From Lingula anatina (Eukaryota > Animalia > Brachiopoda), in NCBI GenBank assembly GCA_051362555.1, contig CM120640.1, positions 49,516,788 to 49,580,787 on the forward strand: a stretch of 64,000 nt of DNA, in the 5' to 3' direction. The notes beneath the pieces were generated by a model. That model had not been told where the DNA came from. It made no database searches and worked only from the letters and a program-made list of their open reading frames with translations. The position numbers and the translations under genes were made by a program. Position 1 is the stretch's first letter, and the number at the start of each line of letters is the position of its first letter. Shown piece by piece: positions 1 through 64,000 of this stretch.

Positions 1-305
1 TGTCTGGACCTGTTAAAAATTGGACTTGGTTGGTCCAAAGGACCAACAAGAGATTTAAGAGCCGCAATTTTGAATTTACAGTCATCATTCGACATACGTC
101 ACTAATAAAATTATATAAAACCCAAAGAGTTTTTTCCCTTCCATTTCAAACCTATCACATTCACAAACAAAGTAAGCTACCGTAATCGTACTGGTAGTAT
201 CTGTCTCAAAAATAATAGAGGGATTTTCGGTCCGACAAAAATCCATTCGGTCCGGCAATGCCGGTCCAAATGTCTGGCCATTCTGAAAAGTTTTCAGCAT
301 GTCTG
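1..305. mobile_element. Probable end of a non-autonomous DNA transposon (hAT-like terminus)
   Basis: Ends GTTTTCAGCATGTCTG (290-305). The same 16-mer in reverse complement (CAGACATGCTGAAAAC) recurs at 5775. GGTCC/GGACC subterminal motifs are repeated. The other end is not in the window. Confidence 0.35.
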
Positions 306-409
306 TAATTTCATTGGGAATGCACCCTACGTTTGTGTACATTTTACCATATGACTGTGTAAATAACTATTAGATATTTGTGGAGTAACCTACACCATTT
401 TTTTAATAG

Positions 410-597
410 GCAGGGCTAATAGAAATTCCCACTTTGCTGAGTCTGGAAATTTTGGAGGACCATGTGAAATTGGGAGAAATTATTTCTACTCTAAAGCCAT
501 CATGGGAACCAGGTAATTTTCTTAAGTCACAGTTGACTTTCTGATTTTGTTGAAATTTTTAGGAAAGTTGTGTGGAGACTAGTTAATATCTAAAAAG

Positions 598-651
<54 letters not shown>

Positions 652-2851
652 TATTACAGGGATGAGATTTTTTTCAACTAGTAGGGGATATCTGACTTTT
701 TAGAGGCCAAAAATATCATTGGCTTAGGTTGACCCCGAACCCACACCATATTTTTCACTAAACGGCAGTCTCATCCCAGTAATCATTATTATTGAAGCAG
801 CATGTTGTGACACAAATGTTTAGAAATTATGATTTTATTCTTTGAAAATATTGGTATGAAAAGCAACACGAGCCATGCACTGTATACACATTTTCTTTTT
901 TCTGTAACTGTTCTTGTCAACCTGGTAGGTGATAAGCATGCTTAAATATTCTAGTGAATTTTGTGAAATTGAATAAAGTTCATATAAAACTGGATGATAC
1001 AAAACAGGGTTATATTATCAGGGAGTTGTCATGGCTACCATGCTCTCACATTTGGCTGGTTAGTTGACCAGTTGGTCAGAAGAGTGGATCCAAATCATAG
1101 AAGTGTCGGGCAGTTTTTTCAGGATGAAGTGGCAAAACCTTTTGGTGAGTTGAATTGTAAATGGATGCACATTAATGAAGAACTTTCAATCTCAAGGTTA
1201 TTTTTTTCAAACAAAATAGAGAAAACAGAAAATAATGATGACATCATGGCATGCATATATTGTTTGGACTGAAGTCAAGTAATGAACAGACTTATAATTG
1301 TTCAGATGCTAATAGCAGTCATCATTTCATTTTTTTTTCATAGGAATTGATTTCTACATTGGATTACCAGAACATCTAAACAGTTGTGTAGCTTCTCTAG
1401 AAAGGGAGAATATGTTAGATGGACTAATCACACTCATGAGGGACCAAAGGTTTAGGCCAATGCTCAAGGCAATGGGCCAAGGGGGGAATAGCCTACCATG
1501 GAAATCTTTGAAAAACCTAGGAATTGCTGGAAAGGTATTGTACAAGCTGTTTTTTTTTAATCTTGCATAGGAAGTTTGAGCAGTGGGATTATGGTAAGTT
1601 AGTGTAAATGGAAATTATAGTTGACAGTTCCAGGGGCGGATTTAAGGGGTCTTCTGGGTCTTCTGGAAGACGGTCAGATTTTCAAGTTTACATTAACGGG
1701 TATCTAATTTTTTCTGTTGGAAGACGGTCAAAAATGGAGGATAGATCAACAAAGATAATTCGGAAGACTGTCAGAAAATAACTCTGGATCCGCCCCTGAG
1801 TTCCTGATTTTTAAAAGGAAAAACTGAAGGATAATCATACAGTTATGTTATTTCTATATAGTGGATAGATTTTTAAATTTTTTTTTTCTGTTTTAGATGG
1901 ATCTTCATAAACCAGAACATTATAGCCTTGAAGTTCCAGCAGCTAATGGTATAGGGACGGCAAAAGGTGTTGCAAAAGTATTTGGGATTTTGTCCAATGG
2001 TGGATTTGATAGAGAAACAGGCAAACAGCTTCTCAGCAAAGGAATGATAGATCGCTTACTTGTTCCACTTACCTCAGGGTTGGAAAAAGTGTTTATGTTT
2101 GAGACTAACTTCAGTCTTGGTTTTGCCACTGAAGAATTTGAGGTGAGAAAATGATGAATTGTAATTATCTTTGTCAAGGGCATTTAGAAAATGAATGTTA
2201 AAAAAAAAAGAAAATTACTCCAGATGAACATCATTCAGATGATCAGAGAATAGGGAGGCAGGTCCTCTTTATTCTGGTAATTGTTTGTAGACTTAAGTAG
2301 CAGAAGTACAGAAGGTTTTGATGATGCAAACTGGGCCAGTGTTATGCTTAGAGAAGACAAGTCCATGTTTGAAGAAAGATAAAGATTTAATTAACAGATA
2401 AATATTAAAAGAATTATAGCTCGGATACCTTAACAGTGAATATGATAATGCCTCAATCTTTGCAATGGGCATAAATTGTCAAACTTTCTGACATTTAATT
2501 TTGTAATCACAGAAATCATTTTTCTGTATGGCATTTGTGGTGCTTTTACTACATATAATGGAGAACTATAGAGTAGCCTGATTTTAAATTTTGTTCCCAC
2601 CATTCAGTAGGAATGTTCTAATTTGAGTAATTACTGTATCTTTTAATTTCACATTGTAGGGTCGGACAATTTTTGGCCACTCTGGTTCTGGGGGTCAGGG
2701 TGGTTTTGCTGACCCTTACTATCACCTTGGGTGGGCATACCTGACCAGGAAAATGATGACCAGTCCCCCTGCTCAGGATAAGAGGTACCTAGCACTTAAG
2801 CATAGCATATATGAAGCTGTTGGAAGAATGCATAGAAACGGCCAGAGTTGA
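410..2851 (+). CDS. Beta-lactamase-domain (serine hydrolase, 'beta-lactamase domain-containing protein 2'-like) host gene, 3' five exons: 410-512, 1022-1144, 1344-1534, 1897-2142, 2660-2851
   Basis: GT-AG exons with compatible phases. The spliced product contains WEPG..HGYHALTFGWLVDQLVRRVDP, IDFYIGLP, EVPAANGIGTAKGVAKVF and FGHSGSGGQGGFADP, with stop TGA at 2849-2851. The 5' exons (SxxK motif) lie upstream of the window. Confidence 0.9.
600..650. repeat. (TAA)n microsatellite
   Basis: Direct reading. Confidence 0.95.
657..779. mobile_element. Small intronic MITE
   Basis: TIR CAGGGATGAGA / TCTCATCCCAG (1 mismatch), flanked by TA on both sides. Confidence 0.5.
1631..1798. mobile_element. hAT-like MITE in intron, 5-bp TSD AGTTC
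   Basis: TIR CAGGGGCGGAT / ATCCGCCCCTG. AGTTC at 1626-1630 and 1799-1803. Internal GAAGACGGTCA repeats. Confidence 0.8.
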
Positions 2852-4904
2852 TGTTAATTATGCCAAAAGATTGCTAAGATATATTGGCGATAGAAAGTTG
2901 CTGGGAAAAGATTGTGTACAGTATAATTCTTTCAGATCAAATGACCTACCCTTCCTACAGCCTTATAAGCATTTAAGAAGCTGTGGATAATTTATAGTTT
3001 TACTAAGTTTGATAATTACTTGTATATGAAAAGTGTGAGTCTGGATATGTCTGGATAAAAAAGAAAAAAACAAACCAACCAACCAAAAAAAAAAAAAAAA
3101 AAAAAAAAAACAGTCACCCCTTTCCCCCATGAATAGGAGGTGGGAGGTATTTAAGGATAATTTTAGTGAACACTAATACCCTATTCACTCTACCATTTAT
3201 TTGGAAAATATGGATTTTATAATTTGAATGGCTCTTGAAAAAAAGTAATGGGTTCTCTTGTTATTACACGTGTTAATGACTATAAAGCAAGGCCAAGTTG
3301 GATAACCTAGCAAGCCAAGTGACCACTACTTGTTTGAATGGTCACATTGGCACTACACATGAGACCATGGAAACCATTTGCTTACAAAAATGGGGACCTG
3401 TTAGACCTTTCTTAGAGAGAATAAAGTCATCTGGATTTATGCAGAATCTTCATCAAATATTTGGGTGTTGTATTTAGGCCCCAGGGCCCATAGAGCTGAG
3501 CCCTTTTTGCATTGCAGTCTTCATTTCAAAAGTCCATTTATATCTTCTTTGTGGTATTTCATTTTTCCCAATCCAGACTCCTCTTTCTGGAAATATTTTT
3601 TATCTTAAACATATAGATTTTTGCAAAGTAACAATGGAAAAGTAACTGTATGGCAGTTGCTATTCATGTTGAGTTTTCTGGCATTTTAATAAAAAGGCAC
3701 AGTACAGTTCTTGTTACATTCTCTATTTTAATTGTTCAAACTATGTCTGTTACATGACATCTGAGAGAATTACAAAGAGTGCTGGATAGGATAATTTTTG
3801 CATATTTTTCTCCAATCTCTAGACGTACTCTCACAAAATGTCTTATATAAGTAATTTATTAAGTATTTTCAATACTTCTTCTGCTCATTGTCATTATGCA
3901 TCACCCCCCACAATTTTCAATGTCCATTTTCTATTTATATATTCTTATTTACAAACATAAATCTTAAAGAGGTCCACAAAACTTATATATACATTTTAAG
4001 CTGTTCATGGCTGCATCCCTCAACAGTTTGGCTATTTTTTTTTTTTGGCTTTCTAAGGCTACGACCTTCTTATTATCATTTTCTTTTTCACGCTATTCCT
4101 CAGATGTTATCTTCAACTAAGCCACATCCTGTAGGAGTACTTCTCTCTCTCCATACTCCTCCTCTGTACCAATTGCATGTACAGTTCGGAATAAGGGGCA
4201 CAACTTGTTGAAGGCAGATTTATGTAATGACTGCAGTGCCTTGTTGGCTGGTGTATCTACTGGTGTGTTTATGCTGTCAACATAGGCTTTGGAGTCCTGG
4301 TGTCCTGGGATCTTAGGCTGGATGAGCCAATGACAAAAGGCCCTTTACTGTACTTTCTCAACCTGTCAGGCATTTTCCTTTGTGAAAGGGGGGCATAAAC
4401 AGATCTACACATCTTGCAGAATAGGGTTTGTTGGACGTCATTGACCACTAACCAGCTGAACTTCTTCCAACTATCAACTGTCCGTTTATCCCTCTGAGAT
4501 TTGTAAAGCTGACGTGACCTTTTGTTGCCTTCCTCTCTGTTAAAAGTGTTACGATTTGGGGGTTGAGTTGATGCCTACCTGAACTGCAATTCTGTTTTAA
4601 ATAAGATCACAGGTTACAACCTTACTACGCTTATATAATAACCTAAACCTAAGTTTACTCTTTAATTTATACTTATAACAATTATCTACATGCACTTTCA
4701 ATTAATGCTGCATTAATAAGTTCTCTCAGGTTATGAATTGCTGTAGGGTTTGGAATAATAGTACAGGTTGGAAAATACTCAAAATCTAATAATACTGAAA
4801 AACAACTACAAATCTGTCGTGTTAAGATTGCAACCGGTTGTGATTGCGTTATGTCATTAATGCATGGTGCCACCAAGATGGAAGTATCACGTGGGTGTCA
4901 AAAT

Positions 4905-5771
4905 AAGGGCTGCGTACCTAAACGTAACATCAGGTACAGGTACCGGTACAGAGGTTTAGGTACAGGTCCTGACCTGTACCTGTACCTGAACCAGTGTTCA
5001 GGCGCCCCATGGAGGACCGAAGGCCCGATCCCGAGCTTCCTACCTCACTTCTCAGTCATCCTCCTAGTGACTTAATCTCACAGACTCACACTTACTGAAC
5101 TTGGGACAAAAAGTCATAAGTTGTCTCACACGGAGAACAGTGACTAGTAGTGACTACACTAGACTAGAGTACTACTGTCTGTAACAGTCTAACAGACTAC
5201 AGCATACAGACAACATGTAGTTCAAACTTTCAAAGTACCTAAGAAGTTGTCCCATTGAGGGAAGTGACTAGAGTACTCAGTTAATTTAGATATTTAAAAA
5301 ACACGTACACTATGAGGCCTAATGCCATATCTACAGTTGTAAAGTTATGTAGGCCATATTTCCATGACAAAATGGTCTAACTTCTAAGTGTTCTTGTTGA
5401 GAAACAGGACATTCACATTCTCTGGCTCAAGGCAGGCTCTTTCAGCAGACACTATATCTCCAGCTGTGATGAATACCCTCTCACAAGGAACACTGGTTCC
5501 AGACACAACTAGGTAACGCTTGGCCAGGCCACTCAACAGGCCACCTCCAGAAGGCCACAATGTCATTGGTGGAGCAGAGTTTGGGAAGGTTTTTATAAGT
5601 GTGTACTTCCTGCTGTGCCCCAATTCTAATTGGCAAGGGTAGTTCCACGCGATTGACCTCCACATCCTCATCTTCATCTATGAAGATCTCTTCCATAGCT
5701 GATAGCTTTGCCAGCTTCGCAGGGACTTCCACGTCCTCATGGCTATCCTTTGTCTCCGTTTCTGACTGCAA
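4905..5771 (-). pseudogene. hAT (ZBED1/Ac-like) transposase C-terminal dimerisation-domain relic with its 3' terminus
   Basis: Frameshifted ORFs 5384-5677 and 5481-5771 give LAKRYLVVSGTSVPCERVFITAG...LEPENVNVLFL (hATC). AGGGCTG terminus and GGTAC subterminal repeats at 4906-4990. Confidence 0.8.
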
Positions 5772-5804
5772 TGACAGACATGCTGAAAACTGAAAACTTT
5801 TAAA

Positions 5805-6017
5805 AATAATTAAAGAGACTTACCTTGGTTAAGTCGAAGCTTGATTTCAATTCTTTGTGTAAAGAATTGAGGGAGGGGTTAACTGCCACCCTCCCACCCA
5901 GCTTTGTGTTATGTAATATAGTGAGATAGAGAGAGCTGTGGGGGATTAATGTAATTAAGTCCATTTGGTTAATGTGACAAAACACTTTGAAAAGTGCCCT
6001 GTGCGGATCTCAGTTAA
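5805..6017 (+). mobile_element. Isolated relic of a sister DIRS1 family (ICR half, spacer, right ITR)
   Basis: Clear similarity to 13346-13573 (GAGACTTACCTTGGTTAAGTCGAAG...CACTTTGAAAAGTGCCCTG..CGGATCTCAGTTAA) with substitutions. Confidence 0.8.
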
Positions 6018-6107
6018 AAGTACTATTAGTAATCAATTTAAAGTATCAGAAGTCTTATTGATTCCTTGACTTTGTTCTTAAATTTTCTGTATAAATCCTA
6101 TCTATTA

Positions 6108-8202
6108 TAGGGTATATCAAAAAAAGTGAACACTTAGAAAAATATCCAGAATTAAAAAAAATTATTTCATATAACAAATGTAAATATAGGTTCGTAGGGA
6201 AATTATGCTTCTATGCACCCCATGGATTGTCGTGTCTTTTCACGCATGACTGAACAGGGTCAAATTATGTCATGAGGATCAAATTTTTATTTCGAGAACT
6301 TTTTTTTCTGCAAAAGGTTGATTAATTGCCATGAAATGGTTCTGTCAATGGTTTTCAAATGAAAAACCTGCCAATTAACCTTTTGTTTCCTGTTTCCTGT
6401 TCTTTTGTCATGATCATCCAATGTTACAAGAACTTCTCCTCCACAAGTTTCAACTGAAGCAGCGTCGATATGCACAGTTTGTACGTACATGTGTGATAAC
6501 TTTAAAGTTTTAACCCTTAGTCTTCAACATGCTGTCCATTTCTGTCCAAGCAGATTTGGGCTCTTCTCCTCATGCCATAAACTGCACATCGTACTGTGGC
6601 TCTATCCCGTCGAAGAATATCCACCTCATCCCTGATACGCCTCTCAGGGTAATCCAAGTCTCGTGGTGGGGTTACATAAACCTTGGACTTGGGGTGACCC
6701 CACAAGAAGTCCAATGGGGTCATGTCGGGCAATCGTGGGGGCCATTCCACCTGACGATGCAAAGCGATAACTCGGTCGCCAAACAACTCTGTGAGACGCT
6801 CAGTGACTGTTCGTCTCCTATGTGGAGGAGCTCCATCCAGAGCCCACCAGCAGAACTGGAATCGACCATTCCTTTGACGATGAAATCGTTCAAATCGATT
6901 GACAGCAGGAACCACATTTTGATTCAACATTTCGAGGTAATCATCACCATTGATGTTGTTCCGGAAGAAAAAAGGACCGATGATGGAGCCATTCCCTATG
7001 AGGCCGATCCACACTGTCACTTTGTGGCAATAATTATTGCATTGATAACCAAAGTTCCGGGGTTGTTGTCCTTGCAGCGCATACTGCCTCACATTGTGCG
7101 AATTCACTATGCCATTTAAGGCAAATCCAGATTCATCACCAATAATGAGGTCATCAAGGAAGTGGTAATATTTCTGAAGTAGCCATTGACAGAAACGTTG
7201 TCGTCGATCTGGGTCACCTGGCAAGAGCTCATTTCGCTTGATCATTTGATACGGATAGTAATGAAGATCGAGTCTAGTGATTCTGTTTAATGTTGCTTGT
7301 GTCAAATTAAGGCCATTTCTTCAACTGCTGATTGCCTGACCTGCATTCTGGTCAGGTACCTTTCTAACAGCTGCAATGTTTGCAGCGGATCGCCCAGTTC
7401 GTCTCCAACCTGATCACTCCTTGTTCAAATTCTTACTGGTGCCTGTTGCTTCATACTTCTTTACATTTTTGTACACAGTTCCTCTCGAAGGGCAACACAT
7501 GCCTGAGAATTGTACACGGAATCTCTGAAGAACTTCGGACACACTGTCATCTGTATGATACTCCTTCACCATGAAGGAGCGTCGCTGTGGTGTGTACTGG
7601 GGCCTAACCATTGGAAAGGTCCAAATGAGGATGATGCACAGTTGACTGGCCAATTTATCCTCAAACCATTCAACATTCAAGATATTATGTAAGGTATTCA
7701 GAACTTGAATACCAACATTACCTTGGCCTACCAACAAATTACCATTCATTTAGGTCATGGTGATCAGATGTTGGTTTTCAAATGTAAACCTAATCATCAG
7801 CTAAGCATCAATGACAGAGAGCTAGAAGGTCTAGAAGGTCTTATATACATGTTCAGATAGTACACATTTACCAATCAGAACCAATTATACAATGAACAGT
7901 TTTACCTTTAAGTTACCAATCACAGGAGATTCAGACTTGCACACCGGACTATACTTTACTTATAGAGACATCTACCAGCAGCAATATAAAACAATCTCAA
8001 CTAACACACTACATCGTCACAGAAGGAGAAATTCTTGTAAAATTGGAGGTTCATGACAAAAGAACATGAAAGGCAGATAACAGGGAAGAAAAGGTTAATT
8101 GGCAGGTTTTTAATTTGAAAACCATTGATAGAACCCATTTCATGGCAATTTATCAACCTTTTGCGAAAAAAAAGTTCTCGAAGTAAAAATTTGATCCTCA
8201 TG
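6108..8202 (-). mobile_element. Tc1/mariner transposon, DD41D (rosa-type), long TIRs, right TIR truncated
   Basis: TA-TAGGGT.. start. 6272-6440 is the inverted copy of 8025-8202. Frameshifted transposase between them. The right TIR is cut at 8203 by a CAGGGTT-ended element. Confidence 0.85.
6517..7611 (-). pseudogene. DD41D Tc1/mariner transposase (frameshifted)
   Basis: MVRPQYTPQRRSFMVKEY (HTH), GDES, IGPFFF, LDGAPPH, WPPRLPDMTPLD. 41 residues between the 2nd and 3rd Asp. Confidence 0.85.
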
Positions 8203-9304
8203 CAGGGTTTGTACTCATAAGGTTCAACAAAATTTCAGGATTTTTCCAGGACTTTTCCAGGATTATTTTTAAATTTTCAGGTGTAAAAACTTTCTAATAT
8301 TTGAAGCTGTAAATTATATTTTATGAAAGGGAATATTAAGTTTAAGATCATAATACAGTCATATTTTATAAAGCCTAAAGAAAACACAAAATTTTCTGTA
8401 AAACATTTTAATTATTCAAATAAATTTGTGGTTTGACTATTTCTTTAACAATTCTTAGTCTTTCAATAGTCATTCAGTGTCTGATTTTCATTATATGAAA
8501 AATGTAGCTTTCTATTCTACACTATAACAATTCTATAAGATCTGTCATGCTACTGCACAGGAATGATACCATTGGCTTATCTGACTGGAATTTGGTGAGA
8601 AAGGGGTTTATTGATTTTGCCATTCTCTTGAAGAACGCTAGGCTAGCTTCAGTAAGAGGGTTGTTGCAGGCATCTTTGATAACTTAATATGACTTGTTTT
8701 AGGGGCGATTTATTTTCTTCTTTTCGACAGATTCTACGTAGAGTTTAATAGATGGTCATATGAGTAGGGCTCTAGTAACAACCGATAAATTCTCCAGTTA
8801 TCTATGATCGCAGAACTTCATGGGAAAATCGCTTACTCCTGTCGTATTTTTGAAATCCTGTCGTCTTGCTGGGGAGTCTTTGAATAGCCAGTGTAAATTG
8901 GTCAAGATCTGATCAGTGTCGAAAATATGGGCTCCATCCTTGAATGCACCATGGATAATATGCAAGCCGCAGCTACCGATATCAATTATACTAGCTTTAC
9001 AGTCCTTTTCAAGATTCTTTTTCGTAAGAAGAATTTCGTTGGTCTTAACTGAGATCCGGTTGCGCGCGCAGGGCACTTTAGGTTGCACGCTAGTTGAAGC
9101 AAGGAGTCTTGGTGCAATACTCCTTGGTTGAAGGGCGAATTTGTCTAGTGGCGCTGATCTTTTTCACCGAAACGTGGTTTTGGGTGATTTTTATTGTGCA
9201 CGTGGTGCATGCTATATCGTTATAGACAGTGGTATTGCCGTTTGCAACGGTATTTGGCGCAATTTCAGTCAGGTTTCGTCGTCTGCTTCTGAACACGTGG
9301 TGTC

Positions 9305-10402
9305 ATGGCGGACGAAACTACATGTAGTACCATTACTAAAAATGGACCTGAACACGTGAGTGATGGCAGGAAGGGTAAAGGGAAGTCGGCTTCCAAAAAC
9401 CCTAAGTCTGTGGAGAAATCCTCGTCAGAGGATAATATTATGTCATTACTTGTATCTTTAAAAGCCTCTGTGGACGCTCAGGACGGCAGGTTAGAGAACA
9501 TCGTCAGCCGTATTGATAATATGGAGGCGCAATATTCTCAGTATGACGACGAAGTTTACGTCGATAATGAATGTGTTGAGCCGGAGGAGGCAGGCACAAC
9601 GGGTGAAAAAAGGAAGTTGGACTCGTATCTTCCCGACACGGAAGACAACCTGTTTAAGCACATGGCCAAGAAGTTTAACATGTCGGAGGAAATGGCCGAC
9701 AACGTGGATGATGTGCTGGCCAAAACTGTGAACGATCTTTTTATGAATGGCCTGGACGAACAACATTTAAACGAGTTGATTAAACAGAACCACAGGCCAG
9801 GTAACTGTGATTACCTGCAAGTCGTGAAAACCAACCAGTTGATATGGGACCAGGTCCCAGGTTGGACCAAAGCAAACGATAGGAAAATGCAAAACATAGC
9901 ACATACTTTGGTTAAAGGTGCAAACATTTTAGTTAAAACTGTAAACCAGATGGCCTTATACGAAAGGAATCCAGAAAAGGACACGAGTGATCATACTGGC
10001 AGCATGATCGAAAACTGCAACGATGTCCTAGCACTCATGGGACATATGAACAGGCAGATAAATATGACAAGGAAAGATTTTTTGAAACCGCAATTGAGCG
10101 GAGAATATGCTCACCTCTGCAGTCATGAGCTGACTTACAGCCAAAAATTTTTATTTGGAGACGATCTTCCCAAAATGGCAAGGGATATAGAGGATTGCTC
10201 AAAAATCAAACATAAATTGTTTGACAGATCTCTCAGAGGGCGTAGAGGACGTGGTGCCAGAGGCCGTGGATCTGTGTACAGAGGTGTTAATCGACCTACT
10301 GGAGGGGGAAGACCCAGAGTGTGGCAGGATGATCCTGGAGCAGGGCCTTCTTTTGCAAAAAACTATGTACGCAGGGGACAGAGGAATCTGCCCAAGCAAT
10401 AA
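9305..10402 (+). CDS. DIRS gag-like ORF1
   Basis: Intact 365-aa ORF with RPGNC..L.V.K.N..IW, LFGDDL and an RG-rich basic C-terminus; first ORF in the DIRS. Confidence 0.85.
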   Translation: MADETTCSTITKNGPEHVSDGRKGKGKSASKNPKSVEKSSSEDNIMSLLVSLKASVDAQDGRLENIVSRIDNMEAQYSQYDDEVYVDNECVEPEEAGTTGEKRKLDSYLPDTEDNLFKHMAKKFNMSEEMADNVDDVLAKTVNDLFMNGLDEQHLNELIKQNHRPGNCDYLQVVKTNQLIWDQVPGWTKANDRKMQNIAHTLVKGANILVKTVNQMALYERNPEKDTSDHTGSMIENCNDVLALMGHMNRQINMTRKDFLKPQLSGEYAHLCSHELTYSQKFLFGDDLPKMARDIEDCSKIKHKLFDRSLRGRRGRGARGRGSVYRGVNRPTGGGRPRVWQDDPGAGPSFAKNYVRRGQRNLPKQ

Positions 10403-12450
10403 ATGAGGTAAATAATTATTTTGAAGCAGGTAGATTGGCTGACTTTATTGATCAATGGAAACTGATTACAAGTGACCTATTTATTCTTGACATTGTAAAG
10501 CATTGTCATATTAATCTAGATTTCAACGGTGGGATTCCTGCCATTGTGAAATCAAATTGCAAGTTTAATAGGTTAGAAATGTCCATTATTGACATAGAAA
10601 TTAAAAAATTATTGGACATGAAAGTGATTATTCCTGTGAATAGTGAAGCAGGCCAAATTTTATCACCAATTTTTTTGAGACAAAAAGAAAATGGTGAATA
10701 CAGATTAATTCTGAATCTAAAGGAATTAAATCGGTTCATTCCATATCAGCATTTTAAGATGGAAACCTTTGAGAAAACCCTACCATTGATAACCAAAAAT
10801 GTAAAAATGGGGTCTGTCGATATCCGTCATGCTTATTATTCAATTAAACTTGCAGATGAACAGCAAAAATTTTTTAGATTCCAGTGGAGGGATAAAATCT
10901 ACCAATATACCTGCTTACCCAATGGGGTCAGTGAAGGCCCGCGATTGTTTACAAAACTTCTTAAACCAGTTTTTGGGAAACTGAGAAGTTTAGGTTATGT
11001 TAGTTCAGGGTACATTGATGACAGTTTAATAATTGGCAGTGATGATTTAGAATGTACGGAGAACTTGAATGCAACAGTTACACTTCTGTCCAAATTGGGT
11101 TTCATCATAAATGAAGACAAATCAGTTTTGAGACCAACAAGCAAGTTAAAATTTTTGGGAAATGTTATTGATTCTGACAGAATGATAGTAACACTGCCAC
11201 TTGACAGGCAGGAGAAAATAATTTCTGCATGCGAAGAGTTGTATAATGTTTCAAAGGCACCTATTAGACAAGTGGCGAGAGTCATTGGGTTGTTAGTAGC
11301 AAGTTTTTCAGCTGTGGATTATGGCAAACTGTACTATAGGAAGTTAGAAAGAGCAAAGATTAAGGCTTTACAAGAATCGAAGGGTAACTATGATGCACCC
11401 ATGATAATATCAAACAGTATGAGGTCAGATTTAATTTGGTGGATTGTCAACTTGAAATCCCAGCATAGGGTTATTGCTAGACCAAACCCCTCAGAGACTT
11501 TACATACAGACGCATCCACTTTAGGTTGGGGTGCAAGTTATAAAAACAATAATTTTGGAGGTAGATGGACGGATGTAGAGGGTAAATTGCCTATTAATGT
11601 ATTAGAATTAATGGCCATTTTGAATGCACTCAAGTCCCTCAAACGTGATCTTAAGTCAAAGCATATTAAGGTGATGTCAGATAACACTACGGCAGTGTCA
11701 TACATTAACAACATGGGAGGCACAGTTTCTGAAAACTGTAATAAAGTAGCATGTGACATATGGATTTGGTGTATATCACATGATGTCTGGTTAACATGTA
11801 CACATATAGCTGGCAAAAATAATGAGGCAGCAGATAAGGCTTCCAGAGAATTCAAGGATGATCTTGAATGGAAATTAGACAGCAAGATTTTTCATAAGAT
11901 ATGTAATTTTTGGGGAATCCCAGATATAGACTGCTTTGCATCTAGAATAAATGCTCAAGTAGAAACATATTGTTCATGGAAGCCTGATCCAAACTGCTCT
12001 TTTGTTGATGCTTTTACCATTGACTGGGAAACTTTTAACTCAGTTTATTTGTTTCCACCTTTTAGCTTACTGGGAAACTGTGTGCAGAAAGTCAGACAGG
12101 ACAGAGCCAAGGGAATCATTGTAGCACCAATGTGGCCCACACAAGCATGGTTTCCGAGACTGATGGAATTGTTGGTGGAGAAACCAGTCATAATACAGAA
12201 AAAGAAGAATCTTTTAAGACTTCCTCACCTGCAGTTGAAACACCCTTTGGAAGGGAAATTAAGACTGATTGCTTGCAAAGTGTCAGGAATAGTTTCAGAG
12301 AACGAGGGTTTTCAGAGGACTCTACCAAAATACTTATGTTGTCTTGGAAAACAGGGACACAAAAACAATATAACACACACATTAACAGGTGGTTTCAGTA
12401 CTGTAGTAAAAGGACGATTACTCCACTTTCGCCAACTTTGGAAGCAGTAA
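10333..12450 (+). CDS. DIRS ORF2: reverse transcriptase + RNase H + Dam-like methyltransferase domain
   Basis: YRLILNLK, LPNG, YIDD (RT); TDAS, INVLELMA, SDN (RNase H); DCFAS, YLFPPF (MTase-like). The frame is open from 10333, overlapping the end of gag. Confidence 0.92.
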   Translation, partial: SWSRAFFCKKLCTQGTEESAQAINEVNNYFEAGRLADFIDQWKLITSDLFILDIVKHCHINLDFNGGIPAIVKSNCKFNRLEMSIIDIEIKKLLDMKVIIPVNSEAGQILSPIFLRQKENGEYRLILNLKELNRFIPYQHFKMETFEKTLPLITKNVKMGSVDIRHAYYSIKLADEQQKFFRFQWRDKIYQYTCLPNGVSEGPRLFTKLLKPVFGKLRSLGYVSSGYIDDSLIIGSDDLECTENLNATVTLLSKLGFIINEDKSVLRPTSKLKFLGNVIDSDRMIVTLPLDRQEKIISACEELYNVSKAPIRQVARVIGLLVASFSAVDYGKLYYRKLERAKIKALQESKGNYDAPMIISNSMRSDLIWWIVNLKSQHRVIARPNPSETLHTDASTLGWGASYKNNNFGGRWTDVEGKLPINVLELMAILNALKSLKRDLKSKHIKVMSDNTTAVSYINNMGGTVSENCNKVACDIWIWCISHDVWLTCTHIAGKNNEAADKASREFKDDLEWKLDSKIFHKICNFWGIPDIDCFASRINAQVETYCSWKPDPNCSFVDAFTIDWETFNSVYLFPPFSLLGNCVQKVRQDRAKGIIVAPMWPTQAWFPRLMELLVEKPVIIQKKKNLLRLPHLQLKHPLEGKLRLIACKVSGIVSENEGFQRTLPKYLCCLGKQGHKNNITHTLTGGFSTVVKGRLLHFRQLWKQ

Positions 12451-13253
12451 TCGAGTTTTTAACTGAACAATTTAATAAAGGTTTGGGTTATGAGAGTTTG
12501 AACACTGCACGTGGAGCTCTCTCAGCTTTAGGAATAAACTTTGATGGATTCAGAATTGGAAATCACCCATTAATTATCAGATACATGTAGGGTGTGTTTG
12601 CAGCCAGACCATCACAACCCAGATACACAGAGGTGTGGGATGTTGAAAGAGTATTGACATATTTGAGGAAACTTTCTCCTGTTAAGCATATAACTCTCAA
12701 AGATTTGACATTAAAGCTAGTGATGCTCATGGCTCTGACTCAAGCTGCACGTACACAAACTTTGCAGTTGTTAAGTTTTCAAGGTTATAAAAAATTGAGA
12801 ACTGAGTTTTTGTTCAAGTTAGATGGTTCTTTAAAACAAAATAGGCCAGGTTATAATGTTGTTTCAGTATCTTTTAAGGCCTACCCTCCAGACAGGAGGC
12901 TTTGTGTGTATACTGTATTGAAGGAATATTTGTTTCGCACAAAAGTCATGAGAAATGACAAGAACTGTGCACGTTTGTTAATAAGTTACATGAAACCACA
13001 TCATAATGTCGCAAGAGACACAGTAGCAAGATGGATAAAAACTGTTATGAGTAGAGCTGGTATAGACACTTATACATTTAGCTCTCACAGTGTTAGAGCT
13101 GCAGCTACCTCTAAGGCAAAAGCCTCTGCAGTACCTATATCAGTCATTATTGACAAAGCTGGTTGGTCTAAGAAAAGTACTTTTGCGAAGTTCTATGACA
13201 AGCGCATTGTAAGTAATCAAGACAGATTCCAGGATGGAGTTCTGGATAAATAA
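12132..13253 (+). pseudogene. DIRS ORF3 tyrosine recombinase interrupted by one in-frame TAG (12588-12590)
   Basis: SAM-like N-domain, then RYM*GVFAARP, ART, HSVR, AGW..STFAKFY (R-H-R-W-Y catalytic set). Same frame on both sides of the stop. Confidence 0.9.
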
Positions 13254-13718
13254 AGAATCTTTTGAAATGAATGAAATGTTTGTCACATCAAGCTTTAAAG
13301 TCTCAGTTAAGACCAACGAAATTCTTCTTACGAAAAAGAATTTAAAAAATTAAACGAGACTTACCTTGGTTAAGTCGAAGTTTGATTTCAATTCTTTGAG
13401 TAAAGAATTGAGGGAGGGCTTAACTGCCACCCTCCCACCCAACTTTGGGTTACAGCTCATTGCTTGTATTATAGAGGAAGAGAACTGTGGGGAATTAATG
13501 TAATTAATTCCATGTGGTTAATGTGACAAACACTTTGAAAAGTGCCCTGCGCGCGCAACCGGATCTCAGTTAAGCCCTCCCTCAATTCTTTACTCAAAGA
13601 ATTGAAATCAAACTTCGACTTAACCAAGGTAAGTCTCGTTTAATTTTTTAAATTTTTGCAAAACATGCGATGGAATTTCCAATTTACTTGTGGTCCATCC
13701 ATTGACAATTGAAGAAGG

Positions 13719-16492
13719 TTGTTTACAAAACTTCTTAAACCAGTTTTTGGGAAACTGAGAAGTTTAGGTTATGTTAGTTCAGGGTACATTGATGACAGTT
13801 TAATAATTGGCAGTGATGATTTAGAATGTACGGAGAACTTGAATGCAACAGTTACACTTCTGTCCAAATTGGGTTTCATCATAAATGAAGACAAATCAGT
13901 TTTGAGACCAACAAGCAAGTTAAAATTTTTGGGAAATGTTATTGATTCTGACAGAATGATAGTAACACTGCCACTTGACAGGCAGGAGAAAATAATTTCT
14001 GCATGCGAAGAGTTGTATAATGTTTCAAAGGCACCTATTAGACAAGTGGCGAGAGTCATTGGGTTGTTAGTAGCAAGTTTTTCAGCTGTGGATTATGGCA
14101 AACTGTACTATAGGAAGTTAGAAAGAGCAAAGATTAAGGCTTTACAAGAATCGAAGGGTAACTATGATGCACCCATGATAATATCAAACAGTATGAGGTC
14201 AGATTTAATTTGGTGGATTGTCAACTTGAAATCCCAGCATAGGGTTATTGCTAGACCAAACCCCTCAGAGACTTTACATACAGACGCATCCACTTTAGGT
14301 TGGGGTGCAAGTTATAAAAACAATAATTTTGGAGGTAGATGGACGGATGTAGAGGGTAAATTGCCTATTAATGTATTAGAATTAATGGCCATTTTGAATG
14401 CACTCAAGTCCCTCAAACGTGATCTTAAGTCAAAGCATATTAAGGTGATGTCAGATAACACTACGGCAGTGTCATACATTAACAACATGGGAGGCACAGT
14501 TTCTGAAAACTGTAATAAAGTAGCATGTGACATATGGATTTGGTGTATATCACATGATGTCTGGTTAACATGTACACATATAGCTGGCAAAAATAATGAG
14601 GCAGCAGATAAGGCTTCCAGAGAATTCAAGGATGATCTTGAATGGAAATTAGACAGCAAGATTTTTCATAAGATATGTAATTTTTGGGGAATCCCAGATA
14701 TAGACTGCTTTGCATCTAGAATAAATGCTCAAGTAGAAACATATTGTTCATGGAAGCCTGATCCAAACTGCTCTTTTGTTGATGCTTTTACCATTGACTG
14801 GGAAACTTTTAACTCAGTTTATTTGTTTCCACCTTTTAGCTTACTGGGAAACTGTGTGCAGAAAGTCAGACAGGACAGAGCCAAGGGAATCATTGTAGCA
14901 CCAATGTGGCCCACACAAGCATGGTTTCCGAGACTGATGGAATTGTTGGTGGAGAAACCAGTCATAATACAGAAAAAGAAGAATCTTTTAAGACTTCCTC
15001 ACCTGCAGTTGAAACACCCTTTGGAAGGGAAATTAAGACTGATTGCTTGCAAAGTGTCAGGAATAGTTTCAGAGAACGAGGATTTTCAGAGGACTCTACC
15101 AAAATACTTATGTTGTCTTGGAAAACAGGGACACAAAAACAATATAACACACACATTAACAGGTGGTTTCAGTACTGTAGTAAAAGGACGATTACTCCAC
15201 TTTCGCCAACTTTGGAAGCAGTAATCGAGTTTTTAACTGAACAATTTAATAAAGGTTTGGGTTATGAGAGTTTGAACACTGCACGTGGAGCTCTCTCAGC
15301 TTTAGGAATAAACTTTGATGGATTCAGAATTGGAAATCACCCATTAATTATCAGATACATGTAGGGTGTGTTTGCAGCCAGACCATCACAACCCAGATAC
15401 ACAGAGGTGTGGGATGTTGAAAGAGTATTGACATATTTGAGGAAACTTTCTCCTGTTAAGCATATAACTCTCAAAGATTTGACATTAAAGCTAGTGATGC
15501 TCATGGCTCTGACTCAAGCTGCACGTACACAAACTTTGCAGTTGTTAAGTTTTCAAGGTTATAAAAAATTGAGAACTGAGTTTTTGTTCAAGTTAGATGG
15601 TTCTTTAAAACAAAATAGGCCAGGTTATAATGTTGTTTCAGTATCTTTTAAGGCCTACCCTCCAGACAGGAGGCTTTGTGTGTATACTGTATTGAAGGAA
15701 TATTTGTTTCGCACAAAAGTCATGAGAAATGACAAGAACTGTGCACGTTTGTTAATAAGTTACATGAAACCACATCATAATGTCGCAAGAGACACAGTAG
15801 CAAGATGGATAAAAACTGTTATGAGTAGAGCTGGTATAGACACTTATACATTTAGCTCTCACAGTGTTAGAGCTGCAGCTACCTCTAAGGCAAAAGCCTC
15901 TGCAGTACCTATATCAGTCATTATTGACAAAGCTGGTTGGTCTAAGAAAAGTACTTTTGCGAAGTTCTATGACAAGCGCATTGTAAGTAATCAAGACAGA
16001 TTCCAGGATGGAGTTCTGGATAAATAAAGAATCTTTTGAAATGAATGAAATGTTTGTCACATCAAGCTTTAAAGTCTCAGTTAAGACCAACGAAATTCTT
16101 CTTACGAAAAAGAATTTAAAAAATTAAACGAGACTTACCTTGGTTAAGTCGAAGTTTGATTTCAATTCTTTGAGTAAAGAATTGAGGGAGGGCTTAACTG
16201 CCACCCTCCCACCCAACTTTGGGTTACAGCTCATTGCTTGTATTATAGAGGAAGAGAACTGTGGGGAATTAATGTAATTAATTCCATGTGGTTAATGTGA
16301 CAAACACTTTGAAAAGTGCCCTGCGCGCGCAACCGGATCTCAGTTAAGCCCTCCCTCAATTCTTTACTCAAAGAATTGAAATCAAACTTCGACTTAACCA
16401 AGGTAAGTCTCGTTTAATTTTTTAAATTTTTGCAAAACATGCGATGGAATTTCCAATTTACTTGTGGTCCATCCATTGACAATTGAAGAAGG
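13719..16492 (+). repeat. Tandem duplication of 10945-13718 (2774 bp): 5'-truncated RT-RH-MTase, YR, ICR, right end and ~65 bp of host hAT flank
   Basis: Constant offset of 2774. TTGT microhomology at 10945, 13719 and 16493. The only difference noticed is G12308 vs A15082. The same YR stop recurs at 15362-15364. Confidence 0.95.
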
Positions 16493-17115
16493 TTGTGTAA
16501 CACACCCTTCAGGTTTGCAACACCTTCATCAAAGTGTTTAATCATATCATCTGCTTTTCCATGTCCCATAAAGACACTGTTCAAATATCGTGTTTGAACC
16601 CGATTGTTTTTTGAGTCCCAATATCTAATATGAACATCCATCTGTTTGGTGTGTGTGGTCTTGTTTAGAGATTTCATCAAATATTCGAATGTGTATTGCA
16701 TATTTTTGTACCTGCGATAAAAAACACTTTAGGATTTTACCTTGTGTCACATTAGGTTTCAGTTATATAGGCAATAATAATGTAAAAAAGATCTTTTTAA
16801 CAATGATGATGTTTTAATCATAGGTCTAATGATACGTTAAATCATCAATGCAATATCTCAATATTTCCGACTAACGATTATAAAAATTCATTACCTTTAC
16901 TGCCAATACTGGTATCCATTTTGGACTGATTAAAGAACACAGCAATTGGCATCCCGGTTTTTCTCAATCTCGATCTCTTGACGTTTTCCATGTGTTTGAA
17001 ACTTTTAGTGGCATGGGATTTAACTGCACATATTCCCATGTTGCCTAAGCTAAATGTCTTCTTACACACCATGCATCTGGTGCTGTTCGGATCTTTGTCC
17101 CTCTCCAGCCAATCA

Positions 17116-17117
<2 letters not shown>

Positions 17118-17154
<37 letters not shown>
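17118..17154. repeat. (TA)n microsatellite
   Basis: Direct reading. Confidence 0.95.
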
Positions 17155-17156
<2 letters not shown>

Positions 17157-18639
17157 GTGACTTTATTATGTGATCATCAGTTAAGATTTCTTTCTTTAAT
17201 GAAATAATAATATGTATTCTTTACACAATGATTCATAAAGCACAATTGTAAGCTTTTCACTATAAGAGAAAAATACAAGGAGAAAACCGAAGTGTGTGTG
17301 AGACTCAGAGATCCTATGGTAGAGTTCCAACCTCCTCTAATTCGTTAAAGGTCCTGTATGACTTCAGAGAATGTGCTCAAACTGACTCAAGTGATCAATA
17401 AAAAAACCTTGAAGAAGACTGACCATGAGGTCTGAAACGAGGTCAAAAGCTAATGAATACTATCCCTTTATAAAGAATTGTAGCAAATTAAATACTTTCC
17501 CAAGGCCATAAACTGAATTTAAAATACAGGGTAGAATTCGACCACTTCTGAAGGCTGTATTACATAATGTTTTACATTATGATCCCCACCAATCTATACA
17601 CTACAATCCTTGTAGATGATTTCACTGGTATTTCTAATTATGGGAGTTGAAAAGTCCAGAACTAAAAATGCCATTGTGTAAAAAATTATTCACAAAACTC
17701 ACAGAAAAATAAATATAACATTTGAACTCCTGTAATGAATCATTAAGTAAGCCTACTGATAATGAGGCAGCTGTCAAATGCACAGACAAAAAGCACAGAA
17801 AAGTGCACAAAATGGGATAATTTTATCAAATTTGACACAATAATACATTATGCTTGACAGGAAAATCAACACCAAATTTTAATTTTGCCAAACAGGTAAC
17901 ACAGATATTAGGAACATGTATCAGTAGTATGAAACCGCAATCAGATTCAGACATTGTAGCAGCTGGGTCAGTGAAACTCTGTCACAGCTTCTCCCCTAAG
18001 TGCAATCAGTGGGTTATCAGCTTAATTGTCTGTCACGCCTCCTCCAGCAGCTGCAGGGTAATTAACCTGCATGTTTGCTCAGATTAATTACCTCCTAGCT
18101 GTTCGAGGAGGCAAGTCGGACAGTAAAGGTATAAGGATCTCATACAGAGTTGGACCAACCTAAGTACATGTAGTAGGATCTGTCTATCAGTATATTTATA
18201 AATTCAATATATTTGAAAAGTAAAATTATTTGCTATGTTTAATAATTATGTATTTATGTTGGGCGTTAACGGGAGTCACCCTAACAATTTTATGAAAAGG
18301 AGTAAAAGAGCGGAGCGTAACAGATTGTGAAATGTGTACCGACATACCATGGGCCCAGGGAGGAAATTATAGTTTTACAATAATTTCTGTATCTATCTCT
18401 ATTCCTAAAGCACACGGTAAGCATTTGGCACACGCCACTTGCGCTGTGCTGTTTTCTAATCGTCTGCGGGGGTATTTTAGTGTGATTTTTGCCTCTTACG
18501 CAGCTGAGCAAAATATCTAGCATGTTTGATATTTTTGGCCTCTCGATGGAAATGGCTCAGCGTGTATGGGCTGCAAGCACCGATTGCTCAAGTCATGCCA
18601 ACAATGAGCATGTGTCAGTAGCCAGAAACAAAGAAAACT

Positions 18640-18805
18640 GGCAGCCCCCAGCAAAGTCATCCATGTCCAGCTCCTTGAGTAAATTGTGAAAGGCCCCTTG
18701 CCTTTTCCTTCTCAAGATCCACTGCCTGCACCTAGTTTGACACCTTGCTGCCTTCTGTTGTCTGCATCACAACAGCAACAAAAAAAGTAACATCTCATCT
18801 TCCAT
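18640..18805 (-). pseudogene. PIF/Harbinger transposase N-terminal fragment
   Basis: Reads MEDEMLLFLLLL*..RCRQWILRRKRQGAFHNLLKELDMDD, resembling Harbinger/HARBI1-ALP1 N-termini. Confidence 0.55.
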
Positions 18806-21800
18806 TTCAGAATCAGGTTAAGGGCATATGTTTGAATATCAGTGAGTCCATAATAGCTTTATATATCCCAGGTGCATTTGCTCTGGACACTGCTTATATT
18901 CCCTCAAAATAAACACACCTTGATACAGAAGCGTGTATATACAGAGTTGGAAATAACTGCCCGTCCCAATGTCCTTGTCGGTCTAATTTCATGAAGGACG
19001 GGTAAAAATAATTTGGAGACCGTCCTGTGGTCGGGCCGCACTTTGAAGTCGTCAATAGATCTGAGCGTGAAACACCGCGTCTTTCTTGATTTTGATTTTC
19101 ACTATATATAAGTGCTTTCAATATAAATCACATGATCATTCCAAATATATGGGTCAGAGATACGTCATTACATCACCTCCGACTTTTACAGCGGGAAATT
19201 TCACGTGAACATTCCAAATATGGGAAAATAGGTCAGTTATACGTCATTAAATGACTACTTCCGACTTTTGTCGCGGGAAGATTCGCTGCAATAAGCCAAT
19301 CAAATGCAAGGTAACATCGGTAATATGATAAAGAAGACAATGTGGCTAGCTAATGTGGCGTACATTTTAACTTCCACGTCTTTAGAAACACCCACATGCT
19401 ACGAAAATTTCTTGGCCTTCCTGAAAAAAATCATGAAAAGTGACCAGCGACGGAGGTTCGTAAAGACTATGACCAGAACAAAAGGCAACGGACAATAGTT
19501 CCAAATTGGAGGGCAGAGTTCAAGTGGTTGATATGTGACGAGAACCGACAAATTTTATATTGCAACACGTGTCGTTCCGTTTACGGCCCGCTTTCTTCAA
19601 AATCGAACATTCCGGGGAAATTTAACAGATACAAAAATGGACCCTTTGTTAATGGATGCAAAAATTTAAGGCACGATGCCTTAAAAATTCACAAACAATC
19701 CGAAGGACACAGATTCGCCGAATCGTTTATTACCAAAAAAGCTGGAGAGTCAACGGCTGAAAAAACCCTCCTTAGCCTGAACAGAGCAGTGGCGGACAAA
19801 CTAGACAAACTTTTTAGATCAGCACACGCCATTGCAAAAAAATCAAGACCAAGAAGCGATTTTGTCTGGCAATGTCAATTAGACATGAAAAAAGGACTGG
19901 ATTTGGGGAACACATATCTCAACAACAAAAGTTGCAAAGAATTTATGGTCGCTATTGCGGAAGTGGAGCGGCGCAAAATTGAAGAAAAATTGGAAGAAGC
20001 CAAATTTGTTACCGTCAAAACAGATGGTTCCACTGACATCTCTGTCATAGAGAATGAGATTGTTTACATGCACTTTACAATTAAAGGCATCACTTATTGT
20101 TATTTTCTTGGACTAGTGGAGTGCGAGAGTGCCAATGCAATTGGTATTTATAACGCAATTTTGAATGCTTTGAAGTTCAGTCGTGTGGATGTTTTAGAAA
20201 GGATTGTGGCCTTTGCTGGAGATGGAGCAGCAGTAAATACAGGACACTTAAACGGTGTCATTTCACATTTTCGAAGAAATGTGAATGAATCAACAGTGAT
20301 GGTGCAGTGCTTTTCTCATAGGGTGGAATTGGGATATAAAGCCGCTCTCAAGGTAAGAATATCCGTACTCAAGTATTATCATACAAGAATATTACATGTA
20401 AATACTTTTGTGCAACAAATAGTAGATCTAAGTTGGTTATTCCATCCTGTTCATTATCAGGCAATTGAAACAAAGCAAAATTGGACAGAAATTAGATATA
20501 TCAATTTTGTCACATGAAACTACCAGTTCCATAATACCAGTACAGTTTATTTACTGATTATTCTTTACTTTAGTTTTGCTTTGGTGTAAGTGATTTTTTG
20601 TTGTTGTTTTTCAGGTAGCCCCAATGTTCACCAAAGTAAATGATCTATTAGATGGTTTGTTTAAATTTTACCACAAAAGTGCTCTTCAAAGGAAACAATT
20701 GAAGAGCAATTTTGTAGACTTGCAGATCTCTCAAGCTCTCCCAACAAGGGTGGGCGGTACACGCTGGCTAGGGCATGTGCAAACTGCCCTGAATATTCTC
20801 TGGAAGGGATACCAAGCATTTGTAACTCATTTAAGCCAGGTAAAATATGCAGTAAATTTATTGGAGAAATATATATATTTTTTGAATATTGAAAAAATAT
20901 TTTTGTATAGTACCAGTTAAAATGCCTTATGATGAAGGAAATCCAAACGTATGCTTATTTTTCACATTTGTTGAAATTTTGTGATTTTTTCTCATACTTC
21001 TTGCAGGCAGCTTTGAGAAGTAGTGGACAATCTGCTACTCAGTCCAAAGCCAAGCATCTAGTGAAACTCTTGAGATCTAAAGATGTGATAATATTTGCCC
21101 ATTTCCTGACTGATGTTGTGGCTGTTTTGACCAATCTCTCCATGTGCCTACAGAAAAGAGCAACATGTTTGTTTGAAGTTCACCAGGAGCTGGAGTGCAC
21201 AATTGCTAACATCAAGAAATTAGAAAATAGGTAAAATGTGTGCTTAGAGTAGGTGATTGTTGACATAGTTTGCTTCTTCAATGTGCTCATCACTTGCTGG
21301 TAGTCTATAGTTGCTCCTAAATTTTTAGTAGCTTGAATAACCTTAGCTATAGATTATATTCACAGTTTCACTTGCTTGAATCCCTTTGCTAGCAGCATAT
21401 GTTTTTATTTTTTTATTACAAAGCAACTTGTACATTTGTAGGCCTGGGCCTGCACTTAGAAGGGTAAGTGAGGGTGGAGACTCTTTCCAAGGAGAGCTTC
21501 TGTCTGGAGATGGCAGCTGTGATGCACAGATGAAAAGGGTGCTGGGTGCTTTGGTTGATAGTTTAGAACACAGATTTCAGGATGTGGAGAAAGGGTTGTT
21601 GAGTGCAACAAGAATTGCTGACCTCAAATCCTGGCCTACAAGTATTGATGAAGATGATGGTATTAATGATAACAATTTCATTGCAAATTTGAGTAATGCA
21701 TCCTGTAGCTTTGTCTTGGTCTGTGGTTCAAATAGCCTTGTTTGCTGTGGTCACTTATACTTTATATGCATTAAACGTTTCTGAAGTATACGAAAGTGTT

Positions 21801-22199
21801 TAAACACTACATTTAAATGTAATATAAGTAAAATGATGTACCAAACTGAAAGGAAATCCAAACTCAATCATTCAAACTGAAAGTAGGCCTACTCACTAAA
21901 TTGACTACATTCTTTTTTCCAGATTTTGGCATTGAGCAGGTGATTGTGTTGATGGAACATTTCAGGGAAAGGTTGGCTGGTGCAGGCATTCATGTAGATG
22001 GTATTGAGCCAGAATGGATAGTGTTAAAGAATTTACTGTATAAAAAGTAGGTTGCATATTTAAGGTTAACACAGCTTGTATTATTAAGAGTGTACAGCAG
22101 TATCAGTTTTGCTAAGAGTTCATGTTGTATTGCAAATGAAAGAATATAGAATTTGAGAAGCACTAAGTTGGAATTAATTGTATATATTAATTGTACATG

Positions 22200-24395
22200 T
22201 TATTGTACCACCAGCGTTAGCGCTGGCGGTACACATGGTTTCGGTCCCGTCCGGATCGTTCCGCCGGCTCCGCCGGCTCCGTTGGCTCCGCCGGCTCCGC
22301 TAGACGGCTACCGTTACCGCTTCTCCTCCTAGACGGTAAGGGCCCCCGTACCCATCTCATGGATTTAGGTCACCTATAATCTCAACTCGTTCCACGTAAA
22401 ATTTGGGCTTTGTCGGTATTGGGGTCTGGGTGTGGCACTCATTGCAATGCACCCTTGTCTAAAAATGGCAAAATTAAATGCTAATTATCTACCCTACAGA
22501 AGGAGTTATGGGAAAAATTTCTATAGACGGCTTTCCAAAAGTCATATGTGTAGATTTCAAATATACCCTTGGATTTGACCTTTGACCTCTACTTCAAGGT
22601 CAAATGGGCCAAAATTTTCAAAAAAATGAAATTTTTTACAAAAAAAATTTTTTTTGCCCTGTTATTCAGACACCACACAGACTTAACCAATAATATTATT
22701 GGAAAGTGTTACCCTTCAGGTCATCTTTCATCTCCATGAATTTGGGGTCAATCGGTGCATTTTCACGGGAGTAGCGGCCATAAGATACCGAAAATGAAAA
22801 CTGTCTCTAATTCGGGAACCGTTAATGGTAGAGACCCATTCTTTTTTGCATTTTGTAGAGCATGTAAAGCCCAACACTGGAGGTGGTCTCGGTTTTTTTT
22901 TGTATTCCATACGGTTTTCGAGTTACGCTGTATCAAAAAGTACATATTGGTGGTAAAAGCAAAATGTGCAGTACGGTAATGGATAATAAATTTTGAACTC
23001 TGGAAAAATAAAACATAAGGCTTGGCAAAGCAGACAACTTGTGTTCAAAAATGACATTATTTCATCAAATTTGAACTTCTGAAACTTCAGAGCACCTCCT
23101 ATTTCAAGAATTTTGACCAAAATGACATTTTCTTTATTTTAATTAATTTTTTCTATACGAAATTTAAGGCACATTATGGTAACTCCAAAATTATAACATC
23201 TAGTCCCTTATATCTTCAAAACTGGCAGAGATAGGTCCATAGTTACTATTGAAGTTGAATAGGAAGTCATATACTGGCAATCTTACTATGACCTTGAAAT
23301 TGACCTTTGACCTACTTTTCACCATGAACTGAACTTTGCAAATTTTTCTTCCCTTTTATCTCCAAAACTGGCAGAGATAGGTCCATAGTTACTATTGAAC
23401 TTGAATAGGAAGTCATATACTGGCAATCTAAATGTGACCTTAAAATTGACCTTTGACCTACTTTACACCATGAACTGAATTTTGCAAATTTTGCTTTCCT
23501 TTTATCTCCAAAACTGGCAGAGATAGGTCCGTAGTTACTATTGAACTTGAATAGGAAGTCATATACTGGCAATCTAAATGTGACCTTAAAATTGACCTTT
23601 GACCTACTTTTCACCATAAACTGAACTTTGCAAAATTTGATTCCCTTTTATCTCCAAAACTGGCAGAGATAGGTCCATAGTTACTATTGAACTTGAATAG
23701 GAAGTCATATACTGGCAATCTAAATGTGACCTTGAAATTGACCTTTGACCTTCTTTTCACCATGAATTGAACTTTGCAAATTTTGCTTCCCTTTTATCTC
23801 CAAAACTGGCAGAGATAGGTCCATAGTTACTATTGAACTTGAATAGAAAGTCAGATACTGGCAATCTAAATGTGACCTTGAAATTGACCTTTGACCTACT
23901 TTTCACCATGAACTGAATTTTGCAAATTTTGCTTCCCTTTTATCTCCAAAACTGGCTGAGATAGGTCCATAGTTACTATTGAAGTTGAATAGGAAGTCCT
24001 ATACTGGCAATCTAAGTGTGACCTTGAAATTGACCTTTGACCTACTTTTTATCATGAACTGAACTCTGCTAATTTCTTTCTCTTTTAACTTCAAACTTGA
24101 CAGAGATAGGTCCATAGTTACTCTTGAACTTGAATAGGAAGTCATATACTGGCAATTTACTGTGACCTTGAAATTGATCCTTGACCTACCTTACGAAGAA
24201 CTTAAATTTTATTGTACCATATATATTTTTTGCAATAGTTAAAAAATTCTTGTTGATTGCATTTTTACAGCTTGTCAAGCACAATACTGGTGGCTGTGTC
24301 CCTTATTTTGTGTATGTGGGGGTCTATACGAATGCGTTTGCTCCAGCTGGTGGTACAATATTTGGAGGCGGTATCGCCTCTCTGATCCTCTAGTT
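22200..24395 (+). mobile_element. Helentron-associated non-autonomous element (HINE/DINE-1-like), copy 1, in hAT intron 5
   Basis: 5' subTIR TATTGTACCACCAGC, 3' subTIR GCTGGTGGTACAATA, 3' hairpin GAGGCG-GTAT-CGCCTC, CTAG end, T-rich target, GGCTCCGCC microsatellite, central tandem array. Confidence 0.85.
23211..24190 (+). repeat. 146-bp tandem array, ~7 units
   Basis: ACTGGC[A/T]GAGATAGG-type motif at 23221, 23367, 23513, 23659, 23805, 23951, 24097. Confidence 0.9.
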
Positions 24396-26033
24396 TTAGT
24401 TAAATCCATGATTTCACTTTTCAGTCACAAGGTGCATGTCATGTCGTGGGCCAAAATCAATGAGCTGTATGGAGAGCGGTGCTCAAATGTATTAGGTTTA
24501 GTTGATTTAGTTCTTTTACTGCCTGCTGGTACAGCAGAGTGTGAACGTGGGTTTTCCCAGATGAAGATGATCAAGAATCAATGGAGAAACAAGTTGAAAG
24601 CATCATCTATGACTCTGCTAATGTCAATCCAGCTACATTCAAGCACAATTCCAGAATTTGACCCCAAACCAGCAATAACTCAGTGGTGCACTGGGGCAAG
24701 AAGAAGGCCAACTTTCATGGAAAGAAGCAAGCCCAAATCTGCTGTTGACCAATTTGAGGAGATAATTGTTGATGTGGAACAGGGTGAAATGGAGGGCACC
24801 AGTGTTCAGGTGCCAAGTGAGCAACCATCAAAATCTGTTGACTCGGACTACGGGTCAGATTTTTCAGACATGGAAGAGAGGGATGATAATGAATACAGTG
24901 AATCTGGTGGAGATGATTAAAGGAAATTATTTAGCAAAAATCTCATGAGCAAATGCAGTTTTTTTCAATTAACATTTTGAAGAGTTAATTGACATTCATC
25001 AATTTTATTCACCAAACTGATATTGTTTTACTTGCAAGCAGCTACTGCTTACCATGCCAATGATTTGATAGTTCAGTTTTGAATTTTAATGCTCCTTTCA
25101 TAAAAATTTGCAGTGATGTAGATACCTCAGTTAAATTAAAACACTTGTTCTTCAGTACTGACTGTATTGACTATTGTGCATTTTGTTTCTGTCAAATGGT
25201 TTGCTATAATTTTAATTAATAGATGTTTGGTAAGGTGCATCATATTTATTTATTTATTTTTTATATTTTATTTATTTATTTATTTATTTTTGCAATCCAT
25301 GATGTATGGGTGGGGGAACAACCATAACTGAATATAAAAATAAAATTGATTTTTGGTATCAAGACAGCACTAGTATTATGACTTTTATTTATGAATTTTG
25401 AAAGAAAACAACTTTCAAAAATGTCTTGAATTATTAAATATAGTCATACATGCACTGTATTATCATAGGTCTGTCGATTTAATGAGGACAGGCTGGTTTA
25501 TGGTAGGACAGGTAACTTTCAAGTGCAACCTGTCCTGCTGTCTGGTTGAATCCTAGGAGGAGTTTCCAACCCTGGTATATACCACTTCATTCTCAGTCAC
25601 TGAGACATCTACAGAGCCATCACACAAGACTAAAATAAATTTAGCATTTTTAGTTCATCTTCTATCTTTTGCCTTTCTACTTCAGCAATTGCTTTGATGA
25701 ATATCTTGCACTGCTTGTGGTTTCTGTACATTTTCCCCACTGTCAACCCTTTCCCCTAATCAAGGTCTGCGAGCCACACAAATTGTTTAAAGGAGCAGGA
25801 GTGCATGGCTATAGCATGAGCATTACAAAACAGAATGGACAGCCTGTCAAATGCAGCTTGGTTCAAATTCTGTAGGCACTTTTCAGTGGAAGATTCTCCT
25901 GGCTTTGCTTTTCTTATTTTCCACGTAAGTTTGTGCATCTTTGTAGTCTTGTGATGTGTTGCTATCAGATAAACAACCTCTCTTGAAATTTGAGGACCCA
26001 GTTACAAAGGTTCCACCAACATATTTACTAAAT

Positions 26034-28874
26034 TTATTGTACCACCAGCGTTAGCGCTGGCGGTACACATGGTTTCGGTCCCGTCCGGATCGTTCCGCCG
26101 GCTCCGTTGGCTCCGCCGGCTCCGCCGGACGGCTACCGTTACCGCTTCTCCTCCTAGCCGGTAAGGGCCCCCGTACCCATCTCATGGATTTAGGTCACCT
26201 ATAATCTCAACTCGTTCCACGTAAAATTTGGGCTTTGTCGGTATTGGGGTCTGGGTGTGGCACTCATTGCAATACACCCTTGTCTAAAAATGGCAAAATT
26301 AAATGCTAATTATCTACCCTACGGAAGGAGTTATGGGAAAAATTTCTATAGACGGCTTTCCAAAAGTCATATGTGTAGATTTCAAATATACCCTTGGATT
26401 TGACCTTTGACCTCTACTTCAAGGTCAAATGGGCCAAAATTTTCAAAAAAATGAAATTTTTTACGAAAAAAATTTTTTTTGCCCTGTTATTCAGACACCA
26501 CACAGACTTAACCAATAATATTATTGGAAAGTGTTACCCTTCAGGTCATCTTTCATCTCCATGAATTTGGGTCGGGAACCGTTAATGCTAGAGACCCATT
26601 CTTTTTTGCATTTTGTAGAGCATCTAAAGCCCAACACTGGAGGTGGTCTCCGTTTTTTTGTATTCCATACGGTTTTCGAGTTACGCTGTATCAAAAAGTA
26701 CATATTGGTGGTAAAAGCAAAATGTGCAGTACGGTAATGGATAATAAATTTTGAACTCTGGAAAAATAAAACATAAGGCTTGGCAAAGCAGACAACTTGT
26801 GTTCAAAAATGACATTATTTCATCAAATTTGAACTTCTGAAACTTCAGAGCACCTCCTATTTCAAGAATTTTGACCAAAATGACATTTTCTTTATTTTTA
26901 TTAATTTTTTCTGTACGAAATTTAAGGCACATTATGGTAACTCCAAAATTATAACATCTAGTCCCTTATATCTCCAAAACTGGCAGAGATAGGTCCATAG
27001 TTACTATTGAACTTGAATAGGAAGTCATTTACTGGCAATCTAAATGTGACCTTAAAATTGACCTTTGACCTACTTTACACCATGAACTGAACTTTGCAAA
27101 TTTTGCTTTCCTTTTATCTCCAAAACTGGCAGAGATAGGTCCGTAGTTACTATTGAACTTGAATAGGAAGTCATATACTGGCAATCTAAATGTGACCTTA
27201 AAATTGACCTTTGACCTACTTTACACCATGAACTGAATTTTGCTTTCCTTTTATCTCCAAAACTGGCAGAGATAGGTCCATAGTTACTATTGAACTTGAA
27301 TAGGAAGTCATATACTGGCAATCTAAATGTGACCTTGAAATTGACCTTTTACCTACTTTTCACCATGAACTGAACTTTGCAAATTTTGCTGCCCTTTTAT
27401 CTCCAAAACTGGCAGAGTTAGGTCCATAGTTACTATTGAACTTGAAAAGGAAGTCATATACTGGCAATCTAAATGTGACCTTGAAATTGACCTTTGACCT
27501 ACTTTTCACCATGAACTGAACTTTGCAAATTTTTCTTCCCTTTTATCTCCAAAACTGGCTGAGATAGGTCCGTAGTTACTATTGAACTTGAATAGGAAGT
27601 CATATACTGGCAATCTAAATGTGACCTTAAAATTGACCTTTGACCTACTTTTCACCATAAACTGAACTTTGCAAAATTTGCTTCCCTTTTATCTCCAAAA
27701 CTGGCAGAGATAGGTCCATAGTTACTATTGAACTTGAATAGGAAGTCATATACTGGCAATCTAAATGTGACCTTGAAATTGACCTTTGACCTACTTTTCA
27801 CCATGAACTGAACTTTGCAAATTTTGCTGCCCTTTTATCTCCAAAACTGGCAGAGATAGGTCCATAGTTACTATTGAACTTGAAAAGGAAGTCATATACT
27901 GGCAATCTAAATGTGACCTTAAAATTGACCTTTGACCTACTTTACACCATGAACTGAATTTTGCAAATTTTGCTTCCCTTTTATCTTCAAAACTGGCTGA
28001 GATAGGTCCATAGTTACTATTGAACTTGAATAGGAAGTCATATACTGGCAATCAAAATGTGACCTTAAAATTGACCTTTGACCTACTTTACACCATGAAC
28101 TGAATTTTGCAAATTTTGCTTTCCTTTTATCTCCAAAACTGGCAGAGATAGGTCCATAGTTACTATTGAACTTGAGTAGGAAGTCATATACTGGCATTAT
28201 AAATGTGACATTAAAATTGACCTTTGTCCTACTTTTCACCATAAACTGAACTTTGCAAATTTTGCTTCCCTTTTATCTCCAAAACTGGCAGAGATAGGTC
28301 CATAGTTACTATTGAACTTGAATAGAAAGTCATATACTGGCAATCTAAATGTGACCTTGAGATTGACCTTTGACCTACTTTTCACCATGAACTGAATTTT
28401 GCAAATTTTGCTTCCCTTCTATCTCCAAAACTGGCTGAGATAGGTCCATAGTTACTATTGAAGTTGAATAGGAAGTCCTATACTGGCAATCTAAGTGTGA
28501 CCTTGAAATTGACCTTTGACCTACTTTTTATCATGAACTGAACTCTGCTAATTTCTTTCTCTTTTAACTTCAAACTTGACAGAGATAGGTCCATAGTTAC
28601 TCTTGAACTTGAATAGGAAGTCATATACTGGCAATTTACTGTGACCTTGAAATTGACCCTTGACCTACCTTACGAAGAACTTAAATTTGATTGTACCATA
28701 TATATTTTTTGCAATAGTTAAAAAATTCTTGTTGATTGCATTTTTACAGCTTGTCAAGCACAAAACTGGTGGCTGTGTCCCTTATTTTGTGTATGTGGGG
28801 GTCTATACGAATGCGTTTGCTCCAGCTGGTGGTACAATATTTGGAGGCGGTATCGCCTCTCTGATCCTCTAGTT
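26034..28874 (+). mobile_element. HINE copy 2 (same family as copy 1)
   Basis: Near-identical ends and body to 22200-24395, with a longer central array. Confidence 0.85.
26970..28670 (+). repeat. 146-bp tandem array, ~12 units (one unit 137 bp)
   Basis: Unit starts 26979, 27125, 27262, 27408 ... 28576. Confidence 0.9.
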
Positions 28875-29229
28875 ACATACTGTCTTCTTGCCAATTAACA
28901 GACAAAGGTCCATACACACTTCTGCACACTTTACAATATAACTTATTGTTGTATTGTTCATGAATGAGCCAAGGAAATGCATTTTTCTTTATCATAAAGT
29001 TTGTTACTTTCTCTTTTTTCTCCTGGAGTTTTCAGTTTTTTCTGTGGTGGAGGCTCAATTCTGAGAAATCTGTGCATTCTTTTTAAAAATCCTTTTTATC
29101 AAAAAGGGTTAGTATAAAGATAAGTTACAAAATTACATACAAAACAATATTTATAATTCATTGGAATGTCTGGAGAAGAAAAAAGAAAAATGGCAGAAAA
29201 AAAAAACATATCCACATGTCACACAAATG

Positions 29230-29900
29230 TAATAACTTCTGGCTCCCATTATTCTGACTGCTCAGACTGCTGGATAGGTGGGGGAGAATGCACAACTGGA
29301 CAAGGGGTGTTGAGTTCTGGTTTGTCATCATCCTGGCCTGTGTTGAGTAACTGGATGAAGTTGCTGTACGAACCACTGCTGAAGCCTTAGGCCAGTGAAG
29401 TTTCCCATGCCCTTGCTCTGGACGGATGATGGTGAAGGCTATGTCAGTGGGGTGCTGGCAGAGTAGGTGGGGGGAGCAGACTGTGGTCTGACTGGAGGCA
29501 GCTGCTGGAACTGTTGCTGCACCCAGCTGGCTTCCTGGGAGCCCCAGACAGAAGTCAGTTGATGGACCTGTGCTGTCCACTGTGATGGATGAGCCTGCCA
29601 TCCCATTGAAGTACACTGCTGGCTTCTGGGCCCCAAGATAGGTGCAGGAGGGTTTGGTCTATAAAACTTGTCTTGCTGCTGAGTCTGCATGGGAGGCTGC
29701 TGGTAAAGCTCAAACTGGTACTTCTGTAGTAGGCTATTGACTTCATTTTGGAACTTCAGCCACATGGGGGAGGGATGTGTACGTGACCTCCTACATGAAT
29801 TCATCAGCAGTGTCCTTCTGACTTTGCATGGTGACTTCTCTGGATTGTAATAACTTGTCTGACTCTCCAGTTCTAGCACAATAAATTGTGAATGCAATTG
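29230..29900 (-). pseudogene. Possible relic of a Harbinger accessory (Myb/SANT/MADF-type) gene C-terminus
   Basis: Q/P/S-rich degenerate ORF with WLKFQNEVNSLLQKYQ. Recognition is weak. Confidence 0.3.
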
Positions 29901-30220
29901 ATTTCTCCACGTGAAATTACTTTCTGATCAAATTTTCACTATGTGCATGAATTTTAATCATTATCAACTTTAATAACAATTTTGTTTAGAACAGAAGTAT
30001 TTTAAAACAGAAAAGAAAAGTTGTTGGATCATTATTTAATTGAAGAAGGCTTAGTAAAAGCAAAAGCTTGATAACACACTTTGAATTTATATTGTGTCTG
30101 TATATATTCTGATTGGTCTGTCTGTCCGTGCCATCGCTGTCGCTGTCTGATACATGATGTTTGCCACAGCATCGGTGTAATGTCCCAATAAGTCGAGACT
30201 GGTATGGCCGAAGTGACACT

Positions 30221-30460
30221 TAGACCGCATTCACAACGAGTTGAGCCATGGCTCTACAAATCCACGATCTAAATATGGTGGACGTACATGAAAGAAAAAC
30301 CGCCTAATCTTTTAATAGTCTCTCCACCTCTCACACGTCTCCCCACGCATCGTCCCTGCGGGGGTACAGTCATTAAATCTCAGCTCCATTGGGACGACAC
30401 ATGGGGAGGCGTGTGAGAGGCGGAGAGACTATTAAAAGATTAGGCGGTTTTTCTTTCATG
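30221..30460. mobile_element. Truncated foldback MITE
   Basis: CATGAAAGAAAAACCGCCTAATCTTTTAATAGTCTCTCC is inverted at 30422-30460. Same family as 47728-48273. Confidence 0.75.
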
Positions 30461-31179
30461 AAAATCTACAAGTCTTGGCGGTATCTAGTGATCACGGTCT
30501 GTGCCCTGAATACCCCGGGGCGTAATTAACTAGCAGTGCAAGCAAGTCTTTTCCAAAGCTGTAATTAATTCTCGGCTCGAGGAGATTCTGACGCCTGGAC
30601 GCATGTGCAGTTGTATCTCTAAACTGTGGATTTCATCAGTTTGCACTCATATCTGTCATGTATATATGGACCTCATCTTTGTCAAATAAAGATGAACACG
30701 CTAATTCACACGTGTCTTTCTATTCTCATTCTTCTGTAACTACTCACAGGTGGCGCTTTAGGCCAAGATGTATATGACATCTTCCCCCCAAAGATAACAA
30801 CTAATAAAGTGTGGAATTAAATGTCTCTAAACCTTTAAACATCAAACTATTACATTTAACATACATTTTTTTTTCAATAAAGTTCATAAAGTTCACTTGC
30901 ATTAAGCATGCTTATATGTAACAAACAGTATACAGAAAATCTACAAGTCTAAACGTTCAACAGGTTTTACAGTTCTACCCGATCTTGTTTGCAATACATT
31001 ACTTGCACTTTCAGTTGTGTGAATGTTGTTGCTAACACCCTGCATACCACTTTCATTGCTTGTACTGCCACTACATTCAACAGACTTACTAGCATGTACA
31101 GGAGTGGTAACATGCTTTTCAGCTAGTTCTGGCATAACACTTTTAAGTGTTATGCCAGAACTAGCTGAAATCTCAGCTA

Positions 31180-34100
31180 CTCCCCCCTATTATTACAATA
31201 TAAAATCAAGACTCCCCCCTATTATTACAATATAAACCATTACTTTAAATTGTTAAACTAACAATTACTAAAATTCAACAACTGAAATCGTACTTTACTT
31301 TTAAAATAAGCAAGTAAAGCAAATAAGTCATTATTGTTATGCCAAGATTCAACATTTAACTTTAACATAAGCAAGTCAATCAAGTCCATCTCTCAGCATA
31401 AATGTTTTGCTTTCCTATAGATGAACAAAGTTTTTAAATCCATTATCACTTTAAATCAACTTTGAAAGCAAACAAAGTGATTTTAACTCAAAGTTGCTCA
31501 AAACAACATTATTAATGATAACAATGTCAATGTGAAATGTCAAATCATATTATATAGTTCATTTTTCAGCCATATAGCAAAGTAAATTCCATCCGCCGAT
31601 ACCAATGACTACTGAGTTCTGATGAAAGTTTTTGTAACAGATGATACAAAGTTCTCCAGTGAAACAAAGTCAGCAAAGAATTCAGAATATCAGTCTTATA
31701 ATTAGGCTCCATACCATTTCCATGAATGTATATTTTCACAAAGTTTATGTCCTCCTTGGAACAGTTATCTGGCAACATCACTAGTCCTTCACTTTGCACA
31801 TATTCCATCAGTTCCCATATATTTCTCATATTTAATGTCAATATCAGGAAATATATAAATCCATTCACCAACTGGATCCACAGTTTTTCCTCGAATTCAC
31901 CAGTTCCACATGAATGAACATCACCATGATGTTTACGCAAAAGCGAATTGTCCTTCTCCATCGATCTGCAATACCAGCACACCAATCCTGGAGTCATATA
32001 CCATGGCAAATGAACAGATTTCACATGACGTCCAAGATGTCTACTTAGGTCAACACTGGACACCAGACACAAACCACACTGGACTTCTTTCCTCTGTTTC
32101 TTTCTTCTGCACTTTGAGTGGCTAACTTCCTCCCCCTCTTCACCAATTAGGACAGTAGGATCTTCCACCAAATCAGTGTCATCATAATCAGGAACAAAAC
32201 AGGCTTCATCTAACATGTCTAGATCATCCATATCTGAAATAAACTTATACAATGGTTTATTTTCTTGAATGAACATACATGATAATGATCTTTTCTTTCA
32301 AATGAATATTAACATATTACATTATAAACATAATTTTACATTATTAACATAGTATTACAGCATAAACATAGTATTTCATTAATTACTAACATAGTATTAC
32401 AGCATCGCCACATTTACTATGTACAAATATTACTTTTATACCAAATCCCCAAGTAAAATACCATCATTAAAATGTGTAATAAGAAAAGAATTATTACCTT
32501 GACAACCTCTAATCCGATTACATGCAAAACACATGCTAAACTGCAACATATTAGTTTGAACAGTGTAACCGTGTTAGGTAATATTTAACTTTTTTTTTTT
32601 TTACCCTAAATCCAAAAAAAAAAAAAAAAAACACAAAAGTAGCTATCAACCTATTCATGCAGTGCTCAACAACAAAATTCAAACAGCAGTATGTATCATG
32701 CTTAACAAAAAAATTCAAACAAATATTTAGAAAACCTATACCAACTTGGACTGTTGTTTTGATCAAATTACCTGAAATATAATAGGAAGTACAAACTATA
32801 ATATACTTTATCTACTATATATCTTTATTATATATTTTTTTTCAATATTCATATAATTTGTCTCTCAGAAAAAAATTATTTGTATCATTTCTTCTTTGGA
32901 AATCTCATTATTATAAATATGCATATTATCAATAAGAAAATCCATTCCCTTCTCTTTTAGAAGGTTTTCATTCAATATCTTTCCTAGATAGATTATAGTT
33001 CTGGCTTCATACAGAGAGTTTGGTTTTAAGTTTTGTAATGAAATTTGAAACAGAGATGAAGGATTCTCTATCCATTGTTTGGTCCACGTGATATCTATGT
33101 CTAGCAAAATGCTGTTTATGTTGGTATCATCCATCACCTAGACAAAAAAATACTAATAATTAAATTCCTTTTATTTCAGCACTGCCGAAAATTAAGGAAG
33201 TATTTATATACAACTATACCTTAACTAATAAACTAAATATACATCAATATGATCATTCTAAGGCGAAATCTCTTAAATGAGATGGCATCTTAATTTGTCT
33301 ACCAAATCTTGATCTTTTTACAATTGGTTCCACCAATTGTGGCTCATTCAACTGAAAATCACTCTCTCTTTCAACAAATTTTCTCAATCTATCATGATGT
33401 ACCACTTGGATTTTTCCTTTTTTTATCTTTAATTGTATAGAGAGGTGGGGATGCTTTGATAACCTCATATGGTCCTCTATATAAGGGTCTAAGTTTCTTA
33501 CTTTCTCCCTTTTTATGACTTTCATCCCTCAAATATACCTTCTGACCACAAGTATATTTACTCTCTCTCAACTTTGCATCGTACAATTGTTTTTGACGTT
33601 TCTGCACACATTTCAATTTTTCTCTAGCCATTTCATGAAGTTTCTCAACCATTCATGAGTATCATATGGTATCAAATTTTCATTCACACAACCTGTTAGT
33701 AAGTGTAATGGCATAAAAACTTCTCTCCCTAACATCATCATGTTAGGAGTAAATCTCTCCCTAACATCATCATCATGTTAGGAGTAAATCTTTTGGTACA
33801 ATTAAACACAAATTTCTATCCTCTCTCTTTTCCCATTTGTAATATAACACATCATTCAAAAGAATCAATTGCTCTTTGCAATTCCACAATTCTTTTACTG
33901 CCATACTACACAAATACAACTCTGATTCTTTAGGTTCACCATTCTCTAACCAACCTATGATTATTTTCAAATCTGCATCTTTTCTCTGCAATTTTTTCAA
34001 ATCATATCCTTTCAACCAATTGCATAATTCATCTCTTTCATTCTTGTCAGTTTTATCATTTGTATCAGCCCTCTGACAAATCAAAACTGAACTCAATTTC

Positions 34101-35003
34101 TCACAATTTGTTTCATTCTTCATATCACCAACTGCATTCGATTCAACTACATTGTCATCTGATTTCTTATTTCCCAGAGGAATTACATCATTCACATCAG
34201 TCTCAAACCTTGACCAATTTTTATGTACTCTCTGACAATAATGACATCCTCCACAGGGTAAGTCACTCAAGTTCACTCCCACCTTATAGCAATCACACTC
34301 TTTCATAGCTAAAGGTATTCTTGATAATGCATCTGCATTTCCATGCTTCTTTCCTGGTCTATGTTCAATGGTAAAATTATACTGAGATAATTCTTCTAAC
34401 CATCTTGCTAACTGACCATCTGGGTTTTTAAATCCCAACAACCACACTAAACTATGATGATCTGTTCGGATTCTGAACTTTCTTCCCAACAAATAATGTT
34501 TATATTGTCTACAGAAGTTTACAACAGCCAAGAGCTCTTTTCTAGTTGTACAATAACGCCGCTGTATAGGTGACATAATTTTACTTCCATAAGCAATAAC
34601 CTTCTCTTCACTATGTTGTATCTGTGAAAGTTCTGCTCCTATACATGAATATGATGCATCTGTATCAAGTATAAATTCACCTTCAGACAAAGGAAAGGCT
34701 AAACAAGGGGCAGTTGTTAACTCTTGTTTTAAACTTTCAAATGCTATTTGATGTTCATCTGACCAATTGAAAACAATTTATTCCCTGTCAACTCATACAA
34801 ACAAGCAGTTTTATCAGCAAATTGAGGAATATGATCTCTATGATAATTGATGAAACCAAGGAATGCTTCAACTTCCTTTTTGCTTATAGGTACTGGCCAC
34901 TTTCTAACACACTCAATCTTACTCTCAGTTATACCAACACCTTCTCTGCTGATAGACTTTCCTAAGAATTCACACTTTGTTTGGAAAAGAAAACATTTCT
35001 TAA
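31180..35003 (-). mobile_element. LTR-less fragment of a second Gypsy family (RT end, RNase H, partial integrase, 3' extra ORFs, PPT)
   Basis: ILDTDAS..VIAYGS..TTRKELLAVV..RTDH..HRPGKKHGNADALSR (33773-34690), YRGPY, HHDRL, RSRFGR. AGGGGGGAG PPT-like run at 31180-31220. Confidence 0.85.
31566..32276 (-). CDS. Extra ORF downstream of Gypsy pol; Cys/His Zn-binding motifs, unknown function
   Basis: 236-aa ATG ORF with an acidic N-terminus, basic NLS-like RRKKQRK, and CGLC..HLGRHVKSVHLPWY..CWYC..HH..C. Confidence 0.5.
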   Translation of the reverse strand: MFIQENKPLYKFISDMDDLDMLDEACFVPDYDDTDLVEDPTVLIGEEGEEVSHSKCRRKKQRKEVQCGLCLVSSVDLSRHLGRHVKSVHLPWYMTPGLVCWYCRSMEKDNSLLRKHHGDVHSCGTGEFEEKLWIQLVNGFIYFLILTLNMRNIWELMEYVQSEGLVMLPDNCSKEDINFVKIYIHGNGMEPNYKTDILNSLLTLFHWRTLYHLLQKLSSELSSHWYRRMEFTLLYG

Positions 35004-35184
35004 AAATATACTAGCTGTCATCAGACATTTAAAAATGTCTCCGATTTCTACGGAGTTCTACACCCTCACTCGTTTTCACCACATGTGACCTTGGAGTATC
35101 TGCTTTTCCCACAACCTGAGCAGGAACCTCACTCCACAGCTTTTCTTTGTCAGTTTTAATTCTAACAAAATCTCCTGACTTTAA

Positions 35185-37298
35185 GGCCGGTGATGGGGTT
35201 AAATACGCTTAAAATCATGTTTTTGAGTTTTTTGTGTGTTTATATTAATCAAAAAAGTATCTAACGTTGGATGTAATAACTTTTATGAATTTGGATCGCA
35301 AAATGTGTCTTTTGATGAGTTTTTCAACCGGCACGCGCCCCAGTCAGGCTGACAACTAAGCCACGCCTCTGTTACTAAGGGCCGTTGCCATGAGGGGGTC
35401 GGAGCACAGTTAATGAGTTATAAGCCGATTACGTGTGCGGTAATAGGTCATAAGTCTTACATCAGCTTAGCAGCGAAGAAGTCTAGCTAGTATACTATGG
35501 GGAAGAGAAAAGTTCGTGTTAAAAGTCCATTTCCAGAGGAAAGAAAGAAAATTTTGAAAGAGAGTAGGGCCTATGCGTGGCGGTTGGGGAAAACCGGCCC
35601 TATTTGTTCAGTCGGATAACTGATTTCTGTATACCTAATAAATGGGTGAAAGAGTTAATCGAATCGCCTAAATCAATTGACAAATGAAAGAAAAATCGAT
35701 AAATAAATTTAAAAAAACGCTAAAAAGGATACTTTTAGCCTAACTCTTATGTTTTGCGATATATATCGGCGAGCGTATCTGCGACATGTTACGAAACCGG
35801 AAATGATTGTTGGTCGCCGTTTGCAAAAGGTAAATATAATGTTGACAAAATAAATTTTTATTCTCCAAGATATGATATCATGGAGCTTGAGAGACGCGCG
35901 AAAAATTGTGATGTGAATGGCCAAACGAGAGAAATCCAAGCAAGGGTTGACAGCATGATTAAAACAATAGAAATAAAAACACGTTTGCTGCTTTGCATTT
36001 TACAATGTTTGGAGAAAAACAATTTCAAAAAGAGTTCAAAATGTGTCCAAAAATGAAAATCACAAAAAGACACCGAAAATAGTCAAGACTAGCAGGTAAA
36101 AAGCAAATAGGGTCTAAGTGTCATGTGTGTAAAAATAAAATATTTATGCAAAAGCCTTCTCTCAGCCACTTTTACCGCTGAATCTTGTGCAGCTGAGCGT
36201 CTCCCCTTTATCTTAGCTGGCATTTTGAGAGAGACCGCTCTGAAGTAATCACTGGATTTTTCCGTTGATCTGACGATTACCAAGTGCTGTGCAAAATAAT
36301 CCTGCAGCGTTACCCGTCAAAAAACTCTTATTAACACAAGTGACGGCCACTTGCTCTCGACAGACAGTTTTATCTGATCACTTTGCCGATAACAAAGAAG
36401 GAATCTCTCAGGTAAAATTACTCGTTTGCCGAGGAAGAGCCATTGAAACTTTCAAATGCAACTTCACACCTCTTAATTGCGGTTAAACGTGATCGCCTTT
36501 GTTAGCGCTTCCTTCTACATATCCTTGACACCCTACTGGGCATCACTAGGCTAGGGCCCTCTCCAGAGCTGTCAATCAAAATGGCGGCACGCTTACATGC
36601 CTAACGAGTGGTCAGAAAATGTAACAAAAGCACGATTTTCTGCCCCTTCAAAGCACCCAAACAAAATATTTTTAGATGACAATAAGCAATGGTTCCATCT
36701 GATCGTATAACCGATAACAGGTAAATTTGCCAGCTAAGCATTTGACTAATAAGCCCTGTTAACCAACCTGTGAACGTTTTTGGCTGTTTTAACAGCTTTC
36801 TATATTGACGAGATAAGTGAATCGCTGCCAAGTATATCTCACTATCTGAGCAACCGATCGTTACAAAAGTTGCACCTATTGTTGTTAGGAATGTGGACTA
36901 CAGCATGATATCAGGGGTTTAAGAGGAAATTGTTTGTTTGAAAGTTATCGCCTTTTAAAGTGAATAACCCATTGAAATATGGGCTGATTTAACGTAAAAG
37001 ATGATAAAATCAAAAGTAAATAGTTTAAGACAATTCCCTGGTACCCCGCTGTAGTGCTTTCACCCAGCTTTATGAGGCCTTTTGAATCACTTGAATAGCT
37101 GTCTTGGTTATAGAGAAAATCCCAATACCGAAAACGGCATTTTTCCCCTCAAATTGGCGCCAGAGCGTCATCCGTTGGACACTGTACTTAATCCCCGTCT
37201 TTAATTGGCCTTTTGGGAAGTTTGTTTTAATTTTTTATAAAAACTTATAAGCCCAGGGCTTTGTTTCTATGACTTTGGTCCTTTTACTATTAGTGGCC
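35185..37298. mobile_element. Non-autonomous Kolobok-type DNA transposon
   Basis: TTAA TSD (35181-35184, 37299-37302). GGCC..GGCC termini with imperfect TIR. Removing it restores the Gypsy integrase APELKSGDFVRIK. Confidence 0.8.
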
Positions 37299-37302
37299 TT
37301 AA

Positions 37303-39538
37303 CTCAGGAGCTCTAACTACCCCATGCCCATCATTATAATGTATCTGATGATAACTCTTTGCTAACTCGTCTTTGAACCTGACTTGTTCACTATTAGGCC
37401 ATTTCGGTTCTAGTATCTTTGGAAGACAGGGAACAGTATTTCTCAGCTTTCTTCCCATCAACAATTGAGCTGGTGAATACCCAGTTGTTGAGTGTGGAGT
37501 TGACCTATATGCTAATAAACCTAACATTGGATCTGACTGACTAAGAATCTTTTTACAAACTTGTACCGCCCTTTCTACATGCCCATTAGCCTGTGGGTAA
37601 TGCGGGCTTGAAGTTGTATGAGTGAATCCGTACTCTTGAGAAAACTCACTGAATTTCTCAGAAACAAATTGTGGTCCATTATCAGTAATGAACACCTCAG
37701 GTATACCAAACCTGGCAAAGATATTCTTCAACTTTGCAATCACTGCAAAACTAGTGGTGCTTGACAAATGCACTAGTTCAATGTATCTCGAATAATAATC
37801 ACTCACAACTAAGAAACTCTTTCCTTTGTGATCCAACAAATCTGCCCCGAACATTTGCCATGGCCTATCGGGGAGGGGAGTTGATTTCATTGGTTCTTTT
37901 TCGAGCTGACGGCTTGTGAATCTGACAATGTTCACACTTACTGACTAAACTGTCAATATCTCGACTAATACCAGGCCACCATATACTACTTTGTGCTCTC
38001 TGCCTACACTTTGTAGGACCTTGGTGACCACTATGAAGCCTTTCCAACATATTTGACCTCATTTTTCTTGGTATGACAATACGGTCATCATAAACTAACA
38101 ATCCATCATGCACTGACAAATGTGCTCTGGCACTGTAAAATTTCTGTGCGACTGGATTTACTGAATCTACATACTTGGGCCATCCATTCAATGTATACTG
38201 ATAAACAGTAGATATTTCATCATCAACAGATGAAACATTTCTAATCTCTGATAATTTCTCATCAGAAGCTGGCCAGCATGACTCTACATTATTGATATAA
38301 GCATCAATATCTTGTGGTGTCAACATTGTTTTGTCTGATGTGTCACTGGAACTTGGAGCACGTGACAAAGTATCAGCTATTAACAACTGTTTCCCAGGGA
38401 CATACACTGCTTTGGGTGAATACCTCATCAATCGCATTAGCAGTCTCTGACAACGTAAGGTGAACAGTTCATACTCCATGCCTCGCAAATAGCGATCAAA
38501 TTTCTCTGATACCCAAACTACAGCTAAACATTCTTTTTCAATTTGGGCATAACCACGTTCGGCTTCAGAAAGTGTTCGCGAACAGTATGCTACTGGCTTA
38601 AGTACATTACCATGATACTGCATGAGTGCACCACCTAATCCATAACTACTGGCATCTGCTGAAACCACTGTAGGTAAGGATGGATCATAAAATGCAAGGA
38701 CTGGGGCTGAGGAAACTAACCGTTTTACCTCCTTAAAAGCACTATCCTGATCGGAACCCCAGTGCCACTGAACATCTGAACGTAGAAGTTCATTCAAGGG
38801 ATGAAGCTTCTCAGAAAGCTCACTCAGGTGACTCCCCAGGTCACGCTTGAGCTTCCTAGGACACGCTTGAGCTCTGACACATTACTTGGTACTTCGAAGT
38901 CTTGTATTGACTGTACTCGGGACTTATCAATACCAATACCAGACGCACTGATATTTTGGCCAAGGAAATTCAACTCTGATTTTCGCAACTTACATTTCTG
39001 CATGTTGAGTTTCAGACCCTTCTCGTCCAGTCTGTTTAAGACTTTAGTAAGTCTTTTGTCATGTTCCTCTACACTCTTGCCAAAGACTAAAATGTCATCT
39101 AGATACACTACAACACCATCTAGACCCTCAAGTATTTCACACATTTTCCGATAAAATATTTCTGGAGCTGAAGTCACCCCAAATGGTAGTCTTTTGAAAC
39201 AAAACTGTCCCTTCGGTGAGAGAAATGTAGTAAGTTTACTACTATCACTATCCAACTCACACTAATAGAAACCACTTGCAGCATCTAGACTACTAAAAAA
39301 TGATGCACCTGCAAGTTGACTAAGTACTTCCTCTTTAGTAGGGATCAAGTATTTCTCTCGTACAACTGACTCATTCAAACGCCTCAAATCTACACATATG
39401 CGCACATCACCATTAGGTTTCACAACTGGCACCATGGGTGCACACCACTCAACCGGCTCAGTTACTTTCTCAATAACACCTGCCTTTTCCATACGTTCTA
39501 GTTCTGCATTGACTTTTGGTAACAATGGAATTGGGACG
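37303..39538 (-). pseudogene. Gypsy pol (RT, RNase H, integrase) with stops and frameshifts
   Basis: RICVDLRRLN, LPFG, YLDD, ADAS, YAQIEKE, H..H..CxxC, ITDNGPQF, NGHVER. Confidence 0.92.
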
Positions 39539-39579
39539 TACGGTGGCCCACAAGTGCACTCCAAATTCCAAACGACATT

Positions 39580-39787
39580 CCCAATTCTAAACCTCACTCC
39601 AAATACTTAAACTTCACTCTCAATTCTTAAACCTCACTCCGAATTCGTAAACCTCACTCCGAATTCGTAAACCCCACTCCGAATTCGCAAACCTCACTCC
39701 GAATTCGTAAACCCCACTCCGAATTCGCAAACCTCACTCCGAATTCGTAAACCTCACTCCGAATTGAAAAAGCTCACTCCCAATTCC
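39580..39787 (+). repeat. 20-bp tandem array (~10 units) in left TIR
   Basis: Unit AAACC[T/C]CACTCCGAATTCG[T/C]. Confidence 0.95.
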
Positions 39788-40188
39788 ACTATGCCAATTC
39801 TCATCAAAGTTCTCTTCGAGAAATCTTATGAAACAGTAATTCGTCTGGGACAAATAATTTTTTTTAGCTGGGCGCTTCCAGTGAAAGGTTCGAGAGAGTT
39901 TTAGCAAACAGTGCGAATTGTGTTATACATTTTGGTTTGCGTGATACATACCTTACAAAAATAAACCAACAGTTTACGTCACAAGGTCAATTGACTTCTC
40001 CAGCTATTTTCAGTATTTTTCACAATTAAACACACACACATACACACACTCTCTCTCGCCAGGGACTGGGCCGAGTTTTTTCGAAATGTATCACGGGTAT
40101 ATGCTCTTCTCAAAAATTATGCATGCTTTGACCCAGATTTTCAAAGCGAGGCTAGGGCGGCATATACATGTACAGTTACATTTACAAG

Positions 40189-41415
40189 ATGGCGGCGGCA
40201 AACTCGACAACAAAGTCACTAAAATGTGAAGTTTGCACAGCAACAGTGACGCTTTACAGTAAATTTTGTGCCACCTGTGGTGCTGAACTTGATGAAGAAA
40301 CCCTAGCACTGAAATATTATTTCAACGAAGGATACAAGTATGAGGTTATTCTGTGCTTTTTGCTGAAATACCACGGAACAGAAATGAGCCTGCGAACACT
40401 CAAGGAGAGATTCAAGTCACTTGGCCTTCGACGACGGAACCTATTGGATTTAAATGACCAGGATATCAGAGCTAGAATACAGGAGGAGTTAGATGGGCCT
40501 GGTTGCTTAAAGGGGTACAGGAGCATGTGGCATACTTTGCGCCGTGAGGGTTATCAGGTGTCGAGGCAAGCAGTGGCGACATGCTTACAGGAAATGGACC
40601 CTGAAGGGTGCGAAAGAAGATGAAGGCGGAAGCTCAAGAGAAGAGTTTACACTAATCCAGGGCCTAACTACTGTTGGCATATTGATGGGTATGACAAATT
40701 GAAACCTGACGGTTTCCCAATCCATGGCTGTATTGACGGTTACAGCCGAAAGATAATATGGTTAAGATTGGATAGAACGAACAATAATCCCGTAGTGATC
40801 GGGAGATATTATATGGATGCTGTGAAGGAATACGGAGGATGTCCCACGAAGGTTAGAACTGACTGTGGCACTGAAAACGGCCTTGTAGCAGCAGCACAAT
40901 GCTATTTCATTGGCAATGATCTGGCACATATTTATGGAACCTCACCTCATAACCAGCGAATAGAAGGGTGGTGGTCGTACCTAAGACAACACTTAACTAC
41001 TTGGTGGATAAACTTTTTCAAGGACTTACTGGAACAACAAGTCTTTACTACTGGCAATGAACTACAGATGGAGTGCTTGTGGTTTTGTTTTTCCGGACTG
41101 ATTCAGCAAGATTTGGATAACGTAAAAGAACACTGGAACAGCCGCTACATAAGAGAGTCACGCCACGACACTGTAAAAGGAAGACCCAATGAGTTTTACC
41201 TACCTGAACTGCGCAATACTGAGGACTTTCTTGCTCCTGTCAGTGCACAGCAGTGTGACTATATCACAGAGAATTACCTTCCCCTTGCAGAGAGCACCAA
41301 TGAATACCAGGAGTATTTTCAGTATGCCTTTCAAACTGCAGGACTTTCCAACCCCCAAAACTGGCAGGAAGCCTTAGATTTGTACCATAATCTTTATAGG
41401 TTTGCATCCCGTTGA
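40189..41415 (+). pseudogene. IS3EU/integrase-core DDE transposase with N-terminal zinc ribbon; single nonsense at 40621
   Basis: CEVC..FCATCG, SLRTLK, GYRSMW, DPEG..R*RRKLKRRVY..PGPN..WHIDGYDKLK..IHGCIDGYSRKI, RTDCGTEN, NQRIE. Same frame across the TGA. Confidence 0.88.
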
Positions 41416-42169
41416 CTATTTCAGTGTCAGACTCACCTGCCCTAACTCACATTTATTTGAATTGTATTGAAGATCGGATTTCAGATGATACACTCCTTTT
41501 TAAATCTATACTATTAAAATCGTTCCTGTATGTGGGGCAAACGTGTCTGATTGGCCAATTGGAAGATTTGAATGGTTTCCCTTCACTGTCAGTCAACCAA
41601 ACTTCCGTTAAGTTTTCTTGGGGTCAAGCGGGATGCAACCACATAGTCAGGTGGTATGACATAATTAAAACAAGAAATCATTCCCACCTTGAAATGTTAT
41701 AGTCATGGGTCATTTTTTCCTCAGTTGTACAAAGGCATATGCTGTGGCTTTGGCAGTCCCTTTGTAAATGTAAGCATTTTTGTGTAATTTGGAAATTATT
41801 TGAAGAACTTTTCTTATCAGTTTGTGTGTCAAGCAATGTAAGGTGTGGTATTCTAGGAATGCAATTAGATCAGGTGGCATGGGTTAACTAAACTTTTGTA
41901 GAAAGCGTTTTGATCGGTTGTCTGATATCAGTGTGTTACATTAATTTAATTTTATTGGTAAAATTATTTTTATTCCTGAAGGCCAACTTTTAACATCACA
42001 TGCAGTTTTAGATACAGAATCTGGGCTACAAACTAACAATTCTTTTGTATAACAGAACATGCTTGTCTTTTGTTATATATTATGTAACTTTTCTATTTTT
42101 TTTTCTACTTTAGAGAAACACAAATGCAATCTTCATATTAGCTTCATATAGCAAAGCTGTCAAATGTAC

Positions 42170-44300
42170 AGACAAAAAACAGAAAATAAAGATGCAGAAA
42201 ATAGGTCATTTTGTCAATTTTGATGCAATAAATAATGCTGTCAATCAACACACGAACAGCTAGGAGAGGTTTCTGACAGCATTCCAAATTATCTTTGTTG
42301 ATGTGTCCTTTTTTTTTTGATGGTCTTCTAACAAAAAAGAAATACTTGTCAATGCAAACATTAAAATCTGACCATCTTCCAAAAGGCCCAGGAGACGGTC
42401 TCAATCCGCCCCTGCCATAAGATTACTTTCAGGACCACGAGAGTTCACATAATGAAAATCATGACAGTGCATACAGACTACGTCCGTACATAAAAAACCA
42501 TGAACTAAATTTGAATGTGGGAATGGATTCATTATACATTGGTAAGTCTTAGACAATTGTTGTTAACCCCAGGAAAATTCTTTTTTTTTGGCCAAAATGA
42601 ACAGTTTTTACTACTTTAATATGTTCATAGTATTCTTAGTTTTTTTCTATCATAACAACTCTTAGGTTTTTAAAATACAATTTAGTCAAGTTTAGAACTC
42701 GTACTGAATTCAGAACCATTGAAAAGGTTAAGATTACCAAACTGAACCTTAAAACCCACAAACATACAAGTAAGTGCAAAAAGACAGCTAGTACCTGAAC
42801 ATGTAACTTGTTTCCTTAAACATGCCAACTCTGCCAGAACAACTTCAACTGATGTCATTCTTCAAGAACTTACATTTCTTTCAATATTATTGCTCTTGAA
42901 ACATAATGGTACACTTAAACTGTTAATCCCATCTTACACACTCAACATTTAATGCTTATTCAAATGTTTCTAGACATGTAAATGCCAGTGTTTGAAAAAA
43001 AAATATTCCAATAAAGCTGCTGTTCAAACTTTCAATCTTGCTGTATTAACATGGTATGAATAACCCCATTGAGTTTGAGGATAGATAAAGCACTGTCATT
43101 CATATATAGCATTAATGATGGCACTACACAAAATATATATATTTTTTTGAAAACTTGTTTGCAATATTAAACAATATTTACCTGCATAAATTATCACTGC
43201 TTCCTTATTATGGACACTGATCTGGCAGAGAACTTAACCTATTGGAGTTTACGTATCAACAAGTGTGTTTTACGTAATCTCATTTAATGGCCACTTGAAT
43301 CTTAATTGAATTTACAGCATTGAACTTATACCCAAGGGAAAATTACAAATGTGGCTAGTAAAGGTCTTCACACCTTAAAAAGATGCAGAAAATAAGTCAT
43401 TTTGTCAATTTTGATACAACAATAAATAATGTTAATAAGAGCACAATCAACACTAGGGATAATAATTGTTTAACAAGAAATATAATATATTCTGTTTTAG
43501 CACAAAAAAGGCAGTAATATCTATTATTTTGATATCTGAGCTTGTCATCAGACCACGAGACCTCCATAGATGGCTATACTCTGTAATAATCTCTTTAAAA
43601 AAAAAAAAAAGAAAGAAAAAAAAACTTTTTAGTAAAATTCAGGGACTAACTTTGAATGTAGAAATTGATACATTAACCATTGGTAAGTTTACTCCAGGAA
43701 AATTCAATTTTTGGCCAAAACAAATAGTTTTAATCATCCGCAACAGGTAACATGGTGAAAAAAATTAGTTTCAGGACCATATGTGAGAGTTCAAATTCAC
43801 ATAATGAAAACCCCAATATGTGAAAAATGATGACAGTGCATAAAATAATATTACATAATGTTTAAAAACATAAAAACCAATGCAACTGCTCATGTGGAAA
43901 TACAGAAAATGCACAGCACTTCTGGTGGATGGGAGTTAAAAGTCACATCTTGAAGACGCTAGTATTTGAAAAATAATTTTTAAAAAATTTAAAATAAAAC
44001 ATAACAAAAAATTCCAATAAAGCTGCTATTCAAACTTTTAATCTAGCTGTATTAACATGATATAAATAACCCCAATGAGTTTGAGAATAATAAGGCACTG
44101 TTATTCATCTATAGCATTAATGTTTGCGTAACACAAATTTTTTGTGAACTTATTTGCAATATTAAACAACATTTACCTGCATAATTATCACCAAATCCTA
44201 ATTATGTGACACAGTTAAGAGCTAAACCTATGAGACTTTTACAGGGAAATCTCCCTGAGTGTTTTATGTAATCTCATTTAATGGCCAATTGAAAATTAAT
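42170..44300. repeat. Degenerate direct repeats of a dispersed element (also inverted at ~57380-57610/58900-59010)
   Basis: AAGATGCAGAAAATA.GTCATTTTGTCAATTTTGAT at ~42190 and ~43380. TTCCAATAAAGCTGCT at ~43006 and ~44011. MITE end ATCCGCCCCTG at ~42404. Confidence 0.6.
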
Positions 44301-46660
44301 TACTAGGCAACAACAAAACAAAACGTCATTACTGAACTGTAACATGAAATTCTTTGAATGCTTTTTAAGGTTTTCTGGTGTTTGACAAGACAAAGTTGAA
44401 ATATTGGAAGGAACAACACAAATAGAACTTAATGATACCTTGTTGGATAAAACCATCCCACCTCCCTGATAAAACTTTAATCTACAAGTTCACAATATTT
44501 TGTAATCAATTGTGGAGCTAGGAGCTTCATGCATTTGAAAATGCACCACTTTTGCAAAGAGCCAGAAGGAATACATGTTCAAACTCTTTCACGTCAGTCA
44601 TGTGTGCCACAGGAAATGTAATTTCCCTGCTACATGCTCCAACTTGAGGAAAGCAGATGGTGTGCTCGGGATTTCTCTCCTTGCAATCGTGATCGAAATG
44701 TGCTGTTATATTAAGCGGTTCTCCATTTACAGGGCGATGTTTTTGTCCTGTTAACCAGCCAAGAACTGCGGCTGGACTCACGTCCACAGCCTGATACTTC
44801 TTATTTTCCAGAATGTCATTTTCATCTGTAATGGTGTCCTTCTCATTCCAAGCTAGTGCTTCTGTGTAGCCCGTGATGTTATCTTCCACAGTTGATAAGA
44901 AATCTTGAAAATTGTCCATGACTGCCTCCTCAAGCTCCCGTCTAGATGTTCCTTCTGCAGAATAATATGGTGAAACCAGTGAAAAAACATAATCTGAATC
45001 CACAGGACCACTTGTATTTCGCACAAACAGGTCCTTGCAGAGGGCAGCATTATCTTAAACGAGAGCATACACATTGCACTTTTTGAGCCCCTCGCAGAAT
45101 TCTCTCAAGTAGAGTAAGCGCTTGCTTATTATGCTCACTTGAATAGTTCCAATAATGTCATCTTGATGGGTCTTGTCTAATGGGCCAGTGTATCCATGGT
45201 CTAAAATTGCGTCTCTCAAGCTATCATCAAATGAATCACAGTTTCTTATTTGTTCAAAGAGTTCCTTGACGTTAGGAGTGAAATGTGTTTCAGCATCAAG
45301 TTGGTCAAGGTTGACTTCCAGTGTTAGCATCAATTCATACACAGACTCATCTAAAAACGATGGAGGAGGACCACCCTGTGCTAATGAAGCTGTGACAATT
45401 TCACCGCATGTTTGAAAGCTTTTATTTTGAACATTGTATATGGATTTAATGGGTGCTCCATCAGGGAACATCGATTTCCCAATGTCCAAAACAACACTTG
45501 AGAAAAATTCTTGGGACAATGCGCCTGTATCAATACCGTTTTCCCCAGAATATTGTATTCTTAGGACATTCTCTGGACAAGACTTGCATGCTTGCCGTTG
45601 CCAAAGGGAAATTATTCTTGGAAGTGGTGCTCCTCGGCGAGTAATGATGAAAAAATCACCATCTTGCTTGACATTCTTATGCATTTCACGCACTACACTT
45701 GCAGTATCCTCATGGGCTATGGTGGTTTTCTGTAGACTTGGAAAATCAAACGTAGAAGCAGTAAGATCTTCATTACTTTCCTCGTCAAGCTTCTTTTGTA
45801 ATTCTCTAGCCATGGCTTCATCTGATTCATATGTAGTGTTGACCTCTTCAATTTCCACAGTTGGTTCTGTTTTTCTCTTTTTGGGTGCTGAGCTTTCATG
45901 AAAGGGAACTTTTTCTTCCTTTTCATCCTCTTCATCATCATCTGTGTTAATTAAGAAGTCGCTCAGACGGCACAAGTACAGGACAATCTTGGCATAATCC
46001 TTTCCCAGGTCCTCTTTATAGCGCTTTAATGAAAAGAACTCTTTCGGGCATGATCCCGGAATGAACTGGGCTTCCTCCCCATTTTCTAGAAGTAACACAT
46101 AGTCTTCCTTGGTGTCAAAAATATCACTGTGGTAAGCCTTGAATTTGTCCATTGCCTTCTCCAGGATGACACTGCAGGGTGCTTTATTTGACACTGACAA
46201 AGCAATACGCTTCCCTCTCTTGGGTTTGAGGCGCATCTCCTTTTCACAAAAGTACATCATGCCTATCATAATTTGGACTTCTTTTTCCTCCTCAACTTGT
46301 TTCTTGGACACCATGGTTTTCCATTCTTTTCCCTTGGATTTTCTGAATTCACTAAATGACTTCACTGTTGATGGTGTTCTACCTGAAAAAAGTTTTTTGT
46401 TTTTGTAATTCTTTGAATCCAATAAAATATAAATGGTTCAATAATGCAAGGTGATAAATACTTGGGGTTGAGTATTAAAATTATATTAAAATGTGATGTC
46501 TATTGGTCTGTGAGGCAGATCTTTATCCAGGATTACAGAATTTCATGGTCATCTACATAAAGAGTTTTAGTGTGGGTGTTATATAAATGTGTATAGACAT
46601 AAACATTTTGGAAACTTTTTTCCATTTTTGTGCAGATAATTATTATTATTGCAAGGATAC

Positions 46661-48450
46661 CTAGAGGATCAGAGAGGCGTTACCGCCTCCAGTTATTGTA
46701 CCACCAGCTGGAATAAGCGCATCTGCTGGGAAAACCAAAATGGGATACGAGCTGTAGGTTTGTAACGGTGACATGGAAGCTGAGAATATGGAGCTGGTAA
46801 ACATGACAGGTCAGGACTAAAACCAATTCAAGGTCGCATTGACACTGCTAATATACAACTTTCTATTCAAGTTCACTAACAAGTTCAACAGTAAATATAT
46901 TGGCTGGAAAGATTGTTAAGTGCAGCTTATGGTAATAAGTAGGTCAAAGGTCAAATTCATGGGCAGACAATGATTGCCAATATATGACTTCCTATTCAAG
47001 TTCAATAGTAACTATGGGCGCATCTTTTCTAGATTTTGATGTTTAAGGGTAGGAAAATTTGCAATGTTCAGTTCATGATGAAAAGAAGGTCAAAGGTCAA
47101 ATTCAAGGTCACAGAAATATTGCCAATATATGACTTCCTACTCATGTTCTATAGTAACTATGGCCACATCTCGGCTAGTTTTGGAGTATTCCACATTTTT
47201 ATTTTCACCATTGAATATTGCAACATTGCACTTTTGATATAATATATATATACAAACCAGAGGTCTCTAGCATTTATGGTTCCACAATTAGAGAGAATTT
47301 TTAGTTTTGGCATCTAATGGCTACCTCTCCCGTAAAAATGCACTGATTGACCTTAAACTCACTAAGATGTAAGGGATACCTGATTGTAACCCCTCACTAT
47401 AATATGAGAGCTTAGGTCTGTGTAGTTTCTGAAAATTGGCTCAAGCAATTTTTTTTTTTTTGCCCAAAAAATTGCTATTTTTACCAAATTTTTGAAGATT
47501 TTATCTTGAAATAAAGGTCAAAGGTCAAATCTAAGGTCATATTTGAAATCTTCACATATGACTTTTGGAAGGTTATCTATAATAATTTTTTCCATAACCC
47601 CTTTGGTTTGGAGATATCTAGCATTTGATTTTCAAAAATTTTGACAAGGGTGCACTGCGACGGATGCACGCCTAGGCAAATGCACCGACAGACACCAAAA
47701 TGCACGGGGATCAAGTTGAGATTATATGAGTGCATTCTCAACGAATTAAGCCAGGCTTTACAAAGCCGGTGACCTAAAAATGGCGGACGTACATGAAAGA
47801 AAAACCGCCTAATCTTTTAATAGTCTCTCCGCCTCTCCACACGTCGTCCCTGCGGGGTACAGTAATTAAATCTCGTCTCTGTTCGCCATGTGGAAGCTAC
47901 CTGAGAAATATTAAGTGCGCATGCTCATCAGTTAAACTCGTGGTGAAGAAAGCATGGCGGCTGAAGGCGATCGAAGGAAAAAAGCTCTTCTGTTCTATTA
48001 TCTTTGAAAACAGAGACGAAAAAGGAATAATTTGGCCCGTAGAGCAGCAATGAATCGACTATCTACGGAGATAATATCACCAGAGATATTCACGGAAATA
48101 TTAATGTTCGGAGCCGAGATTTAATTACTGTACCCCGCAGGGACGACGTGTGGGGAGGCGTGTGAGAGGTGGAGAGACTATTAAAAGATTAGGCGGTTTT
48201 TCTTTCATGTACGTCCGCCATTTTTAGGTCACCGGCTTTGTAAAGCCTGGCTTAATTCGTTGAGAATGCGCTCTATGTGACCTAATTCCAAGAGATGGGG
48301 TCTTTGGCTCTTGTGGTCTAGGAGGAGAAGTGGTAACGGTGACTTGTATCCGGCGCCAGAATGCGGAGCCGGCGTAGCCGGCGCAGCCGTACGAGACGGG
48401 TCGGGGGTAAAACCATGAGTACCGCCAGCGCTCACACTGGTGGTACTAAT
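46661..48450 (-). mobile_element. HINE copy 3 (diverged subfamily) in intron 2 of the HECT gene
   Basis: Reverse-complement ends CTAGAGGATCAGAGAGGCG..CGCCTCC..TATTGTACCACCAGC and GTACCGCCAGCG..TGGTGGTAC. Two to three degenerate AGGTCAAAGGTCA repeat units. Confidence 0.8.
47728..48273. mobile_element. Foldback MITE with ~140-bp TIRs, 3-bp TSD TAT
   Basis: GAGTGCATTCTCAACGAATTAAGCC.. is inverted at the right end. TAT at 47725-47727 and 48274-48276. Confidence 0.85.
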
Positions 48451-50241
48451 TATAAAGTTAAAACACAAGTCTGTGTTGCTAAGTCTGTGTTTACATTGTT
48501 TATATAACTGTATCATTGAGCATTGTATGTAAAATTGTCTGTTTTTCACAGTTGATTTAGGTATAGCATTCTGCACATTTCCCAAAAAAACTTTTTTCTC
48601 TTTTTTCTAAATTGTTATCTTAATAGATTTCGTGTTTTTGTTTACTCTTTGTAGATTTTTTTTTTTTTTTTTTTTACTAGACTTCAAGTGTAATATTGCA
48701 TTATCGTAGATATGTTTTTGTCCTTATACAGTCGGAGAATAGCTGTAAAGCTAATGTTTCCATTCAATTTGTAACCGACATGAAATAAAATTTATTGTAT
48801 TGTATTGTATTGTATTGTGTTGTGTCAATGCAAAGATAAAATACAAAATTCTTCATGTTATGCATTCGTTAAATCACATCATCCCTATGCTCAAAACCTT
48901 AAACACTACATTTTATGCATATTTATAATTGATATGGGGTGATGTTGTGATTTGTAACCTTTTTTGGGCAAAATGGATGTCAATTTTACAAACACAGTTC
49001 TTTGTTGTCATGTTAAAATGACAGAAGAATGCTAGACATTTTACACAAACACTCACTATCTCACTTGCTTTTCTTGAAGGACACAATGTGTTTGAAATTG
49101 AAAACAAAAATTTACAAGATTGTATTACTATATCAAGACTTGTGCATGACTGTGAAAACACTTTTTTACAGTATGAAACCCTATGAGAAGAGGGTGTGGG
49201 TATGGGTGTGGGTGTGGGGTGAGGATATGTTCTGGAAATACACTAGGACTGTGACAATTTAACCCAAATATTCTCTGGATAATAATGTACCTTGTGCATT
49301 TGTACTGGGACCAGGTTGGTTGAAACTGGAGTATGCCGCTGTGGGAAAAATTAAATATTCCATCAATTGTTTTCACTAAAAGCAACTGTATGTGGCTGCT
49401 AACCAGGCAAGGATAATGCACTTAACACACTACACCCTTTTTATAGAAAGGAAACTCCATGTAATCTTGCAAAAGAAGCACAACTTTACTAGGTGTCAAA
49501 CAACTTTTGTGCACCACCTTATTGCTCATTCGCAGATTGCAGATTCCTTTCTTTGATTAAGCTTCATTCTATAAGAAATTGAGGGAGATGCAATTGGGTG
49601 GCGGGGTATTCTGCAGTTGCTTCCTTCAAATGTACCTCCTGCATTCACAAGATTTTTTAAATTGTATCCCCCACTATAAGAACACCGCCCCTCTGCAACA
49701 TAATAAGCGATCGGTCCCTTACCTGAGGCTGGTGATGTAGAGGGACCAGGCAGGCTAAGGTTAAGTTGTGGCTTCACATACTGCAGTGCTGTTGTTTGTT
49801 GAAAACAAATAAAAACAAAATAAAGCTCAGTCAAGTTCACATTACTGTCTACAGCTTGAGCAAATTAAGCTAGAATTTTGAAACCGTTTACACTACAGCA
49901 AAAAAGCCTGCCAAAACTCAATAACTGATGTCGAACTAGATCTGTGGTGTTATCCAAAACTCAATCTCCTTGCTGATCTGATGAGTTGTCGCTACAAAAG
50001 CACTAAAAATAAGACCTACATACCTTTGTCACAATTTGTGACGATATTATGCCCACAATTCGAGCAAAAACTGCCGGTGTCTTCACGTTTATGTCCACAG
50101 TTTGAGCAAAACATGCCGCTTCGAATTCCTTGGGAAAAGATGGCAGGAGGACGTAAACTGTACCCATGATGCATTTCAATTTCCTGATAACTCGTTCCAG
50201 TACCTTGCGACTTTATACGGCAGTGAACGGGGTTTAAATAT

Positions 50242-50450
50242 GAATTCGGAGTGAGGTTTACGAATTCGGAGTGAGCTTTTTCAATTCGGAGTGAGGTTTG
50301 CGAATTCGGAGTGGGGTTTACGAATTCGGAGTGAGGTTTGCGAATTCGGAGTGGGGTTTACGAATTCGGAGTGAGGTTTACGAATTCGGAGTGAGGTTTA
50401 AGAATTGAGAGTGAAGTTTAAGTATTCGGAGTGAGGTTTAGAATTGGGAG
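50242..50450 (-). repeat. 20-bp tandem array (~10 units) in right TIR
   Basis: Reverse complement of the 39580-39787 array. Confidence 0.95.
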
Positions 50451-50517
50451 TGTCGTTTGGAATTTGGAGTGCACTTGTGGGCCACCGCAGGGACTCGTCT
50501 GGTTGCACTAACACTAT

Positions 50518-52524
50518 ATACGACTTGCATTATTCGAAAGGTGCGATGTGCGCATGACCGGAATTGTGCACTGCAGGGGTCAAAATAGTACCGGAAGCGT
50601 TGTTGACAGCGATAGGAACACATGATGGAAGCATAAGACGTGCCGGGGGCGATATTAAACGAACCATTTGAGGCGACAAAGGTGCCGGAGTTGAAAAGTT
50701 GGTTAAAATGAAGGTGCCCACACATCAGGCAAAAAAGAAGAGCTGATAAAAATGTATGTTACACGATATTTTCTTAAATACAAGACCAAATACAAAACCC
50801 CAATGTGGTCATTATGTAATTATGTTCACCTGAGTCATTTATTGGGGAGATAAATTTGTCACCTGGTTCAGGCAATTATCTGATACAATCTCTGAGGTGG
50901 GCTAATGCACTGTACAGGTAATTAGTACAAGCTCACTGTCAGTATCAGTGCATCTATCATTTGTTTCTTCTTCATTATATTTCTGTTGGTTGATTTCGGT
51001 TAAAAAATATGACTAGGCATGTCAGTTTTCTGTTTTGTCATCATTCTAATATGTATGTATGTAAATTAATCACTGTTATAGATGTGTTGATGATGACTTT
51101 AATAATTATTTTTATGACTATTTTTCACTTGTTTTATAGGTGTAAACTGTACAGTGAGGATAGAGAGAGAAACAAAATATTGGATCCTGACGGCAGAGAA
51201 AATTAGAATTAGGCCTACCAGATTGAAGTTTGTGGAGAATGGACCAAGTCCTTGAAGGGAATGCCCAAACCGTTTTTTTTTTAAATATTTGCCTATTAAT
51301 AAATACAATTCAATATTTCGTCTCACAATTTTATTTTGCATAATAAAATCAATGATGTTGCCTTGGAAATATCTTTCCAAGGTACCTTACGAAATTTCAC
51401 TGATCCATGTTTTAAAATGCAATGTTTTAAACATTTTCTAGATATGTTCAAGTGCATTGTGATAATAAAAATGAGATATTTGGTAAAATTGATCTCTTTT
51501 TTGTTATTTGCATAAGTAATATACGATTCAATACTCCTTCACAGTCAGGTTTAAACCTGGTTTTAGTTTTACTCGGGTCTAAGCAATGGCGATAACAATA
51601 CTCTAAAACCAAAGTAAAACTAAAGCCAGCTTTAACCTTGCTGAGAAATCAAACCAAAGTTTCACATGACAGTTTTCATGCCATTTTTTTATACTGAGGT
51701 AATGTCAAGGTATAAAAAGTCATGAAAATTTTTAATTCCTCTTAGGTTTCAAGACCGATGTAAAATTTAACCATTTCAGGTTTGTTGTGCATAGACTTTA
51801 TGCTGAAAGTGTGTTTATCAACTTCCTCATGTGCTTCGGACAGTTGTTCCAGCATTTTTTCTCTGTCACACTATTTCTTTATGCATTTTTTTTTTGCTCG
51901 TTGTAATTCCACTCTTGTTTCCGAAAGTTCAATTTCTAAAGATCGGATTTTCTGTTCCATACTGAAAATATGTTGTTAAAACTGTCGTTAAAAGCGCATC
52001 TGAACCTGCATCTGATACAATGCAGTAGGCATTGTGGTCTGTATTTGAGAAGCCATTTTCGTCCTCGCTGTTCAACTTCCCACTTGCCGCCAGGTTCACT
52101 AAAATTTGTCTCAGAGTTATCAACAGTTAAATGTCTAATAAATTTTCTTCGGGGCTTACAAATCTTCGATTCCTTGAGTGGAAATATAGTTGGTCTACCA
52201 CCCAAATACGATTTATTCCCTCCTTCAAAATGAGCACTACACACACGGTGATGCTTGGCGGGCTCGAACTTACTAAATTTGCCTTCATTTCCCGCTCGTC
52301 CAATATTGTCAATCCATATACCTCTCTTTTTTGGGTCCTTGGGGAAAGCATAAAATGAAAAATTTCGATCTCGCTTCGTATTGTTGAAACAAACAGGCAC
52401 AAAACACATAGAACCGCCGAGAGGCATTTTATTTCTGTGTACAGAAATGGCGGCAAAAGGTCCCACTTTACCCACAATGCATTGCGCTGAATAGCGAAAA
52501 CGAGACGAATAATGCAAGTCGTAT
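50518..52524 (-). mobile_element. Internally deleted THAP-encoding DNA transposon (ISL2EU/Harbinger-like)
   Basis: TIR ATACGACTTGCATTATTCG. TSD AT (or TATA). THAP CFVPVC..FYAFP..W..RVCSAHF..PTIF, followed by coiled coil and VKFYIGL. Removing it restores Gypsy AKPYSVSATRR. Confidence 0.8.
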
Positions 52525-53794
52525 ATATGGTTTTGCACTATCTTTCAACTTAATATGTACTGGGTCACTCTTAAGTGTACCAACTGAATCTGCCTGTAAC
52601 ACTCTAGTTACTAAACCCATGTCAACACAAGCACTTCTTCCAAGCAAGTTACTCACATTCTCTCTGACAACATGTACAGTAAATGTATACATTTTTTCTT
52701 TAAATTTTGTTTTTGCTACAAACTTGCCAATGTTGGTTAATTTTCCACCTGGACTATTCAACACTACTGTGGTGGGAGAGAGTGTGGGACTTGGCTTTAG
52801 ACTTTCATACATTGCCTTACTAATTACACTGGTATCTGCCCCTGTATCTATTTTGAAATCTACAGACTGACCATTCATGTCTAATTTAACATTCCATTCT
52901 GAATCATTACTACTATTCTCTGTAAACAATGATCCAAGGAAACATTCTACATCATCAGTGTCATCTGCAATAACTTCATAAACACTACCCATTTGTTTAC
53001 TAGCACTGCTTTTAAAAGTACGAGTGCTCCGACACACGACACCAAAGTGTCCAATTCTATGGCATTTATTACACTTTTTGTTTTGTGCTGGGCATGTTGC
53101 ATGTCTGTGGTCTAGTATATGGTTACATTGTCCACATCGTCTGGGCTGACCTCTTTGTTGACTGTTTTGACCTCTGGGTTTACCTCTGGCTTGTCTATTT
53201 CCTTTCTCCACTTCACTCACGTTTGCAACACTTGGATTAGTACTGTTTTGTAATTTGATCAGTTCCGTACTGCGAACAATCTCTAATGCTGTTTTCAGGG
53301 TCAAGTCAGCTTTTAATTGGAGTTTTAATGAGCAATCTCTGTCGGCGATTCCAATTACAATAGCATCTCTTATCTCTTCCTCCTTGTTGGTGAATTCACA
53401 ATTTTCTGAAAGTTCCACTAAGTTTCTATAAAAAGTCTCAATTGATTCTCCAGGTATCTGTTGACGTTGACGGAATCTTGCCCTTTCATGAATAATATTC
53501 CTCCTTGGAATGAAATACTCATCAAACTTAGCAATAACAACGTCAAAATTCTCTGCCTCGGGCTCACCTTCTGAATTTTCTGCCGTACGTAGCATCTGCT
53601 GTGGATAGCTTAAAGGTAGAAAATATCTGTTCTGCATCCTTTCCCATAGCATAAATCAGAGCAGATACTTGTATTCCCCCGGCCTCCGAGTCCAGTTTAG
53701 TGGCCTGTCTATATTGGATGAAGCGTTGGCGCTATTCTGGCCATTCGTTTGGCGCGTGAAACCTTAAGTTCTCCGGAGGATGGAATTTAGCCAT
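52525..53794 (-). pseudogene. Gypsy gag + aspartic protease
   Basis: MAKFHPPE..W..RF, ERARF..R.Q..GESI, two Zn knuckles (CGQC..HATC, CNKCHRIGHFGVVC), FKIDTGAD. One stop and one frameshift near the N-terminus. Confidence 0.9.
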
Positions 53795-54145
53795 TACGTC
53801 AATGGATTTGAGTTTCCTCTCTCTCTCTAGTACCCCTAGAGATAGTTCAGTCCAATTTTTCACGGCACTTCTTATCCCGCTTCTGACACCATGTCAAATA
53901 AAGACGAACACGCTAATTCACACGTGTCTTTTTATTCCCATTCTTCTGTAACTACTCACAGGTGGCACTTTAGGCCAAGACGTATATGACAATCTTCTTC
54001 GTCTTGTTGTTGCACTAAAATCGACAAACACATTTTTCAAAGCAACTGTGACAATCATTTTCTTTCTCTCTGCACATGCGTCCAGGTATCAGAATTTCCT
54101 CCAAGTGCAACTGAGAATTAATTACAGCTTTGGAAACGACTCGCT

Positions 54146-54577
54146 CCCCCTCATCACTTGACAGGAATCCATCAAAATGAACACAAGGTTACTCCAAGGT
54201 AGATCAAATTTCTTGATCTCCAGATGTTCAAAGAGGTTTTCACTAGTCACCTTTGCCACAACAAATGACCCCAGATGATTTAAACATGTGCTGCTTTTTC
54301 TCTGAGAAATGAGCAACAAGAACCGTCACTACTTTTTCATGATTACTGTTCATGGCTTCGTCAAGGTTTAGGCTAAATGGAGTGGAGCGGAGTTCCTGCA
54401 GCCAGGATTCTGAGAAGATCTCTGCAACTCCATACTTCAGCTTATAGGATGCAGCATGCGCACCCAGCTTCCTTCCCTTGCAGGTTGATCATTTGACAGG
54501 GCCCTGGGGGGCCAGCTGCAGTCTCAAGGAATGCTCTGCTATGAAGGACACAACCTGAAAAATATACATGCATGTAT

Positions 54578-54612
<35 letters not shown>

Positions 54613-56081
54613 TGTTAAGAGGCTTTTGATATCTATAGTGTACATTTGGTTTGTTAATTTTAAGGCAATTTAAAATAAACATTAAATTGCAATATTCTGA
54701 GTTGTGACTGAAAAACTTACCATTGCCTCAGAGTTGCTGGCTCGATCAGAAACAGGAGTCTAAGGAGGCAGATCACTCTTCTCGGCTTCATCAGTAACCT
54801 TCTTACGTAGTTGTGGGTTCACTCCATAAAGACTTGTCCTCTGAAGTGGTTGTCCTGAGGAATTGAAAATGAGATTTGATATTTTTTCTAGAAAAATTTA
54901 CAATTTCCATCCCATTTCCAATGAAAATAAAAACTTGATTTTATATTGTCAACCATTATTGAAAAAAAAAACTAAATTAAAAAACAATAATAGAAAACAT
55001 GACTCAGACCTTAAATATACGTAATACATCATACCCTGTAGAAATTTCAATAAAAATTTTTTTTAGTCTTTTAATTCTTCATAATTGAGCTTGTTAATAA
55101 CGATTTAAGTGAAAAAAAAATGATGAAATCACACCACACATGTTTTTGCCTAACTATCAGAGGCCAGTGATTTCCAGTTTAATGGATGTAAAGTAGAATA
55201 ACAATTACTTGACGATCGCCGTGTCAGTGTATAATATTATCTAAAGAAAACTATACAGAAGTCTCATCTCAGATGCTATGTGTCAAATAATCTATCAGCC
55301 ATCATATCTGTATTTCAACCGAGCTTGATCAAATAGTTAAGGGAACTTTGTGATAACTGCATTCAGTTAGGCAAGATCGTAGTGTAGGACTGAATGAAGA
55401 GCGAGGTTACAACATTTATCAATCAAAAAAATACACAACAGATACACAAATATTGGAGATAAAAATATTAGCTGTTGAATGAAGAAAAAATCACATCATT
55501 ATTATACACAACAGAGAATTGAATGAGCAGAATAAAAGTGCCATAGACTTGTTTTACTTACCTCCAATCGTGGTATTTCCTTGAAGACCTTTCTTTGCCG
55601 TTGCCTGTTTCGCTGTTTCCATGTGGCTGAAGATTGAAGATTTGCCTTTTTTTTACGTAGTAGATTTTGCAATCGCACACGGTACAGTAAGCCACCCCCT
55701 CCACCGCAATTTTGCAAATGTGGTCGCCAAGTCTTTCATCTCCTACCAAAGTGTCTGGCCATTTTTCCCAACTCCACAAATTCTTGACATTTTCGGTAAA
55801 AGGATCACCGCGTTTGACGACAATATGGCTTGCCATGTTGATCTGGAACCCACAATGCCTTGCGCACAAGGCCTCACCATAGGGAGTATATCTGCGACAG
55901 CTAAAGTCAGCCAGCGCTGTGCTTGCAAAACCATCACAAAACGATTTATTCTTTGATTTTTTTAAAAAGTCGGAAAGGGTTCTTAAAAAAGTTGGATTGT
56001 GATCACAAAAAATTGAAAATCCTTTGAAAATTGGACTAATTCCAGGCTTTGAACTTAACATGAATCAATGAACTTGCCATG
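54146..56081 (-). pseudogene. hAT-like transposase relic with introns and 5' terminus
   Basis: WSWEKW..AYCTVCDC (BED-like), LKYGVA..PFSLNLDEA, LMDSCQVMRGS. CATGGCAAGTTC candidate terminus. (GA)n at 54581-54608. Confidence 0.65.
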
Positions 56082-57615
56082 TGCTTTTTCCATGCTCGCT
56101 TTTTATTACTACATCACTCACCAAGTGATGGTTTTGGTCAAGACATGACCAGTCAGTAGTTACATGTTTTGGATGGCAGCTGTGTTACCTGTTTTCATAT
56201 TTCCTTTTGTGGTTTTCTCTTTTGTGGCCTGCATTTCACTCATCATGGTGTTAGCCAGTAGTTAAGATTTCTTTATTGCCTCCTTTTGGCTGGACTTCAG
56301 CTTTGTCTGGTCAATGAGGTTGTTGGTTTGCTTGCCTGGGCCCCATCGTGCATTGTGACCGAGCGCAGGAGTCTCGATTCCATAACTCGCCCATACTCGC
56401 CCCATATAATACACTGTAGTCTCTATTCGCAATGTGCAATGCTTTCGAGTTAGGTGTTAATTCTCCACTCTGTAGCTTCTTCTTTTCAATCTCTGTATTG
56501 ATCTCTGAGATATCTTACACTTCTTACTTAGTTTCAACTTTTCTTGCTCCAACTTTCTCATTGGTGCTTTTACATCTGACAGTCTCCCTTTCCATCTTTA
56601 AACAGCACCCTTTTGCCTGTTTCCAAAATTCATTTGAACCACAAGATTGCGATCTCTTTCACTTTCATACCCACTGGTTTCAGCAATTTCGTTGTGTGCC
56701 CTTTCTTCACATTTTGTACAAGTGTTGATTTCTTTTGCAAATCTATGATTGCTCTAGTGTGTCCCTTTGCCCAACATTGCTGTAGACCTTCAGACTTTAC
56801 ATCTATATTAAATCATTTTCCATTTTGCTTTTTTTATTTCTTGTAAGTCATTCTGCCTTACACATTTCCGAAGTTCTTGTGTGCATATGTGCCATGAGCC
56901 CCTCACCCTTTTTCGTTTCCATTTGTTATCCGATTTTGCTCTCAGAAGTCCACCTTGCTAGCAAGATTTTGAGAGACTGGTTTACATAAATCCTCATGTA
57001 ATCGCACTTGCACATTTATTTGACACAGGGACACAGTTTACTATTTATCTGGATTAATGACGAAGTGTGAGCAGGGTATTAGGGAGTTGAGATGTGTGAA
57101 TTAAACAAGATTTAGCAGACATAACGCAATGATCTAGACAGCAATTCATCAGGGTCAACAAGTACACATAGCAAGACTGAGGTCAGCAGACACATTTTTT
57201 TTTACTTTCTTCAATTTCATTATAAAGAAAAAATGCTTTTGGTGAATAAGAAGGCAGCATACATGAAATTGCTTTCACCTTGCCTTTTTTCCAATACAAC
57301 CTTTACATATGTCTATCACCCATTAAATCATAAAAAAACATTAAAAATGCCCATCATAATATAATTCATTTGATAATTTTGGAAAATTTCAATTAAAGGG
57401 ATAATAACTCTTCGTTTTGGTCAAAAAAGGAATTTTCCTGGAGTACACAATTTTCCCATACTTACCAATGGTTAATGAATCCATTTTTACATTCAAAGTT
57501 AGTCCCTGTTTTTTTTCTAAAAAGTTTGATTTTTTGTTAAAATCTCTTAAGAGATTATAACAGAGTACAGCCATCAATGGAGGTCACGTGGTCTTAAGAC
57601 CAACTCAGATATCAG

Positions 57616-58897
57616 GGCCCGGTTGCACCAACCGGTCGTAAGTGAGGCGTAGCAGTTGCGCCGGCGTAAACCGGGCGCAAAATGCTACGCCCGAGAAAAG
57701 CCAGTTGCACCAAACTGGAGTAGTGTTTACGTCGGTCTTAACTTAGTCGTAAATTTACGCCTGCTAGTTAGGTGGAGTAAGTCGGTCGTAGCTCGTTTTC
57801 CACTATGGCTAGGCTGGCACAGAGAGAGTTTGATGACAATTATCGTAGTTAGATTATGTGGGTTGTTTTTTTGTTTATTTCTTACACAAAACTTCCGTCT
57901 GTATAGCGTGGTTTTTAAAAAACTAATTTTATACACTTATATATATATATATATAAGTGATTATTAAATACATTATGTGTGTAGCCATGTACATGTACAT
58001 GCATGTGTTCAAATTAAATCTTACCACTCATGTCGACACGCCTTGGCTCTCAGCAGTACGGTTTCTTTAATTCTTTTCACAATTTTTGACAAACCATAAC
58101 TAACCATAGTCATTTTTTATTCACATTTTATATAATTCATATTTTACTATATATAAACATAGAGACGAAAGCTTAAAATATCAACATTTTAAGGCTCATA
58201 TAATATGTATTAGGTCTCTTGTATTACTCAATCTCCAAGATATAAGCTCGATTGAATTAAATGATACCTCACGGTGTAACCATAGATAAAAAGGTCATGA
58301 AATTGTAGTAAAATTATAAAAAGAAAGCAATGCTGGCTTTTTTTGATTATTTTCAGACTCAAATGTTCCAATAACAAATGTGAAAGTGTTCAAATCCATT
58401 AATAGAATTCGAAATACGTACTGCCTCCAACGCGTTTTTCTCATTTACAACAGCATACTATAATAGCATACATAGCATACTATAATAATATTTTGATTCG
58501 GAATATATTTACGATTTTATTGCTATATATCCAAGACAACAGCAAAGTTAACGTATTTTAACGTTCTTATTTCGAAATCAAAATGGAATAATGTAGCTCA
58601 TGAATTTCTCCGTCACTGAAATGCTCCTTTTCTGTTTATTTATGTCATCATTCCATTATGACTGCAGCTGAGAACTCCACTGCAGCTGAGAACTCCTCAT
58701 TTGCCCAATTATACCATCCACGTATTGTTGGCCAGTGGCGCAATGGAGCGTTACTCGGGCGTGGTTACGACGATCAGTTTTTGTCTTGGTGCAACGGGCG
58801 TAAGCAGGGAGAGTAAACCTGGCGCACGGACGCCAGGCGTTGCGGTTTACGACAGTCGTAGCCGAGTAAATTTACGCCCTGTTGGTGCAACCGGGCC
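57616..58897. mobile_element. PIF/Harbinger-type non-autonomous element, TSD CAG
   Basis: TIR GGCCCGGTTGCACCAAC / GTTGGTGCAACCGGGCC. CAG at 57613-57615 and 58898-58900. Confidence 0.85.
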
Positions 58898-59092
58898 CAG
58901 AATAATAGCTATAACTGCTGTTTTTGTGGTAAAACAGAATATATTTCTGTGAGTTATTCACAATGTTTTTATTGTGAAATACAAATCTCATACGAAGAGT
59001 TATTATCCCTTTAACTGGAGTGGCAAAAAATTATTAAGACAATGTGCAAATGGAGGGCAAATTTTTTATTTTACATTTTTCCTTAAATCTTG

Positions 59093-59129
<37 letters not shown>

Positions 59130-60447
59130 TCATTTAACCCATAAGTTTATTGAACACTTTGGTGTAATTTTCATTTGGTCTTGTATTGTTCGTATAATAA
59201 TTCTAGTCATTTGAACTGGAATCAGGCCAAAAAATCAAGAGTGCTTATTGTATTGTTTTTAATATATAAACCAGTTTTAAAAGTTTTTAAAGTTGGTGTA
59301 GTAGAAAACCGCTAAACATATAGGGTTTCTGCATTTTTTTCTATTGGAAATGTTACAATTGTATGGGACATTACTGCTATTCAAATCTGTAGTTAAATTA
59401 TATGTAAGGGCTAGAAGTTGTAATTTTACATTGCAAGTTTTGCTTTCTTGGTTAAACAGTTCTCTTATATTTATTGACATTGTAATGAAAGTAATCACTA
59501 TCTTTGGAACAACATTTTAAAAATTTACTGACACAGCTACATTTGGCTCTTGTCACAAGAGCATCATCAGTTCTGTTACAGTAGGCAAATGATAAATTGT
59601 ATAAGCTGCTGGCTTATTCTTATGAGATATAAAAATTAAAATAAAAACATTTTAATGCATTAAAAAACATACATTTTCCTTGTAATTAGATGTGAAGGGA
59701 CAGATGGTTTCAGTAGTCATTTTCATGTTTGTATATAATCCAATAACTGCATTGTTATGCAATGATTTTAGGAATACAATAGAATGGTGTATTAATTAAA
59801 TTTATTAACTCAAATTATATAACACTGTACAACTGAGAATACTTGTAATGAAAATCTTGTATAAAGAGCTTGTACTTTCAACTTGTATCAACGATGGTAT
59901 TGCGCTTTGGTTTAAATGTCAACACCAACAACATCATAGAGATTATGAATATTTCAAAGCCTTCCATTGCGAACAAATATTCATACAATTTTTTTATGAA
60001 CTGTGAAATTCTAATCCGAGGTCAGTAGAAATACTCCAAAGCACTGTGCAAAAGGCTTCTTGCTGTTGGGCACATTGTAATACCCAATTTCATATCCAAT
60101 TTTGGTTTTAAAAAAAATAGAAGAAAATGTATAAGAGCAAAAGAATAAAAGTTCTAACGAATGTATTTGTTGCTTGTTTACATTTTTCTTGAACTGATTA
60201 TGGGATTTCTTAAAGCTGACTGATATATTGAGGCATAATTTTTTTAACTAGACAGCAAAGCTGACAAATATACAGACACCATACAGGAAACAAGGCAGAA
60301 AAGTTGACAAATGTTCAGACATTATGCAGAAAAAAGTGCACCAAATGTTTTGGCCAATATTGATACATTGATACATAATGCTTTAAAACAGCATAATCAC
60401 TCTATCCTTATTATATTATGTACTGCAGGTAACATGGACATTGAAAA

Positions 60448-60870
60448 ACTAACAAGTGATTCAGTTCCATGGGATATAAATTTAATATAAAACAAAAATA
60501 AGGTTTGGTAGCTATGGGGCAAGCATCTCCAAAAATGTGCAAAAAAAAAAAAAAAAAAAAAAAACAATAATTACTGTAAATGTACAGCGATCATACTAAT
60601 TTTGAAAGCAACCTGCCTCTTTGCCAAACAAATCCTTTCAGTAAGAAATACTAACAAGTGATTCAGTTCCATGTGATATAAATTTAATATAAAACAAATA
60701 CGGTTTGGAAGTATAGGGGGGAATGTCACCAAAATTGTGCAAAAAAATCAGAATAATTACCGTAAATGCACACTGATCATGCCAATTTTCAAAAGCAACC
60801 TGGCTCTTTACTAAGCAAAGCCACTCAGTAAATTAAAGTAATACAAATATACGGTTTGGCAATTATGAGG
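60448..60870. repeat. ~200-bp degenerate tandem duplication (2+ units)
   Basis: ACTAACAAGTGATTCAGTTCCATG at ~60448 and ~60649. Confidence 0.75.
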
Positions 60871-62133
60871 TGAGCGTCATGTGTTGATCATTGACAGCAA
60901 TGGCACTGTCAGACAAACCAATCAGAATATATACAGACACTTACAGTGTCTGTATATAAAAATTCAAATTTCTATTTACTGAAGGAACACCTTGACACAA
61001 CATATTTATACAAGCACCAATTGTAGAAAAACAAAACATCCCACAAACAAAATCTTTTCTTTGTCAACTGCTACTAAAATTCTCTCTTTACAGAGTAAGT
61101 GACAATGCCACTGATCATAAATATAACCCAATATAAATATATTCTATGTTCTAACTAACACAAAGTATGTAGATTAACATTGCAGAGTGAGTTTGATATG
61201 TCATTCACATTTTGACATCCATTCCAAGATCACTCAGCAATCCACATAGAAGACACCAAGTTTTATTACAGATAAACAACCATTGTCATACTTGTCCAAG
61301 CAGTTAATATCTTATCACAGTTTACCACAACTTTCCATGCAACTGAGGTTCTGCAATCCACTGTCTATTGCTCATTTTTCAAAACCTCTTTTGTTCTAAA
61401 TATTGTAAAAACTTACTATGTGAGCTTTTTAACTAATTATTGCAAATTATATTACAATTGCTTCTTAGAGGTTTTTTTTCATGGGAAACCTGCTTGTGCA
61501 TTATGCAAACCTAAGTTAACAAATATGATTGTCTACAAGAGCTTATTGTTTGAGATGATTAGCAAACAGTAGTTGTCAAAAGTGCAGAATGTATCCTGAC
61601 TCTCTCCTAAACTGGTACATTTTTAATTGAATTTTTAACAACCTTGGGACAAATGCCACAAATGTTTTGAAAATCAAAATAGTCATTTTACCCTCCAAGT
61701 AAGTTAAGCAGCTGATTTTGCCTACACATAAAACAATTCAGATAAATAAATCTTTAAAACTTAAATAACTTGTAAACATTTCAGTAAAAGCAAAGCAAAA
61801 TATGCATTTTGAGAGGATGCAAGTTTCATAAGTGCAATACTTCATTCAGGGTAAATAGAATAAATGTCAAATTGCCTAACAACTTTTACATGCAATATCA
61901 TGCGCAGATACAAAGAACCTACGAAGTTGAACACCAACTACTTCCTACCATCAATATGACAAATACAACAACTAACAGATTGTCTACTATTCTCGATGCT
62001 ACATAATATTTTTAAAGCTGTAAGTATATGTATGAAGATAATATTGTTACATGACAAACAAACCTTTGGAAGCACAATTATAAGAAATCAACTGTTTTAA
62101 TATTCCTGCACCACTGTGGGCAACAGCATGTTG

Positions 62134-63832
62134 CTACTGTATGCTGCAATTTGACTGCACTGAGCAACAAGTGCATCTGTCAGAGTATAATTTGGCTGGT
62201 GGAATAAGATCCAGCTCTTCATTGTCTGATACAAGATCTAGGTTATAACCATCCTTGACTAACTGTTCTGCAATTTCACGATTGGTTGTATGTGACAGGT
62301 GAAGGTCAAATTCGTCTTCATCACTGAAAATGTAAAGATGAGCTTTTTAATGATAAATATATATGCAGCTGACATATGTTATATTCCTTGCTTATTTTCA
62401 CACAGAGGCCACCTTCCTTTGCAGTCAACCATTAATACCCCTTATCTTATATCAAATTGAATTTTCTTTAATCAATTTATTGTGCATTTAGAGGCTGTGG
62501 AGGTAAATCAAATAATTTTATTGAGCACCAGTCTCTCTCTTTCTGGAAAAATGTCTGAAATTGCCATGCCTTGCAAAATATCAACTATGATCAACTGATT
62601 ATCCTACCTCCCATCTGTAGGAATAGCAACTAAAAGCTGTGTTTGTTCTTCTTTTGTTGCCTTTGGAATGTCTTGTCTGCTCGGTATTTTTAATCTGAAA
62701 AATAATTTTAATTTATCAAATATTTAATAAGCCGCAGGCACAGGTTTCTTTTCTTTCTATATCGAGGAAAATTTTAAGTATAACACAAGTGAACAATTCT
62801 GTGAACAAAAATTTATCAACACAGAATGTTAAAAGTGTATTATGATTCACAATACCATGCACTGACAGTGCAATATACTCAAAAGTTTATTTTCAATCAA
62901 GTTATTTGAATTAGGTTCATGCAGACAATTCAAGGGAAATATCATTGTCTCAAGTCTTGCAGTTTTCTTTTTTAACAGACCAAACCTGTATCTGGAAGAC
63001 AAGTTACATCAATTTTACTTAAATCATGGGCCTGTTTAAGATTCGCATTCTTAATATGTCAAGTGTCAAAACAGCACAGATAGTCAGTATAAATTCTCCA
63101 AACAAAAATGTTAGCATAAGAAATCATCAGAATTAAGATGGCATTGAGGAAAAGCCAACTCCTTAAAATTGTGAGGAAAATTAGGGTTATCTAAAAGCAT
63201 TAAATCATTACCTACCGACTTCTACTGAGAAGATTCTTTCTTGGTTGTGTGTCTATTGCACTTGCTTGGGATTTTTTCATTAAATCTCTTTGCTTTTCTA
63301 AAAAGTTAAATACAGGATTGTAAGTTGTAACAGTCATGTGATCAGTAAAAACCTGCTAAAAATAAGTATTTTTAACATGGCACCTCTGTTATTTCCATAG
63401 CAGTTCTTATATATGTGTAATCTTTGTATGCAATACAAATATAAAATATAAATGTAATTTATGCTGAAAACAAACCTTATTCTTGAATAAAGAATGAAAA
63501 TATACAAGATCTTCAGCTAGGTAAAAAAAGAAGAAATTTGAATACATTCATGTTTACTACTTCCAACAGAATGTGATGGCAAATTCTTGTTTAGAACTTG
63601 CTCTTACCACCTGCTGGTAAAAAAAATCCAAGTATCTAGGCAGTACTGACAGTAGCTTCAATTTTTAACAGATTATGTACTATTATATCCTAAAAGGACC
63701 AAAAATAAAAGACTACTCCAAACTTCATCATAAAATATATGTTCAAGGCTTGTTGCCATCTTTACCTATTTTTTTCTGTAACTCTGTTGTCCTCTTTGAT
63801 GATTTCAGAGATGGTGCATAATTTCCTGTGGC
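62134..63832 (-). CDS. FAM219A: FAM219A-like host gene, last four exons (63832-63766, 63297-63216, 62694-62608, 62323-62134)
   Basis: Spliced peptide ..LQKKIEKQRDL..QPRKNLLSRSRLKIP..LLVAIPTDGSDEDEFD..QLVKDGYNLD..EELDLIPP..CTCC..CSIQ* matches the FAM219 C-terminus. Phases are consistent. Confidence 0.85.
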
Positions 63833-64000
63833 CTAAAAAGATAAATGTAACAAAAATTTACCGATTTCACATAAAAACATCAGTCATCATGAATGAGAAT
63901 GTCTAATAAGTACTATGAACACATGGGGGAAAAAAGAAATAACCAGGCAATGAACATTAGAGACAAATGAGAGACCAAGGCTGTGAAAGAAATAATTAAA

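Follow-up and report, generated by a model that had tools for sequence, protein, structure and literature searches.

The element at positions 39539-50489 of the window (the whole 64,000-nucleotide stretch of Lingula anatina DNA analyzed) is a cut-and-paste transposon of the IS3EU/GingerRoot superfamily with a DDE transposase, and its second gene, convergent with the first, is predicted to encode a HECT ubiquitin ligase with a ubiquitin-like domain. There is little doubt that the ligase gene is a standing accessory of the element, and its product is likely to be enzymatically active in intact copies. The reading as a whole, by which this standing HECT gene makes in live copies a ligase that docks on the transposase and ubiquitinates either the transposase or adjoining proteins, has about even chances.

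The left terminal inverted repeat (39539-39786, + strand) begins TACGGTGGCCCA; the right one (50242-50489, - strand), read inward from 50489, begins TGCGGTGGCCCA, its terminal TA being mutated at the second base from the end (GCA instead of GTA). The arms 39541-39786 and 50242-50487 (246 nt) are 96% complementary, and each consists of a 20-bp unit repeated 11.6 times. The flanking target site duplication, GGGACG at 39533-39538 and GGGACT at 50490-50495, is imperfect, 5 of 6 letters being shared; of the unit described in an earlier note made from the DNA alone, the terminal repeats hold and the 6-bp duplication does so in all but one letter. The left end reads TACGG, and the right end carries one substitution relative to the IS3EU termini TAYGG..CCRTA. 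TACGG..CCGTA at both ends and duplications matching at 6/6 letters are found in the related elements L020, L044, L076 and L077. P0098 is identical to the window at 142/145 residues, and is joined to a THAP domain which the window lacks. Together with contigs of run X5 that do not carry the ligase stop described below, it suggests that other copies or alleles of the element exist.

The transposase gene (40189-41415, + strand; 408 codons) encodes, according to Pfam and alignment, an N-terminal zinc ribbon (E 0.03), a HTH region (HTH_21, 7.5e-6) and an integrase-like core (rva_4, 1.7e-37), as the earlier note had proposed for this strand. The protein is an IS3/IS481-like DDE transposase without HHCC, and its core motifs WHIDGYDKLKP, RTDCGTENG and NQRIEGWW agree, in a comparison by eye, with the IS3EU rows of Repbase. 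Between the stop codons of the two genes lies a 3.1-kb spacer (41416-44526), longer than in most relatives (0.5-2.1 kb). It contains an old duplication, some 1.0-1.2 kb in size (direct repeats; blastn to L001), and its two open frames (41400-41702 and 44274-44489) gave no credible match in a Pfam search.

The ligase gene (- strand) is predicted to be made up of three exons (50114-50024, 49788-49723 and 46382-44527) with GT-AG ends and matching phases, totalling 670 codons with one internal stop. The ATG sits 128 bp inward of the right terminal repeat, and an in-frame ATG is found upstream at 50174. A convergent three-exon gene starting about 130 bp inside the repeat had been described before; the description is accurate, the junctions being predictions and the 66-nt exon 2 (phase 1-1) being plausible and dispensable for the frame. 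Exon 1 encodes a zinc ribbon (Pfam Zn_Ribbon_1, 1.9e-6), so that ligase and transposase both begin with such a domain. Five of 13 loci checked (L008, L020, L022, L026 and L038) likewise have a zinc-ribbon exon with a phase-1 GT donor behind it. Predicted intron 2 (46383-49722, 3.3 kb) hosts decayed copies of a repeat with a period of about 146 bp at 46825-47185, and a MITE-like insertion at 47728-48273.

Exon 3 (617 codons) encodes, in this order, a conserved helix, a predicted ubiquitin-like domain (residues 32-144), a PKKRK basic motif, a second conserved helix, DxxLAxxLQ (187-195), and a predicted HECT domain (about 220-617). The hallmarks listed in the earlier note (GIDTGALSQEFF, GGPPP, WLTG, the Cys in FPQVGAC and the Phe at -4) were all located, the last two corresponding to C-lobe residues Cys583 and Phe614, in what we take to be the register of the canonical HECT motif. 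The two features occur together in 102 of the 120 homologs listed, one by coincidence; the Cys is kept at 50/51 metagenome loci, a count biased because these loci were searched with patterns including the Cys motif. The comparison with PF00632 and with structures proposed earlier gave a split answer. Pfam PF00632 has no match in the window ligase alone at E 0.5, and a single-sequence search of the PDB did not detect HECT proteins (best E 0.32), so profile or fold is needed for the assignment. The AlphaFold2 model of the exon 3 protein (pLDDT 87.6) features a bilobed C-terminal HECT fold (about 350-400 residues), and every match listed by Foldseek is a HECT ligase (best E 4.4e-10, HUWE1). VIA aligns the model to Rsp5 over residues 222-613 (Z 19.1, 322 residues, rmsd 4.7) and the C-lobe, which superposes on UBR5 and HUWE1, to UBR5 (Z 10.3, 95 residues, rmsd 2.4); profile A1 matches Rsp5 in the PDB at 1.1e-7. 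Of 27 homologs, 14 match PF00632 at E <=0.05 and 5 are above the gathering cut-off. The family has diverged beyond the reach of the Pfam model, and is still assigned to HECT by fold and profile.

The DxxLAxxLQ pattern, composed after viewing the sequences, is found in 58/86 linkers, where shuffling predicts 1.0. The segment is helical in the model and, presumably, resembles the MIU consensus; Pfam found no ubiquitin-binding domain in the window ligase. In eight distant homologs, mostly from fish, the N-terminal half has, instead of the helix, a UBZ-like zinc finger (one weak Pfam UBZ match). A search for longer fused forms, limited to 1779-5000 aa, retrieved one weak candidate, a 1808-aa fish protein with RING domains.

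The window copy is dead, because both genes carry a stop and have lost one codon, the right terminus has a mutation and exon 3 attracts no RNA reads in the three runs mapped. The transposase gene is interrupted by a TGA at 40621-40623 and the ligase gene by a TAA at 45057-45055. The count of one nonsense codon per gene given earlier is correct, yet each gene also misses one codon relative to the closest relatives (near 41190 and near 44878, respectively). The derivation of the ligase stop from CAA does not stand, as the site reads AAA in L001, L002, L023 and a run X5 contig, and AGA in L048. The closest relatives have Gln and Arg at the transposase stop site in the alignment; we infer that the TGA fits CpG decay, and the element is therefore probably a methylation target. 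Exon 3, the only part mapped, matched 0 reads in three RNA runs of unspecified tissue (33.0 million records). The sole RNA match on exon 3 is 34 bp long and comes from an unrelated locus.

The pairing of the two genes recurs. Among metagenome ligase loci with at least 1.5 kb of downstream DNA, 20/24 have a convergent transposase and 4/24 have no transposase downstream, and a transposase in any other position was found in 0/69 loci. Firm convergent loci number 17, and fall in 10 distinct groups, with HECT domains that mostly share 38-58% identity. In the complete elements L020 and L044 the terminal repeats enclose both genes, and perfect 6-bp duplications (CTTATC and ATCTAC) flank the elements. 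In L003 and L008 both frames are open over the aligned span. L049 and L054 were left uncounted, their tblastn matches being to a fused transposase-RT protein and gone with the transposase profile. Diverged ligase copies coexist within one genome, at least 4 being named from Oculina patagonica and at least 3 from Dendronephthya gigantea among the 120 homologs listed.

The association is looser when monitored from the transposase side. Only 1/12 of such loci have a convergent HECT match, and 1/12 a weak HECT match elsewhere. More distant IS3EU elements have no ligase gene, some having a kinase instead; in L076 and L077, both complete, a kinase gene occupies the convergent slot of the ligase. The ligase is thus not required by IS3EU elements generally. 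Sharing of the ubiquitin-like domain by the kinase-carrying elements was rejected (hhalign probability 0.3%).

The ligase gene has a dN/dS of 0.27 (0.21-0.35) at dS 0.36, a reading which rests on the HECT rows of window/L001 and window/L002, and on these alignments it is under purifying selection. The rows comparing L002 with N-terminal pieces are misaligned and were set aside. The transposase gives 0.13 and 0.29 (dS 0.43 and 0.31) versus L001. Outlying values (0.60 for L023; 0.52, with a wide interval, for L001/L002) come from decayed or near-identical copies. Over all 12 loci that allow the comparison, ligase distances show no correlation with transposase distances (r 0.11, p 0.25); one emerges only once L006 is dropped (r 0.49, p 0.015), and p becomes 0.06 when each close cluster is represented by a single locus.

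These data bear on the possibility that the element merely carries along, without function, a host HECT gene captured a single time, or that a transposon landed by chance near a single-copy host gene. Captured gene fragments are frequent in GingerRoot elements (22/77 in Selaginella; PMC6839031), and the window copy is both broken and silent over exon 3 in the runs mapped. Yet a whole gene rather than a fragment is carried, at a convergent position fixed across the 10 groups, in several diverged copies per genome. This reading is largely refuted, and very improbable: the pairing is general, the complete elements L020 and L044 have perfect duplications, and the dN/dS is 0.27, far from the value near 1 that the earlier note had set against its own proposal. 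The other outcomes named there as adverse did not arise within the ligase lineage either, a HECT fold being predicted and the pairing recurring, and the proposal of a dedicated accessory is supported by the 10 groups and by purifying selection.

As a standing accessory, the ligase would enter the nucleus via the PKKRK motif, accept ubiquitin at the conserved Cys from an E2 of the host, and bind ubiquitin through the DxxLAxxLQ helix. Its N-terminal part would contact the transposase, and ubiquitination of the transposase, or of proteins adjoining it, may lead host p97 or the proteasome to clear the transposition complex or to limit transposase levels. Co-folding of the ligase N-terminus with the transposase scored 0.34, against 0.00 for the best of 3 controls, with a contact agreement of 36% and a partner pLDDT of 61. 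The score lies exactly at the mark, where passes are more often wrong than right according to the tool; the mark is reached by 51/78 solved complexes and 2/108 mismatched pairs, and at scores <=0.60 by 5/78 solved complexes as by all 4 passing mismatches. The result lends weak support to the predicted docking, and that the transposase complex is the main target of the ligase falls slightly short of an even bet.

A role at the DNA break, where the ligase would bind ubiquitinated chromatin by its ubiquitin-binding-like helix and steer donor or target repair, for example gap repair raising copy number, is distinctly unlikely. The conserved helix seems to resemble MIU, and is replaced by the UBZ-like finger in the distant homologs. 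RNF168, a ligase with an MIU, is recruited to damage foci (PMC2699339). On the other side, ubiquitin-binding motifs are common in ligases merely for chain building, the window protein has no Pfam match of this kind, and no tested result ties the ligase to chromatin.

Somewhat less unlikely is an anti-silencing or anti-restriction factor, marking a host chromatin silencer, piRNA-pathway or restriction protein for degradation and needing no contact with the transposase. The convergent slot holds other modifying enzymes, as the protein kinase of L076 and L077, and in fungal IS3EU elements an alpha-kinase plus TET/JBP, for which escape from methylation silencing has been proposed (PMC12730594). 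Such swapping of enzymes is in keeping with a host arms race, and the probable methylation suggested by the transposase stop also speaks for this reading. However, no host-binding domain or target was identified in the ligase, the docking result, if weak, favours the transposase, and the ligase seems to cross distant hosts little changed (79% identical to a coral protein across 295 aa), which fits a target within the element or else a strongly conserved one in the host. The near-identity of a probable brachiopod copy to a coral copy suggests that the whole two-gene unit moves between phyla. No relative of ligase or transposase was found in the viral contigs searched, and hence no viral vector was seen.

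In the broadest form of our reading, IS3EU elements have a dedicated second-gene slot for a protein-modifying enzyme, filled by HECT in many animals, by an alpha-kinase in fungi and by a protein kinase in further lineages, the HECT form being active, binding its own transposase, controlling the transposition complex, travelling between phyla and explaining many multi-copy 'G2E3-like' genes in cnidarians and fish. Taken together these claims are less likely than not. If true, a transposon equipped with a HECT ligase of its own would be selfish DNA that acts on the ubiquitin system of its host, and the question is directly testable, since relatives with both frames open (L003, L008) exist. Many divergent 'G2E3-like' or uncharacterised animal HECT genes may be transposon genes, and would inflate counts of host ligases.

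The superfamily is already known, and the window element, a dead member, shares with IS3EU/GingerRoot (Kojima and Bao 2023, PMC10045372; Cerbin et al. 2019, PMC6839031) TA..TA termini, a 6-bp duplication and the lack of HHCC. The core motifs WHxDGYDKLKP, R-T-D-x-G-T-E-N and NQRIExWW are those of IS3EU-1_HM and IS3EU-5_DR (PMC10045372). The word 'ubiquitin' is absent from the main text of both papers; the Repbase names IS3EU-1_CGi_2p and IS3EU-4_CGi_2p imply that a second protein is already annotated in some families (PMC10045372). No report pairing an IS3EU transposase with a HECT ligase was found in the literature covered; Repbase content, Repbase Reports, subscription journals and bioRxiv supplements, which lie outside it, may hold one. 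Fungal TET+ IS3EU elements (PMC12730594) and multi-gene Intons (PMC3520738) belong to the same superfamily, with TAYGG..CCRTA ends, and carry a conserved alpha-kinase gene opposite in orientation to the transposase, as the ligase gene is in the window. Their cargo is alpha-kinase and TET/JBP, whereas a predicted HECT ligase is found here, in an animal host.

Among HECT proteins, the window ligase is, like class IV (UBR5/EDD, G2E3, GL-Metazoa, GL-Bikonta; Grau-Bove et al. 2013, PMC3673628), highly divergent; UBR5 is a joint best structural match, and several fish homologs (31-33% identity, among the 120 listed) carry the NCBI name 'G2/M phase-specific E3 ubiquitin-protein ligase(-like)'. G2E3, however, has RING/PHD-like fingers and a non-functional HECT domain (PMC3673628). 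Identity of the window ligase with host G2E3 was rejected, its N-terminus being a zinc ribbon and a ubiquitin-like fold and its Cys being kept; Pfam found no PHD, and one weak RING-like match on the zinc-ribbon exon (E 0.035, below the cut-off). Transposons are mentioned nowhere in PMC3673628 (0 occurrences).

Two kinds of precedent are known. In RAG1 and RAG1-like proteins an E3 ligase is tied to a transposon-derived DDE enzyme, as in the window pair, but there a RING finger is fused to a Transib-type core, while the HECT gene is separate (PMC1131882). Accessory genes other than ubiquitin enzymes are known as TET/JBP, alpha-kinase and VANC. Like the window element, VANDAL transposons have a dedicated second gene and non-coding repeats; VANC, unlike the window ligase, is not a ubiquitin enzyme, and binds DNA and counters methylation in the Arabidopsis elements (PMC5735166, PMC10398659).

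The IS3EU element (39539-50489; 10,951 bp) is flanked by terminal arms of 246 nt, 96% complementary, each built up from a 20-bp unit repeated 11.6 times. The left end starts with TACGGTGGCCCA, and the right end differs at the second base. The target hexamers, GGGACG and GGGACT, are alike at 5 of 6 letters. By the definition given in PMC10045372, IS3EU elements have TA..TA termini and, usually, 6-bp duplications. The transposase (40189-41415, plus strand, 408 codons) is made up of a weak zinc ribbon, an HTH region and an integrase-like core matching the Pfam family rva_4 (E 1.7e-37), and shares motifs, compared by eye, with IS3EU Repbase rows from the supplement of the same paper.

The element interrupts, in the pol region, a decayed Gypsy-like LTR retrotransposon on the minus strand (37267-39538 and 52468-53655; gag-protease, RT, RNase H and integrase frames, named from translations). 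The same retrotransposon hosts a second insertion, located 20 bp off the right IS3EU end, a 2 kb element (50510-52532) with short inverted ends, an 8-bp duplication (TTGCACTA) and a frame encoding a THAP domain (E 1.8e-11). Intron 2 of the ligase gene contains a MITE-like insertion (47728-48273; 110-nt arms, 98% complementary) and decayed copies (46825-47185) with a period similar to that of the 146-bp satellite, arrays of which are found at 23204-24189 and 26962-28668. Farther away are a second RNase H-like fragment (33773-34777) and a DIRS-like tyrosine-recombinase retrotransposon with overlapping frames (9293-16027), both named from translations. About 2.3 kb of the DIRS-like element recur near-identically 2,774 bp apart, reflecting either a tandem duplication or an assembly artefact.

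The second gene, convergent to the transposase, consists of three predicted exons with GT-AG ends and junctions at 50024/49788 and 49723/46382, joined into 670 codons with one internal stop. Exon 1 encodes a zinc ribbon (Pfam, E 1.9e-6), found with identical intron phase in 5 of the 13 related loci checked. The HECT identity proposed in the earlier note found no backing in Pfam, exon 3 yielding no match, but was upheld by structure prediction. The AlphaFold2 model of the exon 3 protein (pLDDT 87.6) retrieved HECT domains in every Foldseek row listed (best E 4.4e-10), with a structural match of Z 19.1 across residues 222-613. A 97-sequence profile matches Rsp5, HUWE1 and E6AP, best at 1.1e-7, in the N-lobe only. 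Residues 32-144 are predicted to adopt a ubiquitin-like fold (best Z 8.4, rmsd 2.7, 85 residues), recurring in nearly all of 50 structural rows. The linker carries a PKKRK motif, which we take to be a nuclear signal, and a helix, DxxLAxxLQ, presumably akin to the MIU ubiquitin-binding motif and kept in 58 of 86 homologs (1.0 by shuffling). Among the 120 homologs listed, 102 (one by coincidence) retain both the Cys motif and the Phe at -4; 3 have the Cys motif and an altered tail, and the 15 lacking the motif look truncated or frameshifted.

The association of the two genes recurs in related loci. Scanning metagenome contigs with the ligase gave 69 loci. Of the 24 that reach the C-terminus of the ligase and continue for 1.5 kb or more downstream, 20 have an IS3EU transposase in the opposite orientation, 0.5-5.6 kb from the ligase. 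No transposase was found in any other position in the 69 loci, 15 of which extend at least 1.5 kb upstream. Three loci were discounted, two (L006, L067) because an IS3EU terminus separates the genes, one (L047) because the match spans 21 residues; the 17 firm loci form 10 groups at 80% nucleotide identity. Two are complete elements of 6,104 bp (L020) and 5,980 bp (L044), with perfect duplications (CTTATC and ATCTAC, respectively) and the terminal motif of the window element; in two more (L003, L008) both frames are open across the aligned span. An IS3EU terminus motif found shortly 3' of the ligase gene in three contigs (L006:2594, L007:3084, L067:688) suggests that one IS3EU had inserted into another. 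The protein family includes 1,458 clusters at 50% identity (E up to 0.001), named members coming from corals, a sea anemone, a hydrozoan, Lingula and fish. In a 1808-aa fish protein (P0381) the ligase-type HECT is joined to RING domains. One homolog (P0046) is assigned to a Gammaproteobacteria bin and probably represents host contamination.

Compared with the related contig locus L001, the ligase has a dN/dS of 0.27 (bootstrap 0.21-0.35, 608 codons; dS 0.36), not near 1, and two transposase segments of 0.13 and 0.29 (dS 0.43 and 0.31). Judging from these sequences, the two genes diverged jointly under similar constraint; that the ligase is passive cargo is thus very unlikely. Close groups are concordant in ligase and transposase trees. 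Deeper co-descent is only partly seen, the Mantel correlation being not significant for all 12 loci (r 0.11, p 0.25), higher once L006 is removed (r 0.49, p 0.015), and at p 0.06 when each cluster is represented by a single locus. L011 shares 88-89% identity with L008 and L044 in the ligase but only 73-77% in the transposase, a hint of either module exchange or unequal rates. A protein of the coral Oculina patagonica, 79% identical to the window ligase across 295 residues including the linker, suggests horizontal transfer between phyla.

The window copy is dead. Each gene has a single nonsense codon, as previously noted, yet is also one codon short. Transposase codon 145 is TGA (Gln and Arg in the two closest relatives), and the missing codon is near the C-terminus. 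The ligase stop had been considered consistent with a CAA>TAA change, an origin contradicted by the Lys codon (AAA) found there in relatives and in a contig of the X5 DNA run. X5 contigs cover 44500-46055 with 10 substitutions and neither the stop nor the deletion, indicating that this interval is an open frame in an allele or in other copies. The deletion is shared by a Lingula anatina protein, identical to the window ligase at 142 of 145 residues. Three RNA runs labelled with this species (33.0 million records, 4,686 million letters) yielded no ligase-family reads on exon 3; the 53 reads aligned fall within one 34-bp stretch and have unrelated flanks, and hence do not derive from the family.

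HECT ligases load ubiquitin onto a C-lobe Cys and select substrates via N-terminal regions. We infer that a putative active ligase would dock via its N-terminal region onto the transposase complex. A co-fold of the first 210 residues of exon 3 with an intact transposase (94% identity to that of the window) scored 0.34, the best of 3 controls scoring 0.00 (contact agreement 36%, partner pLDDT 61). Of 78 solved complexes 51 reached the mark, as did 2 of 108 mismatched pairs; scores of 0.60 or under account for only 5 of the 78 complexes but for all 4 mismatches that passed. The model favours docking weakly. Together with the zinc ribbons starting both proteins and the apparent portability between hosts, this makes the transposase complex the leading, if tentative, candidate target. 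A host silencing factor, as the earlier note had entertained, ranks lower and is rather unlikely to be the target; that the ligase steers break repair, also ranked below the transposase complex, is improbable.

The IS3EU-HECT pairing is real and widespread, and represents a variant of a known superfamily. Literature searches on the superfamily and on HECT pairing retrieved no report of the pair, and this form is apparently undescribed. Names of Repbase IS3EU entries imply that a second protein had already been annotated. Divergent G2E3-like HECT families are described in a survey of these ligases in which transposons do not appear (PMC3673628), and a meeting report speaks generally of DNA transposons bearing conserved host-derived proteins (PMC3520738). 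A transposase scan of prokaryote genome bins gave 12 loci, probably mis-binned host DNA, since most are fragmented or intron-containing. One (L071) has a convergent HECT match. Another (L078, 904-2424 and 7393-8874) has weak multi-exon HECT matches (best E 6e-6) beside a transposase fragment, and also a kinase gene located upstream of, and in the same orientation as, a second transposase. Two loci (L076:9038-17098 and L077:8780-17120) are complete IS3EU with perfect duplications (GAAAAG and CCAATT), in which a spliced protein-kinase gene occupies the position of the ligase, convergent with an intron-rich transposase. Similar kinase exons are found in L081; these three contigs, filed under bacterial bins, are probably animal host DNA. 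The convergent slot is conserved among IS3EU, the enzyme occupying it is not. Fungal IS3EU carry an alpha-kinase in the opposite orientation (PMC12730594), whereas the window element carries a predicted HECT ligase.
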